Assembly (NCBI GenBank): GCA_001179505.1 | Contig: CDMY01000802.1 | Coordinates: 186,001-250,000 of the forward strand | Source of the DNA: Vitrella brassicaformis CCMP3155 | Taxonomy: Eukaryota > Protista > Chromerida | Direction of reading: 5' to 3' | Length of the DNA: 64,000 nt | Shown here: piece after piece, positions 1 through 64,000 of the stretch | Layout of the letters: each line of letters starts with the position of its first letter | How positions within the stretch are numbered: position 1 is the first letter of the stretch | The notes under the pieces: generated by a model | Database searches by the model: none | The model's input: the letters and a program-made list of their open reading frames with translations, nothing else | Told to the model about the DNA's origin: nothing | Program-made: the position numbers and the translations under genes

Positions 1-969
1 GCTCTGCTCATGACTCTTGATCTTCGCCACTGAGAAGCAGCAACAGACACACACACACATACATGCAGCAGAAACAAAGCATCATTCAAGAGCCATCTGC
101 AGTCTGCAGTGATGTGTGTGCGTCGTTCACACGCCACTTCGTCGATGATCAGCTCATCCGGCCCAGGGTACATCGATGTCAACACCTGAACAGACGTGCA
201 GCGGATGGCCAACTGTATCATTGCGTGTGTGCTTCGTTCATTGCAGGTGTGATGACTGACCTCAATCTCTTCGAGCTGTCGACGGCGGCATGAGCTGTGG
301 TCAGATCCTTCCTCCTGTCTTTTTTGAAGCCAAGCTTGCAGATGTGCCACAAAGCTCGCAGAGAAACAAGTTCGGGTGCTCCCTGAAACCGCTGCAACAA
401 GTTCCGTGAAACCGCTCTCTCTAACAAATTGCTGAAGAAGAAAGGAAGGCAACACGGAGCAGCACAGGAGAATTGCTGAGCAAGCCAAGGGTTGATGAAA
501 CATGGACGACAGGTAGATCCACACACTCACGCTGATCTCTGGGCTGCTGATCTTCCTTCTGATGTCACATTCTGCCCATTGCAGGCGCCATACGAATGCA
601 GATTCGCGTCGGCAGCCTCCATCGCGTGACGGTGCCGACCGTGCGTCCGACCGTACGTCGCAGCGGCCTTCGATGAATGCAACACAAGGACCAGTTGGGG
701 GATGGGAGGCGCTGAGTGGTAAGGAGCCGACAGTCAGTCACACGGCGGCAAGCATTGTGGTCTCGGTTTCCTCTTTCCTGTCAGCTCTTGGCGTCCCTCC
801 GAGTTGGATGAAGAGGTGGGACTCGCCATCGAGGCGAGGGCGGCCTCATGAAGCTGACGAGAGACCACGCGCGTCATCACCGCCACCACGAGAAGACAGC
901 CAGTCCGTGGGTCACAGACAGACAGACAGACAGACAGACAGATAGACGCACAAGTGCCCACTGAGATGA

Positions 970-1366
970 GAGCGATGTCCCTTTGTCAGCAGCCATCGAG
1001 GGCCTCACTCTCCTCCTCCCGCTCCCCAACTTGGTGCGAATGGTTTTGCCGAGGCCGCCCACAGGGCACTGACGACCGACAAGACACATGTGGCCATCGA
1101 TCTGGATGAGGGCCGCGACGGACGGGAGAGGGATGCGAGGGATGATGGGGGAGTGCGTGAGAGGCAGCTGCTGCAGGAGACTCTCGATGAGTCCATCCAG
1201 AAGGTTGATGATGGTCGATCCATGTGTGGCACCATGGTCGGTCATTCATGTGATGTCTGTGTGGTGGACAGCTTCGGTCGAGTGGCGCGCTCTCACGGAT
1301 GGCCAACCACTTAAACACCCTCATGAAGGTGAGGTGCCTAGAAACGAATCCAAAACGACTGCCCAC
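970..1366 (-). pseudogene. Fragment of a lineage-specific multicopy hypothetical gene (possibly F-box-like N-terminus)
   Basis: Protein-like stretches RHLTFMRVFKWLAIRESAPLDRS and TIINLLDGLIESLLQQLPL lie in different frames. No complete model or diagnostic motif. Confidence 0.2.
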
Positions 1367-1668
1367 TCAATCCGATGTGCTTTTCTTTCTCCTGCCTGCC
1401 TGCCTGCCTGGTCAGCGTCATGTGCCCGCGTCGGATGAGGCCGATCATGGCCCCTCGTCATCACCTCCCTCTATCGGTAATATGCCTGCACCTGCCCCCA
1501 GCCTAGCCCCCGTGACCATGACTCCTGCTTGTTGAGCAAGGCACGCGGCACCCAGAACAACGGCCGCAAAGGACACAGCAAACGTCGCTGCCTGTGAGCC
1601 AAACACACCACATGTGGACACCACCACGGCACATCAACTGAGTCATCCATGCATCATTGTCTTTGCAG

Positions 1669-4600
1669 GCATCGGCTGATCGGCGTGACACGCCGCCCGA
1701 TTTTTTTCGTCAGCGGATCGGCCACATCGACATGGGCTTCGCCGACGTGGCTCTGGGTCTTCCCTCTAGGGGTCGTCAGGAGGCCTGCTACATCGTGGAT
1801 CGTGTGATGGAGAAGGAACAGGGAGAGGACTTCCCTATGGTGAGAGAACAAGGAGAGGGAGAAGGGCGCCTGGGGCGTATGCGTATGTGTGTGTGGTCGT
1901 ATGGGTGTCAGGTTGAGCGGACGATTGGTTATGGTGCGCGAGGGCGGCAGATTCTCATCAACGTAAGAACTCACCACACATACGTACGTGCTGGCACACT
2001 GATTCACGCTTGACTGTGTCTGATGCGACTGACTGGCTGGTGTGACCTCACCTGGCCTGCCCTGCCCTCTTGTCTCACTGTCTGTCTGTCTGTAACCCTC
2101 CTTACACACATGGTCTGCTGTACGTGACGTGGTTCGTGTGTGATGGCTGCGTAAGAATCTCGAGGTCGACACTGTGGTGCGGGGATGGGTGGCCGCTTCC
2201 GACAGGTAACAAGCCAACACACCTGCACTGCACACACTGGATGACCGACCGGTGGAATAAGCGGCAAAGTAAACTGTGTCTGCTCTGTTGTATTCTTGCG
2301 AACCAGGGATAAGGACGCGATTGTGGTTCGCATCTATGCCGTTGAGGTCTACCCCCACGCAGCCACACTACAGCCATCGACCGCACGAGACGGTGAGGGA
2401 GGGAGCCCAGCACACTTCACTTGACACCACATGCAGTGCAGTGCACCATTGCCGTTCTTTGCACGCCCGGCATTCGCCCATCCATCCCTCCATTCGTCTG
2501 TCTGTCTGTCAGGTGACAGTGGTCAGATTCGTCGTCGCGTCCGGGAGTGGGATCTGGATCGCGGCGAGATGGGCGTATACGGACTCCTGCTGCTCGAAGG
2601 CATACACGCTAACGAGGTACGGTAGGTCGACAAAGGACGGTCGACATGCATCCCATGGCCCTCATCCGGTGCCTTTGTGCCTTCGTGTCCGTACAGTATG
2701 GCCTCGGTTGTCGTACGTCGAGTGGCAGCGGTGTGAGCAGCAAGTTCCTGCCGATTGGCACCGGGGTGCGGGCCGTGGTGCTGGGAGAGGGAGGAGAACG
2801 GTTGCTCAAAAAGGTGGGTACCGATCTGATGCACGCCAGCCGTTGTCGCGCAGCTCAGCGTGTGTGTGTGTGTGTGTGTGTTCAGCTTGGAGGCCACATG
2901 CTGCTGTCGCTCAAGGCGCCGCGGCACATGAGCGGCCCGACGGCCAGCATCGCGCTGCAGAAGCCGCTTGGCTTCACGTCCACACTCAAGGTGGACTCAC
3001 ACCACCTCATGCCAACAAGCGACGATATCAACTCAGACGGTATATACATACCTGTCGTCCGCATGGCCCTCCACACACATTGATGCACAAATGCTCTCAC
3101 TGATGTGTGTGCAGTACCTGAGGATCGCAACCGTGCGGGCGGCCGCGTGCTGCGGAGCCGCCTGGCCTACCTCCTCGCAGCTGACCCAAAGTAAGCCAAC
3201 GACCGTCACGCATTAATCATGCCCCATCATACATACATGTATGTATCGATTCACGTGTGTGGTTGGCTTGGCTTGGTTTGTGTAGGGTGTCGAATCCGAT
3301 GAGTCTGCGGTTCATGGCGGGCGAGGCGGGGCTCGTGGACCCATGCTTCACGCTCCTCGACCAAGACCCCAGACAAGTCGCCAAACCATCAATCGCTAAG
3401 ACGTGAGCAGGCTCCCACTATTCCTCGTCCCACCACACACACCACATATGACGTTTCTCTCTGCCGCTGTTTCGTTGTCTTTGTCTCAGGGTCACCCAGG
3501 AGCAGAGCCGTGTGTGGGCGGACCGTCGCGTACGTGAGGGTGTGAGCATAGCGCGGCGCGGCGACCACGTGCAGGCGATGGACTACTACAACACGGCCCT
3601 CGACCTCTGGCCCGACCACAAGGACGGCCTCATCGCACGGGGGGCGGCGCTGGCCAACCAGAACAAACTCAGAGAGGCCCTGGTCGACTTCGACAAGGCA
3701 CTCAGTAAGTGGGTGGCGGGAATGAGAAGGAGAGATGAGATGTGTGACGGATGCCTGATGACACACACGCCCTGTGTCGATCAGAGCTGTCGCCGACGAA
3801 CGCCAATGCCCTCAAGTACCGTGAGATGACGCAGAACCGGCTGCAGCAGAGGGATGGGCGGCCCACACAGGAGTCCCAGGGGCCCACAGGTACCTCCACA
3901 ATCACACCACACACCGCACGCCGTGATGCTGTCTTCCCTTCCCCCCATCTGTGTGTGTCTCTGTCGGTTCTATTCTCAGATGCGCGTGAAGGTCTAGTGT
4001 TTGAGTGGCGCGACAGCCAGCCGTCAGCCCGCCGCAGATCACACCGATCCCCCAGCCCACCACACACGCGCGATGAAGAAGATCGCGACAAGGACGACGA
4101 CAGAAACAAAGCGTCTCAACCAATAGAGGTACCCCTCCACTCCCCTCCCCTCTTTGTGTGTACTCTTACAGCATTTCGCGTGTCCCGTTGGTTGCTGGTC
4201 GGTCGATCAGGTGGTGTCTGACAGCTCTGAGTCGAGTGAGGACGAAAGACGGCGGAAGAAGCGGAAGAAAAAGAGGAAGAAGCGCAGAAGGGAGCGGGAG
4301 AGACAGCAGCAGGAGGCCGCCATGCCCTACGGCCCAGATCTGCCATCGGAGACCACCCCTGCACCACCAGCAGGAGGTGCATCAGCAGCAGATAGGGGGG
4401 CTGGTGGTGAGAGCCCTTTGTCTGATTCGAGCGACGACAGGGCGTCTCGGAAGCGCAAGGATCGCAAACGCAGCAAGAGGGGGAGGAAAGGTGGGTGCCG
4501 ACCTGACCCATAGGTGGATGGATGTGACCCATGTGCCTGTGGGTATGTGTGTATGTATGTGTGTGATTGGTCAGAGTCGTCTCGTCGTGACAAATCGTCA

Positions 4601-4684
4601 CGGAAGCGGCGCAAGAGGGAGGGCAGCCGCAGTAACAGCGAAAGCAAGATGTCCATCGACTCTTCGGCCGACATGGACAAATGA
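1669..4684 (+). CDS. TTC14: TTC14-like protein: S1-like region, TPR repeats, Lys/Arg/Ser-rich tail; multi-exon; 5' end uncertain (possible ATG at 1447)
   Basis: Spliced exons give VSNPMSLRFMAGEAGL, then VTQEQSRVWADRRVREGVSIARRGDHVQAMDYYNTALDLWPDHKDGLIARGAALANQNKLREALVDFDKAL..NANALKY. This parallels the TTC14 TPR block and its preceding segments. Basic tail RRKKRKKKRKKRRRE; stop TGA at 4682-4684. Confidence 0.7.
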
Positions 4685-4960
4685 TGTGATGGATCCATTG
4701 TATTGTTGCTGTCGGGCTGTGCGTGAGACCCTTTTGTGCGGCATGGCTGTGGTGGGTGGTGAGGGGGTCGTGTGCGTGCACAACCATGGACTGGACGGGG
4801 TGACGAGACCTTACACGGGGGGGAACACAATAAATCAACGCAATCAAGATGGCGTCAGTGGCTCCGTCTCAGAACAGACGTCATGGACACAGGCTAGGCT
4901 ACCGCTGCACGGAAGGCGAGTGGCACACACCAAACGGCGCCACACGTACGTCAGTCAGGA

Positions 4961-5772
4961 TTATAGCATCTGCAGCACCTCCAGCTCGTCAGCCACGAAG
5001 TTGAGCGAGCCGCCCAATACTGCAATGTCATCCTGCCTTTCTCCCGTGTAGCCCTCAGGCACTTCGGCGCTGGAGGTCCACTGATGGCAGCTGCGGATGT
5101 CCTCGGCCGGCCGGCCACTGCGACCACCATCGCCCAGATACAGATGCCCACCGATGAACACACTCGCCCCACCCACAGCTCCCTCCCTCCCAACCGCACC
5201 CGCCCACTGCTGCCGTTCGTCGTTGATCTCGATCTTGGTCGGCTTGGCGAAGTGGCCGGCCAATGAAAACCACCAGACACCACAGTCGTATACACTGCGG
5301 CTGGTCGGGTTCTGGGCTCGTGTAGGCCGCCGCTGATGAAGGCGCCGAAGACGTAGCGGCCCTTGCGGATGATGAACACCAGGCGCAGCTTGTCACCCAC
5401 ACACCGCAGCAGATCGTCATATCCCGTACCGTCACGCGATGCCCTGAGCTCCACCATGACACAAGGACGGACGCACACTTGACACGCCAGCCGCAGATGT
5501 GAGTGTACGTGTGTGTACCTGTAGATGAGCGTGAGTGACGCGCCGCCCAGCCACTTGGCGATGTGCGCCACATCCGACAGGCCGATGGAGCTCCCGCCGA
5601 TAGCCCAGGCACGGGCAGCCCTGGACAGCAAAGCAACACAGCGAGTGCCGTGCCCGCAGGGCCGTGTTGCATCTGTGAGTGTGTTCCTGGATGTGCCTGC
5701 AGAGCGGACAGACGCCATTGCGAGGGCCGTAGCCAATCCGCTGCACAACGCACTGAAGGAGAACCAGCACAC
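4961..5772 (-). pseudogene. TLDc-domain gene with a 1-nt frameshift; upstream exons unresolved
   Basis: LTLIYR|ASRDGTGYDDLLRCVGDKLRLVFIIRKGRYVFGAFISGG ... WWFSLAGHFAKPTKI ... LGGSLNFVADELEVLQ. At ~5313 it reads CCC-AG-AAC where the paralog at 7780 has CCC-GAG-AAC. Confidence 0.8.
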
Positions 5773-6731
5773 ATACAGTAGCTAACCGCCACGCATCCAG
5801 TGATGTGCTCCATCACTCACGTCCATACACAGTGAACAGCCTGACGGGACACAGAGGACACCACACACACACCAGCCGCCTCGGTGAAACGCTTGCGTGC
5901 CTTTCCCTTCGTCTGTGGCTGACCTTCTAGTGTGAGCATCTGTGACCCGCTTTGTTGGCTGCCCGGCGTGTCATCGCTAACACCACCACCACCACCACCT
6001 TCCTTTTTGCATAGGCCGCTGCACTTGGGCACGCCGGCAGAGGGAGTACTCGGGAGGCCGCAAATGCGGTTGCGCGTACACTGAAAATGGAACTTGTGAC
6101 CTGCAGTCATCGCTCAATGCACACTCAACTGCACTCGTAGTCGCTTTCGTTTATGGTATGGCTCACTGACCGCATGGCTGCGTGTCGTCGGCCTTGGCTG
6201 GTGATTTGCTATCAGTGACGGCAGCAGCAGAGGATGGTGAGGGCGCCATCGCCGCACGGGAACGAATCAAACACGCCTGCAGCGACAAACACACACAGAC
6301 AGGGACGGTGAATGGATAAGACTTCGAGACGAAGTATGGGTGTATCAGACAGTGCTGATTCTGACTCGTGAGGCTTCGTCGCAACAGATCTGGTGCTGAT
6401 CTCTTCACCAACTTACCTTCCTTCATTCTCAAGCTCGCAGATCCTCCGCGCCGAAAAAGGGAAAGGCGTACGGCGATTCGGCCGCATTCGTGGCAGCAGG
6501 AGGTCAGCTGAGGGCAGCAGGGGAGGCAATGGACGGTGTTGGCCATGAGGATTGGCTTTGCAGTGCAGAGCTGAGACTTTATGCTGCCGGAGCGTAGATA
6601 ATCGACAGGCCAGCCGATACAGTACTGAGAGGGAGGAGGGGTGCATAAGCTGCCTGCAGGTGAGGTTGCAATGACAACTGCACCATTCATTTGAATGGAT
6701 TTATTCACCGCTCGTTTGCTGCGTTGCAGAG

Positions 6732-8135
6732 ATGGCGGCTGTTGGTGTGCCCGAGTGCGGTGTGTGTCACGAGGAGTACCAGTCCCGTGGCGACAAGGCG
6801 CCGCTGACACTGACGGCATGCGGTGAGTGAGCGATGCATCCACAAACCTAACACACATGACGGGTCTCAGCGCGACTGTTCTGGTGTGTCAAACCGGATG
6901 TGCAGGCCATTCGGTTTGTTCGCAGTGCGCTAGAGAGCTCATCCGCCATCACCCACATGGCCGTCGCGCTGCCCGTTGCCCCACATGCAGGTAGGTGCAC
7001 ACACCCACACACATGGAGGCAATACGGGTGCGTTGATGTGATGACATCGATGCTCCTGTATATTTCTGTGTGTTGCTTCATCACATGATCGATCAGGGTG
7101 GACACCACAGAGGATGCCGTGCGCCCCACCTACTTGGCGCGAGAGTGTGTGGCGACTCTGCAGGCCCTGGCCATGGGAAGCTCTGTGCTGTCCACAATCA
7201 AGACGTGAGAAGGCAAAATCGACCCAATATTCCTATGTGATGCATTGCATTGCTGGCTGGCAATGATGTTTGGTGCAGGTGGGCTCTGTGGCTCGTCGGC
7301 TGGCTCGTGTTGACGCTGGTATGGGTGTCCACGCCCCTGGTGGCCGTGGTAGTCTTCGTGTCGGTGTGGGTGCGCGACCTCCTGTTGGCCACCTTCACGG
7401 ACCTGATGGGCATACGAGTTCCACCGGTACGCACGAATAGCACTTTTCATGTCTCGTGCAGTGGGTGGATCGCATGCCTCTCTGAATCCAGATTCGTCTG
7501 CCGGCTGGCACGTCGCTCTCACCTTCACAGTACGTCGCCCTCATCAACATGTTCTACGGCGACATCAAGCTAGAATCGATCTATCGGTACGCACTGGACA
7601 CATTCACGCGACCCCACTCCTGTCCTTACTCTCTGTCTGTGTGTGTGTATAGGTCATCGCGTGACGGCTCCACATATGGCAACCTGCTCGACCGTGTGGG
7701 CGACAAGCTGCTCCTCGTGTTCATCATTCGCAAAGGTCGCTACGTCTTCGGCGCCTTCATCAGCGGCGGCCTGGAGCTTCCCGAGAACCCGACTGACTGC
7801 AACGAGTACGACTGTGATGTGTGGTGGTTCTCATTGGCCGGCCACTTCTGGAGGCCCACCAAGATAGACATTCCCCAACAGAAGCAGCGTGTTATACGGT
7901 GGCGGGAGCGGAGGGGACTACCGGCTGTGCGAAGGTGTTTGTCGGTGGGTATCTGTCGCTGGGCTGGCCTGAGGGTGGCCGGCCTAATGCTGACATCCGC
8001 AGCTGCCTGCAGGCCATCGACAGCAGCGACGTGCCTGCGGGCTACTGGGGCAAGTGGACTGGATATGGCGATGCTTGTCTGGGTGGCAGAGATGGGTTTG
8101 TGGCCGACGAGGTCGAGGTGCTGGCTGTACAGTGA
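6732..8135 (+). CDS. RING-HC finger + transmembrane segment + TLDc domain; frameshift at ~7894 (pseudogene or assembly indel)
   Basis: Exons 1-2 splice to CGVC-HEEYQSRGDKAPLTLTA-CGH-SV-CSQC-x16-CPTC. Then hydrophobic WALWLVGWLVLTLVWVSTPLVAVVVFVSVW, then GTSLSPSQYVALINMFYGDIKLESIYR|SSRDG...FVADEVEVLAVQ*. Confidence 0.8.
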
Positions 8136-9508
8136 GCCCTCGTTTTCTGCGCTCCTTCATCCATATGGTCGGTGGCTGTCTGTCGATCTGCCTGCCAGCC
8201 TGCCTGCGATGCATCCGTTATCTGATATTTTCTTCGTTGCCTGCCTGGCTGCCTGCCTGCCTGCCCTGCCCCTCCTGCCTTTTTCTTTCCTGCCAGCCTT
8301 CATACGGAATGTGTCTCTACATGCCACTGGCGATTCGATGGATGCCACGGCACGGCTGTGGGTGCGTGTGACAGAGACGCTTACTTGAGTGAGTCCGCCG
8401 AGCAGTGTGCATCAGTCCATCCCCCCATGGTGTATACCGGCGGCGAAGGGCTGTGGTTTGGATGCGATGAATAGAGTAATTGCAGTGCGATGGGGCACAT
8501 GTGTGTGTGGCTGAGGTGGTGGATTGACACGTGTGTATGTATGTGGCTGAATGGTTGCGTGGCCTTGAAGCTTCAATGACATCGATCGGCAATGGTACGT
8601 GCATCAAGCAGGGGTTGAATCATGGTGTAAGTGGGACACTTTTCCCTGCGCAGCACCTCGATCAGGTGGGGGGCCTTGACGATGAGGTTTGGGTCCATGA
8701 TATACCATTGGCCAGTTTCTTCGCACGAGAGCACCTAGGTGAATGACGTGTATTACTCAATCAAGGGGTATGTATACAGTGTAATCTGTGCGTGTCCACT
8801 CGTTTGATGATCCGGTTTGGGGCAGCTCCGTTAAGGAACATCAACGGCCGTGTAAATTGGTTGTGTCCCGCGCTCTCACACCTGATCGAGGTGTGTCCTT
8901 CACATCCCTTGATCCAATGTGATGGGGGAGTGGGATGGGAAGGCGGCGGCATTGATGGATCTGCAGCAGGGGATGGAGAAGTTGAGTCTTGGCGAGCAGG
9001 GGAAGAGTGGTGGACCTGCTGAGCGGCCGTAGGGAGGTCACAAGTCGCCTCATCCCGGCGCGGATCTATCTTGATTAACACCGGTTTCATGCAGCACCCT
9101 AGACCCACAGATGGCGAGCCATGAAGCCTTACACCATGATCATACTTCACATGCCATCGTCAAGATCCATCAACCAACCAAGGTGTGTCCCGCGCTCTCA
9201 CACAGACACTCACACTCACACACGCACGCGCACTCATGGAGGGAGGCAGTCGGCGGCCGTGTATATGTATGTCTCTGTGGTCAAGGCTTGACACTCCCAC
9301 AGAGACACAGACACCACAGCCACCTCACATCCATCCATCGATCGATCCATCCATCCATCCATCCACTGCCGCACATGTCAGCCAGCCATCCCATTGCACG
9401 TCTGTATGCAGAGCTGCCCCTTCCTCTCCTGAAGCCTCACACCCGCCCCCTCACTTAATCATCAACGAGAGGCAGTGTGTATGGATCATGTGTATGTGTG
9501 TGGACGAT

Positions 9509-12500
9509 CTAGCCTGCCTTGGTGGCCTTGTCTTTCTTACCCTTTCCCTTGACCCCTCCTCCCTTGCTGCTGCTGGCGCGCGTGGGGCGCATCTCAACGG
9601 CAGATTTCTTGCCAGACACGACAACAAACCTCCTCTGAGCCGCCTCTCTGATCTCAGGCACTAAGGGGAATCGTGGCTTGCTGCCAGACAGAGAGACCGA
9701 CCGCAGAGAGGGGAAGAGAGAGAAGGCCTCGGCCACTGCGTCGGCCAACGAGCGACACATAGCCTTGCCTTCCTGCTCTGTCATACCATAATGCCCCCCT
9801 TCAAGTCGCGCATGCAGGCTGATCTCAATCCTACTGATCCGCCCCATGGTCTCCCTCCCCTCCCCTGCCTGCCCATACACGCTCCACTTGATCTCCCACC
9901 TCTCCTGTGCCGGATCGCGATCAAAGAAGAGGGGCCCGGGGAAATGCACATCGAACCCGACACCTACTGTGAGAGCCGTGGTGCCTTCAGCCGACAGAAA
10001 ACCGACGGCAGCAGGCACCAAACACAGACTAGCACGGCGACAGGTCGTCTGCGGCCCATTGGCAACACCCTTCCCGGCAACCCCCTCTATAGCAACCGAG
10101 CTAACATCCCTTCTGAAGGTGACACTCTCGAGTGAGGGCAGGTCCCCCAAGACAGTGCCCACGCCCCCATCGTAGAAGGCCATGCCCTCAAAATCCTGCC
10201 TGACCTCGACTGACTCGACGGCCGGGAAGAGGGAGGCGGGACTACCGATGACGTAGGGGGGGAGCGGCTGCGAAGCGCCTGATGGCCTGATTGTCAGCTT
10301 CTTGGCCTCGGTGCAGACAAGGTCGTCCAGGCCGGGGGCCTCCCTCACCGCACCCTGGCTCCCGTGGGGCTCGAGAGTGACCTCCCTGCTATGTGCGCAC
10401 AACAGCTGGAAGGTCGGGACGGCGCCACCCAGCTCAGCAGCGGTGCCTGTGATGGGGAGGCGGATGTGGGGCTTGTCTGGGATGGGGCCGCGGATGCCTT
10501 CGTAGCGGCGTTCGTCGTGGGTCGGCACTCGGTAGTAGTCCTCGGTGGCGTTGGGGGCTAGGCAGGAAGTGCGGATGCGGTGGAGATTCTGCGCGGATGA
10601 GGCAGACAAATGTGTGTATGAGAGTGAGTGAGATCAGCGGATGGCAACGTTGGCTCACTTACATACCTGTATGTCAGCTGCCGACTGGATCTCCCTAGGC
10701 CCCACACCCAGCTGCAGCCTCTGCAGGCGACTCGTGCTCATCATGTTGACGAATCGGTCGACGGTCGAGCTGAGAGGTGGGGGTTGAGGGTGGAGGTGAG
10801 AGAGCTGACGAGGGCGGGCATCGAGCTGAACACGTCCGGTGAGGGAAACCAGCGTCTCAGCTGAAATGAATGAGAGAGAGGAGAGTGGTGAATGAGTTCA
10901 TGCAATGTAGGATGGCTCCGTGTGCGTGCCGTCAAATGCATACCTGTCGGCGTGCCTCTGAGAGCCTCGACGACGGCATGCAGGGTTACGTCATCCTCAG
11001 CGTGGGCAACAACGTCCTAATGCACACGCAGCATGCAAGCGACGACTGTATTCATCATGCCACTTATCTGTCGCTCTCTCTGTCGCACCTCGTCATGTGT
11101 GATGTGCAGCGATGCGACCCCAGCCGACGCCCGGCGAATGAACAACAGAGGCCCAAAATAGCCCAGACTCACCGCATTCAACTCCTTCAACGCCTGAAGA
11201 CATATGCAAAGCGAGACCGACTGATAGAGACTGCCAGATGGTTGGAAGGTATGCCCACCGGCAGCGTGTAGTTGCGATCGCCAGCTATGCGGCCCCATGC
11301 GTTGTAGATGGTGGCCTTTCGGAGGCGTGGGAACACCACTGGGGCCGTGCTGGATGGCAGCTCGACCTTGGTGACCTTTCCCCTCCTCATGGCCTTGACC
11401 AGCCTCCGCTGCGCCAACTTGCCCCTCTGGTGCCGCCCCCTCTTGGCGTCGGTGCGGGTGATCTCCTGCTGGCTGGGCGCCGACCCCTGTAGTGTGAGGG
11501 TGACGATGGTGGCGGAGAGGGCCTCCAGCAGACGCACCATCGCCGCACACGGGCTGTGACGCACACGCAACTCGCGACACGCAGACAACCGCTCTGAAAG
11601 TGGCCGGCATCAGAAGGGAACACGTAGAGGTGTATTCGCTTCCGTCCCTTGCTGCTGTCACCTTGGAGTAGGTCGATGCTGTCGTCAGGAGGTGGTGTCT
11701 TGACCTCTACGATGTGGTGCATGGCGCTGTTGGACGTCAGGGCGCGAAGTGCATGCTCGCACATGACAGGGACGCCATGCACGACACGAAGCCAAGGTAG
11801 CTGCCCAGCCCTGCAAACAGAGAGAAACGAATGGACAGCATCGGTGAGAGGCTTCTCGGTCTCATGTGTGGGCTGTGGTTCCGTACCGATGCGGTCGTCA
11901 TCACTGAGCCACAGGCCCTCGGGCAGCCCCTCCAGACACGCAAGCTCACCCTGTCAAGATGACAATAATCATAAACACATCACGATGCCCTGTATATCTT
12001 ACCTGCTCAGGTTGGTTGATTTTGTTGATGCCGTCTTCGATGATGTCGAGCTTCTCGACCGTCTGGTTGAGCTGCGCCGTGGCCGTCCCCTTGGCGTTGT
12101 CGATCTGCATCTTGGTGTTGCGCATGACCATACTCGTCCACACACGACACTGACGCTCGACAACCTGAATGCATTCGCCACACATCCACACACAACACAC
12201 AGCACCCATGCAATTGTGTGTCTTGCCCATGTGTGTGTATTGGCGTGGTGCATCTGCAGTCGGTTGTGTTCTACGTCTGTGTTGGGGGGCGGGAGGGCAT
12301 TCTTGGCCTCAAACACCTGACGGGCCTGGAGAATGCAGAGATACAGCACGACAAGTGGATGGTGGCATGGTATAACACGGCGAGTGCTGTCTTCATCCTT
12401 CTGTCACCTTTCCCCACCTTGGCTTCCGTCTGGTCGAGTCTTTGGATGAGTATGTGCAGCTCCTCGCGCATCGTGTTGAGCGCCGCCAATGCATCCTCCG

Positions 12501-13039
12501 GCTCCTTCTCAGCAACATCCTGCACCAACAGAGAAACAACAGAGAAGAAATGGGCCACCAAATCGAGGGCACATATCACTCCTCACCTCCATATCTACGT
12601 CACCATCTACGCCGCCCTCGCCGTTCTCCCCCTCCTCACACTGATCTCCCTCCTCCCCAGTGGCCGTGGCCTTGGCTTTGGCCCTACCCCTCCCCTGAGC
12701 CTTAGCCTTAGCCTTAGCCTTAACCGCACCCCTCTTGGCCACCGCCACACCAGCTGCCCTGCCGTTGGCGTCGAGCCGCTGCTTCTTCTTAGCGGCGGCG
12801 CCCCTCTTGCCCCTCGCTATGTCCTCCCAGTCAGATCCCTCCTCCGATGAGCTGCTGACGTTCTCAGCCATGGCCTCATCCTCACCCTCACTCTCATCCT
12901 CCTCGCCATCGTCGTCCACATGGTCCATCGGCTGGTCACCGCCGTCGTCATCGGCAGGGCGTTTGTTTCGATGGCGTTTGTGTGGTGCCGATGCGGCCGC
13001 TGCAGCTATAGCCGCCTTGCGCGGCGGACGCGTATCCAT
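9509..13039 (-). CDS. Lineage-specific protein A: acidic/basic N-terminus, coiled coil, F-box-like segment, LRR-like body; 1-nt frameshift at ~11747
   Basis: Exon-by-exon similarity to the paralog at 30983-34364: LEGLPEGLWLSDDDRIG vs LLNLPEFLWMSDDERIG; CLAPNATEDY vs CLAPNATETY; FYDGGVGTVL vs FYDGGVGSIL. The F-box/LRR label is inferred from Leu spacing. Confidence 0.65.
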
Positions 13040-13331
13040 CAGACTACTCTGGGGAGAACACAGATTTACAAATGGCTTGGATTCCCCTTGAGACCCCAAC
13101 GAAGGCAGATCAGCTCAAAGAAAACGCTCTACTACGTGACAACTGCAATGGTGACAACAGCTCCATGGATGGGGAAAATGAAGGAGAATCAATGCATTCG
13201 ATGCCGTCACATTGGGATCCGAGCCGTGCAGTCATTCCCTCCCTGTCTATGTAGAAGTGTGGGTAGATACACACATCCCCAGACATGCATACCACCCCTT
13301 CCCCCCTCCGTGTGTCCATCCACTCAGTCAT

Positions 13332-16300
13332 CTATCTAAAGAACGGCCCCGGCTGAGCGGGATACCCAATCGACCCACGACCAGGCCCTGCAGCAGCACC
13401 AGGACCAGCTGCAGGGGCAGGCGCCAGTGGACCGATGAATGACGACGGCCAAGCCATCTGCACAACATACACAACACACACAAGTGCAGTGGGTGGCCTG
13501 GCGTGTGTGAGTGTGTGTGTGTTTGTTCGGCGTACCATGTGTGGGTGTTGTCTGTGCGTGACGAGTGGCGACACGCTGCGGCCCATGGCATGGGGCGGCA
13601 GGGACGGCGCTCGCTGCAAAGGACGCCCTGCTGCTGACGGGTGGTGGTGTTGGTGGTGGTGGAAACTACCCTGGTGGCCGGGATGGTGATGAGACGTATA
13701 TGACAACGGCACGTGTGTGTACGGCAACCCTACTGACACACACACACACACAGAAGAGCCCTTCACAGAGAGAGAGAGAGAGAGATGCACGTCTTCCCAC
13801 TGACCTGGGTGTGGTTGGTGGATGGCCCCCGCACCGTTGTTCATGTGCTGTTGCTGTGCGATGAACTGGCCCTCTCCGCCAGGATGCTGCTGTGCGTGTG
13901 TGGGCTGCATCAGAGCTCCGAACGGTGCACCACCAGCACCAGCACCAGCAGCAACAACAGGGTAGTGTGCGTGTTGGGCGGGGTGCGGGTGCACAGAGGG
14001 CATCGACATGTGTGGCGGAGGGGGCGGAGGGGCGCTGATGCGGCTGCTAGAGGGGGCACTCGCCTGACAGCACCAGACACACACATACGAACATGGCAAC
14101 AGGTGAATCCGTCCATCTGTGCGTTCTCCCGGTGTGTGTGCCCACCTGGTCTTCCGGCTGTCTGTTGGTCGGGTGTGTGTGTTGTCTGTCCTCCTTGGTG
14201 GGTGGCGGGGAGCCGATCGTCGTGTCATTCAACGATGGCACCGGAGACCTGCAGGCAACGCAACGCAACGCATCCATGGTGGCGTCATGCACCCACTCGT
14301 CCCTCCGTGTGTGACGTGTGTTACCCCTCGAAGCCCATCCCTTTGGCATGTCTGGGGGGCTGCTCCGCCAGGTCCCTCCTGCCGCTGCTGCTGGTGTCCC
14401 TCCTACTACCGTCGCCACCACTACTGTTGTTGTCGTATGGGTCGTCCAGCGGCACCTTCCTGCGCAAGATCCGGCTGCTGCTGCTCGATACTAAGTCGCT
14501 ATCACTGCACACACACAGACAGAAACAGACAGGCAGACAGAGGTGTGTATGCGTGAGCATGGCGGTTGGGGTCGTGTGTGCATCATCATCGCATTACCTA
14601 TCCTTAGTGGCCTCGTCGGTGGCAGTCCTCTTGTCAACCAGACCACACCCTCGCATAGAGGAGCCTACACGACCACCCAACGCACCACCTGCAACATACG
14701 CACAAAAACAAACACACACACATTGCAGCTCTCTCCCTCCTTTCTCTCTATTGCCCCGCTCCCTCACCTTTCTTGGCTTTGCTGTCCCTCTGTAGGTCCT
14801 CCTGTTGTTTATTGTATGCCGCCACCCATCCCGCCAGCGACCGGAGCGGGGCGAACAGAGGCGACAGTGACAGCGGGGGAGAGGGGGGCGCCTCGGAGAG
14901 GGAGAAACGACCCTTCTGTGCACGGCATGTAATACATACCGACAAATAGATGGGGCGACATGTGTGTGATGTGGGATGGGTGGGTGTTTGGGTTGGGTTA
15001 CCAGTATTGGTTTGAGTATGGTGTACAGTTCTCGGTGTTCCGATAGGCAGACCGTCAGCAGCTCTGACGACTCGTCACTCGCTATCTGCGGACATACAGA
15101 CATACAGACATGCAGACCACGCATGGTGCGTGCGTACGAGCTTGTGCGACCTGTTTCTCTAGCTCGGCGATCCTCCTCTCCTTCTCTTGCAGCGACAACA
15201 GGGCAGCCTGCACACACACACGGCCATGCATGGCCTCCAGCGCACCTTTCCCTCCGCCCTTTTCCCACCTGTAGTTTGAGCTGCACGTTGGTAAGCTGTT
15301 TGGTCCTGCTCTCCAGCATGGCCCGCGCAGCGTCGTACTCCCACTCCCTCTCCCTCTCCTTGCTGCTCACACTGCCAACCCTCGCCGTCATGCAGGGGGC
15401 TCGCTCACGCTGCTCACGCTCATGTTGGTGCTGCCGCTCACCCTCGACACCCATTTCCTCTCCCAGCCCCTCTCCGTGGTCATTTTCGTCCTCCTCTTCG
15501 CTGGGTGTTTCTTCCTGTATGGGTGGGTTGACGTGCATCGGCCTCTCTGATGGTGGCATCAGCAGGGGACTCAGGGGGGCCTGGGGCGGGGGTAGAAGGG
15601 GCTGACTGGTGGCCGTGTCGGTGTCCTCTTCTGGCTGCTGCTGGTCTTGGTCTTGGTATTGGTCCTGGTATTGGTCGTCTGTCGGTTCTTGCTCATCGGT
15701 GGTGGTGGTGGTCTCTCTGACGACCGGCTGTTCTGCGATCAGTGGCTCGCCAAACGGCACAGGAACGACTGCAGACAAAGACAGACAGGGAGAGACCATC
15801 ACGTGCACCGACGCATCAAGGAACCAGATGGAACAGAACGTACCTGTTTCGGCATCGTCATTTTCCCCGCCACCACTCTCGTCATGCTCTTCCTCTCCCT
15901 CTCCCTCCCCCTCCCCCTCCCCCATGCCGACCGGAGGGTTGGGTGACTCCTCCATGAACCGCTGCGTGTCGCCATCCAGCCGGAAGAACGACTGCACGGG
16001 GCTGTCGTGCGGGTCGTTGTTGCCCGGCGACTCCCCCTGCAACGTCACTGTGTGGGGCGGGGGCGTGGCTTGGGGGGCGGTCGGCTGTATGGCGCCCAGG
16101 AGGGTGGGAATGTCGTCTGGGAGATAGCCTGACAGAAAGAAAGGACACAGAGAGAGTGGCGCGTTTGTGTGTGTGGGGGGGGAGGGGAGGGGAGGTGTAC
16201 CTGTGAGTCGGTACATGAGGTCGGCCGTCTTCTGCATGAGGGCGTCGGGGAGGCCGTCCACCACTGAGGCCGAGCCAACACCAATACTGCTACTGCTGCT

Positions 16301-17559
16301 GCTGCTGTTGTTCCTCTTGGCCTCGATAAGGCCCTCCAGCTCCTGACGGGATGACTCCAGCTGCACACACACACACACCCACACACACACAAAGGTCCAT
16401 AGTCACGCATAGGAGCACGTGTGTGGCATACCTCTTCCCACAGGTCGATAAGTTTGCCCGACTGCACCGATGGCGACGGCTCGGGCTGATTGATCACCTG
16501 CACACACAGGCCAACACACACATACGCAGAGGCCAATACATAGCCGACCCACACACAGCATGCCCATCGACCATGAGTACCTTTCTACATGTGGCTGCGA
16601 ACCGCAGCGCGCCCGTCATCTCGTGACTCTTCTCTGCGTGTGTGTCCAGGTGGGCCAGCACCAGGGTGCGCGACGTGCCGCCGATGCTGTCCTGCAACAG
16701 ACGGGTCAGCAAAGACGACCTGCACACGCACAGACACACATGAACGAACGAGAAAGTCCATGTGTGTTGCGTGCGTGCGTGGTTTGGCGTGCAGATGCGC
16801 ACTTGTAAGGGACGTGCATGCGCGCGGCCACAGCATTGACGACATCGCTGAGTGCCAGGAGGGACGCGTCGGTGCTGCGATGGATACCCTGGGTGGCGAC
16901 CGCACCGACACGGACAGGCGCCCGTGTTGATGTGGTGTGCCTGTGCCTGTGGCTGTCTGCGTGTATGTGCCACATGCCTGTGAGTGTTGCGCTGAAGGTG
17001 TGAGCCCCACTAGGTCGACGAATGTCATCCGAGAGGTCCGCAGAGAGCGGCACGGCAGCGAACGGGGCACAACTGAAGGCGCAAAGGAACGAGCAATTGA
17101 TGCATCAATGGGCATGGGTACTGTAGCCGTGTGCGTCTTCCTCACCGCAGAGCGATTTGTTCTCGTGTGTGCTAGTGGTGTGCTGGTCGCCAGAAGGGGG
17201 TCGGTCGAACGCCTCAACCAGTATGGACACCACCGTGTGGTACCGACTCTCTACCCCACTGCTGGCCTGCACACACGACACACACCCATGTGTGCAGCGC
17301 GTCCAGCAACCCCCCGTGCGCACCCACTCACCCTCTTGGCCTTGCCCCTGTGGACGAACTCCCGCATATTCTCACCTGCGAGCTTCATCATATCCCTGCA
17401 CACACACACACACATGCGTGTATGATGGTGCTGGTCGGTCCATTCATCCATTCGTGCATCACTTGAGGTGTGCGGGGTCTGAGGCCTCGACCAGTGTGAT
17501 GCCCTCCACATACACACCGCCGTCATTCTCGTCGCCACGCAGCGTCAGCGGCAGACAAC

Positions 17560-17592
<33 letters not shown>

Positions 17593-18263
17593 GCACAGAA
17601 AGCCGATCCGGAACAGACACATCCACCAACACACCCCTTTGTGCATCAAAGGCAAGGGCGTCATCCATTCACCTGCAGTGGGTCTACGATGCTATCCCCG
17701 TCGATGAGCAGCACAGATCCGTGGACCAGGTACATGTTGGAGCTGTCACGCTCACGCTGCTCCCTCGCCACACCAAACAGACCATCGACAGCGCACTCAA
17801 CCACACCTGCAAAACGGTCCCAACCTGCAATCATGGCACACGACAGACAGAAAACAAGCTGTGGATCTGCCCATGACTCCGGTCCGGTGCCACTCCATAA
17901 GTACCCATCATGGTGGCGGTTTTGCCGCTGCTGGCGTTGCCGTGTGTGAGGACGGTGCAGTTGAGGCCCTCCAACACTGCCGACTCAACCAAGGGATGGA
18001 CCACATCGCTGCACACAACACAACCACACGGGAGATCTCGCGTCCACGAGAGGAGAAAAGGGCTGCATTCCTCTCTTCTCTTCTCACCCATAGATCTGGT
18101 CGGTCCTGGCGTCCTGCTCGTATATTCTGTCGAACTGGAAGTTCTGCTTGCCCACATTGATGCGATTCGTAGGCAGGGAGAGGGTGAAGGAGGGAGAGCG
18201 CGGCAAGGGGCCAGGGGAGAGCCGCAGGACAGACAATATGGGCTCGGGAGGCTGTCGACGCAT
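13332..18263 (-). CDS. Divergent kinesin-like protein: N-terminal motor, acidic/Pro-rich and His/Gln-rich tail; many introns
   Basis: FQFDRIYEQDARTDQIY, GLNCTVLTHGNASSGKTATMMG (P-loop), VYVEGIT, SRYH, FVDLVG, HVPYK|SSLLTRLLQDSIGGTSRTLVLAHL, ALRFAATCRKV occur in kinesin motif order. Confidence 0.8.
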
Positions 18264-18339
18264 CGTCTCAACCGGGATTCGCTGCGTCCGTTTACGAGCA
18301 GAAATAATAGTACAGAAACGCTATTTGGTTGTGGCGGGA
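18264..18339. promoter_or_regulatory. Candidate compact bidirectional promoter between the kinesin-like and protease genes
   Basis: Only 76 bp separate the inferred divergent ATGs (18263 minus, 18340 plus). Contains an AT-rich patch (gaaataatagtacagaaa). Confidence 0.45.
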
Positions 18340-20327
18340 ATGTGGGCCTTTCTCTCTTACTGCTGCCGCCTTCTCGCCCTTCTTCTCCTGTCGGCAGCTG
18401 TGGGAGAGTGCGGGAAATGGAATCCGGCAACCAAGATCGATGTGGAGCACATGTGCAACTGCCAGACGTTTTCCACCCGGAAGTGGGTGATGGAGCGGGA
18501 CGACTGGCCGGAGGGCACCGCCGGATGGCTCCTCAGTAAGGACAAACGGGTCTGTGGCAGCGACCTCAACACATACGCCGGGCCATGGTGGGTGAGAGAG
18601 AAACTCAGAACCGAGAAACTGTTCCGTATCGTATCGTTGTGGTGCGTGTCAGCTTGGCATTGTGCCAGGGGACGTCCATCCGTTACCGCGGGTCGTGCCC
18701 CACCACTGACCCGAAGGCGCACAGCATATCAGAGAAGCGCGACTTCAGCGCGCCCAGCCACGTGGCCATGGGAGGCCTCGACAGGGTTACCCCCGAGCAC
18801 GTTAACCGGTTTAAGAAGAGCGGATACGTCTATGTCGGCAGAATGAAGGCCGTACCTATCACGTGAGCCTGGTAGACAGACAGACAGACAGACAGGGGAA
18901 GAACGCACACCCATGCAGGTGTGTGTGTGTGTGTGTGTGGCGTAGGAAGACGGCCATGCCCAAGCCGTATCTTGACCACGATCTGATCGTCAAGAACGGC
19001 AAAACCAACGTCACCTTCCCCGCCCCCAAGGATGACAGGCCCTACAAGTTCGTCCGCCTGCTCGCCAACGGTGACACGTTCGTCATGAAGCACCCCCTGA
19101 CCGAGCAAGAAATCGACGCGAAGCTCGAGAAGGCCGGCATCCTGCGCGGCACCACAGCCAACGCCAAGACGAGACGAGCAGGGAAAGGGGGCCGGTCGAT
19201 TCGTGACAACAAGGAGGATCAGCAGATGAGCGAGAAGCCGGGCGTCTTTGGGCCCCCACTGCAACCGAAATGTATGTTCTGCTGTGGGGAGGACGACCGG
19301 CAGCTGGTGGACGACACGCGGAGCTTCCCGTCGAGCGCCACGGGGTACTTTGATGTGGGGTGCACCTGCCAGATGATATCAGGTCGGTGTACGAGTATCC
19401 CCAGACACACCTTCCAATCCGTGTGTGTGTGAGTGTGTGTGTGTGTGTGTGTGCAGAGAATGCAGCCATCTCCGCTGCTCACTGCGTGACGGGCGACTTC
19501 GGCGTCATGCAGGTGACTGACTGGACACAAACACACACACACACACACACAGGTTCATCTGCACATTCCCTTCGTGTCTTGCTATGTCAGTTCGGCAAGG
19601 CTGTTATGGGCATGGACACAATGCACCACCGGGAGCCCTTTGGCGAGGCCGACATAGAGTTCGCCATGGTCGACGTGGCCTGGTTCAACGACGCAAGCGT
19701 AGCGACCAGCGGGGTGAGCGGATTGATGCCGCACGACAAATGGATGGAGAGGCTCCTGGGTGTATGTCATGTGATGTGGTGCTTGTAGGGCATGGATTTC
19801 TCTGTGCTGAAGCTGAAGAACTACGAGGGGCAGCAGACGGGTTTCTACGGCATCGCTGACCCTGAAAACTGCAAGTCGGGAAGCTTCAACACCGACCTGG
19901 GTGGATACCCTGCTGGTCAGTGTCTGTCAGCCATTGAATGAAAGGCACACACAGGTCCGTGCGCACATACGTGTGTGTGTTGTGACGTGACTCAGATATG
20001 CAGAACTACCCCACGCAGTATGTGCACAAGGGGTGTGCCCTCCCCGGCAACTGCAACGAGCTATACCCATCCACACTATGCGACGCATACCGTAGGGACG
20101 CCACAAACCAAACAAATCACCGACACACTCAGCCCCGACACCGCTGCATCTGTTCTGTGTGTGCAGCTGGCAACAGTGGCAGTGCCCATCTGACGTCGGG
20201 TGACCATGTGGTTCGCGGCATCTTGTCCAGCGGGAACTGTGCATACAACTACTCGTGCAACATCGGCGGCAGGAACGCCAGGAGCGTCCTGTACCTCAGA
20301 TATGAAATCGGAGAGGGAGACGACTGA
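18340..20327 (+). CDS. Secreted chymotrypsin-fold (S1) serine protease, glutamyl-endopeptidase/PRSS23-like, with a long pro-region
   Basis: Signal peptide MWAFLSYCCRLLALLLLSAAVGECG. After splicing: CTCQMISENAAISAAHCV (His), GMDFSVLKL (Asp), GYPAG, CDAY-AGNSGS (Ser). The full triad is present. Confidence 0.8.
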
Positions 20328-20939
20328 CCGGCCGGCAGACAGGCAGACAGGCAGACAGGCAGGGGGGGCAGGGAAGTGGTTTGGTGTGCTTACTTGTTAG
20401 TGGGTTTGTCAGGAGTGCGCCGTACTTCTGCTCGTGCGCATGCGCAGAAACATCCTACCTCGACGGCCAATCATTCATTTGTGCCCTCGCTAGTGTGTGT
20501 CTCGTATTTCTCTCCAACGTATATGTGTGTGTGTGTGTGTGTATATATGTATTCGCTCCCACTAGCTTTTCGTAGGCGGGGCCATTGGTGTATTTGTTTG
20601 TGCAGTGGATTGCGCAAGTAGCTAGCAGTTTCTCTCTCTGTATGTGTTGCGTCTGTTCTGCATACACCGACCTTCATGTGTGGGAATTTTGCTGACTCCG
20701 TGTGGATCGACGGATCCCATTGATCTAACCCCGACACGTGTCCATGAATGCGTCACGAATGTCACCACGGAGGATACAAATCACGTCTCGGGCAAATATA
20801 AAATGTACGCCGCGATTCCTCCCTTCCTCCTTGCACTGACCAGACACCACGGGGTGACGGCGATGTGTCTGCACTTCATGTCTCCGTCACATATAAAATG
20901 TAGACAACGATTGGCCATTTGCCAACCTGAGCACCGAGG

Positions 20940-21500
20940 AGAAGTAGAAAGGAAACGGAGAAGTCCTGTGAATCACTGGTGGAGAAGCGGAGCGCTTACC
21001 TTCTTCTCGGGGCAAAATTAGGTGTTCAATGAGGTAACTTCTTGTCTCCGGACGCTCTGAAGGCAAAGCGGGTGCAGACAAGTAAAGCCAACCATGCACG
21101 GTCGCTTACGGAGGCTTCGCTCCTTCCCGTGGCTGTTCCACATCCGCGCCTGGCCCGCCAGTTGCGTCTTGAGCCGGTCCGAGTTCACCTTTTCTCCCTT
21201 CTGTTTCTTGATGTTCTCCCCGAATGCTTCCAAGAACTCCTCAGGCCGTGGCAGCCGGCCGCCCTGTGCCCTGTGTGTGCATCAATGGAATGGAACATGA
21301 CGTCGGCTTTGTATCGCTTACCCCCCCTCTTGTTGGCCCGCTGGCCCTTCGTGTTTTTCTTGAGTGGTTGTGCTGCACACACACACACACACACACGCAC
21401 ACACACACACACAAAACATCGGTGTAGAAAGAAGCGATGATGCCTCGGCTTACCCTCCTTGAAAGCCGAGAAAGGCACCTGACTGTGTACATGTTTTCCG
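20940..21500 (+). repeat. ~560-bp direct repeat, copy 1 (copy 2 at ~24490-25050); 3' ends of the two kinase pseudogenes
   Basis: Near-identical runs such as gaaaggaaacggagaagtcctgtgaatcac and gcgtcttgagccggtccgagttcaccttttctcccttctgtttcttgatgttctccccgaatgcttccaagaactcctcaggccgtggcagccggccgccc occur at both sites. Confidence 0.9.
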
Positions 21501-23316
21501 AGTTTCAACCTGAATCGACAGCAATGACACACGGCGATGGTGTGATTTGCATTGCTCCCCTAGACTGGGTGTCGATTGCATGCCCTTTTCTTCAAAGTCC
21601 CGATCGTTGCCTCAGGCTGAGCTGCCTGCTCCCTCTAGGGCCAACAGCAGAAGAGACACAAGAGTACTAAGCGACTGAGTGAGCGGGGATAATGAATGGT
21701 TTGTTGACGTCGCTGCTCACCTTGTCTGCCACGATCGTGTCAATCTTGGGTGGCGGCTTTCCTGTGAACCATGGATGATTCAGGGCTGTGTCGGCTGCGT
21801 TTGCGCACAACAGGACAAGACAAGACAAAACAAGATGGAATCTGATGCCGTCGGTATCTGACCCATTGGCCTTTTGCTTGGATCATGGGATCGAAGTATG
21901 GCCCCTGAAAGCGAGAACTGACTGACGACTCGTCCAACCTTTTTCAGTATTCTTCGCCTCTCCGAATATAGCAGCTCATTGCCGATGTCAAAGGGAAACT
22001 CCCCATAGATGATGGTGAATCTGCGAAAGGAAGAAGGTGCGAAAATGGAACCAAACGAGGAGTTCTTATACGACCTCATTCCTCACAGGATCACACCGAC
22101 GGCAAACATGTCAGACGCCTTGCTGTACTCGTGAGCATAGCACTCGGGGGCCTGCAGCATAAAGTGCGTTTGCGTCGTGAACGTATCTCTTTGCCAGTCT
22201 GTTTGATTGTGCCTTTGCCTCTTCTATGTGCCATGTAATACGAGGTGCCGGGACAAATAATCCCATTCATGTCGGGCTTGTAGGTTGTCGGGCTTGAAAT
22301 CTCTGTGCACCAGCTGCACACAGAATGCACACAGGTGGAGAACGTCCCCAGGCCTATGTGGACGTGTACATACGCAGAGAGAGAGAGAGAGAGAGACATG
22401 TACATGTGTTTGTCCCTTATTTACCGAGCATATCTGCGGCGGCCGTGCGAGGTTGCAGGTTCCCAGGCTGAACGTGCACAGGGAGTATGCTCGTATGCAG
22501 CTGTTTCTGTTGCTGCTGCCCCGCAGCCGCAAACCATAGATGCTTCAGTGCATCCTCCGCTGCATGTGTGGTGAGTGATATGTAGATCGGCACAGACGTA
22601 CTCACCGAATGGGCGGAGACGGGGATCCAAAGCCAACAGGCGGCTGGCGAGATCTATGGCGTCGGTCCACCCGTCGCGAGCGGCGAACTCGGCCCCCTGA
22701 CAGAAGAGTTGTCTGTCTGATCAGATCGACTCTTCCAGAGAACAGACCCGCATTCTATGTACCTGGAAGATCTCTGGAGGTCGATGCCCTTGCACTTCTC
22801 CATCTTGCACTTCTCCATGACGACGTAGAAGTCCTTCTCGTGCTCCAGCAGGTCCAGCAAGCCGATGACGCCGCTGTGGGGCTTCTGGGCGATGATAGTA
22901 TGGACGTCCTTCAGCATGGCACTGAGAAGAAACGAACAAGACAGGCACAGTCTCACTATCTCACCCCCTCTCTGTGTCGAGTCACTCACCACCTGTGTGT
23001 CCAACGAGTGAGTCAAGGTTTCTGGGTTTGTGCACCTGAACAAAAGGAGAGACATGGGGCTTCTCGGTGACGTTCTCGGTGAGGAGTCCCCTGCCGACGT
23101 TGACCGTAGTTGTGGAGCCCTCGCTGCACACCCACAGGATATTCTCTTTGCATATGCGAGTGTATTCTCTCTCTCACCCCCGTACAGACCTGTCACATGC
23201 ACAACGATTAACTCTCTTTCCTGCAGCTCGATACTCCCACGTACCCCGGAAAGCTCGTACAGGGGTTCAACCATCTCGTCGTCACTGAAGGGCAGACAGA
23301 TAGAGGCCACACACAC
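21018..23316 (-). pseudogene. Decayed CAMK/CDPK-like Ser/Thr kinase, copy A
   Basis: HSGVIGLLDLLEHEKDFYVVMEKC, LVHRDFKPDN, GTSYYMA, APECYAHEYSKASDMFAVGVIL, GEFPF, HDPSKRP. Motifs are spread over broken frames and the DFG segment is missing. Confidence 0.7.
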
Positions 23317-24489
23317 GCTTTGGTGGGGACGTTGGGATGTCCCTTTTGCGCACCTGGAAAGGAGAGGGAAATATACAAGCGCCGCGGCTTCTAGTCTCGT
23401 TGCCTACCTTCAAACACACTGCCTCCCCTGTACAAGCGCCCTTCTTCTTCTTGCTGTCAGGGCTTGATGGCTGGAGAGAGACAGACAGACAGACAGACAC
23501 ATCGACAGGCAGCGACTTGAACTTTTTGGTGGTGATGCAGAGTGACCTGCGGGCCGCAGAATTTGTTGAGCTTGTCTTGCATGAGGTGGGGCCACTTCTT
23601 CCCGTATGCTAAGCAGGACAAACATGACATTCTCGATGAAGACGTTTATGTCGTGTCTGTCCTCTTACGCAGGTTGAGTGGCTTCCCTGATTAGCCCACT
23701 TCGTTCTTTCCCCTTGAGACTCCGATTGGAGCCACCCCCGCAGCAGCGTGGTCTTGCCCTTGGCCTGCTGCTGCTGGAGGCGGCTCTGGCCGATGGCCTC
23801 GAGCACCTCTCCAATGGAGGAGCACCAGGCCCTCTTGCCTAGCGACAAAGAAATAGGAAGGGGCGGTGCATTCTCATGTCTTGCTTCGCATCAGTATCCC
23901 ACCTTTCTTCTTCTTGCCGCCCTGCGCCTCGCCTGAACACATACATCATGGCAGACGCCCACAAATACTTTCATGCACACCCCAGCCATGAAACGAAGAC
24001 GAAGTGTACATCAGCTGACCGGTCTGTGAGACAAAGAATGAATGTATACAGGACCATGATGGCGCGTGAATGCTGCCTTTTCATACCCTGCTGGGGTGGG
24101 TCAGCCGGTCCTGGCCCACCCTCTGCAAACACGCATACGCACACACACTCATACGCACAATGGAGACCGTCTTTCTGTCGTTTTCTTCCTCCCTACTCAC
24201 CGTCGTCGCACTCCTCGCCCTCGCCTGAGCGGAACGAAACAAATCAATCACAGCACGACACAATCACGTGCAGTGACAGACAATCAAGGCGCCTACCTCG
24301 AGGTCGGCCGCACATCTGGCACTCGGTGCCATGCGGCGGCGTATAGAAGTCGCCAACGCGACACTTCCAGAAGCCGGGCAAGTTGAGCTACATCAATGAA
24401 TGGCTGCTTATCGACGAAGGCCTCAAATCATTTTTTCATTGATAGTGTCAGGTGAGATTCATTTTTTCTCTTCCTGAAGCAAAGAGAAG

Positions 24490-25050
24490 TGGGAAAGGAA
24501 ACGGAGAAGTCCTGTGAATCACCGGTGGATAAGCGGTGAAGCGCTTACCTTCTTCTCGGGGCAGAATTTCGCCACGAGGCGTTCAATCAATGAAGTCGTT
24601 GTCTCCGAGGGCTCTGAAGGCAAAGCGGGTGCAGACAAGCAAAGCCAACCATGCACGGTCGCTTACGGAGGCTTCCTTCTTTTCCCTGGCTGTCCCACAT
24701 CCGGGCCTGGCCCGCCAGTTGCGTCTTGAGCCGGTCCGAGTTCACCTTTTCTCCCTTCTGTTTCTTGATGTTCTCCCCGAATGCTTCCAAGAACTCCTCA
24801 GGCCGTGGCAGCCGGCCGCCCGGTGCCCTGTGCGTGCATCAATGGAATGGAACATGACGTCGGCTTTGTATCGCTTACCCCCCCTCTTGTTGGCCCGCTG
24901 GCCCTTCGTGTTCTTCTTTAGTGGTTTTTAGTGGTTGTACTGCACAGAAACAAAACCACACACACACACACGCACAAACATCGGTGCAGAAAGAAGCGAT
25001 GAGGCCCCGGCTTACCTTCCTTGAACTCTGAGAAGGGCACCTGACTGTCT
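24490..25050 (+). repeat. ~560-bp direct repeat, copy 2
   Basis: Aligns by eye to 20940-21500 with scattered substitutions and indels. Confidence 0.9.
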
Positions 25051-25386
25051 GCTCTCCGCAGGCCTCCTCTTTCTTTTTGCACCGCCATCCTTCCTCGGCA
25101 GAATCCCCCATCGTCGTCGCTATTGTACTCTGTCTTTAGCACAGCCAGATCAAAATCGATAAGCTTCAGGACGCTCTCGTCATCTTGAAAAATGCAATTC
25201 TCCGCTTTGATGGTCTCGTCTTGTGGCACTCCGTTGGGACTCCAGGAAGGTCATGAGGTTAACGCCTTCGCACTTCTTCATCTCCACATAGAGGTCCTCC
25301 TCGTGACGCCGCTGTGGGGGTTGCCGGCGACGGCCATGTGCACGGCCTCCAGCTGCTTGCTCTGAAATGGGAGAGGCCTCTCCCAC
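24500..25386 (-). pseudogene. Decayed CAMK/CDPK-like kinase, copy B (internally deleted)
   Basis: DLYVEMKKCEGVNLMTFLES and IKAENCIFQDDESVLKLIDFDLA run directly into the shared 3' exon QVPFSEFKEGKP. HRD and APE segments are absent. Confidence 0.65.
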
Positions 25387-25629
25387 GCGGTTCTCCTCGC
25401 CTCCTTAATGACAAACGCGAGAAAAACAAGAAAAACGCGCTTTGAAAATGGGGCCCGTCTCTGGGGCCCGCGGATTCTCGACAGAGGATTTGAATAGATC
25501 TCATCCTCCTCGTCATGCTGTTCCTTCCTGAGCATTTTATGTGGCACAGAACCAACAGCTTCCACCCATATGCACAAGGCAACATCCATGATAAATCCAC
25601 TCGAGTACGTCGCGTGCACATGCATCCTG

Positions 25630-27300
25630 TCATGTGACCTCACTCATCACTGCCTCATAGTCTCTCTCAGTCATCTCAAGCGGACATGACGGGTTGGAAT
25701 TGTTCAGCACCGCTTCTCTCGCCACCCATTCCATGTCAAAGGGTTGGTTGAATGATGCAGTGTCGAAGCGCTCAGGGATGCCGCCTACCCGCTGCTGGAT
25801 GTCCCGGATGGACCACAGCAGCCACTCGGTGGCCGGCAGCTCGGTGCTCTTGTCAACGTGGTCACGCAGATGGCCATACCACGACTCATCTGAATGGAAG
25901 CAGACTCGTGTATGGGTGGGTGGGTGGGTGGGTGGACAGACATGGATATTTTGTGTTGGTTTCGTACCTTCTGTGTTGGTGTTTCTCCCGCTGTTGGCCT
26001 CCTTGACGGCCGTGAGAGCTGCAGAAGCGATCTCAAAGAGCCTCTCCTCTAGCCGTGTGCCGCGGCCGCCCTCACCCTCTCCCTCAACAGCCCGCCGAAG
26101 GCACGAACTGAAGTAGGGTACCAGCAGGGTGGCATTCGCCAGACCGTGCGGCACGTCGTATGCGCCGCCAATACTCTCCGACAGGCAGTGGACGCCGCCT
26201 ACGTCAGAGTTGCTGAACGCAAGACCGGCCATCGTGGACGCCTCAGCGAGAGCCTTGAATGGATAGAGAATGGCACCTTCCTCGAGCGGCTCAGAGGGAG
26301 GGGCGGACGTGGCAGCCACAGCTGCAGGAAGGTGGACCAGGATCAGCTGGATGGACCTGCACACATAAACAGAGACAATGACGAACGACCATTCGTGATT
26401 GATGTGGGTGAGTTACCTGATGGCCAATGCGTCTGACACTGGGTTGGCGGGAAGGCCGGTGAAAGCCTCCATGGCGTGTGTGAGCGCATCGAATGCTGCA
26501 CACAACACACACGGCAAACAGGGATGGAAAGAGGCTCAAGTAACTGATGAGCCACACACGACGGAGGGTTCACTCACCTGTCTGGGCAATCAGGTGGACT
26601 GGTAATGTGGTCAGCAGCTCGGCATCCACAATGGCCGCATAAGGATACATGCCATCACCCTTGATCGACACTGACGGACGGCACACATGACACGCACAGA
26701 CACACGCGTGTGTGCCGAAGTCCATCCATCCAGTGTGCAGGTGGTGCTGACCTTTTCGCCTCGTCTTGGGATGGCTGAGCACGCTCACCCACGTGCACTC
26801 GCTGCCTGTCCCGCATGTTGTGGGGATAGCCACAAAGTGCAGCGGCCGATGTACAAACTTGTTCCGCCCGACAAACCTTAGCAGCGCATCGTCCGCGCTC
26901 TCACTGCTCATATTAGTTGCAAGCATCGCCCCGGCCTTTCCAGCATCGATGGCTGATCCACCTCCCAGAGCCACCACAGCAGAAGCGCCCTCCGACACAG
27001 CCATCTCCCCGATCTTGCGTGCGGTGGAAAGCCTCGGATTCACCTCGATAGAGTCGAAAACAGACAGCTCCCGAGGTGCGCCTGCCGCTGTGCGTATGGC
27101 ATCCATGGCCGTGTGGCACCATCGCGACGAGCGCAGCCCCTGATCTGTCACGAGGAGAACTCTGCCAGTGGGAAGCTCGTTCAGCAGGCTCGTGAGCGCG
27201 CCGTGCAGGATCCCGGGACGGATGAGCAGTCGAGTAGGGCATCGAAACACCTGCATCCGGGATATACTCTGACGGACGGCTTGGACAGCAGCGACCCTGC
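25630..27300 (-). CDS. Iron-containing (group III) alcohol dehydrogenase; 4 or more exons; N-terminus uncertain (ATG 27256 or an upstream exon)
   Basis: VLLVTDQG, VALGGGSAIDAGK, AIPTTCGTGSE, GMDAFTHAMEA, MAGLAFSNSDVGGVHCLSESIGGAYDVPHGLANA. The Asp/His/His/His metal ligands are present. Confidence 0.92.
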
Positions 27301-27847
27301 AGGCATCAAACACAACACACCGACACACACGTGGATGAATAGACAGATGGGTGGCTGGGCGATGCGTGGGCCTGCACCTGCTATTGATTGATTGGCCTTG
27401 TGATAGACTGCACGCAGCAGATGAAGATCTCACAAGGCAGAGCCCCCAGAGCTAAGAGAGCTAACAGAGTTCACAAGGGAGAGCTCACAAGGCTTCTTCA
27501 CTTCTACGCGGAACCCTCTTTCGGGGTGACAGAGTCTGCAAGCTTTGTTCCGATCGCGGGGGGATTCGTGAGGGGATTGCTTCTATTGCTTTCGCGCTGT
27601 TTGTTCCGCCACATGCCCCGCACCCTACCCTCAACCACATCCACTTCTTCAATCTTCTTTTTCCCTTTCGCTCGCGGTTTGTCGCCCGCTTTGAATGGCA
27701 TGCAGGAACACACACCGAATTGCCCGAGATGCAAAGGCGTCCAAGGATCCTGAGACTCGGGTTGGTGTGGCCACACACGCGTGGAACATGCAGTTGTGAT
27801 TTTGACATACATGCGCCCTGACTGGTTCACGAGACGCGAAAGACCGC

Positions 27848-27962
27848 CGCAAGCCTCATAAACCCTTTCGATTCATCCAGGTATCCAGGTTTGTTAGTCT
27901 GTCAAACAAGAGACATCACGTAAGGTCAATGCGGGTACGCCCACTCGCTGAGCTGACATGTC
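27848..27962. repeat. Left arm of a ~115-120-bp imperfect inverted repeat (partner 30351-30470)
   Basis: Its reverse complement shares tgtcagctcagc, cgcattgaccttacgtgatgtctct, acagac, acctg.atgaatcga and ggttt.tgaggc, in the same order, with 30351-30470. Confidence 0.75.
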
Positions 27963-28074
27963 CATTCTATCATGACGAGACGACGCGTCCATTGCGATCA
28001 CTGCTGGACGCGCCTGCAATTGTTTCCTTTGCTGTAACGCAAACTTAAAGCCGCGTCGCAAAGAATGATGTTTT

Positions 28075-30157
28075 TTACTTTGCATCGAGTGCCAGAGAGG
28101 CTATCTCTCGCATCAGGTCGTCCTCGCCCCTCCGTGAGCAGCTCGCCTGCATCCAGCCGATCAGCTTCTCGTACTTCGGCGTCACATGCCCGCGTGCATC
28201 CCATGGTCTTTCCATGAGTCCTCCGCGCAGGTCGACGTCCCGTTGCTTCCCGCCCAGATCGAAGGTCTTCGCGATTAAGTATGGCGAGCGCAGGCCAGCG
28301 ATGAGGAGCTGGCGGCGCCCCTCGGCCTCTGCATACATTCATGACAGGGAAGAATGTACATTCCGTGTCGGGCGACGACAGCAAACGACTCGCATGACAT
28401 ACCTGTGCCGGCAGGAAGCCGATCGTCTGTCAGGCACTGGATGAGCTCGTTGCGTTTGAGCTCTCGAGAGTTCACGAGGCAAGATTTGGCGGGGTCCAGC
28501 AGTGCCGACAGCATCTCGAGAGCCTTCTGGTGGCCGGGGGTCTGCGCGAGGGTTACATGTACAATCCAGTAGAGCATACAGCCAAGTCTGGCTATGTCGG
28601 GCTGGAAGAGGGGCAGGCACGGCCCGAACTTTTCGGGCTTGGTGGTGATCATCCTCGAGATGTCGATCAATTGCAGATTGTGAGCTGATATCTCAGTGGA
28701 CACCATGGCCCCATCCTGCACAAAAAGAGAGAGCTGACTGCCGAGATGTATGTCACCTCGTTTACCTTGCCGGGGATCTGGAAGCCGAATGGCTCGTCGA
28801 TGGCCTCTTTTTGGAGCGGAAGGAGGATGTTGCCGCTGTGTGTTCCCATGGATGCGTCCATAGTACAAATGGTATGTGTGTGTCCCACTGGTGCGTTAAC
28901 TTACTCGTTCATGTCGCAGTGGTGCATGCCGTGTCCATGCATGTGATAGACGCCCTCGAGCAGAAGCAGCATCAGGAAGCGCCAAAACGGCATCTCGACT
29001 GACGAGAGGTCTCTGCCTTCGTCTCCGACAAGCGACACGCGCCCTTTGACCGACACTGTGGCGTTTGGGTCGATCCCAGCCTTTTTGTTGATGACAAAGT
29101 CTTGCATCATGTCCAGCACCTCGCCCACTGGCACACCGGCCATCTCGTCGATGATCAGGTACTCCTTAGCGCCCTTTGCACTCTTCGGCTCGTAGAAGTG
29201 AGGGATTCGGGGGATGGCATCGAGGATGCGCTCTGCTTGAGCCGTCTGCCACAGGTCCTTGTAAGCCGTCTTTTCCTTAGCCAGCTCCAACTCCTGGACT
29301 CCGCTTTGGTATTCATGCTTGGACAGCTTCACGACCACAGGCAGCAGCTTGACTTTCTCGTCTGCATCAGAGTGAGACATACAGTCATTGAATTTTGTGT
29401 CTCATCCATTTGTCGGCACATCCGTTGCTCTCTTCACTGTCCCACTCACCGGGAGAGGTCTTGAGCTTGTCTTCGGGGAAGCCAAAGGGCTTGTCGATGT
29501 GTGCTGCATACAATTGAGACACGCAGTCACAGCTGAGTCACTCGCTTTAGAAAGACAACCCCACCTTCATCGATGTCGGCAAAGACAACAACCCCGTGCG
29601 CTCCGGCGGAAGATCTGAGATACCCACACGCAGTGCCGTACAGCGTCTCAACACGGGAGCAAGACATGTATAGTGCCAATGGCATCAAATCCCACCTAAT
29701 CTGGTACTTCTCCCCAGTGGAGGCGGCAAACTGGCCATGGCTGTCAAGCTTCTTCAGTGCGTCCCTCTGCTTCTTCTTCTTCCAGAACGTGTAGACGTCG
29801 GGCACCTGAACACAAATACACGAACGGGTCTTCCGTGAACTCGCCCTTTCATCGATGGAGCGCAAGAAGAAAAGTGCTCACTTCCGTCTGAGGATTGCCA
29901 TCTGCATCGACCGTCAGCACGTGGCAATAGACGAATTTAAGTTCACACACTTTCCTTGTACTCATTGGCTTCATGAAACGCTTCAGGCCCGCCCTTCCCG
30001 TTGCAAGAGACCGAAGAGAAAACGCATGAGCCACTTGCGGGATGAGCACCTCGGCTGGTGAGAGCCCCAGCACCAGAACCACTGCCACAATGCGGCAAGA
30101 GGTCCACACCGGACAGGATGTGCGGATGAGACTGGGGGCGTAACGATCTGCATGCAT
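28075..30157 (-). CDS. Atypical protein kinase-like gene with a predicted signal peptide and N-terminal extension
   Basis: N-terminus MHADRY..RIVAVVLVLGLSPAEVLIPQVAHA-FS. Gly-loop-like SSAGAHGVV; VVVKL (Lys); EYLIIDEMAG hinge; spliced catalytic loop HCDMND|GNILL; LQLIDIS at the DFG position; PDIARLGCMLY. Confidence 0.62.
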
Positions 30158-30350
30158 GCAGCCCCCACTGGAGACTCTCCATGGAACAAAAATAGCGGTT
30201 CCGGAGGATTTCCACCAGCTGATCGACTGGATGGCGGCAAGCTGCATGCTTGCTGGAGGGCCAGGAGAATCTCATGCGAGAGGTGGCCACTCTTCGCTCG
30301 AGCTGTGATCGTGATGGGATGAGCTGATCTGTCTGATATCGATGCGAATC

Positions 30351-30470
30351 GACATCTGTGTCAGCTCAGCCGCATTGACCTTACGTGATGTCTCTCGCTT
30401 AACAGACCGACACACGGTGCACCTGAATGAATCGATTGACCAGGTTTGTGAGGCGACTTGCTGGGATGCA
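30351..30470. repeat. Right arm of the imperfect inverted repeat
   Basis: Complementary to 27848-27962, with one ~12-nt indel. Confidence 0.75.
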
Positions 30471-30982
30471 CTAACTGGGTGGATGATGCTATCCGCCCAT
30501 CCATGGGGGGGGGGGGCGATGTACATGTGTGTGTGGACGCATCTTTGTCCTGTGACTTCGGCCTTGAAGTTGGAGTCGATCATTTTCGGTCCCATCCTCT
30601 CAGCACAAACAGCCAAACAGACAGACAGACAGACAGCCAAACAGACATTCACACTCATGAACCGAGGCAGTGAGTGGCCGTGATTGTGTCTCTATTGTGC
30701 GTAGCACTAGAACAGAGACACAAACACCACAGCCGCCTCCCATCAACCCATCCATCCATCCATCCATCCATCAACTGCCGCACGAGTAGTCATGCAGCCA
30801 GCCAGCCAGCCACTGCGTTGCATCCGTACGTCTCGTTATCCCTCTTGTACTGTACAGGGCCGCCCACCCAGCTAACGAGAAACTCTGTGTGTATGGAATT
30901 TTGAGAGAGAGAGAGAGAGTGTGTGTGTGTGTGTGTGGAGCCTAGCCTATCTTTGCTCTCTTTCTCTTGGCCCCCCCTCCTT

Positions 30983-33900
30983 TTATTCTTCTTGCTCGTG
31001 TTTGATGCGGCGCACCTCAAAGGCATCGCTGTCATCGCCGTCAGGGGGCGACACAATGAAGCGACCCTTGGATGCATCACTCAACACACGCAGCAGGTTG
31101 TAACGGGGAGGCGGACGAACAGTCAGAGCCACACAGTCGAGACATGAATTGGCGGTAAAGGCCTCGGCGACACACTCGGCAAAAGAGCGGTGCATCTCCT
31201 TGGCCCTGCTCTCACTCAGACCTGACGCCCGACCTCCCCCACTTGTCATGCTGATCTCCACCTCGATGCGGCTAACTCGGCCACTCTGCATGAGGCCTCT
31301 CTCCCTCTCTATGCCTGCCCCAGCCCCCGCCCCCTCCCCACCCTCCCCACCATAGAGCGACCAGCTGATGTAATGGCTGGTCGAGTTGGCCTTCTGCAGG
31401 TTGCCTATCGTCACATGAAAGGCTACCGTGAGCGGCCTGCCGTCCGTGGCCAAAACTCCGACACACGTAGGGATGAGACAGAGCTTGGTGTGCGGGATGG
31501 CGGCCACCGTCCTACTGAAGGTGACGCGCTCGAGAGAAGGCAGCTTTGGCAGGATGCTACCCACCCCCCCGTCATAGAACCCCGCCCCCTGCTCCTGGAC
31601 CACGACTGCCTCGACGGCCGGGAAGGCGACGGCAGGGGTGGCGACCACGTAGGGGGGGAGTGGATGCGTGAAGGTGTCGGGTGCCCGCTGGATGGTCAGC
31701 TCCTTTAGGTTGCCGCACACGAAGGCGCCCACTCCGGCATGGCTCTCCTCCGCTGCGCTTGCGTGTGTGGTGAGGATGACGGTCTTCGCCTGTGCGGCGA
31801 GGACCTCCAGTGTGGGGAGGCACGGAGCCAGGTCGGCCGCAGCGCCCGAGAGGGGGAGGCGCAGCTCGACGGGCGCTGGGGGCAGGAGCATCTGCCAGCG
31901 GCGAGTGGGAAACCTTCGCCGCTGGTCGCCCACGTACGTCTCGGTGGCGTTGGGGGCCAGGCACGTTGTGCGAAACTGGTGCAGACCCTGACGCCACATA
32001 CACACAGAGACACACCAATGCGATACACACGTGTTGTTTTTATGTGTTGTGATGTTGTCTTCGTTTTGTGTTTTGATGTGTACCCGAACGATATCGACTT
32101 CTGCGACTACAGGGCGGTCGTCGACGACGAGGCCGGCAGCTGGGCGGGGGAGTGTCATCTGTACGTTGCGCAAAGCCACAACGTGGTCTCTGAAGCGATC
32201 CTCACCGCCGTAGTCGACGCCCGAAACATTCGTGAGAGTCGAGGCTGATACACATACACACACACACACACACACGTACGCACGCAGGACGGATGCCTTC
32301 GATTACAGCCTATAAGGCCTTCGTGTGCATGTTCAAGGGGGCTGACCTGAGATGGTGCCCTTGACGAGGTCGCCGACATCGTTGAGGTACCTCTTGGTGG
32401 CATGCCGCTCGACGACGACCGACCTGAGGCCGGCTGATGCCCGCTCCACCCAAACGCGAGGGGCCGCCGAAGCTGCGAAACTGTAGTGCACGAGCTCAAC
32501 CACACCCAATTCCGTCAGCGCCGGCAACTGGTAATCACGGTCCTGAAGGCACACACACATACAGACACACATGCAGAGAGAGAGAGAGAGAGTGCGTTTG
32601 TGTAAGAGACGAAGGGAAGTGTGTGTGGCAGTTCTCGTTACCTGAGCGATTTGGCCCCACGATCCGAGCACGAAGGCCTTGCGCAGGTGGGGGAAGACCA
32701 GCGGCTCACCCCGCGGCTGCATCTTGATGGGCTCACGGTACAAGCCGCCTCCGAACTCATCATCCCAGTCCCTCCTAAGGCAGCCATCTGGACGAACGAA
32801 TGCACACGGGCAACAGACAAGAGAGATGACATTTGTGACCTCCTGGGCACGCACTCGCTCTGTATCACCTTGGCCTTTAGGGGCCGCTCCGTGCAGGCGG
32901 ACCTCCCTGAGGGTCGCTGCCATGGCCTCGAGCAGACGCACCAGGGAGGGGGTCACCTTGAGGTTGTTGATGTGCAGATACATGCACGACGATAGCAGCT
33001 CTGAACAGCATGAAGGGAGAACCATCATATGATGATATGGATTCAGAAACCCTGCGTGTGTGTTCCTCTCTTCTTACCTGTCCATTTGGCGGCGGTGTCT
33101 GGTTTGGGGTTGCGGTTGAGCTCGACTGTTGGGTGCATGGCGGGCTGCTGGGTGGTGAGGGAGTGGAAGTGCGCGCTAACGGACGAGAGGGACTCGATGC
33201 AGAAGATGAATCCCAGGAAGCCGCCGATGCCGATGCGCTCGTCGTCGCTCATCCACAGGAACTCAGGCAGATTCAGCAGAAACGAATGCTCCTGACAGAG
33301 GGAAAGGGAAGGCAACATTGCCACAACAACGGTATCGTCTTGCCCTCCCTCTTTGCGCGTTGCATGTTCCACGTACCTCGTTCTCGTCTTGGTTGAGAGT
33401 GTTCATCTGGTTGTGGATCATGTCCAGCTTCTTGACGAGCTCTTCCGTCTGGCCCCTGGCAGTGATGGCCGTGCTGTGCAGCTGTGCCTCGGTGTCGCGA
33501 CACCCCATGGATATCAGACCACGACACTGTTGCTCAACGGCCTGACACAGACAGACAGACAGACTCACAACAAGAGGGGAAAATGGACGTGGGATTGGTT
33601 TGTGCTGTCACCTGTATGCGGAGATTCTCGCCGTATGAGTGTGCAGGCGGGAGGGCATCCATCGCGGCCAACACAGAATGGGCCTGAGAAGAGACCAGCG
33701 CACACAACAAAGCCAACGACACGTGAATGCCGCGGCTTCTCCACCCTCCTCCCTCCCCTTGACCTTTTTACCTTGGCCCTGGCCTGCTTGACATACACGA
33801 ACTGCTGTATGAGAGCATCAGCCACGCCGTCGAGCGCGGCCAGCATGTCGCCAGGACCCTTGGCCGCCACACCAGCCGCCGCATCCTGATGCATGCATCA

Positions 33901-34364
33901 AAACACACCACAACAACAAAATACATCCATCCATTCTGTGTGGACCGTCCTCTTTGTACACACGTGCGGCCCGCTACCTCCATATCATCATCGGCAGCCC
34001 CTCCCGCCCCCTCCCCCTCCGCCTCCTCCTTCATCCCATCCTCCATCTTCACCCCGTTGTGATCACCCCCCTCCCCCTCCTGATGGGCCTCCGGCTTGAC
34101 CGCGGCCTTGCCCTTGGCTGTGTTGGCGCGCCGCTGCTTCTTGCTGGCCGCGGCCGCCTTGCTGCGCCGCGTCATGACCTCCTCCTCCCAGTCCGACACC
34201 CCCTCCGATGGACTGCTGCTCTCAGCCATGACATCATGCATCTCATCATCATCATAATCATCACCAAGACACTCGCGCTTCGTGCGATGGCGTGCGGATG
34301 CAGCTGCTGCCGCCAAGGCAGCTTTGCGTTTGGGGGGTCGCTGACGGCCGCTCTCGCTATCCAT
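30983..34364 (-). CDS. Lineage-specific protein B (paralog of 9509-13039); F-box-like + LRR-like
   Basis: Same exon order as A: RPPKRKAALAAAAASA start, SDWEE acidic block, coiled-coil exon VEQQCRGLISMG, LLNLPEFLW, long last exon ending FEVRRIKHEQEE*. Confidence 0.7.
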
Positions 34365-34572
34365 CACGCTACCCGGCTACTGTGCGACAAAAGGCACGCG
34401 CGCTCCGAAAGTTCGGTCTGCGAGATTTACGTTTGGACAGGAGAACCATGAAGCCTTTTACTGTCGTGGACGGCACAGAAAAAGAGAACATCCATCGGCA
34501 ATGAAGTTCCCTTCCCTTATCAGTCATCCCTCCCCGTACCCCCACACAGCCACAGCATTCTCACAGTGCTCC

Positions 34573-36829
34573 CTATGTCTCCATGGGGTCTTCGGGGGCC
34601 GAGCTCAGGCCGCTGCCGATAGTCGAGTTGAGGTCTGGACCATTCATCATGTCCGCCTCTGATACAGACGGCTGCTGCTGTTGTTGCTGCTGGTGTTGGC
34701 GAGCCGCTGCCTCAGCATTGGCCCTGTCGATGGCTCTCTGCTCCTCCTGCAGGTCAACGACTATGGGAGCGTCGGCGTCGAGGCCCTCAATCTCCTCGAG
34801 AGACATCTTGAACTTGGAGCGGATCAGATCCCGCAGATAGTCGACCCTTCTCCTCAGCTTGGGGGGCGCTGACGCGTCAGTACACAGCTCACACAGACTC
34901 TGCACACACACATGCACAACACATCGACGACAATAACACATTCGGGCAGACGTGGCCTCTATACACTATAGGCGCTGTGCTGACCGATAGGCCAGAAGTG
35001 AGGAAGTTGCCTTGCAGGAGGCTGTCGGTGAACAAGTCGTCAGGGGCCTGCTTCAGCTGTGCGTACAACACACCTGCAAGCACAACACAGACGGTGTCCT
35101 TGACTCAGAGTGCTGCTGGCTGTGTGTGGCTGCATGGCGTACGGATGAAGTCGCAGTACAGGTCAGGGTGGGCCCTTATCGAGTCCTCACAATTGCACAA
35201 GAGCGTCACCTGAGGGAGTGAAAGACAGCCACCACACACACTCGGATGCCGATGAGCCATCAATGGATGGATGTGTGGCCGTCCGTTTCGCCATCTCACC
35301 AGGGCCTTCCACTGCTCGAAGCCGTCAAAGTTCTGCAACCAGCAAACACACAAAACAGCCGTCAGCGTAGCACACTTTTCGTGTCCATCCATCGACCCAT
35401 CAGCCTTGCCTGTCCCAGCAAGAAGGCGATGTAGGCGAACTGCAGCTCTCCAAGGATGCCACGATCGTCTGAAGGGCACCATACACCATGCATCCCTCAC
35501 TGCAGCTCTTCTATGGCCTGTGCTTTCGCTACCATTCCTGTAGTTAGCTGTGAGTAGCTTCTCCAGGCATGAGGACCGATCGAGAGACAGCCTCGTCACG
35601 TCAGAGGGGGACGAACCTGACGACATGCACAGCGCAAGCAGCACAGCAAATTAGTGAGTAATGAGGCTCATCCACCCTCTCCTTGCTGCGTCGAACTTTC
35701 TCCCATCCATCCATCCATCCACCCTCCCGCCCGCCCAGCCACCTGGTGGTATCCTCGTCTTGGGTATATCGGAGAAGAAGACAGTCCCGCTGCTCACCCG
35801 GCCACGGAACGAACCTGACCCATGCGCAACACACATAGATGACATACAGCACAGCAAGCTGAAGCACTCAGCACTTGGAAACTCACTGTCGAATGACTCC
35901 GTCGGGGCGTCCTCTGCTGCTGGCTGTGGTGGTTCTGAGGGCTCCTGTGCCACAGCTGGCGGGGCCGACTCTGCGGATGAGCTGACGCCTCTCCTCTTTG
36001 CGGGCGGGGGTGCTGGGAGGCTCACACTCTCCTGGCCGGTGGCTCGCTCCATCCTCCTCTTGTCCTCAGCGTCGTATTCCTTGCCGCGTGAGGCAATGCG
36101 GTGACCAACAGGCTGATCACACACACATAATACATGTCTAAGGGATGATGCGGATGGTGTTGGCTGACCTCGACTTTGTCGATGATGGTTTGTGTGATGT
36201 GGCTGGACAGCTCTGACCAGTCTGAGGCCAGCTCCAGCGGATAGGGGCCCAGATTCTGCTCAAAGTGCAGGTTGGACACGCCATCGCCGTAACGAGTCTC
36301 CTCCTGAACCATACACATACACACACACACATACACATACACACACGGCGAGCGAACGACGATATCCCACACATCGCGACGTGCGCCATTCCCTCTCGCT
36401 ATTTGTCCCTCCTGCATACATACATCTTCCGAGACGACGTCAAACACCTCCGCCTCTGCGTTCCACCGACGAACAACCACCTGCACAGCCACACGAGTGA
36501 GTGAATGAATGTCTGTCTGTCTGTCTGTCTGCCTCTCTGCCTGTTTGTCCAGATGGTCGTCATGTGACCTGCGCGGGTTTGAGGTAGAGGAAGTATCCCA
36601 GTCTGGTATCGCCCTCCTCGCCCGGCGGACTCCAGTAGATGTAGTGCGCCCCAGGCGGGATGAGCTTGATGCCCATGAACCTCGGACCGATCTTCCAGAA
36701 GTGGTAGTCGATGCCCACATCGATGTCCTTCGGCGCGTCCAGTAGCAGGATGGTGCAGCTGCTCGCCGCGGCCTCCGAGATCAGCTCCCCGGCCGGCGGC
36801 GCGATGGGCAAACTGCGAGAAGGCATCAT
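34573..36829 (-). CDS. AAR2: AAR2, U5 snRNP assembly factor
   Basis: ILLLDAPKDIDVGIDYHFWKIGPRFMGIKLIPPGAHYIYWS, VVVRRWN, LGPYPLE, ILGELQFAYIAFLLGQ|NFDGFEQWKALV|TLLCNCE, LYAQLKQAPDDLFTD, APIVVD match the known AAR2 motif series. Confidence 0.92.
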
Positions 36830-37302
36830 TTCCGGAGACCCGTCGTCATCCACTTCTTCGGATTCCTCTGATCAGACAAAGCCAAACGCTGATCGCGCAA
36901 GGCCTACCAGACCCTTCGGCACGGTTTTGGTCCCTTCTCGCGTCTGCGAGCTTAGCCATCTTTGCGAGCTCAATTAGGGTTTAGGGTTGAGAGAAGACGA
37001 TCGGCGGCATTTTGAAGAAGGCGTGAAGCGTGAGGCGCACGGAGCGAGCACACAAGCCGCGCCGGACAGCAGATCGCTCCGCACATTGGAAAGGAAGTTT
37101 TGTTGACCCGTTTGCCGCAGCACATGTCTTGGAGAGAGGCATGAGGGTGATCTCCCGTCAGATCTGGTCTTCCGTCTGACAAGTACTCACACCTGATCGC
37201 ACGAGAGGGACTCGGTTTCGCCCGCCAGCGCGTCACTCGGTCATCGCATCACTCAGCTGATTTGATTGTTATCGCAACATCGCCCGCCGTCTGTCTGTCG
37301 CG

Positions 37303-37436
37303 ATGGGGTGCTCCTGGTTCGAGGAGTGGAGCAAGGCCGTGACCAACTTCAAGCACAAGCTCACCGAGAGCATCGACTCGGCCTTCGAGAGGTACACGGG
37401 CTTCGTGTACGACCACCCCTGTTGGGTAAGCAAAGT

Positions 37437-37476
<40 letters not shown>

Positions 37477-40400
37477 CACAGACAGAGAGGGAGGTCCTCA
37501 CCTCACAGCGGTTCTGCCATCGTGTCTTGTGGTTGTGTGACTGTGTTGGCAGTTCATATGGATTCCCGCGATAGTGTCGATAGCCATGGGGTCTGCGTGG
37601 ATCTTGCGCGAGGCGGAGGCCAACCCCCGGACACTCTACGCCAAACCCACATCAGACGCCATGAGCGTAACCATCACACACGCACACGCGACTGGCGGGC
37701 ACAGATGTGGTCTCACGTGTGCGATTTGTGTTGGGTTGTGTCTGTTGATTGACGGACGTCTATTATCAGGACCTGGCCTTGATCCAGGAGAGGTATGGCG
37801 ACTGGCCGCGTGTGACGTTCCTGCTGTTTGTGGGGGAGGATGGCAAGAACCTGCTGGACGAGGACGTCCTGTACAGGGCCAACCAAATGGTGGAGGGGCT
37901 CAACAATCGCAATGTCACTGTCAACGGCAAGGAATACCCCTTCGATGAAGTCTGCGTCAAGGGTACGTGATTGGATGGATGGGTGTGGGAGTGAGTGAGG
38001 CCATCCATCGTCATCCAACGCTCCAACAGACACCCACCCACCCACCCACCCAGCCACCCTGTGTGTCCATTGATTGATACAGACGGTACTGACGGGTGTA
38101 CGATGGAGAACGTGCTGCGTATGTACAATGGCCGCTGGGCGAACAAGACCGCCGAGGAGCGCCCCCTCGACTGGCCCAACCATGATAAATACGTATTGCA
38201 GCAGGGCATCAACTGGCCCGTTGACGTCTTCCTCAAACCCCGTGGCACCGACAACAACGGGACAACAATCGACAACGTATCAGGTATGCATTAGCCGGCC
38301 GACACACCGACACAATCCTATGACGTCACAGCGTCACCCTGTGTATGTGTGTGTGTGTGTGATCGCAGCGATGTTGTTTCGTTGGTCGCTGCGAGACGAC
38401 ACCTCCGACATGTCATCCGAGAAGCGCGCAGCGTCAATGGCGTGGGAGCAGGAGTTCCTCGACGAGGCCCACCATCATTGGAAGGACGAATTCAAGAAAC
38501 ACAATGTCTCCATCTACGCAAACGCACGACGATCCATCGGTCGGTCCGCACGGCAAGCTCTCAACCACACATGAAGAGGGAGGGAGGGACAGTGACGGAC
38601 AGCCTCTCTCTCTCTTTCCCTCCCTCTCTGTGTCTGTGTGGCTTGGTGGTGCAGATGACGAGCTGAAGGCCAGCACGACACTCGGCTTTGCGGAGCTTAT
38701 CCGCCTCTTCCTGGCCGGAGTGATTGTCTTCTGCTACGCCGCCGTGGCCAACTTCTCATGCGACCAATCCAAGACCAAGTGAGACGAGGACACGCACACA
38801 CACACACAATCCTTCCCTGCCGTATGTTTGGTGTTGTGTGTCTGGCTGTCTGCAGGACGTTTCCGGCCCTGATGGGCTGCCTTGCGGCTCTGTTGGGTTT
38901 TTTGCTGGGGTCCGGTCTGTGCTACGCGTGTGGGATGAAGCACGTGCCGCCGGCCGAGGCGACGCCATTCCTGGTGCTGGGTGTGGGGGTGGACGACATG
39001 TTCGTCATCATGAACAGCTACGCACTCGCATTCCAGTCATCCTCACCCAGAGAGAGGTGCCAACTCGCCATGAAGGACTGCGGTAAGTATGGCACTCAGA
39101 CTCCCACACACACGGGGTGACGTGATGGCGGGTGTGAGAGCTGTGTGTGTGGTGTGTAGGTATCTCGATCACGATCACCACTCTGACCAACCTGATCGCT
39201 TTCGGTGTCGGCGCGGCCAGCCCCTACTACGCCATCGTCAACTTCTGCATCATCACTGCCGTTGCGCTCGCCATGGTGGGTGCAAACACACACACTCACA
39301 CACCAGTGCATCGCAGCACTGATTGGCTGGTCGTCGTGTTGCGTGTGTGTGTCACCAGGGTTACGTGCTGACGCTGACATTTTTCGTGGCCATCCTGTGT
39401 CTGGATTGCCGCCGCGAGGCCACCCAGCCGCCCCAGACCTTCTTCCTCGCCACCTACTTCGACGGCTGCGGCCTCAGATGCTTCTCACGCAAGTCCACGC
39501 GCGACGACAGCACACGTGCAGACACGCACCGCACCAGCAGCACCGGCCACGGCAGCAGCTCCTCGAGCCGGCGCACCTCCCAGACATCCACAGAGGCCGG
39601 GGCGGGTGAGGTGGCGCTCACCTTCGTCAACGACGAGAAGGCCAGCTTCACCCAGCCAATGCATCCCGTCAGGCGATCGGCCAGCTGGCAGCCGGCCGGC
39701 GTCAAGCGGTACCCCACTCGCAAGGAGATGAGCACCTTCCAGCTCGTGGCACACCAGCTGCGGGACCAGGAGAAGAACATCCGCCGCCGTCGGCCGAGGG
39801 AGGGGGAGGTGCACGAGGAGACGTGCTGGGAGTGGTGGTTCCACACGCACCTGGAGGACCCCAGCAACCCCGCCCGGCGCGTGCCGAGGGGCAGCCGCGA
39901 TGTGTCGGACGGCAAGGGCGGCCAGCGGCTGCCGTTCAAGCTGTGGTGGGAGGAAGACCCCAATGTGACCAAGTACTTTGAGTTTGAGGAGCCTAAGGGC
40001 AACGTCGGGCGGTGGTCGCGCAAGTTCTTCCGCAGTGTGTGGGGGCGGCTCATCACCGTGCCCGCCTTCAAGGTCAGCCAGACAACCAGGGAGGGAGGGG
40101 GAGAGGGAGGGGAGCTCATGATGTGTGTGTGTGTGTGTGTGTGTTGTGCAGGTGCTGGTGGTGCTGATGTGGTTTGGATACCTTGCCATAAGTGGCTGGG
40201 GCGACTCCAACGTGACCATGGGCCTCAACCTCCTCGAACTCACGCCGTTCCAGTCCTACTACCGGGTGAGTACCTGACCGACAACGAGAGCGACGCACAC
40301 GCCGCAACAGAATTGCCTCATGTAAATATGCATGAGTGCAGGAGTTCTACGATGAGTTGTTGGATCGGTTCGACACGTACGGCGAGCAGGTCATGGTCAT

Positions 40401-41138
40401 CTTCCCGGAACCGCATGAGTGGTGGAGAAACGAGGCCAGGGTCAGTCCACACCACACCACACACAACCGTAAGTATCGATGTGTGTGTGTGTGTGTCTGT
40501 GTCAACAGGAGAACTACAAGCAGCTTGTGCAGCGTATCAATGAGAGTGACTACGTCTCCAAGGGCCCCAACAACATGCTCGACCCACTCCGCATCTTCGA
40601 GGAACAGGGGGGACCGTTCGGAACAAAGAATCCAAACCTTGCCAACTACACCAACGACCCGACGCTCTTCATGACCGAGTAAGCTTACACAGACACTCTG
40701 GCGAGAGAGACGAGACGAGGGACATACCACACAAATTGCCCACGCGACCGTGCGTGTGTGCGTGTGTGCAGCCTGAAGAGATTCCTAGGAGGAACAGGTC
40801 GCTACCTCTCCACCGAGTTTAAGTTCTCAGGCGACAACCGTAAGCTTGCAAGCATCCCGCTTCACGTCACATGCATGCCTTATCCATCCGTTTATCTCTC
40901 AGAGACGATTGAGAGCTATCGCATGACGTTCTTCGCCAAGTCGGGGGTCAACGGTCTGAAGCTCATGGAGGGGTCGCGCGACGACTGCCGCAAGGCGTCT
41001 GAGGCGAAGGCGGGGGCGATAAAGTGTCAGGCGTTTGGCGAGTACTTCATCTACTACGAGAGCGACGCCACCATCCTGTTCGACACCTTCCAAAACATGG
41101 GATGGGCACTGCTGGCCGTACTCATTGTGAGAGCACCA

Positions 41139-41177
<39 letters not shown>

Positions 41178-44100
41178 TCTCATGTGTGTGGCTGGTTTGT
41201 GTGTGTGTGTTTGTGTGTGTAGGTGTCGATCTTCCTAATGCACCACTGGCAGTGTTGGGTGTTGGTCATCTTGATGATACTGAGTATCGACGTGGGCCTG
41301 TTCGCCTTCATGAAATTCTGGGGCCTCGACCTCAACATGCTCACCATGGTCAACCTCATCATCTCAATCGGTATTACGAAACACCCACACACCCACAAAC
41401 GCCTCAACGAACACACAGAGGGGGAGGGAGGCAGGAGCGTCATGTGTGTGTGTGTGTGTGCGATTGCAGGTTTCTCGGTCGACTACACCACCCACGTGTG
41501 TCACACATTCGCACACGCGACGGGGCCCACCAAGAATCACAGGTGAGGAGGCAGCCATCCATCCATCCATCCATTCATCCATCAATTGGCCGTGTGTGTG
41601 GTGTGTGTGGTTTGTTGATGTGTGCAGGGCGAACGAGACGCTGGTGTTGATGGGCAACGCCATTTTCCACGGCGCCATCTCGACCTTCCTCGCCATCGTC
41701 CTCATCGTCACAGTCGACTCGTTCATATTCGTCGTCTTCTTCAGAATGATGACACTCGTACGCCATTGACACACACACACGCATACCAACACGCACGCAC
41801 ACAACACCCTCCTCCCTGTCTGTGTGTCTGTGTGCCTGCAGGTGCTGTGTTTCGGCTTCCTGCACGGCCTGATCATCTTGCCGGTCATCCTGACGTTCTT
41901 TGGCCCCCTGGACAACCTCGAGACCACTCTCAAGGGCGTGCCCACCTCGCTCAGCATTCAGGACGCTCTCGACAGAGAGGCCTCCCCGGTCGAGGCCGGC
42001 AACAGCAGCTACTACCACACCGACGGCAACCGTCTGTCGCCCATCGAGGAAAGCCCCATCGACAGCAACACCGTCAAGGAGTTTAAGCCACACGAATCTA
42101 CCAACCGCGGCCCCGCCACCACAGTGCACCAGATGGCGCCCTTCACCAAGAGTGGCGTCTCCGACACGTCGTCCATCTTCAACTCGGGGGTGGCCAACGT
42201 CTTCGACACGGTCAACGCCTTCAACACGCGGCAGCTCGTGAGCTTCGCCCTCGCGCCCCCGCACACCAAGACCATGAGGGAGCCCTCACCAGGCACCCGA
42301 TGCGGCAAACGCCTGACCGCCGCCACCGCCCAAGACACGGACAACCAGTCTGTGTGGATGTCGGCCAACTCGACAGCAGGCAACAACGGGGCGGGAGTGC
42401 AGGTGGTCTCGCGAGGCGCCACCAGCGCCCACGCGAAGCTGGACCGGGGCTTCCAGACCTTCCAGACGGCCGTGAGCGAGGTGGAGGAGGGCTCCACCCC
42501 GGTGCTGGGCAGCTTCTACGTGCTGGGTGGTGAGATCTACCACGACTGCTTCCCCGCCCTGCCCGACCAGCGCACCCCATTCTACGCCGGCAAGATCCCC
42601 CGCTTCCGCACCATGAAGACCGGCGAGAGGGACCTGGGGGCCGCCCACAACAAGGCCGGTGGCGGGCTGTTCCTCGACAGGCGTCTCGAGCTCATGAACG
42701 GGAGCAGAGCGGCACCCGCTGTGGAGCCCGAGGCGATCGTCACCCATGACATGGCCACTGGCCCGGCCGCAATGGCCAGCCCCATGGGCGGCCTCTCACG
42801 ACAGACGTCGAGCCTCAAGGCCATCAAGAAGCGCATCAGAGCCGTAAGAAGACCAAAGGGGGGCGAAGGGAGAACAAATGAGTATTGTCGTGTGCGTCAT
42901 TTGTTCAGAGCACGGAAGCGGTGGTCAAGGAGGAGATCTTCCTGCGGAGCGAGACGGGGCGGCTCACCCGGCAGTCGACCCAGCAGACGAGCCACCCCAT
43001 GTCGCCCCTCTCACCCCTCGAGCGCGAGCACAGCATGGCGCGACGCAACTCGTTCGCACGGAAGCTGTCCCGGCAGCTGAGCAACTTCTCCCGCCGCCTG
43101 ACGCGCAAGCAGTCGATACCCCCCACAAAGGAGGCCGAGCGCGAGGTGTCGCCCGTGAGCCAGGTGTCGATGCCCTCGCCCTACCCCCAGATGGTCACCT
43201 GGCCGGCCTGCTGGCCCGTCCGCGGCACCGACCTTCGACGGCCGGGGTGGGAGAGCGAGAAGGGATGCACCATTCCTGCAGTCAAAGTGCACAACATGGT
43301 ACACACACGCAGACAGACAGAGAGACACACACACAGAGAGAGAGAGAGAGAGAGGGAGGGGCGAGGGAGGGAGGGAGAGAGGGAGAGCGCACCAGTGTCT
43401 GATGTATCTGTGTGGGTCCGTGCAGTCGTTGGAGGCGGTCCATAAGCTGGTGCAGATGGCGCAGTCGCCTGTGAGCGAGTGGAAGTTTCAATCCGAGAAG
43501 AATGGCGTCGTGGTTAGCACATATCCCAGAGCACCCCTGCCCCCCACCACACACACACTCATCCATCCATCCATTTGTGTGCAATTGCTCATGTTTGTCT
43601 GTTTGTATGTGTGTCAGCTGGAGCTCAAGACGTTGCCGGATAGCAAGGACCCCGTGATCCGCGGCCGGTACACGATGCGGTCGCCCGGGCTGGACATCCA
43701 CGAGGTCAAGGAGGTCATCCTCGACAGAAATAGCGTCTGGCGGGCCCAGTATGAGTTCTGGCTTTACGAGGCCAGCCAGCACGTCGCACAAGTCGCCGAC
43801 GAGACCTTCCTCACATACCAGGTCAGAAAGAAGACAAGACACACAGACAGACAGGAGCGTGTGTTGGATGGATGGATGTGTGTGTGTGTGTGGTGTGACC
43901 TGTATGTGTAGATCTACAAGAGTTCGATCCCGAGCGACTCCCGGCGTGTGCTCTGCCACATCACTCACGCCGAGATGGTCCGCCCGCACACACACTCAGC
44001 CATCCATGAGACGAGACACCCATTCACCATTTGCTGTATGTGTGTGTGTGATTGTGCAGCTGTCACCGCATCAGTGTGTGGTTGCTGCCGTGGACCTCAA

Positions 44101-44572
44101 GCAGCACATCCCCGACGACCTCCTCGTCACCAAGAAAGAGAAGGCCGTCAGAGCCGAAATCCTGGTCAGTCACACAACACACACACAACACAGATAACAG
44201 AGACACATGCCTCCATCCATCCATCCACCATTGTGTGTGTGTGATTTGCAGCAAGGGGGCCATGTGATCAGCCAGAGCTGCGACGGGACGATCGACGTGG
44301 TGTTTGTGATGCAGCTCGACGTCAAGCCGTTTGCATGGGCACCCAGGGCGGCCGTTAGGGCGGCCTGCGCCAATGTCTACTTCGAGCAGGTGAGAGGGTG
44401 CCTGCCCAATGGGAGGGACCGATAGATAGATGCGTCAATGAACACTGTGTGTGTCTTGTCTTGTGGTGCCTTTCAGGCTCAGCAGCTGTATCGCATTGAC
44501 AACGTCTTGGGCGACGCGCGGGAGATCATGTCCCAGCCGCCCTCGCCCAGGAACTCCGACAGCGACGCCTAG
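37303..44572 (+). CDS. Patched/NPC1-family (NCR1-like) sterol-sensing RND transporter with a cytosolic tail and C-terminal START-like domain
   Basis: SSD motif PFLVLGVGVDDMFVI; ISITITTLTNLIAFGVGA; second TM bundle NLIISIG|FSVDYTTH, GAISTFLA, GFLHGLIILPVIL. Phase-0 splices continue in frame to EWKFQSEKNGV...VRAEIL|QGGHVI...VFVMQLDVKPFAWAP. Stop TAG at 44570-44572. Confidence 0.88.
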
Positions 44573-46948
44573 ACAGACCACACACCACACCACACCACAC
44601 CACAGCAGCACTGATCTATCCGTCCATGTGTGTGTGTGTGTGTGTGTGTGGTGTCCGTCTTGTCTATCGCATCCCGTATTTATGATATGTCGTCGATCGC
44701 AGGCAGGTGTGTGTTGCGTGAGTGTGGATGGATGGAGGGAGGGAGAGATGGATGGATGGATCGCACTATTTTCATTGTATGGTGTGGTTCCCACGTTCGT
44801 TGTGCAGTGGAGTAGCAGCAGCCATCGCAGCAAGCAACTGGAGAGGGATTAAGGGAGGGGAGAGGGTGAGAGTGAGACAGTCGGGATGGCTGCGTCTGGG
44901 CCCAGACACATGCATACATTCGTCGATTGCCCGCCTGCATGTGTGTCGCATATCGTTTGTTTCTGTGTTGTATCTATTATCGTTTCTGTGTGTCTCTCTG
45001 AGTGCGTTTATGGGGTGTGTGGGGTTTTTATGGCTACTGGTTGGTTGGTTGGTTCATTCATTCACTCACTCATCCATCCGTTCGTTTTTGGCGTATGTCT
45101 AGCCAACCAACATGGCGTGCAGGCGGGGCGGGCGGGCGATGGATTGATGCGTGACATGCGCAATACATACAGTGGCTGCCTGCATCTTCACGGCAACTGT
45201 CTGGCGTCTGCTCCTCGAAGCCGTCAGGCTGAGGTTTACGCTCGTCAATGTGTCGTAAGCTCTCGGCCTGGCGTCATCGAGGCCGAGACACCGGACAAAT
45301 GCCTCTCAAGATGCAGCAAGTCGCGAGATGCCATGAGAGAGTGATGATCCATCCATCCGTCCACCCATGTGTGTGTGTTTGTGTAATTCACGTGCTTGTG
45401 AATGAGTGAGTGAGTGAATGCCTGATGGAGCGGAGTGCATTTTCTTTGTTTCTCTGTGCCTGCCTGTGCATCCATCGATCCATTCATTGTGTTGATCATC
45501 CATCCACTCACTTCCTGTGTCCATCCACTGTGTCGGTGTTGCGTATTTTTCTCGTCGCTGTTCGGTCGCCTGTGTCAGTCAGACACACATGAAGGAGAGG
45601 AGCGAACTGGCGGACGGACGGACGGACGAGATCCTTTTTTCCGACACTGTCCATCGTCGATGACCGGTGACATAGATGCAAACATGATGATGCGTGGCCA
45701 GGTGTTCATGCGGATCGACGTGTGCATGCCGTGTGCGTGCCGTGATGTGTCCGTGTACTGCGATGAGACGACAGACAGGGCAGGAGATCGATGACCGACC
45801 GACCGACCGAATGGGCGGCCGGGGTGCCATGTAGGTGTAGGCGTAGGTGTGGGTGAGTGAGATGCGCGAGTGAGCCGCCCCACTAAGACCACGAGCTCTT
45901 TTTTCCGTGGGGCCCTTTGTGCGACTCACTCGGTGTCTGGTTGGCTGTTGGTTAATTGTGTTGGCAGGCGAGGAGGGAGGGAGGGAGGGAGGTTCTTTTG
46001 GGCGTGCATTGGCTGTGGCTTTAGTCGTAGATACCTACCTGCATCGGGTGCCCTGGGTCGGTCGGTCGGTGGGTCTGTCTGACTGTCTGTTTCTTTGTCT
46101 TGTCTGTGGTATAGCATGTAGCATGTAGTGAGTGGATGGGCGGCCGGGTTTCCTTTTATTTTCTTGTCGTGTCCTTTGCAGTCTGTCGTCATACTGCGAT
46201 GTGTCTCTCGTGTGTGTGGTGCGGTAAGCAGCGTTTTCCTTTTCCTGTCTGCCTGCCTTCGTGCGTGTGTGTGTATATACGTGATTTGTGTCGTGCGTGT
46301 CTTTATGAAAGAATGAATGGATGAGTGCATTGCAGTGATAATGAATGAACGAACGACGAGTGCGTGAGTGAACCCCCTTATCTCCCCCCTCCCTCCTCGC
46401 TATGCCTTCGTTCGTTCGTGCAGTACTAATCAGTCAGTGAGTGAGTGTGTGCCCCATGTGTGTGGCCGATGGCTGATCTGATAGATGTATGTATGTGGGT
46501 GCTGTGTGTTTTGTGATTGATCTATTGCTGGTCGGTACGTAGCCGTCTCCCTCCCTGCCTGCCTTGGCTTTGCATTCCTTTGCATTTGTGGCATGGCTGT
46601 GTGTGGACGGAAAGACCGATGGACAGACGGAGGTCAGTCGGTGTAATGCATGTCTTCATTGAGTGACACCTCTTATCGGAGCTGTCAACCAACATTCAAA
46701 CGAACAAAACATCAGAGTATCTGCGTTGGTACTCATCACGAGAGGCACACACACGTCAGTGCTGAGGGGCAGGCAGGCAGGCAGCTAAGCCACACGCATC
46801 ACAGAGACTTGCCAGGTAGGCCCGATTGGCCTACGCTGACGCCGCACGACTCTCTCTTACAAATGAAAATGGCCGCACGAGACACATCAAACGAACAGTG
46901 ACACGAGACACAGACAGACAGACAGACATCGGCCCCACTCAGCCATTA

Positions 46949-48567
46949 CTACCTCAGCACGCGCAGCACTTCTATCTCATCAGCAGTGAACTCCAGCGAC
47001 CCACCCAACACCGCATCGCCATCCTCATCTCTCACTCCCATGTAGCCCTCAGGCAGATACTCGCTGTCGATGTACTGATAGCAGCTGCGGATATCGGAAC
47101 CATCAAACTCACCATCTATAGCAGTGCCATCTCCATCAGCATCAAACCCACTCCAGCCCAACTTCAGATGAGGTGGTTGGCCAACCATTAGCTTCGCTGT
47201 TCCCTGTCCCGTTCCCGATATCGCAAAGTATACATTGCTGTTCCTCTCCGCCAAGCTCACAGACTGCCTCTCTTCGTCGATGTCGATCTTGGTCGGCTTG
47301 TCGAAGTGGCCGGCCAGTGAGAAATACTACAGATCACGGTCCACGCCGTCACTTCTGTAGACGCCGAAGACGTACTTGTCCTTTCTGATAACAAACACGA
47401 GACCCCCCCACCCCACTGAGTCCAGGTCGTCATAGTTGGTGCCCTGCACAGAGTCCCACAGGTCGCCCCATTCAGTGCCGTGAACAGACGTCCTACACAC
47501 ACACACACACACACACACAAGACACACACACAGACACAGAGCCATCTGTCAGCTGTTGGCGTCACGGCATGAGATGTGTCTGTCTACCGGAAGAGTGTGG
47601 TGAGTTCTGTGGTGTCATTGCCCAGCAGGCCGAGCAGCCCCTCGTACTCCGACGCAGACAGCGATGTGCCCTTCGGCGCGGACACCCGCTGCACGTGTAG
47701 CACCTCCATCTCATCCGCATGGAAGAAGTCCGACCCGCCCAGATAAGCAGGATCGCCATTGCTATCCCCCTCCCCCTCCCCCGTGTAGCCCTCAGGCAGA
47801 TAGTGGCCCAAGGTGTACTGATGGCAGCTGCGGATGTCGGCTGCCGGCCGGTCACTGCCCTCGTCCTTACCCAAATACAGCCGCCCACCGATGACCACAT
47901 TCGCACCCCACACACTCCCCTCCCTCCCCGCCACACGCACATTCTGCTCCGCTCGGATGATGTCGACCTTGGTCGGCTTGCCGAAGTGACCCGCCAATGA
48001 GAAATGCCACAGATCACAGTCGTACCAGTGCCAGTCGGTCGGGTCGTCGGGTAAGAAGGCCGCAACAAGTACCAGTATCCAGACCGCAATTGATGTACGC
48101 GCCGAAGACGTACGGACATCAAACACATACAAATACTTGTCCTTCCTAATAACAAACACGAGAGGCATTGCATCGCCCACATTGTCCAGCATATCGCCGT
48201 AGGTGGTGCCATGCACAGACGTCCTACACACAGACACACACACACACACAGAATCTGCCCATCAGCTGTCACATGACCCATCCCAGCACTGTTGGCATGA
48301 TGCGTGTCTACCGGTAGAGTGTGGTGAGGTCTGTGGTGTCATTGACCAGCAGGCCGAGCAGCGCATCAGACTCCGACGCAGACAGCGATGTGCCCTTCGG
48401 CGGTGAGGCCTCCTGCACGCGACGCAAGTGGATCTAAACACACGAGTCATCCTCTCACACATCAAATGAAATGAATGGATTGATCGTGTTACCTGTTGGG
48501 CGGGCCTTGCCTCAACAGACGTTGCCACGCAGAGGATCAGCAGGACAGTCACTGCCCGAATCGCCAT
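46949..48567 (-). pseudogene. Signal peptide + two tandem TLDc domains; the second domain has an in-frame TAG at 47327-47329
   Basis: MAIRAVTVLLILCVATSVEARPAQQ | GTSLSASESDALLGLLVNDTTDLTTLYR | TSVHG...FHADEMEVL-linker-GTSLSASEYEG | TSVHGTEWG...DRDL*YFSLAGHFDKPTKI...FTADEIEVLRVLR*. Paralogs have W at the stop position. Confidence 0.8.
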
Positions 48568-48783
48568 GAAGTGAACTGGACGATAGCAGTCAACAAGTCT
48601 TCTTATTGATTTCTAAGGTAGCAGATGAACAAAGGCAGCGTCTGAAGTCAACAAGAAGACAGGAAGACAAGGCAGACAGACAGGGGGAGAGACCAGGCGA
48701 GGAGGGAGGGCTCTCTCTCTGTCGGGGTCTGATCGAGGCTGCCGCTTCCAGATTTCGAGTGGGTAAACCTTGGAGTGGTTGTG

Positions 48784-48952
48784 ATACGCTCGGCGGGCTC
48801 CGCTCCCACGGGGTCGCGCCGACTGCACGTCGTCGCCCAGCCGTCGTCATCCATCCCAGCCGACACTCTAACTGCCGTCTTCGCCGATCTCATACCGCGT
48901 AAAGGTGGCAGGGCCCAATCCGGTCCCATGCCCGTGCACGTGTCGTGCCCTC
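48784..48952 (-). repeat. Split direct repeat B2 (169 bp)
   Basis: Identical to 49110-49278 (atacgctcggcgggctcc...gtgtcgtgccctc). Confidence 0.97.
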
Positions 48953-48967
48953 GGGGGACCGGCGGGT

Positions 48968-49109
48968 TGGGTGGGTGGGTGCGAAAAATCACGGAGAGCG
49001 CTTGTCCTGCCAAGCGCACCTGCGAGCCGGAGACGGTGTGTGTCGATCGGTCGCTCCCGCCCGCGGCGCGTATGTACGCGATCGCTGCGCTACGCACGCG
49101 TACGCTACC
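48968..49109 (-). repeat. Split direct repeat A2 (142 bp)
   Basis: Identical to 56430-56571 (tgggtgggtgggtgcgaaaaatc...cgtacgctacc). Confidence 0.97.
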
Positions 49110-49278
49110 ATACGCTCGGCGGGCTCCGCTCCCACGGGGTCGCGCCGACTGCACGTCGTCGCCCAGCCGTCGTCATCCATCCCAGCCGACACTCTAACTG
49201 CCGTCTTCGCCGATCTCATACCGCGTAAAGGTGGCAGGGCCCAATCCGGTCCCATGCCCGTGCACGTGTCGTGCCCTC
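49110..49278 (-). repeat. Split direct repeat B1 (169 bp), abutting A2
   Basis: Identical to 48784-48952. Confidence 0.97.
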
Positions 49279-49404
49279 CCAAAGGGCCAACGGTAGCGCG
49301 GTATGAGAGAGGAGTGGCAGTTAGTGTGTGGGAGGAAGCGTAGTATTCGTTTCACGCAATTCTGGTTGTCCCGTCGAGTTGTTAGCCCCTACCTGTTGCT
49401 TGCA

Positions 49405-50384
49405 ATGTCGGCGCCCTTTTGCCCGACTCCTCGGCCGCCATCGCTCGGCACGCTGCCGCGTCCGTGTCGTTTGGCCCATCTCGCCCGTCGTGTCGTGGAC
49501 TTCGGGCCGTGCAAGCGGTTCTGTCAGACGTCCGCCCTAGTGACCGGTGAAGGACACCGGCTTATGTTGAATACTCTCGATCTGCTACACGAGGTATGCC
49601 TGTGCGTGTCGTGTTGTCGGTCCGTCAAGTGTGTCTCGTGGTTGTCTCAGAGCGGGTACTCGATGAGTGATATCGTCTATATCTTGGCGCAAGCCGCCTG
49701 CCAGCTTGACGAGTGTTTCAGACTCTTCCGTCCCGGCGGTCAGCGAGAGCGTATGCTGGCTTGTCTTGTGCATACCTTTCTTGCACATTGCTTGCTTGAA
49801 GACGAGACTCTCTCGCTTTCGACCTGGTATACCCGTCTGGTAAGTATGGCCCCGTCTGGCGCGTATGGCTGTAATCGCTGGGCTACACAGCTTGAATCGC
49901 TGCTTCACTGTACTGTGTATTTCAGGCAACTTCCTACTGCTCATTGTCTACTTTCGAGAAGTCTTCCTTCCGCCTGTTAACGCTTCAGAGCTGTCGTCTG
50001 TATGTGGCCGATGAGATCGTATTGGCACGGGCCGCGTACTTTCGATGTAATTCCTCCTGGCACGACCCGTCCCTCATTGTTGTTCTTTCGTATTTCCCTT
50101 ATGCAGTCGACAGGCGGGCAAGGCCGCCGGAGGCTGACGGGGATGATGACCTTATGAGCACGGGTCTAACGGTAAGATTCCACCCTTCGTGCGGAGACAC
50201 GTTAGTTAGACAAGCCTGTCATTCAGGTGTCTGTGATTGGTCCCTTCGGTCGAAGCCTGCCGCTCTTCAGCGATGCGTAAAGGGGCTGCTATTTTGGTGT
50301 CGCGCTTGGCGGCAAAAAGAGCGTCCGTGGGTAGAGGGAGGTGACCTGCATAGATTGACGGTAACCGGGTGCAACAGCGACTGA
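49405..50384 (+). CDS. Intron-containing passenger gene inside the element (helical, possibly cyclin-box-like alveolate family); 3' end uncertain
   Basis: GT-AG introns 49594-49650 (gtatgc..ctcag) and 49840-49925 (gtaagt..ttcag) splice to LNTLDLLHE|SGYSMSDIVYILAQAACQL..LVHTFLAHCLLEDETLSLSTWYTRL|ATSYCSLSTFEKSSFRLLTLQSCRLYVADE. Family assignment is from recalled motif pattern only. Confidence 0.6.
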
Positions 50385-52159
50385 TACGAAGTGTGCGTGT
50401 AATGTGAGAGTATCCCTTAAGTGCATGTTCGCTCATTGTCATCTCGGCCTATCCCGCATACGGCGCAATGTACTGTAATGTACTGTTACGTCGTACCGGA
50501 CCGGTCTCAATCCGGAGGGCAATGGTTATCCGGCGCAATCGACCTCCGAGACAGATCTGTCCGTATAATTGGTGTTCAACGCACAGTATCATCGTATGTC
50601 GCGCGAGTAGGTGATTGAGTCAGGTACGCCTAATCAGCAAAGCCTTCGAGGCAAATGCGCCTGGTGACGTGACGCGTGAGTGACGTCCGTTGCTCTCTCT
50701 GTTCGATGTGTCTCATAGTATGCGTTCCGTGTCTCATTGTATTTGGCGTTTAGCCATAGGTGTCCCTTCTGGAAACCCATGTCACCTGCTGTGTTTGTCC
50801 CTTGGGTGACTTGCTGGGTGACGTCGCTTGGTGACTGAGACCTGTCATTTCGCTGACTGCCCTCAGTCGCATCGAAAGATAGCACGTGGGTATCCGCCAG
50901 CCGGTGAGCAAGTCCCTAAGTCTCGCCTACAGGTAAGCGATTCCTTCCCGCAGTCGTGCGGCACCGTCGAGTGGGTTAGTCTTACGCCATATACGCGCGT
51001 CATCGGTGAGCGCGTGGCGAGACATGCATCGTTGGCACGCAAGTCGTTGCGGCAAGTGTACCTTACCGATTACCCGGTGTGTGGATCGTCAAGTACATCG
51101 CGGGTAAAATTTGTCGCTTATTGCCATCTCGGCCCATCCCCGCACACGTCGTAATGTATGATAACGTCGTGTCGGATTGGCTACACTCCGAAGGGCAGTG
51201 GGTATCTCGTAAGCGTAACCTACACGAGGGAGATGTTTTAAGGGCAAGGGTCGCTCGTCGGCAAGGCCGTTCCCCTGCGCGAGATAAGCTTGTTGTCTGT
51301 CGGCGCCAATCACAATGGCGTGTCTTCTAGGTGGAGACTCAACGGTCGCGTGACTTGGACTGCCAGTCATCGCGAGGGGACGCAGGCAGGTTGTTAAGCT
51401 TCGTGCAGTGGCGGTGTACGTAGACTGGAATGTGAGGGCAATCGGGTATGCCGGCGTCTAAGTCCCTCATTGGGAGTTTGCACTTGCCGACACGCGTGAT
51501 TCGTCGACTAGCAGCTCTCGAGGGCAACAGTGCGTCACCGTGAGTGTCTGAGTGCTCGAGACAAATGAGACGGGCATGTCCTCCGTCGTCGAGGGTATGT
51601 CTTATCGCTGAGTGAGTTGTCAGGTCATGTACCACCGCAGGTGTACCGTGGTAAGGTGTTAAGAGACCCGTACTTTCTTATTGAGTGCTTCTCTGGTGTA
51701 AACCCTTTGAGTCCCCTTCACCTTCCCTTCGGTCGGGTGAGATTCCCGAAATGGCCCAATGGTGTGTGGGAGCGCGAGAGGGATGTGCCCCTCGGCGAGT
51801 GAGAGCTCACAACTCCAGCGAGCAACGCGTGCCTCCCTCTGGATAGATATGGACTCGCCTATGAGTGACCCTTGAGACAGACCCAAGGATGCGTTGTGCA
51901 CGTTGTGCAGCCCGACGAGCTCCCTGTCATGCTTTGAGCCGCGACTGCCCGATCGAGCGGTCACTCTCGTGTCGTGATGGCCCCACTCCCGCAATGCTAC
52001 CTTTTCGTCACGTTTCGTCAAGTCTGAGCCTCGTCGACTAGTCAGTCTTGCGATGACACCATACGTGTCGGATAGTGAATGTCACTATAACTTGAGCCGT
52101 GATGGCCGCTTCATCCGGTCCATGTCGTGATGCGTCAGGCCGACGGCCTCGTGGGTTGA

Positions 52160-53990
52160 ATAGTGCACCCCGGCAATGTCTCCTGCGATAGCCCTATCGC
52201 CCGTCATCCTCGCAATGTCTCGGGCCGTAATGGCCTGCCTCATCGAATAGTCAACCCCGGCATTGTCTCAATATGCGATAACTCTATCGCCCGTCATCCC
52301 CGTAATGCTTCGGGCCGTGATGGCCCCACCGACCAGACTCCACGATGTCTCGGGCCGCAATGGCGCCGACTGGTGGGTTTCTCCGGCGCTTGCCGCCTAT
52401 GGATGTTGTACGGCGTTTGACGCCGATTGATGATTATGTTCGGCGGTGCAGACTGCGCCCCGTCGAACCGTCAATCCCCAAACGTCCCGGGCCGCCATGC
52501 CCTGGTCGAACACTCAATCCGCTATGCCTCGGGCCGCCATGGCCGAACGAATCGTCAATCCCGCAATGCCCCGGGCCGCCATGACCTGACCGAACCGTCA
52601 ATCCCGCAATGTCCCGGACCGCCCTGGGTGATTACGTACGGCGACACCGACTTCGCCCGTCGAACCGTCAATTCTACAATCATGCCCCGAGCCGTCATGG
52701 CCGGATCGAAGAATGAATCCCGCAATGTCCCGAGCCGCCATGCCCTGATGGAACAATCAATCCGCCATGCCCCGGGCCGCCGCTGTGTGTGACCCTTAAG
52801 ACAGACCCAAGGATGCGTTGCGCACGTCGTGGAGCCCAACGCGCTCCCTGCCCTGTTTTGGGTTGCGACGACTCGCTCGAGCGGTCGCTCTCATGCCGTG
52901 ATGGCCCGACTCCCGCACTGCTATGGCCGCGTCAAGTCTGAGCCTCGTCGACTAGAGTCTGAGCCTCGTCGACTAGTCAGTCTCGCGATGATACCACACT
53001 TTGTCGGATAGCGAGTGTCGCCATGACTTGAGTTGTGATGGCCGCTTTACACGGTCCATCTCGTGATGTTTCAAGCCGACGGCCCCGTCGAATAGGAAAC
53101 CCCGGCAACGTCTCCCTATGCGATAGCCCTATCGCCCGTCCTCCTCGCAATGTCTCGGGCCGTCATGGCCTGCCTCATCGAATACTCCACCCAGGAAATG
53201 TCTCAATATGCGATAGCCCTATCGCCCGTCATCCTCACACTGTTTCGAGCCGTGACGGCCTGCCTCATCGAATAGTCCACCCCGGCAATGTCTCAGTATG
53301 CGATAGCCCTCTTGCCCGTCATCCTCGCAATGTCTCGGGCCGTGACGGCCTGCCTCATCGAATAGTCAACCCCGGCACTGTCTCAGTATGCGATAGCCCT
53401 ATCGCCCGTCATTCTTGCAATGTCTCGGGCCGTCATGGCCTGCCTGATTGAGTGGTCCACCCCGGCAATGTCTCAGCATGCGATAGCCTTATCGCCCGTC
53501 ATCCTTGCAATGTCTCGGGCCGTGATGGTCTGCCTAGTCGAATAGTCCACCCCGGCAATGTCTCAGTGTGCCATAGCCCTATTACCCGTCGTTCTCGCAA
53601 TGTTTATTGATGGGCTGCGTCATCGAATAGTCAAAACCGGCACTGTCTCAGTATGCGATAGCCCTATCGCCCGTCATTCTTGCAATGTCTCGGGCCGTGA
53701 TGGCTTGCCTCATCGAATAGTCAACCCCGGCACTGTCTCAGTATGCGATAGCCCTATCGCCCGTCATTCTCGCAATGCCTCGGGCCGTCATGGCCTGCCT
53801 GATTAAGTGGTCAGCCCCGGCAATGTCTCAGCATGCGATAGCCTTATCGCCCGTCATCCTCGCAATGCCTCGGGCCGTGATGGCCTCACCGACTAGATTT
53901 CGCGATGTCTCGTGCCTCCATGGCCTGCCTCACCGAATAGTCAGCCCCGGCAACGTCTCAGTATGCGATAGCCCTATCCCCCGTCATCCT
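52160..53990. repeat. Tandem array of ~90-bp units (dimer of ~43+47-bp subunits), interrupted by a ~924-bp-offset internal duplication
   Basis: Exact 90-bp period at 53281-53370 and 53371-53460 (cccggcaatgtctcagtatgcgatagccct...gaatagtcaac). Confidence 0.92.
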
Positions 53991-53994
53991 TGGA

Positions 53995-55320
53995 TCGAGC
54001 AGTCAGTCCTGCAACGCCCCTGGCCGCCATGGCCTCCCCGAACAGTCAATCCCGCAATGCCCCTGGCCACGAAGGCCTCATCGAGCAGTCAGTCCTGCAA
54101 CGCCCCTGGCCGCCATGGCCTCATCGAGCAGTCAGTCTGGCAATGCCCCTGGCCGCGAAGGCCTCATCAAGCAGTCAGTCTTGCAATGTCCCTGGCCGCC
54201 ATGGCCTCCCCGAACAGTCAATCCCGCAATGCCCCTGGCCACGAAGGCCTCATCGAGCAGTCAGTCCTGCAATGCCCCTGGCCGCCATGGCCTTCCCGAA
54301 TAGTCAGTCCCGCAATGCCCCTGGCCGCGAAGGCCTCATCAAGCAGTCAGTCTTGCAAAGCCCCTGGCCGCCATGGCCTCCACGGACAGTCAGTCTCGCA
54401 ACGCCCCTGGCCACGACGGCCTCATCGAGCAGTCAGTCCCGCAATTTTTGTGGCCGCCCTGGCCTCCCCGAACAGTCAGTCCCGCAATGCTCCTGGCCAC
54501 GAAGGCCTCATCGAGCAGTCAGTCCGGCAATGCCCCTGGCCACGAAAGCCTCACCGAGCAGTCAGTCCCGCAATGCCCCTGGCCGCGAAGGCCTCATCAA
54601 GCAGTCAGTCTTGCAATGCCCCTGGCCGCCATGGCCTCCTCGGACATTCAGTCCCGCAATGCCCCTAGCCGCGAAGGCCTCATTAAGCAGTCAGTCCGGC
54701 AATGCTCCTGGCCGCCATGGCCTCCCCGAATAGTCAGTCCCGCAATGCGCCTGGCCGCGAAGGCCTCATCGAGCAGTCAGTCCGGCAATGCCCCTGGCCG
54801 CCATGGCCTCCCCGGACATTCAGTCCCGCAATGCCCCTAGCCGCGAAGGCCTCATCGAGCAGTCAGTCCGGCAATGCCCCTGGCCGCCATGGCCTCCCCG
54901 AATAGTCAGTCCCGCAATGCTCCTGGCCGTGAAGGCCTCATCAAGCAGTCAGTCTTGCAATGCCCCTGGCCGCCATGGCCTCCCCGGACAGTCAGTCCCG
55001 CAATGCCCCTGGCCGCGAGGGCCTTACCCAGCAGTCAGTCCCGCAATGCCCCTAGCCGCGATGGCCTCATCGAGCAGTCAGTCCCGCAAAACCCCTAGCC
55101 GCGACGGCCTCCCCCAACAGTCAGTCCCGCAATGTCCCTGACCGCGATGGCCCTCATCGAGCAGTCAGTCTCGCAATGCCCCCGGCCGCGGTAGCCTCCC
55201 CCGGCCGCGGTAGCCTCCCCCAACAGTCAGTCTCGCCATGTCCCTGACCGCAATGGCCTCCCCCAACAGTCAGTCCCGCAATGTCCCTGGCCGCGATGGC
55301 CTCCTCGAGCAAGTCAGTCT
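53995..55320. repeat. Tandem array of 43-bp units (~30 copies) with alternating variants
   Basis: Units gagcagtcagtcctgcaacgcccctggccgccatggcctcccc and gaacagtcaatcccgcaatgcccctggccacgaaggcctcatc each count 43 nt. Confidence 0.95.
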
Positions 55321-55524
55321 CGCCACGCGCCGAGCCGCGATGGCTGGTGACCCCTGTGCGTGTCAGTGCGGTGACTAAGTTGGTGACCTGTGCGCCCGTC
55401 GGCGCGATGAATGTGTTGTTGTTTGCGGTTCGATTGTGGGTGCTTGTTGGGTTCATTGTTATGACAATGTCTGCCTCATGATGGTTGTGGAAGGCGCCGA
55501 GACATCGGCGGGGATCCCAAGTCG

Positions 55525-56010
55525 TTGAAGTCGGCGGATCCAGCAGCAGGGGCGTTGCAGTCGATGGATCCAGCAGCAGGGGCGTCGAAGTCGGGATTCA
55601 GCAGCAGGGGCGTCGAAGGCGGCGGATCCAGCAGCCGGGGCGTTGAGGTCGATGGATCCAGCAGCCGGGGCGTCGAAGTCGGCGGGTCCAGCAGCAGGGG
55701 CGTTGAAGTCGACGGGTCCAGCAGGGGCGTTGAAGTCGGCGGATCCAGCAGCAGGGGCGTTGAGGTCGATGGATCCAGCAGCAGGGGCGTCGAAGTCGGC
55801 GGATCCAGCAGGAGGGGCGTTGAGGTCGATGGATCCAGCAGCAGGGGCGTCGAAGTCGGCGGATCCAGCAGGAGGGGCGTTGAAGTCGACGGGTCCAGCA
55901 GCAGGGGCGTTGAGGGCGACGGATCCAGCAGCCGGGGCGTTGAACTCGATGAATCCAGCCATGGCGGCGTCGGACACGGCGGTTCCAGCCGCAGGGGCGT
56001 TGAAGTTGAC
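55525..56010 (-). repeat. 30-bp tandem array reading as (A/I)DF(D/N)APAAGS decapeptides in a degenerate 5' ORF of the element
   Basis: Minus-strand unit gccgacttcgacgcccctgctgctggatcc = ADFDAPAAGS. One 27-bp unit and frameshifts at the flanks. Confidence 0.85.
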
Positions 56011-56429
56011 CGACTCGCAGGGGGGGCGTCAGAGACGGCGGGTTCAGCAGCAGGGGCTGCGGTGAACAGTCCAGCCGCAGGGGGGGTTGAAATCGTTGGA
56101 TACAGCAGCGATGGCGTCGATGCTGGCGGATCCGGCGGCAAGGACGTCGGGGACGGAGGGTGCAGCGCCAGGGCCACCCAGGGGTGTCGGAGACGTCGGA
56201 TCCAGCAGCAGTCTCTCGGCGGCTTTCTGAACCCCGCGACGAGGGAGCTCCGCGTAGCGGGAAGGGCAAGCGGGCGCCCTGAGGCTGGTTGGCGGTTGGC
56301 TTCTCCCTGGTGTGGCTCCTTTACGCCACCTCCCGTCGGTCTCGCCTCGCTTCGCTGAGACGCCCCCGGCGTCATGGGGCGCCTCCCCGGCCTCGGCGGA
56401 CGAGTGCGGGTGTAAGTGGGTGCGAAGCA

Positions 56430-56571
56430 TGGGTGGGTGGGTGCGAAAAATCACGGAGAGCGCTTGTCCTGCCAAGCGCACCTGCGAGCCGGAGACGGTG
56501 TGTGTCGATCGGTCGCTCCCGCCCGCGGCGCGTATGTACGCGATCGCTGCGCTACGCACGCGTACGCTACC
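56430..56571 (-). repeat. Split direct repeat A1 (142 bp), 5' end of the element
   Basis: Identical to 48968-49109. Confidence 0.97.
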
Positions 56572-57229
56572 AAAGGGGCTGGCTCCCCGATGAGGCTGCG
56601 CAGTGGCGTATACTGACCAGCGCTTCACAAGTCTCCAATAGTGGGGAGCCAATCCGTCCCGTATTTGGAGTGGTTTCAGGCAGCACCCTATCCAAGGCCC
56701 CATCTCCACACTGACTCTAAAAGAACCAGATCTGACGATGGATAGAGAGCCAAACAGACAGGCAAGGCGATGAATGAATGAGTGATTACAGACACGCACG
56801 TCTCCCTGTATCGTGTGTGCCTCCGTCAGGGGCAAGGCTCACGCTGGCGCCTTTCATCCGTGTGCGCGTATATAGAGACCAATCATTTGCATGGCTGGAT
56901 GGTTCGGAACAGATTCTATCACGGTCTCACGAGTGGATGAGTGTACGACAACACAAGACACTGAATCAATCCATCCATCCATTGACTGACACCACACATC
57001 CACTGAATCAGCACAGGCAGGCAGGCAGGCAGGCAGGCATGCAGCAGGCCACACATCACAGACACTTGTCAGGTAGACCCGATTGACCTACCTACGCTGA
57101 CACAGTACCGTACTAGAAATGCAATAGGCACACAATGGCCTCACAATCGAGACAGAGAGGAAGACGAACGTGGATAAAAGTGCCGACGACAGACAGACAG
57201 ACAGACAGACAGACAGAGATGCGCCCCAC

Positions 57230-57370
57230 TCAGTCACTGCTGCACACCACCTGCAGCACCTCGTTCTCGTCAGCCATAAACTCATATGACCCACTCAGTT
57301 CTGTCTCCCCCGTGCAGCCCTCAGGCACATCGTTGCTGTCGGTGGCTTGAAGGCAGCTACAGATGTCGGC
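57230..57370 (-). pseudogene. Orphan C-terminal half of a second TLDc domain
   Basis: Translates ADICSCLQATDSNDVPEGCTGETELSGSYEFMADENEVLQVV, just downstream of the stop of 57409-58368. The 3' flank resembles 46790-46950. Confidence 0.75.
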
Positions 57371-57408
57371 ATCACGCCCAGTACACGCCAGGTCGTGAAT
57401 TGACTCAA

Positions 57409-58368
57409 TTAAAATGCGGCAAAAACTACCGCGGTCAGCCCCACGAGCACCGCAATGGCAATCTGCGTGCGGCTGGCGCTTGCACGCAGCACCTCAATCT
57501 CGTCACCCATGAACTCCAGCGACCCGCCAAACAGAGCATCGCCATCCTCATCCCTCTCTCCAATGTAGCCCTCGGGCAGATCGTCGCTGACGATGGCCTC
57601 GTGGTAGCAGCTGCGGATGTCGGCAGCAGGCTGGTGACTGCCGCCGCTGCCACCCCAGCCCAAATGCAGCGCCGCACCGATATTCACATTCTCACAGCAC
57701 ACATCTGCCCCCCTCACCGCCACAGTCACAAACGTCTCATTTGAGTCGAGGTCCATCTTGGTCGGTGTGGGGAAGTGGCCCGCCAACGAGAACCGCCACA
57801 CATCACACATGTAGTTGAGGGTGCCTGTCTTGTTTACATCGGTGAACTTTCGGGTGTGGTCGTCGGGCTGCAGCAGACCGCCACCGATATAATAGCCGAA
57901 CACATACTCGTCCTTTTTGATCACCAACACCAGAGGCAGTGCGTTGCCCACTCGGTCCAGCAGGTTGCCATATTCAGTGCCGTGCACAGATGTCCTACAC
58001 ACATGCACACACACACACACACACAGACGGTGAAGGATCTTCCAGCCATTGTTGACATGGCATGATGTGTGTGTACCGGTAGAGGGAGATGAGTTCTGTG
58101 GTGTCATTGACCAGCAGGCCAAGCAGCGCATCATACTCCGACGCTGACAGCGATGTGCCGTTCGGCAGGTCACTCTGCACACGACGCAGATGCACCTGAA
58201 ACACACGAGTCAGTCAGTCAGTCACGCCACACCAAAACATTTATGTCTGTGAATGAATGAATGAATGAATGGGTGACTGACTCGTGGATGTGCTCATACC
58301 TGTTGTGCCTCAGCAGACGTCCATGCCACAGAGAGAATCAACAGGTAAACCACTGCCCGAATCGCCAT
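57409..58368 (-). CDS. Signal peptide + TLDc domain + hydrophobic C-terminus (candidate GPI/TM-anchored surface protein); 3 exons
   Basis: MAIRAVVYLLILSVAWTSAEAQQ | VHLRRVQSDLPNGTSLSASEYDALLGLLVNDTTELISLYR | TSVHGTEYG...FMGDEIEVLRASASRTQIAIAVLVGLTAVVFAAF*. N-glycosylation sequons NGT, NDT, NKT, NET. Confidence 0.8.
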
Positions 58369-58698
58369 GACCTGGAGCCAACAGAGTGTTCTTATTGAGT
58401 TCTGTCGATCAGCAAAGGCAGCCAGATGAACAAAGGTGAGCTCCAGAAGAAGACACAGAGGAGAGGGAGACAGGGAAGGGGAGAGGAGGGGAGCTCTCTA
58501 TCGGGGCCTGTTGATCGGAGCTGCCGCTTCCGAGATTTCTGTGTGCAACCTCATCGGGGAGCCAGCCCCCTTCATTTGCCGCCTCTCATCTGTCGTCTCC
58601 TTTTCTCCCGGCACACGATCTGCAAGCTCAGCTGCTTCTGGGAGAGGGGACCCGATAAGCGTGAGTCTGTTCTGTGAGCTTGACATAAGGCAAGGCTG

Positions 58699-60093
58699 AT
58701 GATCCATCGCCCTTTGCTTCTCCACGTTAATGGTCTGTGGCTGTTGCTGCTGGTGCTGCTGTCATCGAGATCTGCATGTGCCCAGCAGCAGCAGCCCGAT
58801 GACATCGACGGCTTTGTCAGTCAGCAGGCAGCATCGCTTGACCAGCTGGACCCCGGCTGCTGGGTGAGCCAACCACATGGAGCACACGCACAGACAGAGT
58901 AGCCGAGTTATGACGTTGCCTCTGTGTGCCTGCAGACGTGGAAGTCGACGTTGATGGGTGGGGTCGGGTGGGTGGGCCAGCATACCAACCGGGAACGGAT
59001 ACATTTGTGTGCCATCTGCATGTGTGCAGGCACTTATCTGGAGGGTTCCGACCCCATATCGAAGCGATACGTGTGGCTGACTGACGGGTGCGCCAAGGCT
59101 TGCCAAGAGAACCAAGATTGCAAGGCATGGAGCTTCGACTGGTAAATCAGTATGTCGCCATCCATCGACCCACCCCACTTTTCCCAACATTCATGTGTGT
59201 ATGGTGGATGGATGGGTGTGGTGCAGGAAGGGTGAGTGTTTCCTTCTGTCCAACGTGACTGCGGTGCGTCGGGCGGGCGACAGCGACGGGCGGGGCTTCG
59301 CGGCCATTGCTATGGGCAAGAAGGGCAGCTCAGACTGCCGCTCTCTCGACGAAAGACACCCATGCATCCAACACAACGTCAAAATACTCTGGTCAGCCGG
59401 CTGGGAGAGGGAGGGAGAGAGAGAAGATGCAGATGTGTGTGTGTCGCAGGTCTGACATCAGCTACAAGTACGCCGACGCCAATCTGACGGTGGATGAGTG
59501 TCAGCAGGCGTGCATCGACATGATCGAGTGCCGCTTCTTCACACACATCGCTCTGCCAGGCCAAACCAGACAGTGGTACACACGCACCCCACACACGCCA
59601 TCCCACGCCAACCACCCACCCACGCACTCTCTCTCTCTCTCTCTCTCTCTCCATCTCTCTCTGTCAGCTTTATGAAGAATGCGGGGGTTGACGACAACAA
59701 GGTATGCTCGGAGCACGCCACGAGCGGCTTCGTGTACGCCCGGGACTGCGGAGCGCCGAGTGAGCCTCTGGAGCCGGCGGACGGCGACGTGCAGAGGCTG
59801 ACCAGCCAGGGGCTCTCACTCTCACTGGAGCTGCTGCAGTCGTCATACCCGCCGTATCCAGTGGCCGAAGGTGCGTGTGGGGATGTGGCCGAGCCACACA
59901 GATCTGCATCTTCTCGTGTGGGTGTGGGTGTGGGTGGGGTCCGACAGAGGCTTACGAGAAGGTCAATGTGTGTGGGTGCTACAAGGAGGCCACTAAGCCT
60001 TACTTTGAGCGGCTGGACGGCGGCTCAGACATGGGCATCGACCCAGACAAGCCGCCCGAATACGCGCCGGGGAGCGCCGAAGTGATACAGGTC

Positions 60094-60131
<38 letters not shown>

Positions 60132-61838
60132 GAGAGAGAGAGATCTGCTGTGCTATCCATTGTGTGCAGGAGGTTCCGACCTACCTGATGCCTCCCCGTC
60201 GGTGCCAGCTGTTTTGCCAGGCGCATGCCGAGTGCGAGCACTTCAGCAGCAGGTGGAACAGGTGCTCTGTGGAAGAAAGTCACCAAATGGGAGGAAGACC
60301 CGGATTTACCCGACCTTTCGGGGCCGAAGCTCTGCCCGCGGGACAAACTCAGTGAGCGAAAGGGGATGGATGTCGTGGGCGTGTTGTGTGACCATGTGTG
60401 CGTGTGCGTGTGTGTGTGTGTGTTCAGGCGAGGGCCTCTTATGCGACTCTGGTGGGCGACATAGAAGGAAGAAGAGACCACCCCTCATGTGTGTCTGTGT
60501 CTCTGTGTGTGTCGTCGGCCTGCAGCATTCTACCGTGAGCGATACACGCCCTTCTCCCTCTTCGTGCTCAAAGTCAAGAATGTCCGTGTGCCGCTTGGCG
60601 ACTCGTGCCCTCTTGAAATCAACTGGCCGTCGCTCTCATGGATGGTTGCCGCCTTCGTGCTGCTGATCGGCTGCTTCACGGTCGCCTGTGTGTCGCGCGT
60701 GTACCATGAGAAGCGGACGAGCGTCTTGGCCGTCATGATTGCCGCCGTGTCCTGCTGGGATTTCATCACTGACTGGTGCGTGAGGGCGAGGTGGGTGGGG
60801 CACACGCAGCGGAGCACTCGTGATCATCTGTGTGTGTGGGGGTTGCATTCACTGCACCAGTGCGTTTGTGGCGCGATCATATTCTGACGACGAGCGCATG
60901 ATATGGGTGTTCTGGGCGGGGAGCTTCCACCTGTTGGCCTTGGTGCTGTCCAACACGCTCACACTCATCTACATGACGCGCAGCAGAAACGAACAGGGGC
61001 ACAACTTCCGTAAGTGACCACTTATCCACCCATCCACACACATATACACAGATGGATCGACCGCTCCCTCCGTATGTGTGTGTTGAAGGTCGTTGGATGG
61101 ACAAGAACCGACACGTGAACCACGCGGGGGTGCTCTTGGTGGCGACGAGCTCATTTCTGCACCTGGGAGTGCTTCACCTGTTCGCTTCTCGGCTGTTCGG
61201 GTGGACACTGTTCTCTCTGCGCGTCAAGACCAAGTCCTTTCTCACACTGGAGGTCCTCACTCTCCTCGGTCAGCCAGCCGATTTGCAGGGCGAGGAGGGA
61301 GGGAGGGGAACAGATGAACTGACTGTAATGATTGCCATGCGTGTGTGTCGTCTCTGTGCGGTGCTACCCATTCCATTCACAGAGGATGTGCCGCAGGTGG
61401 CTTTGCAGGCCTACGTGTTGCTCAACCAGTCAGGAACAGGCAGCATCCCATCAGGTATGCCGATCGATGGACGGATGGACGGATGGATGGATGAATGGAT
61501 GAATGGACGGGCTGGACCACCCATTTCCCCAAAGCCCTGACGCACCATCCGTCATTTCTCCCTGTGTGTGTGTGTGTGTGTCAGTGACTCTGGTGTCGCT
61601 GCTGACGTCGGTCTTTCAGATCCTCAAGCTGCTGCTGTTCCTCCTCCGCTACGCCCTGCACTCGGTCCTGCCATCCGTCGCCATGAAGGACGGCAACAGC
61701 AGCAGCAGCATCAGCACCAAGCCCATCACAGGCACACCCACGGCGACCGAGCCGTCCACCTCACACGCACCTTCATCGGTGGCCTTCGTCGTCACGACAC
61801 AGACCACCAGCGGCGGCGAAAGTGACGCAGACGAGTGA
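58699..61838 (+). CDS. Signal peptide + three PAN/Apple-like domains + multi-pass membrane region (XK-related-like motifs); apparent frameshift at ~60265
   Basis: CAKACQENQDCKAWSFDW|RKGECFL, CQQACIDMIECRFFTH, CQLFCQAHAECEHFS..SGPKLC. TM region with WDFITDW and FTEDVPQVALQAYVL; stop at 61838. Confidence 0.75.
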
Positions 61839-63387
61839 CGTGACGCCTGGGGTGGTGTGTGTGGGAGGGGCGGAGTGGGACGGGACGGCTTTATTTGTGT
61901 GGTGGCTTTGTTTCGCGTGTGAGTTGTTTGTGGTCCGTCCGGAGTGACCGAACGTTCGTCCTCGTGTGGGTTTTATTTGTGTGTGGTGTTTGTGGTCGTC
62001 CGGAGTTGGCTGGCTATTGCCACGTGTCGGTTTGTGAGCGTACTCTGTGAGCTTTTGACACCTTGGTTTTGGGCTGGTGCGTTGGTTGGTTGGCTGCGTG
62101 TGTGTGTGTGTGTGTGGATATGGTGTCGCCGGCCATTTCTTTTCACTGCCGATGTGAGTGGTCGCTGTCTGTCTGTCTGTCTGTCTGTCTGTGGCTCTTG
62201 AGGTGCCATCCCTCCCTCGGTGCCTTCATTCTCTCTCCGCTGGATTGAGCTGACTCTGCAGAAGTGCATGTGTCGGTGCACACTACACTCTCGCTCTGTC
62301 TGTGTGTGTGTCCGTCTGTCTGTCTGTCTGTCTGTGGCACTGTGCGTGTTGTCGGCCGGCTGGATCATGCATTTCCCTCCCTCGCTTTGTCCGTCCGTCT
62401 GTAGTGTCTGTCGCGGTTTTGTCAAGTATATCCAGGCGTACTTGTCATGATGTGGTGCGTGTGGTAGTATAAGCGTGGATGGAATGGCTGCATTCGTGGT
62501 TGAGCCCATCGGCTGTCTTCGTGTGTGGCATGTTTATTATATGGATGGACGTGAGAGCCAGCTGAGCTGCATCGTTTGCCGTGCTTACTGGAGCAGCAGC
62601 CAGCCAGCCGTGCTTGCTGCATCGTCTGCCTGTCCGAACGAACATGTACCTTCGTGTCAGTCAGCCGGTAGGCTGATCCCTCTCTCTCTCTGTGGTGTGT
62701 GGGTGTGTGTATGCAGCGGGCAGTTAGTGCTGTCTGCTGTCCTGCCTGGGCACTGCCGCTTTTTGATGCAGTCAGTCAGTCAGTGTTTAAGATTGAGAGC
62801 CAGCCAGTGATTCCTTCCCTTCATGCTGTGGGTGCGGTGGATGGGATGTACCGTAGACTCATTCATTCGTGTGCCCTGGGTGTGTGCGAGCGCGCACCCC
62901 TGGGTGTGCAGTGCAAAAGCACCGCGTGGGCGGCTGCTGTGTCGAATCGGAGGTCTTATCGGGGACCACTTGGTTGGTTGGTTATTGTTTAGCGCTCTGC
63001 ATGCTTTGCTACATGCATGACATTGCGGGGGGGGATACCTCTGCAAGCTCTGCAAGCTAAGCGTGCAGGATCTCCGTCTTTCAGCGCCAAATCGAAAAGC
63101 CCCGATATGCTATCCGCGGTGGCTATCCGCGAATTCCGTAAACGACCATTCAACGCTCCTTCTGGGCAGCAGGGGCAGTGGCACGCGCCTGCTGATCTTT
63201 TTGGTGCCATGCACAACGGATCCAACGCCTTTGTCCAGGGCACTCATCGAGGGTGCCGATCTGACCTGATCTGACACGTCTGGGCGAGGAGAATGACAAG
63301 CATGGCGGTGGTGGTGTGTCCCTTGGTCGGCTTGTTGATCGCTGTGCTTGTGCCCCGTGCCGCCGAGTGCTATCGAATGGAGCCTGA

Positions 63388-63623
63388 CCGTGAGCAACAG
63401 GATGAGGGAGGGAGGCCGCGCTATCCATGGGCGACGCTCTCTGCTGCTGCGTGTGTGTCTGTGTGGCTTCTTCCGTTGCCTGTGTCCATCCATCAGAGGG
63501 TGAGGCCGTGAGCAACAGGATGAGGGAGGGAGGCCGCGCTATCCATGGGCGACGCTCTCTGCTGCTGCGTGTGTGTCTGTGTGGCTTCTTCCATTGCCTG
63601 TGTCCATCCATCAGAGGGTGAGG
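63388..63623 (+). repeat. 2 x 118-bp tandem duplication inside a possible signal-peptide-bearing gene start
   Basis: ccgtgagcaacaggatgagggagggaggccgcgc...catcagagggtgagg starts at 63388 and 63506, with one visible substitution. Confidence 0.9.
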
Positions 63624-64000
63624 CATCCGCGACGGCGGTCGCTCCTCCGACTGCGTGTCGCCCGACAACGTCACCGTCGCTCCCGCGCCTGGGGCTTCAT
63701 GCTATGAGTGGTAAACAGAGTGACTGACACACGGACGGGACGGGAACAGCAGGTCGGTCCTGCAAGGCAAGTTGGTCGACTGATGGCTGCACGTAGGGAT
63801 TATGACTACGAGGGGCACAATTTGACAGCCATCATCGAGCGCAAGGGGCTGGGACACATGGTCAGTCAATCAATCACTTAATTCATCACTTCACACAGGC
63901 GATTGAATCCCCCACCCACTGGACTGGATGGCTTGCCTGTCTGCCTGCCTGCCTTGTGAGTGCGGTGCAGGTTGCGCGGCCATTGTCAGTCATACTCTCG

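What the first reader, a model, noticed from the sequence alone, without database searches (positions are those of the whole stretch)
37303..44572. NPC1/Patched-type sterol transporter fused to a START-like lipid-transfer domain
Seen: after the last TM helix the frame stays open through phase-0 junctions (IRA|STE, HNM|SLE) into a ~200-aa domain with the START pattern (W....KNGV, EV..VI.D, VRAE..GG.VI, V....Q.D.K..W.P). Established: NPC1-family RND proteins move sterol across a membrane; START domains shuttle lipid through cytosol, and STARD3 does so at endosome-ER contacts. I do not know this fusion from NPC1, Ptch or apicomplexan NCR1. Inference: a single polypeptide that exports sterol and hands it to a second membrane at a contact site.
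Basis: partly seen in the sequence, partly recalled or inferred. Interest (0 to 1): 0.8.

Follow-up and report, generated by a model that had tools for sequence, protein, structure and literature searches.

The report
NCR1-type lipid pump fused to START
One expressed gene of the alga Vitrella brassicaformis joins a malaria-NCR1-like membrane sterol pump to a cytosolic START lipid-carrier domain by a long flexible tether. I found this combination in no other protein or paper, and it hints that such pumps work hand in hand with soluble lipid shuttles.

Summary
Window 37303-44572 (+) holds one 25-exon GT-AG gene of Vitrella brassicaformis CCMP3155 that encodes 1698 aa.

- **Transcript support.** A 6.8-kb MMETSP transcript contig maps exon for exon onto my model. 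Its ORF is identical to the model over all 1698 residues. Spliced contigs in three further runs show the same junctions, including those that link the last TM exon, the linker and the START exons.
- **Transporter, residues 1-1026.** It is a 12-TM Patched/RND protein with a sterol-sensing domain (Pfam E 4e-31). The closest solved relative is Plasmodium NCR1 (6e-86, against 8e-44 for NPC1). The TM4 DD and TM10 D..H proton-relay residues are kept, and there is no NPC1 N-terminal domain.
- **Linker.** It is about 410 aa long, of low hydrophobicity, and contains a basic RRxS patch.
- **C-terminal domain.** After a conserved WPACWPVRG..RRPG motif comes a divergent but genuine START domain: Pfam 25 bits, E 1e-5; AF2 model pTM 0.72; all 50 listed Foldseek hits START; VIA Z 19 to StarD4/5, STARD3 and StAR.
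- **Rarity.** No START was found in 121 transporter relatives. The same START module sits on two other Vitrella proteins.

The mechanism (pump plus tethered shuttle) is inferred, and the ligand is unknown. The scan had noted this same stretch once before, in an overlapping window.

The parts
37006..37302 (+). 5' UTR (297 nt) of the transcript
   Evidence: MMETSP transcript contig L005 maps from 37006 and its ORF starts at contig position 298. The ORF listing shows no earlier start codon in frame after the upstream stop.
37303..44572 (+). Complete CDS: 25 exons, 1698 aa. Exons: 37303-37425, 37553-37666, 37770-37962, 38083-38283, 38369-38539, 38655-38778, 38856-39082, 39160-39275, 39359-40072, 40152-40265, 40342-40440, 40509-40678, 40772-40839, 40903-41126, 41223-41370, 41470-41542, 41628-41757, 41842-42843, 42909-43298, 43426-43512, 43618-43821, 43912-43977, 44060-44164, 44252-44389, 44477-44572
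   Evidence: All introns are GT..AG and the model has no stop. It is identical to transcript ORF P0123. L005 maps block by block onto these exons. Junctions are seen in RNA contigs of three further runs. The database CDS CEM34095.1 (P0001, 1542 aa) equals residues 157-1698.
37303..41910 (+). NCR1-like Patched/RND transporter module, residues 1-1026 (TM1, first extracytosolic domain, TM2-6, a ~220-aa cytosolic loop, TM7, second extracytosolic domain, TM8-12)
   Evidence: Pfam Sterol-sensing 4.1e-31 and Patched SSD 9.1e-31. The alignment to PfNCR1 8v0g is co-linear from the N-terminus to the residue after TM12, E 6.4e-86. Hydropathy profile; tree.
38774..39430 (+). Sterol-sensing domain (residues ~308-447, TM2-TM6), spread over exons 6-9
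   Evidence: Pfam PF12349 and PF02460 on P0001 residues 136-291, which are model residues 292-447. Exon 7 alone gives Patched SSD at 6e-12.
38992..38997 (+). TM4 proton-relay pair D355-D356 in the motif GVGVDD
   Evidence: Aligns with PfNCR1 D570/D571. Positions. The relay role is as described for PfNCR1 in PMC11654669.
41481..41495 (+). TM10 relay residues D940 and H944 in GFSVDYTTH. D909 (SIDVG) lies upstream in exon 15.
   Evidence: Aligns with PfNCR1 D1383 and H1387; H1384 is Y here; D909 aligns with D1352.
41911..43199 (+). Cytosolic linker, residues 1027-1434 (~410 aa; intron at 42844-42908). It is rich in S, A, T, P, R and G, with a basic Ser-rich patch carrying three R[RK]xS sites at residues 1382-1406.
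   Evidence: Composition and window statistics. No Pfam family on residues 1020-1480. PfNCR1 ends one residue after TM12, and the Vitrella paralogues have tails of only 45-141 aa.
43200..43247 (+). Conserved pre-START motif WPACWPVRGTDLRRPG (residues 1435-1450)
   Evidence: Shared with the two other Vitrella proteins that carry this START module. Its function is unknown.
43278..44533 (+). START (helix-grip) domain, residues ~1461-1686: the end of exon 19 plus exons 20-25
   Evidence: Pfam PF01852 at E 1.1e-5 / 1.4e-5, 25 bits, profile 3-196 of 207. ESM feature search: 29 of 30 hits are START, score 0.96. AF2 model: pTM 0.72, pLDDT 69.6, element order alpha, three strands, two helices, six strands, long C-terminal helix. 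Foldseek against PDB: all 50 listed hits are START, best E 3.5e-9. VIA-align: Z 19.3-18.6 to StarD4, StarD5, BmCBP, MLN64 and StAR; 17-18 to CERT; 12 or less to other Bet v1-like folds.
44573..45978 (+). 3' UTR (1406 nt, unspliced) as far as the transcript contig reaches
   Evidence: The last block of L005 maps to 44474-45978 at 100% identity.

Best explanation
Shown: this is one expressed gene of Vitrella brassicaformis. Its product has three parts. (i) A 12-TM, proton-relay-competent RND transporter of the myzozoan NCR1 / PTCHD3-like branch of the Patched superfamily, with a sterol-sensing domain. (ii) A linker of about 410 aa with low hydrophobicity, probably disordered. (iii) A divergent but complete START helix-grip domain at the C-terminus. 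Inferred: because both ends of 12-TM RND proteins face the cytosol, the START domain hangs in the cytosol on a long leash from the pump. The most likely working model is a pump plus a tethered shuttle. The RND module moves a sterol-like lipid between the membrane and its extracytosolic domains. The START domain loads or unloads the same lipid at the cytosolic leaflet of that membrane and carries it to or from a neighbouring organelle such as the ER, within reach of the tether. The RND module thereby also serves as the START domain's membrane anchor, as the MENTAL domain does for STARD3. My estimates: architecture about 0.95; functional coupling of the two modules about 0.5; sterol as the shared ligand about 0.5.
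For: Single gene and transcript: the model equals transcript ORF P0123, contig L005 maps onto all 25 exons, and spliced contigs appear in three more runs. Transporter: Pfam SSD at 4e-31; PfNCR1 is the best solved relative at 6.4e-86, against 7.7e-44 for NPC1 and 2.4e-42 for PTCH1; the DD, D and D..H relay residues are conserved; the tree places it in a chromerid clade inside a starred alveolate clade that is sister to PTCHD3/PTR. PfNCR1 is an experimentally shown, pH-dependent cholesterol exporter (PMC11654669). START. Among solved START domains, the sterol/carotenoid group (StarD4/5, STARD3, StAR, BmCBP) ranks first at Z 18.6-19.3. Tether: a ~410-aa low-hydrophobicity linker with no domain hit. 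The same START module is also found behind a different multi-TM anchor in paralogue P0003, which fits a membrane-tethered mode of action.
Against: There are no biochemical or localisation data. The START ligand cannot be read from the model: CERT-type domains score only 1-2 Z units lower, the Pfam score is marginal, and no PDB START domain is found by sequence. No FFAT-like motif that would recruit an ER partner was found with a loose pattern. The module also occurs without any transporter (P0003, P0124), so it does not need an RND partner. The fusion was found in one species only. No single raw read or long read was seen spanning the whole mRNA. Logan contigs of three runs break inside exon 18 at 42030-42066, although L005 bridges that point.
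Confidence: 0.6

Rival explanations
1. The START domain is a built-in sensor. It binds a lipid from the cytosolic leaflet and regulates the pump allosterically or through the phosphorylatable basic linker, rather than carrying lipid to another membrane.
For: START domains act as regulatory ligand sensors in other fusions, for example ACOT11/STARD14 and plant HD-ZIP START proteins (established knowledge); ACOT11 START is among the structural matches. The linker carries three R[RK]xS sites in a basic patch just before the domain. No FFAT-like partner motif was found.
Against: A ~410-aa flexible linker is more than an intramolecular regulator needs. The same module sits on unrelated N-terminal parts (P0003, P0124), which argues for a self-contained function. 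The closest structural matches are transfer proteins.
Confidence: 0.22
2. The two modules are functionally independent. The RND protein only supplies a membrane address for a START transfer protein whose cargo differs from the pump's, for example a ceramide, phospholipid or carotenoid.
For: The module is portable. It occurs behind a different 5-helix anchor (P0003) and on a protein with no TM helix (P0124). Intron positions are shared among the three, and all tail introns are phase 0, as expected for exon shuffling. Carotenoid-binding BmCBP and CERT are among the top structural matches. Other notes of this scan report several unrelated lipid-transfer fusions in Vitrella.
Against: The pump keeps its proton-relay residues and SSD, so it is not a degenerate anchor. 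Of the five Vitrella paralogues only this one has the tail.
Confidence: 0.15
3. It is an annotation or assembly artefact: two adjacent genes (a transporter and a START protein) joined by read-through or by chimeric contigs.
For: Logan contigs of X1, X7 and X8 all end or start inside exon 18 at 42030-42066. In X7 the 3' contig is 2.8 times deeper than the 5' one. An internal start site giving an additional START-only mRNA cannot be excluded.
Against: Exon 18 is one uninterrupted 1002-nt exon. It is spliced upstream to the TM11 exon and downstream, in frame, to the linker and START exons. The broken contigs overlap by 23-32 nt, and contig L005 bridges the point at 100% identity. One ORF of 1698 aa runs through with no stop. 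Depths are similar on both sides in X1 and X8. The public gene model also joins both parts.
Confidence: 0.03

Closest known systems
Plasmodium falciparum NCR1 (PDB 8v0g; PMC11654669, PMC6424564)
   Same: It is the best solved relative (6.4e-86) and aligns co-linearly from the cytosolic N-terminus through TM12. The SSD is shared, as are the TM4 GVGVDD motif, the TM8 D, and the TM10 D and H relay residues. Neither protein has an NPC1 N-terminal domain.
   Different: PfNCR1 ends one residue after TM12. The Vitrella protein continues for about 670 aa with a linker and a START domain. In the tree it groups with chromerid paralogues, not as a strict NCR1 orthologue. Its cytosolic TM6-TM7 loop and extracytosolic domains are poorly conserved.
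Animal PTCHD3 / nematode PTR and Patched, NPC1
   Same: Same Patched-superfamily RND fold and SSD. PTCHD3/PTR is the sister group of the alveolate clade (the ESM feature search also gives PTCHD3 first).
   Different: It has no Hedgehog-related context, no NPC1_N domain (PF16414) and no PF22314. None of these relatives carries a START domain.
STARD3/MLN64 (MENTAL + FFAT + START) at endosome-ER contacts
   Same: A START domain is held on a membrane by an N-terminal multi-pass anchor, with the domain in the cytosol. STARD3 START is among the best structural matches (Z 18.7; TM-score by target 0.75).
   Different: The anchor here is a 12-TM proton-driven transporter, not a 4-TM MENTAL domain (no Pfam MENTAL hit). 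No FFAT-like motif was found. Sequence identity to STARD3 START is only about 18%.
Vitrella paralogues of the START module: CEM39675.1 (P0003, 1172 aa) and CEM00721.1 (P0124, 538 aa)
   Same: About 38% identical START domain, the same preceding CWP..RRPG motif, and shared intron positions after KNGVV and AEIL.
   Different: P0003 has five predicted N-terminal TM helices with no Pfam family. P0124 has none. Neither has an RND module.

Membership tests
Patched/RND superfamily with sterol-sensing domain (PF02460, PF12349) | Significant match to the SSD / Patched profiles | tested here: met
   E 4.1e-31 and 9.1e-31, far above the cut-offs; exon 7 alone gives 6e-12.
Patched/RND superfamily with sterol-sensing domain (PF02460, PF12349) | Two-fold 1+5 TM repeat with two large extracytosolic domains (12 TM) | tested here: met
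   Four co-linear aligned blocks to PfNCR1 cover TM1, TM2-6, TM7 and TM8-12. The hydropathy peaks are consistent, though the crude method merges some helices.
Patched/RND superfamily with sterol-sensing domain (PF02460, PF12349) | Charged proton-relay residues in TM4 and TM10 | tested here: met
   D355/D356, D909, D940 and H944 align with PfNCR1 D570/D571, D1352, D1383 and H1387; H1384 is Tyr here.
Myzozoan NCR1-like clade | Closer to PfNCR1 and apicomplexan homologues than to NPC1, Patched or PTCHD3 | tested here: met
   PDB search: 292 bits to PfNCR1, against 153 to NPC1 and 148 to PTCH1. Quick ML tree: alveolate clade with SH-aLRT 100. One-to-one orthology to NCR1 is not shown: five Vitrella paralogues form their own group.
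Myzozoan NCR1-like clade | Cholesterol/sterol export activity | not testable with these tools
   Known for PfNCR1 only (PMC11654669).
NPC1 proper | Luminal N-terminal cholesterol-binding domain (PF16414) and 13th TM helix | tested here: not met
   No Pfam family on residues 1-300. The protein starts with 40 cytosolic residues followed by TM1, like PfNCR1.
START domain (PF01852) | Profile match over the whole domain | tested here: met
   25.4 and 25.1 bits against a cut-off of 22, E about 1e-5, profile 3-196 of 207, when the domain is scanned alone. In the context of P0001 the score is 20.3 bits, just under the cut-off. This is a marginal, divergent member.
START domain (PF01852) | Helix-grip fold: N-terminal helix, nine-stranded antiparallel sheet, long C-terminal helix | tested here: met
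   AF2 secondary-structure order. Foldseek probability 1.00 to 50 START chains. VIA Z 19.3 with 196-210 residues aligned at 2.8-3.1 A, well above other Bet v1-like folds at Z 12 or less. ESM Atlas structural neighbours are all START clusters. Caveat: the model has mean pLDDT 69.6 and comes from a 3-sequence alignment.
START domain (PF01852) | Lipid bound in the hydrophobic tunnel; transfer between membranes | not testable with these tools
   Needs binding and transfer assays.
STARD3-type contact-site tether | FFAT or phospho-FFAT motif binding VAP/MOSPD2 | tested here: inconclusive
   A loose pattern scan of the tail and the cytosolic loop found nothing. This was not a validated FFAT scorer.
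STARD3-type contact-site tether | MENTAL domain | tested here: not met
   No PF10457 hit in the window protein or in P0003.

The most novel reading that the evidence does not exclude
The fusion is a 'Rosetta stone'. On this reading, NCR1/NPC1-type RND sterol transporters normally cooperate with a cytosolic START-type carrier that loads or drains the cytosolic leaflet next to the pump. In Vitrella the two steps, movement across or out of the membrane and movement between membranes, have been welded into one pump-plus-shuttle polypeptide acting at an organelle contact site. The portable CWP..RRPG-START cassette would then be a lineage-specific way of plugging lipid shuttles onto different membrane anchors.
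Probability: 0.35. Interest if true: 0.75.

Novelty: new variant of a known kind. Interest (0 to 1): 0.6.

Why it matters
How sterol reaches or leaves NPC1/NCR1-type transporters on the cytosolic side is still debated. In mammals, STARD3, ORPs and GRAMD1 proteins are candidates at lysosome-ER contacts. For PfNCR1, an antimalarial target, the authors themselves propose that a further chaperone or adaptor is needed (PMC11654669).

A natural covalent fusion of such a pump with a START carrier, in the closest free-living relatives of apicomplexans, is genomic evidence that the two activities belong together. It also offers a compact system to test this. The isolated domain can be assayed, and the tail can be added to or removed from NCR1 homologues in tractable parasites.

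It further shows that Vitrella shuffles a START cassette between membrane anchors. Finally, the public gene model lacks the first 156 residues, including TM1, and could be corrected.

Tried and rejected
- **Pfam on the six START exons separately, E up to 10:** nothing; the pieces are too short.
- **PDB sequence searches:** exon 21 alone and the 3-sequence START profile gave only chance hits. The domain is visible to Pfam and fold methods but not to PDB sequence search.
- **Full HMMER search of 1.84 billion representatives with the 68-aa exon 21:** only three proteins, all Vitrella. This gave the protein ids but cannot see distant START relatives.
- **Word-index searches:** the START region against proteins of 848-2698 aa, and the START alignment against short proteins, found only the Vitrella proteins themselves.
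- **START in transporter relatives:** none of 121 has PF01852 precomputed. An hmmsearch with the START profile against all of them found nothing. Pfam on the long C-terminal tails of the Toxoplasma, Neospora, Hammondia, Cystoisospora and Rhytidocystis homologues found nothing.
- **ESM Atlas, whole protein and structure:** no cluster combines Patched and START.
- **Literature:** four full-text searches found no paper describing an SSD/Patched-START fusion. The Phytophthora zoospore and GRA38 papers mention both domains only in separate proteins.
- **FFAT pattern:** none found.
- **tblastn exon mapping of the paralogues:** failed on short exons, so I replaced it with exact-match mapping.
- **Two-gene reading:** rejected, see rivals.
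- **NPC1-proper reading:** rejected, because there is no N-terminal domain.
Full report
**Gene model and organism.** The region 37303-44572 (+) lies in intron-rich, ~58% GC eukaryotic DNA whose introns are full of (CA)n and (GGAT)n runs. From the sequence I assembled a 25-exon model. Every intron is GT..AG, and the model gives 5097 nt, or 1698 aa, without a stop. Database hits identify the organism as Vitrella brassicaformis CCMP3155, a chromerid alga and the free-living sister of Apicomplexa. The public protein CEM34095.1 / A0A0G4GTL8 (P0001, 1542 aa, 'SSD domain-containing protein') equals residues 157-1698 of my model. It therefore already joins both halves but lacks the N-terminus with TM1.

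**Transcript evidence.** Cluster look-up returned a 1698-aa ORF from MMETSP Transcript_37098 (P0123) that is identical to my model at every residue. Its 6800-nt contig (L005, JGI 3300017297) maps onto the window in 25 blocks at exactly my exon borders. It has a 297-nt 5' UTR starting at 37006 and a 1406-nt 3' UTR reaching 45978. Exon 18 (41842-42843) is covered as one uninterrupted block.

Independently, contigs of three public runs (X1, X7, X8) are spliced and hence RNA-derived. They show the junctions 39081/39159, 39274/39358, 40264/40341, 40678/40772, 40839/40903, 41369/41469, 41757/41842, 42843/42909, 43511/43617, 43976/44059, 44163/44251 and 44386/44474. A 1971-nt contig in both X7 and X8 runs from 42037 in exon 18 through the linker and all START exons to beyond the stop. 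A 3532-nt contig in X8 runs from upstream of exon 7 to 42059.

In all three runs these contigs break inside exon 18 (42030-42066) with a 23-32-nt overlap. I cannot explain the break. There is no splice signal, stop or sequence difference there, and L005 bridges it. An additional internal promoter cannot be excluded without long reads or cap mapping.

**The transporter half (residues 1-1026).** Pfam gives Sterol-sensing at 4.1e-31 and Patched SSD at 9.1e-31. There is no NPC1 N-terminal domain: residues 1-300 match no family.

Among solved structures the best match by far is Plasmodium falciparum NCR1 (8v0g, 6.4e-86, 292 bits). NPC1 and NPC1L1 follow at about 1e-43 and PTCH1 at about 1e-42. The alignment to PfNCR1 is co-linear from residue 16 to residue 1026. 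It conserves the TM4 motif GVGVDD (D355/D356 = PfNCR1 D570/D571), D909 (= D1352), and D940 and H944 (= D1383 and H1387). These residues form the putative proton relay of PfNCR1, which was shown to be a pH-dependent cholesterol exporter (PMC11654669). PfNCR1 stops one residue after TM12.

Among 121 relatives the nearest are four Vitrella paralogues of 1042-1148 aa. Next come apicomplexan 'patched family' and 'lipid/sterol:H+' proteins, then animal PTCHD3. A quick ML tree (32 sequences, 890 columns, SH-aLRT only) puts the window protein with the Vitrella paralogues (support 89). These sit in a chromerid group (95) within an alveolate clade (100) that is sister to PTCHD3/PTR (99). Patched and NPC1 lie outside. 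The Chromera row is a long branch, so its place is unsure. 'NPC1/Patched-type' is therefore right at superfamily level. The precise address is NCR1-like.

**The tail (residues 1027-1698).** Only this paralogue has it; the others have 45-141 residues after TM12.

- Residues 1027-1434 are of low hydrophobicity, rich in S, A, T, P, R and G, and match no family. They include a basic patch with three R[RK]xS sites at 1382-1406.
- Residues 1435-1450 form the motif WPACWPVRGTDLRRPG.
- The remaining ~230 residues match Pfam START over almost the full profile (positions 3-196 of 207) at 25 bits, E 1e-5. This is above the 22-bit cut-off when the domain is scanned alone and just below it (20.3 bits) inside the long protein.
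- The ESM feature search gives START for 29 of 30 neighbours, at score 0.96.
- An AF2 model from a 3-sequence alignment (pTM 0.72, mean pLDDT 69.6) has the START element order.
- Foldseek against the PDB returns START domains for all 50 listed hits, with a best E of 3.5e-9 and TM-score by target of 0.73-0.80.
- VIA-align gives Z 19.3-18.6 for StarD4, StarD5, BmCBP, MLN64/STARD3, StAR and STARD6. It gives 17-18 for CERT, 16.6 for ACOT11, 13 for PCTP and 12 or less for non-START Bet v1-like folds.
- ESM Atlas structural neighbours are all START clusters.

The 'non-helix-grip fold' refutation test is also not met. The slight lead of the sterol/carotenoid START group is within the noise of a moderate-confidence model, so the ligand stays open.

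**How unusual is the fusion?** None of the 121 transporter relatives carries PF01852. A profile of the Vitrella START module finds nothing in them. The long tails of the coccidian and Rhytidocystis homologues have no START. No ESM Atlas cluster combines the two families, and four literature searches found no description. These searches have limited reach, so the honest statement is 'not found', not 'absent'.

The START module itself has two paralogues, both in Vitrella. CEM39675.1 (P0003, 1172 aa) has five predicted N-terminal TM helices and a long linker. CEM00721.1 (P0124, 538 aa) has no TM helix. All three share about 38% identity, the CWP..RRPG motif, and intron positions after KNGVV and AEIL. 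All seven introns of the tail are phase 0, while the transporter part has mixed phases. That is what exon shuffling of a cassette onto a duplicated NCR1-like gene would leave behind.

Other notes of this scan report further multi-module lipid-transfer fusions in the same genome. I did not test them.

**Mechanism.** The shown facts are one mRNA, one ORF, an apparently competent RND/SSD module, a long featureless linker and a START fold.

The rest is inferred. The C-terminus of a 12-TM RND protein is cytosolic, so the START domain is a cytosolic lipid carrier leashed to the pump. I favour a pump-plus-shuttle model (about 0.5). In it the START domain exchanges the pump's substrate between the cytosolic leaflet of the pump's membrane and a neighbouring organelle. 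That would either supply an NCR1-like exporter or drain an NPC1-like importer.

The rivals are START as an autoregulatory sensor (about 0.2), independent functions with the pump merely acting as an anchor (about 0.15), and an artefact or two genes (about 0.03).

**Verdict.** This is a real, expressed and so far undescribed domain architecture built from two well-known families: a new variant of a known kind. It is of moderate-to-high interest as a natural clue to coupling between RND sterol pumps and START carriers. Function and ligand are untested, and the fusion is known from one species only.

Noticed in passing
window 36964-36980: Two telomere-type repeat units (ttagggtttagggtt) lie 26-42 nt upstream of the mapped 5' end of the transcript (37006). 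They sit between this gene and ORFs on the minus strand at ~36000-36900. This may be a telo-box-like promoter element of a bidirectional promoter.
   Followed up: no
window 37303-38100: The public CDS CEM34095.1 starts at Met157 inside exon 4. It lacks exons 1-3, which encode the cytosolic N-terminus and TM1. The transcript ORF P0123 and the PfNCR1 alignment support the longer N-terminus.
   Followed up: yes
window 42030-42066: Logan contigs of three RNA runs all end or start here, in the middle of exon 18, with a 23-32-nt overlap. In X7 the 3' contig is 2.8 times deeper. There is no splice signal or sequence difference, and the MMETSP contig bridges the spot. The cause is unknown; it could be a graph branch or a minor internal transcript start.
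   Followed up: partly
L001:6001-10409 (P0003) and L006:4001-6277 (P0124): Two more Vitrella genes carry the same CWP..RRPG + START cassette. One has it behind five predicted TM helices with no known family, a STARD3-like layout without a MENTAL domain. The other has no TM helix. P0003 and the window protein also share a C-terminal IMS.P.SPR ending.
   Followed up: partly
window 42844-44476: All seven introns of the tail are phase 0, whereas the transporter part has mixed phases. Skipping any tail exon would keep the frame, so START-less or partial isoforms are possible.
   Followed up: no
window 44573-45978: The transcript contig has an unusually long unspliced 3' UTR of 1406 nt that contains (GT)n and (GGAT)n runs. 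It may overlap a neighbouring transcription unit.
   Followed up: no
window 37426-44476 (introns): Nearly every intron carries (CA)n/(GT)n or (GGAT)n/(CCAT)n microsatellites. These produce many spurious HTHTHT, CVCVCV and WMDGWMDG ORFs in six-frame listings.
   Followed up: no

Follow-up and report, generated by a model that had tools for sequence, protein, structure and literature searches.

A 7.8-kb stretch with split direct repeats between two tandem TLDc genes of Vitrella brassicaformis: a plausible non-autonomous mobile element

Introduction

On contig CDMY01000802.1 of Vitrella brassicaformis CCMP3155, the spacer that separates a tandem pair of TLDc genes contains a 7.8-kb stretch. Is this stretch a mobile element, or did its unusual repeat geometry arise by another route? 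The published layout that defines split direct repeats, as in PAT, Ngaro, and VIPER elements, is A1-[ORFs]-B1A2B2, and the presence of a methyltransferase domain separates DIRS/PAT from Ngaro/VIPER. An initial annotation of the locus, made from the letters of the DNA alone, recognized this geometry, took it to be the defining layout of the class, as the published definitions of these three element types bear out, and proposed a recent-looking, cargo-carrying, non-autonomous element that encodes no transposition enzymes. Vitrella is a relative of the apicomplexans that is poor in transposable elements and has been reported to be DIRS-free; a mobile element at this locus would imply an overlooked autonomous partner, and would be the first split-direct-repeat (DIRS-order-like) element described in this organism.

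Here, we describe a computational analysis of the 64-kb stretch of DNA that contains this locus (hereafter, the window). We examine the repeats and their borders, the neighboring genes, the content of the interior, and the occurrence of related sequences, and we weigh the insertion of a mobile element against local rearrangement and errors of assembly.

Results

Arrangement of the A and B repeats

Repeat searches and blastn revealed, on the minus strand, the order A1, interior, B1, A2, spacer, B2, with the following components.

56430..56572, minus strand: A1, outer 5' repeat, 143 nt, 100% identical to A2
49279..56429, minus strand: interior, 7,151 nt, without enzyme domains, about 44% tandem arrays
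49110..49278, minus strand: B1, internal B copy, 169 nt, abutting A2
48968..49110, minus strand: A2, internal A copy, 143 nt, from the repeat search
48953..48967, minus strand: spacer x, the 15-nt interval between A2 and B2, unique within the window
48784..48952, minus strand: B2, outer 3' repeat, 169 nt, 100% identical to B1

The matches between the A copies and between the B copies are far beyond chance, and the split-repeat observation is confirmed. Base 49110 is common to A2 and B1, and the outer borders at 48784 and 56572 both carry the same base; the internal B1|A2 junction is identical to the joined ends of the element with one base counted once. The geometry and this junction are as the initial annotation had described them, and so is the 169-nt length of B. 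Counting the shared base extends A from 142 to 143 nt and moves the outer end from 56571 to 56572, and spacer x, which the annotation did not mention, is placed within its otherwise correct A2-B2 order. The starts of B2 and B1 are separated by 326 nt. The ends of the element read (T)GGTAGCG...GAGCGTA(T) on one strand and TACGCTC...CGCTACC(A) on the other, with B ending in ...GCGTAT. Its flanks, ...CCCCTT(T) and (T)CACAACC, have at most 1 nt in common, in agreement with the proposed absence of a target-site duplication. Similarity past the repeat boundaries (the interior against x plus B2, and the end of the interior against A2 plus x) was within the range of shuffled controls, as was similarity between the A1-side flank and B and between the B2-side flank and A.

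The locus has the appearance of an insertion

The stretch is bordered by two annotated genes, one of which has a conserved upstream block.

47327..48567, minus strand: TLDc gene #1 (332 aa, P0121), downstream neighbor of the element
Reaching 48756, possibly 48770: conserved upstream block of TLDc gene #1
57409..58368, minus strand: TLDc gene #2 (250 aa), upstream neighbor of the element

The two genes are paralogues with approximately 66% nucleotide identity. The ATG of TLDc gene #1 (48567) lies 216 nt from the outer B2 end, close to the 215 bp estimated initially. The distance between the genes is 8,841 nt, and subtraction of the 7,789-nt element leaves 1,052 nt. Tandem TLDc genes at other Vitrella loci are spaced by 0.14-3.8 kb, and the spacer of about 1.05 kb that remains once the element is removed is typical of these arrays; by this comparison the locus looks like an insertion. 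Homology between the upstream regions of the two genes ends 14-28 nt short of B2, and breaks in the surrounding homology coincide with both outer repeat ends, which agrees with the insertion of a discrete unit that had physical ends. Neither Rfam families nor tRNAs were found in the 64-kb window.

The interior is rich in minisatellites

The interior is composed of 30-, 43-, and 90-bp minisatellites, which total more than 3 kb within the element, and about 2.7 kb of unique DNA. Its arrays and annotated gene models are listed below.

55523..56057, no strand: 30-bp minisatellite, 18 copies, open in all six frames
53994..55344, no strand: 43/86-bp minisatellite, about 31 copies, from the repeat search
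52464-52781: smaller array of the 43/86-bp unit
53088..53886, no strand: 90-bp minisatellite, about 9 copies, from the repeat search
52158-52325: 2-copy array of the 90-bp unit
55476..56375, minus strand: annotated single-exon gene model, 299 aa, beginning 54 nt past A1
49405..50280, plus strand: annotated spliced gene model, 205 aa, on the opposite strand in the unique part of the interior

In addition, a higher-order repeat of about 930 bp is present, in which the block at 51859-52364 recurs at 52783-53300 with approximately 84% identity.

Most of the 299-aa gene model is translated 30-bp array. The model lacks Pfam domains and is on record in the genome only, being absent from transcript assemblies; in a homology search with this ORF, low-complexity matches filled the candidate list, and the protein itself was not in the collection searched. 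The ORF pieces of the 205-aa model had no Pfam, PHROG, or PDB match, and the interior ORFs in general matched neither PHROGs nor PDB sequences. AlphaFold, run on the single sequence of the longest interior ORF, gave a mean pLDDT of 46. Judged by these searches, both gene models appear to be ab initio predictions without domains or homologues, and the description of the element as cargo-carrying is not upheld: the minisatellite-rich interior would be filler rather than functional cargo.

For the element, divided into 61 stop-to-stop ORF pieces, Pfam searches at E<=1 detected no reverse transcriptase (RT), RNase H, recombinase/integrase, gag, or methyltransferase domain. None of these domains was detected in 98 long ORFs from the rest of the window either, so the statement that transposition enzymes are missing stands for these sets. 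In these searches the spliced genes, namely the 205-aa model and the TLDc pair, were represented by separate ORF pieces with their exons unjoined. Bacterial contamination of the interior was considered and ruled out, as dense ORFs are absent.

Search for other copies

Neither blastn nor nhmmer found further matches to A, B, or the interior in the 64-kb window, and three other Vitrella loci, comprising about 59 kb, held no second copy of any of them, even a diverged one. Together these sequences amount to about 123 kb, or approximately 0.17% of the 72.7-Mb genome. Neither the 5' nor the 3' end of A had an exact match among the JGI metagenome contigs scanned, a set that may lack the Vitrella transcriptome, and an ORF that spans B1-A2-x-B2 in one of the six frames had 0 matches among 1.8 billion protein representatives. 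De novo repeat finders overlook families of one or two copies. The repeat census in the genome paper records 0 bp of DIRS elements in Vitrella, versus 22.8 kb in Chromera.

Structures at the repeat boundaries

Three boundaries of the repeats are associated with local sequence structures.

49186..49332, no strand: imperfect hairpin with arms at 49186-49225 (within B1) and 49297-49332 (interior)
56572..56602, no strand: left arm of an inverted homology, 31 nt, ending exactly at the outer base of A1
58542..58572, no strand: right arm, 31 nt, matching the left arm at 28/31 positions, with a core of 21/21

The inner boundary of B, at 49278, falls in the 71-nt loop of the hairpin, which when folded as DNA has a free energy of -34 kcal/mol (z = -5.1). 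The inner boundary of A lies between two tandem copies of TTCGCACCCAC at the junction of A1 with the interior. The right arm of the inverted homology is located 2 nt upstream of a promoter/5'UTR block common to TLDc genes #1 and #2, and the outer edge of A1 is abutted by an inverted copy of promoter-proximal sequence of TLDc gene #2. The hairpin at the interior/B1 boundary and the tandem motif at the A1/interior boundary would suit template switching, and the 31-nt inverted patch at A1 is not predicted by conservative recombinase integration.

Discussion

A proposed non-autonomous split-direct-repeat element

The most likely explanation of this locus, which we favor tentatively, is that a split-direct-repeat element, non-autonomous and with the build of a tyrosine-recombinase retrotransposon such as PAT, Ngaro, or VIPER, was inserted here as a single copy. 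The locus has the layout A1-[interior]-B1A2B2, in which A1 equals A2 and B1 equals B2, and has no target-site duplication beyond the single common nucleotide; the RT/RNase H, tyrosine recombinase, and methyltransferase domains that also mark the class are missing from its 61 ORF pieces. With neither enzymes nor a second copy found, the status of the 7.8-kb stretch as a mobile element is plausible but unproven. If the stretch behaves as its class does, a transcript would start within A1 and end within B2, leaving both extreme ends missing; the internal B1A2 copy would then permit reverse transcription to rebuild the ends and to close or bridge the copy, and RT and recombinase supplied in trans by an autonomous relative would insert it at a new site without duplication of the target.

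Several known elements offer points of comparison. PAT and kangaroo elements also possess split direct repeats, with A1 recurring as A2 and B1 as B2, but their class is also defined by RT, methyltransferase, and recombinase domains, all of which are absent here. The Ngaro elements of the protist Cafeteria burkhardae are built as A1-[ORFs]-B1A2B2, measure about 6 kb, are GC-rich, and leave solo remnants in the form of isolated AB repeats. The Vitrella element resembles them in its structure and in its protist host, and their length and GC-richness add to the likeness; however, neither Ngaro-type ORFs nor a second copy was found for it in about 123 kb. VIPER of Trypanosoma cruzi has the order A1 ... 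B1 A2 B2 with repeats (A, 173 bp; B, 219 bp) that are near in size to the 143 and 169 nt found here and that are, for each pair, 100% identical in some copies; unlike the Vitrella element, it encodes gag-like, recombinase, and RT/RNase H proteins. SIRE, a truncated derivative of VIPER in the same organism, consists of the A2 and B2 of VIPER separated by about 30 bp of unique sequence, a spacer that parallels the 15-nt x, but is highly repeated, whereas a single copy was found in the approximately 123 kb of Vitrella sequence. The likeness to VIPER and SIRE is one of layout and not of sequence comparison.

The arrangement of TOC1 in Chlamydomonas reinhardtii is an unusual one of split terminal repeats around a non-coding interior, with, according to the initial annotation, an internal tandem array; it is multi-copy, its transposition is documented, and it has related autonomous elements of the TOC3 type. 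The Vitrella element is like TOC1 in its split terminal repeats and non-coding interior, and differs in being represented by the single copy found. The literature describes TOC1 as a non-autonomous DIRS-order retrotransposon, in accordance with the initial annotation, and the Vitrella element, if mobile, would be comparable to it in this respect or would be a long relative of SIRE. TOC1 and SIRE thereby provide precedents for non-autonomous elements within the class.

That Vitrella harbors a recently inserted, enzyme-less element of this kind, despite its DIRS-free census, is a further reading, which we regard as possible but rather less likely than not. The assembly was built from Illumina short reads with velvet (k=75), SSPACE, GapFiller, ICORN, and IMAGE, and REAPR was run on it. 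A and B are longer than k and each is a single graph node written twice, so their 100% identity may be partly a product of construction; identity that the assembler may have made is weak evidence of recency. The identity in the initial annotation holds for the assembled sequence and the recency does not follow from it, and the overall interpretation of the annotation is partly supported. If the claim is true, either an unrecognized active tyrosine-recombinase retroelement exists in a chromerid, or circular or terminally redundant DNA was inserted by some other route, for which the inverted templated patch at A1 would suggest end joining over clean recombination.

A possible local rearrangement

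A somewhat unlikely alternative is that A, the interior, and B pre-existed in the spacer as ordinary unique sequence and were rearranged locally. A nascent strand could have completed B, jumped back 7.46 kb, copied the 143 nt of A, and, after the addition of 15 nt, re-entered at the start of B, where replication resumed; or the 7.46-kb unit could have been tandemly duplicated and the interior lost from the second copy. By either route a 327-nt A-x-B insert would mimic a split-repeat element. Many of the local features recall events of the FoSTeS/MMBIR type, in which short segments are templated from a few kilobases away with 1-nt microhomology and a small insertion at the junction, inverted patches of nearby sequence are present, and breakpoints occur at hairpins and at motifs prone to slippage. 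At the B1|A2 junction the microhomology amounts to 1 nt, the inner boundary of B is within the loop of a strong hairpin, that of A is between the two TTCGCACCCAC copies, and the 31-nt inverted copy at the outer edge of A1 resembles a templated patch. The second arm of the hairpin is missing from B2, which makes B1 look like the original context. The region has also undergone duplication at scales of 30, 43, 90, and about 930 bp, and the lack of enzymes or another copy in the sampled sequence and the DIRS value of 0 bp in the census agree with a non-mobile origin.

Local rearrangement alone, however, leaves unexplained a spacer of 8.5 kb in an array whose related spacers are about 1 kb, and does not account for duplicated segments that end exactly at the breaks in flanking homology. 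The second switch would have to strike the exact base that ends the inverted patch, which would be coincidental if the DNA had no physical end there. On the tandem-duplication route, the deletion would have to take 96% of one copy and remain inside it. Beyond the repeat boundaries no similarity exceeds that of shuffled controls, and x has no template in the window. Should local rearrangement be correct, the locus would serve as a useful warning that the geometry taken as diagnostic of split-repeat elements can also be produced by template switching in spacers rich in minisatellites.

Improbable explanations: assembly error, tandem duplication, and other element classes

It is improbable that the arrangement reflects a problem of assembly, in which the true locus differs, for example by a longer array of 326-bp B-x-A units or by another order of the pieces. 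Such a problem could arise if the graph was threaded once per edge or if the gap closer imported sequence from elsewhere. Under velvet k=75 with gap closing, repeats longer than k, as A and B are, form one node apiece that is traversed twice; the assembly follows the minimal path along the edges F1-A, A-interior, interior-B, B-A, A-x, x-B, and B-F2, where F1 and F2 are the A1-side and B2-side flanks, and an alternative order needs an identical set of edges. The >3 kb of minisatellite inside the element adds to this concern. Against it, the window contains zero N, the repeats are short enough to be bridged by the 550-bp and 1-kb inserts, and REAPR was run. Neither the 15-nt x nor the B|A junction, moreover, can be created by an artefact, so both must exist somewhere in the DNA of the organism.

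We consider it very improbable that a 326-bp unit, B-x-A on the plus strand, was duplicated in tandem and unrelated DNA then inserted into one copy in place of x, or that a circle bearing A and B was integrated by homologous recombination. The 326-nt offset of B2 and B1 matches such a unit, and a crossover in A between a chromosomal A-x-B and a circular A-interior-B would give exactly the observed order, but the interior has no terminal inverted repeats, end duplication, or transposase, the deletion of x would need to be exact, and a circle still requires an origin for the B|A junction, which returns to one of the other explanations.

Three other element classes were rejected. LTR retrotransposons, including LARD and TRIM elements, begin and end with one and the same long terminal repeat and have TG...CA termini and a 4-6-bp target duplication, whereas here the left end is A only, the right end is B-A-x-B, no duplication is present, and B ends in ...GCGTAT rather than in the expected termini. 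Helitrons have 5' TC and 3' CTRR ends with a 3' hairpin and insert between A and T, and the ends found here do not fit 5' TC and 3' CTRR; a Crypton is contradicted by the lack of an encoded tyrosine recombinase in the element (Pfam).

Position relative to TLDc gene #1

A mobile insert at this site, immediately upstream of the conserved promoter block of TLDc gene #1, could also alter the expression of that gene. The sequences flanking the two outer ends have 11 nt in common in direct orientation, AACCACTCCAA (56665-56675 and 48770-48780), a match that is borderline and may be due to chance.

Structure of the putative element

The 7.8-kb insert between two TLDc genes is, in our tentative view, a non-autonomous split-direct-repeat element, for which we infer mobility, a partner element and transcription. 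Repeat finding and blastn define two exact repeat pairs, arranged on the minus strand as A1, a 7,151-nt interior, B1, A2, a short spacer and B2 (plus-strand coordinates; window position is the position in contig CDMY01000802.1 of the V. brassicaformis CCMP3155 assembly, GCA_001179505.1, minus 186,000):

48784-48952, repeat B, copy B2, 169 nt
48953-48967, unique spacer between A2 and B2, 15 nt
48968-49110, repeat A, copy A2, 143 nt
49110-49278, repeat B, copy B1, 169 nt
56430-56572, repeat A, copy A1, 143 nt

B1 and A2 have base 49110 in common, a one-base overlap, and each outer border carries the same base. Joining the two ends of the element, with this base written a single time, thus reproduces the internal junction. 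The flanks show no duplication of more than 1 nt. The layout proposed in the initial annotation, with its exact pairs and its junction, is correct and far beyond chance, apart from one coordinate that was off by one and the spacer, which had been left out.

Split direct repeats, as defined in the literature for PAT, Ngaro and VIPER elements, have the order A1-[ORFs]-B1A2B2. In Trypanosoma cruzi VIPER, the A and B repeats are 173 and 219 bp, each pair being 100% identical in some copies, compared with 143 and 169 nt in Vitrella. SIRE, a truncated relative of VIPER, consists of A2, about 30 bp of unique sequence and B2, a direct precedent for the A2-spacer-B2 arrangement, and the Ngaros of Cafeteria leave isolated AB units behind. 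TOC1 has been described as a non-autonomous DIRS element. The Vitrella insert has the geometry of this group and none of its enzymes.

Interior of the element

Tandem Repeats Finder identified three kinds of array, which together make up 44% of the interior (3,171 nt):

55523-56057, 30-bp array
53994-55344 and 52464-52781, 43/86-bp arrays
53088-53886 and 52158-52325, 90-bp arrays

A block of approximately 930 bp is itself present in duplicate (~84% identity). In the unique part, about 2.7 kb from 49279 to ~52000, no long conserved ORF was found. A Pfam search of 61 stop-to-stop ORF pieces from the element gave no match to reverse transcriptase, RNase H or recombinase, and none to gag or methyltransferase. 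Among the remaining ORFs of the window, the 98 longest matched only kinesin, TLDc, Fe-containing alcohol dehydrogenase (Fe-ADH), Patched/sterol-sensing and AAR2 domains. The official annotation places two genes in the interior:

55476-56375, minus strand, single-exon model, 299 aa
49405-50280, plus strand, spliced model, 205 aa

The 299-aa model is mostly a translation of the 30-bp minisatellite, an array whose six frames are all open. Pfam gave no real match for this model, exact look-up in an index that includes Vitrella transcript contigs returned its ORF from the genome only, and it is probably spurious. The 205-aa model, searched as separate ORF pieces, had no match in Pfam, PHROG or PDB, and a single-sequence structure model folded poorly. 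The interior is thus minisatellite and unique DNA carrying two gene models without domain matches, and the earlier suggestion that it holds cargo is unsupported.

The TLDc neighborhood

The spacer occupied by the element separates two tandem minus-strand TLDc paralogues with ~66% nucleotide identity:

47327-48567, minus strand, TLDc gene #1
57409-58368, minus strand, TLDc gene #2

Their upstream blocks are conserved out to 48756/58539, perhaps to 48770. Tandem TLDc neighbors elsewhere in Vitrella lie 0.14-3.8 kb apart; the distance here is 8,841 nt with the element and 1,052 nt without it, so that the region looks like an ordinary TLDc spacer plus an insertion.

The family is large: ~30 paralogues are annotated, spread over at least 13 contigs and frequently arranged in tandem. 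TLDc genes in the window lie at 46900-48570, 57409-58368, ~4077-5290 and 7486-8385, with more at three other Vitrella loci examined (L006-L008). Some carry fused RING domains, and the N-terminus of gene #1 is signal-peptide-like. A JGI transcript contig (L009, 2,879 nt) corresponds to L008 8200-11413 and holds two adjacent complete TLDc ORFs of 233 and 305 aa, which suggests that transcription reads through the array or looks polycistronic, or else that two transcripts were merged in assembly.

Origin of the element

Non-autonomous members of such families are recognized by ends in common with an autonomous element and by several dispersed copies. Neither the repeats nor the interior had a further copy, even diverged, in the window and ~59 kb of other Vitrella loci (0.17% of the genome). 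Exact scans of JGI contigs gave no match to repeat A, and an ORF spanning B1-A2-spacer-B2, in one frame, had none among 1.8 billion protein representatives. These negatives count against mobility, as does the repeat census of the genome paper, which lists 0 bp of DIRS in Vitrella versus 22.8 kb in Chromera. Very low-copy families do escape de novo repeat finders.

A local replication-based rearrangement that mimics a split-repeat element is the strongest alternative, albeit a less likely one. Several boundary features suit template switching. A 31-nt inverted homology (28/31, core 21/21; 56572-56602 versus 58542-58572) brackets the ~2.0-kb gene #2 unit; its left arm ends exactly at the outer base of A1, and 2 nt separate its right arm from the conserved promoter block of gene #2, on the upstream side. 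Of this sequence, gene #1 retains only AGGTT, which lies 14 nt from B2 and in direct orientation. Because the inverted copy resembles the gene #2 version more than this remnant, it looks, on sequence comparison, like a templated patch at the junction of A1 with its flank, although it may instead be an inversion remnant or a regulatory motif; the sequence did not recur in the DNA sampled. A strong imperfect hairpin (arms 49186-49225 and 49297-49332; -34 kcal/mol, z = -5.1, DNA fold) straddles the boundary between the interior and B1, with the inner boundary of B in its loop, and B2 has one arm only. The inner boundary of A falls between two tandem copies of TTCGCACCCAC. However, the flanking homology breaks off at the outer ends of both repeats, an observation easier to account for if an inserted molecule physically ended there.

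The annotated 205-aa gene begins a short distance downstream of the hairpin (49186-49332). An exact 11-nt direct match, AACCACTCCAA, occurs at 56665-56675 (93 nt outside A1) and 48770-48780 (4 nt outside B2); versus shuffles it is of borderline significance (~0.02), and either a templated patch or chance could account for it.

An assembly problem is improbable as the source of the layout. The assembly is Illumina-only (velvet k=75, SSPACE, GapFiller, ICORN, IMAGE, REAPR), and A and B, being longer than k, are each a single graph node written out twice. For this reason the assembler may have contributed to the 100% identity within each pair, which is weak evidence that the event was recent. The window has no N. 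Other circle or tandem scenarios are more improbable still, and a similarly small share of the probability falls to none of these readings.

Other features of the window

Many sites across the window, within introns or close to them, carry (TG)n/(CA)n microsatellites (e.g. 47490-47545 and 48220-48255), which yield CVCVCV pseudo-ORFs. A 118-bp unit is present in two tandem copies with 99% identity at 63388-63624. The Fe-ADH gene has six exons (25506-27525, minus strand), which match MMETSP and Logan transcript contigs at 100%. Among the matches listed, the organism-named ones from outside Vitrella are all bacterial (Acidobacteria, Planctomycetes and others; 40-47% identity), and the gene may, judging by these similarities, be an old acquisition from bacteria.
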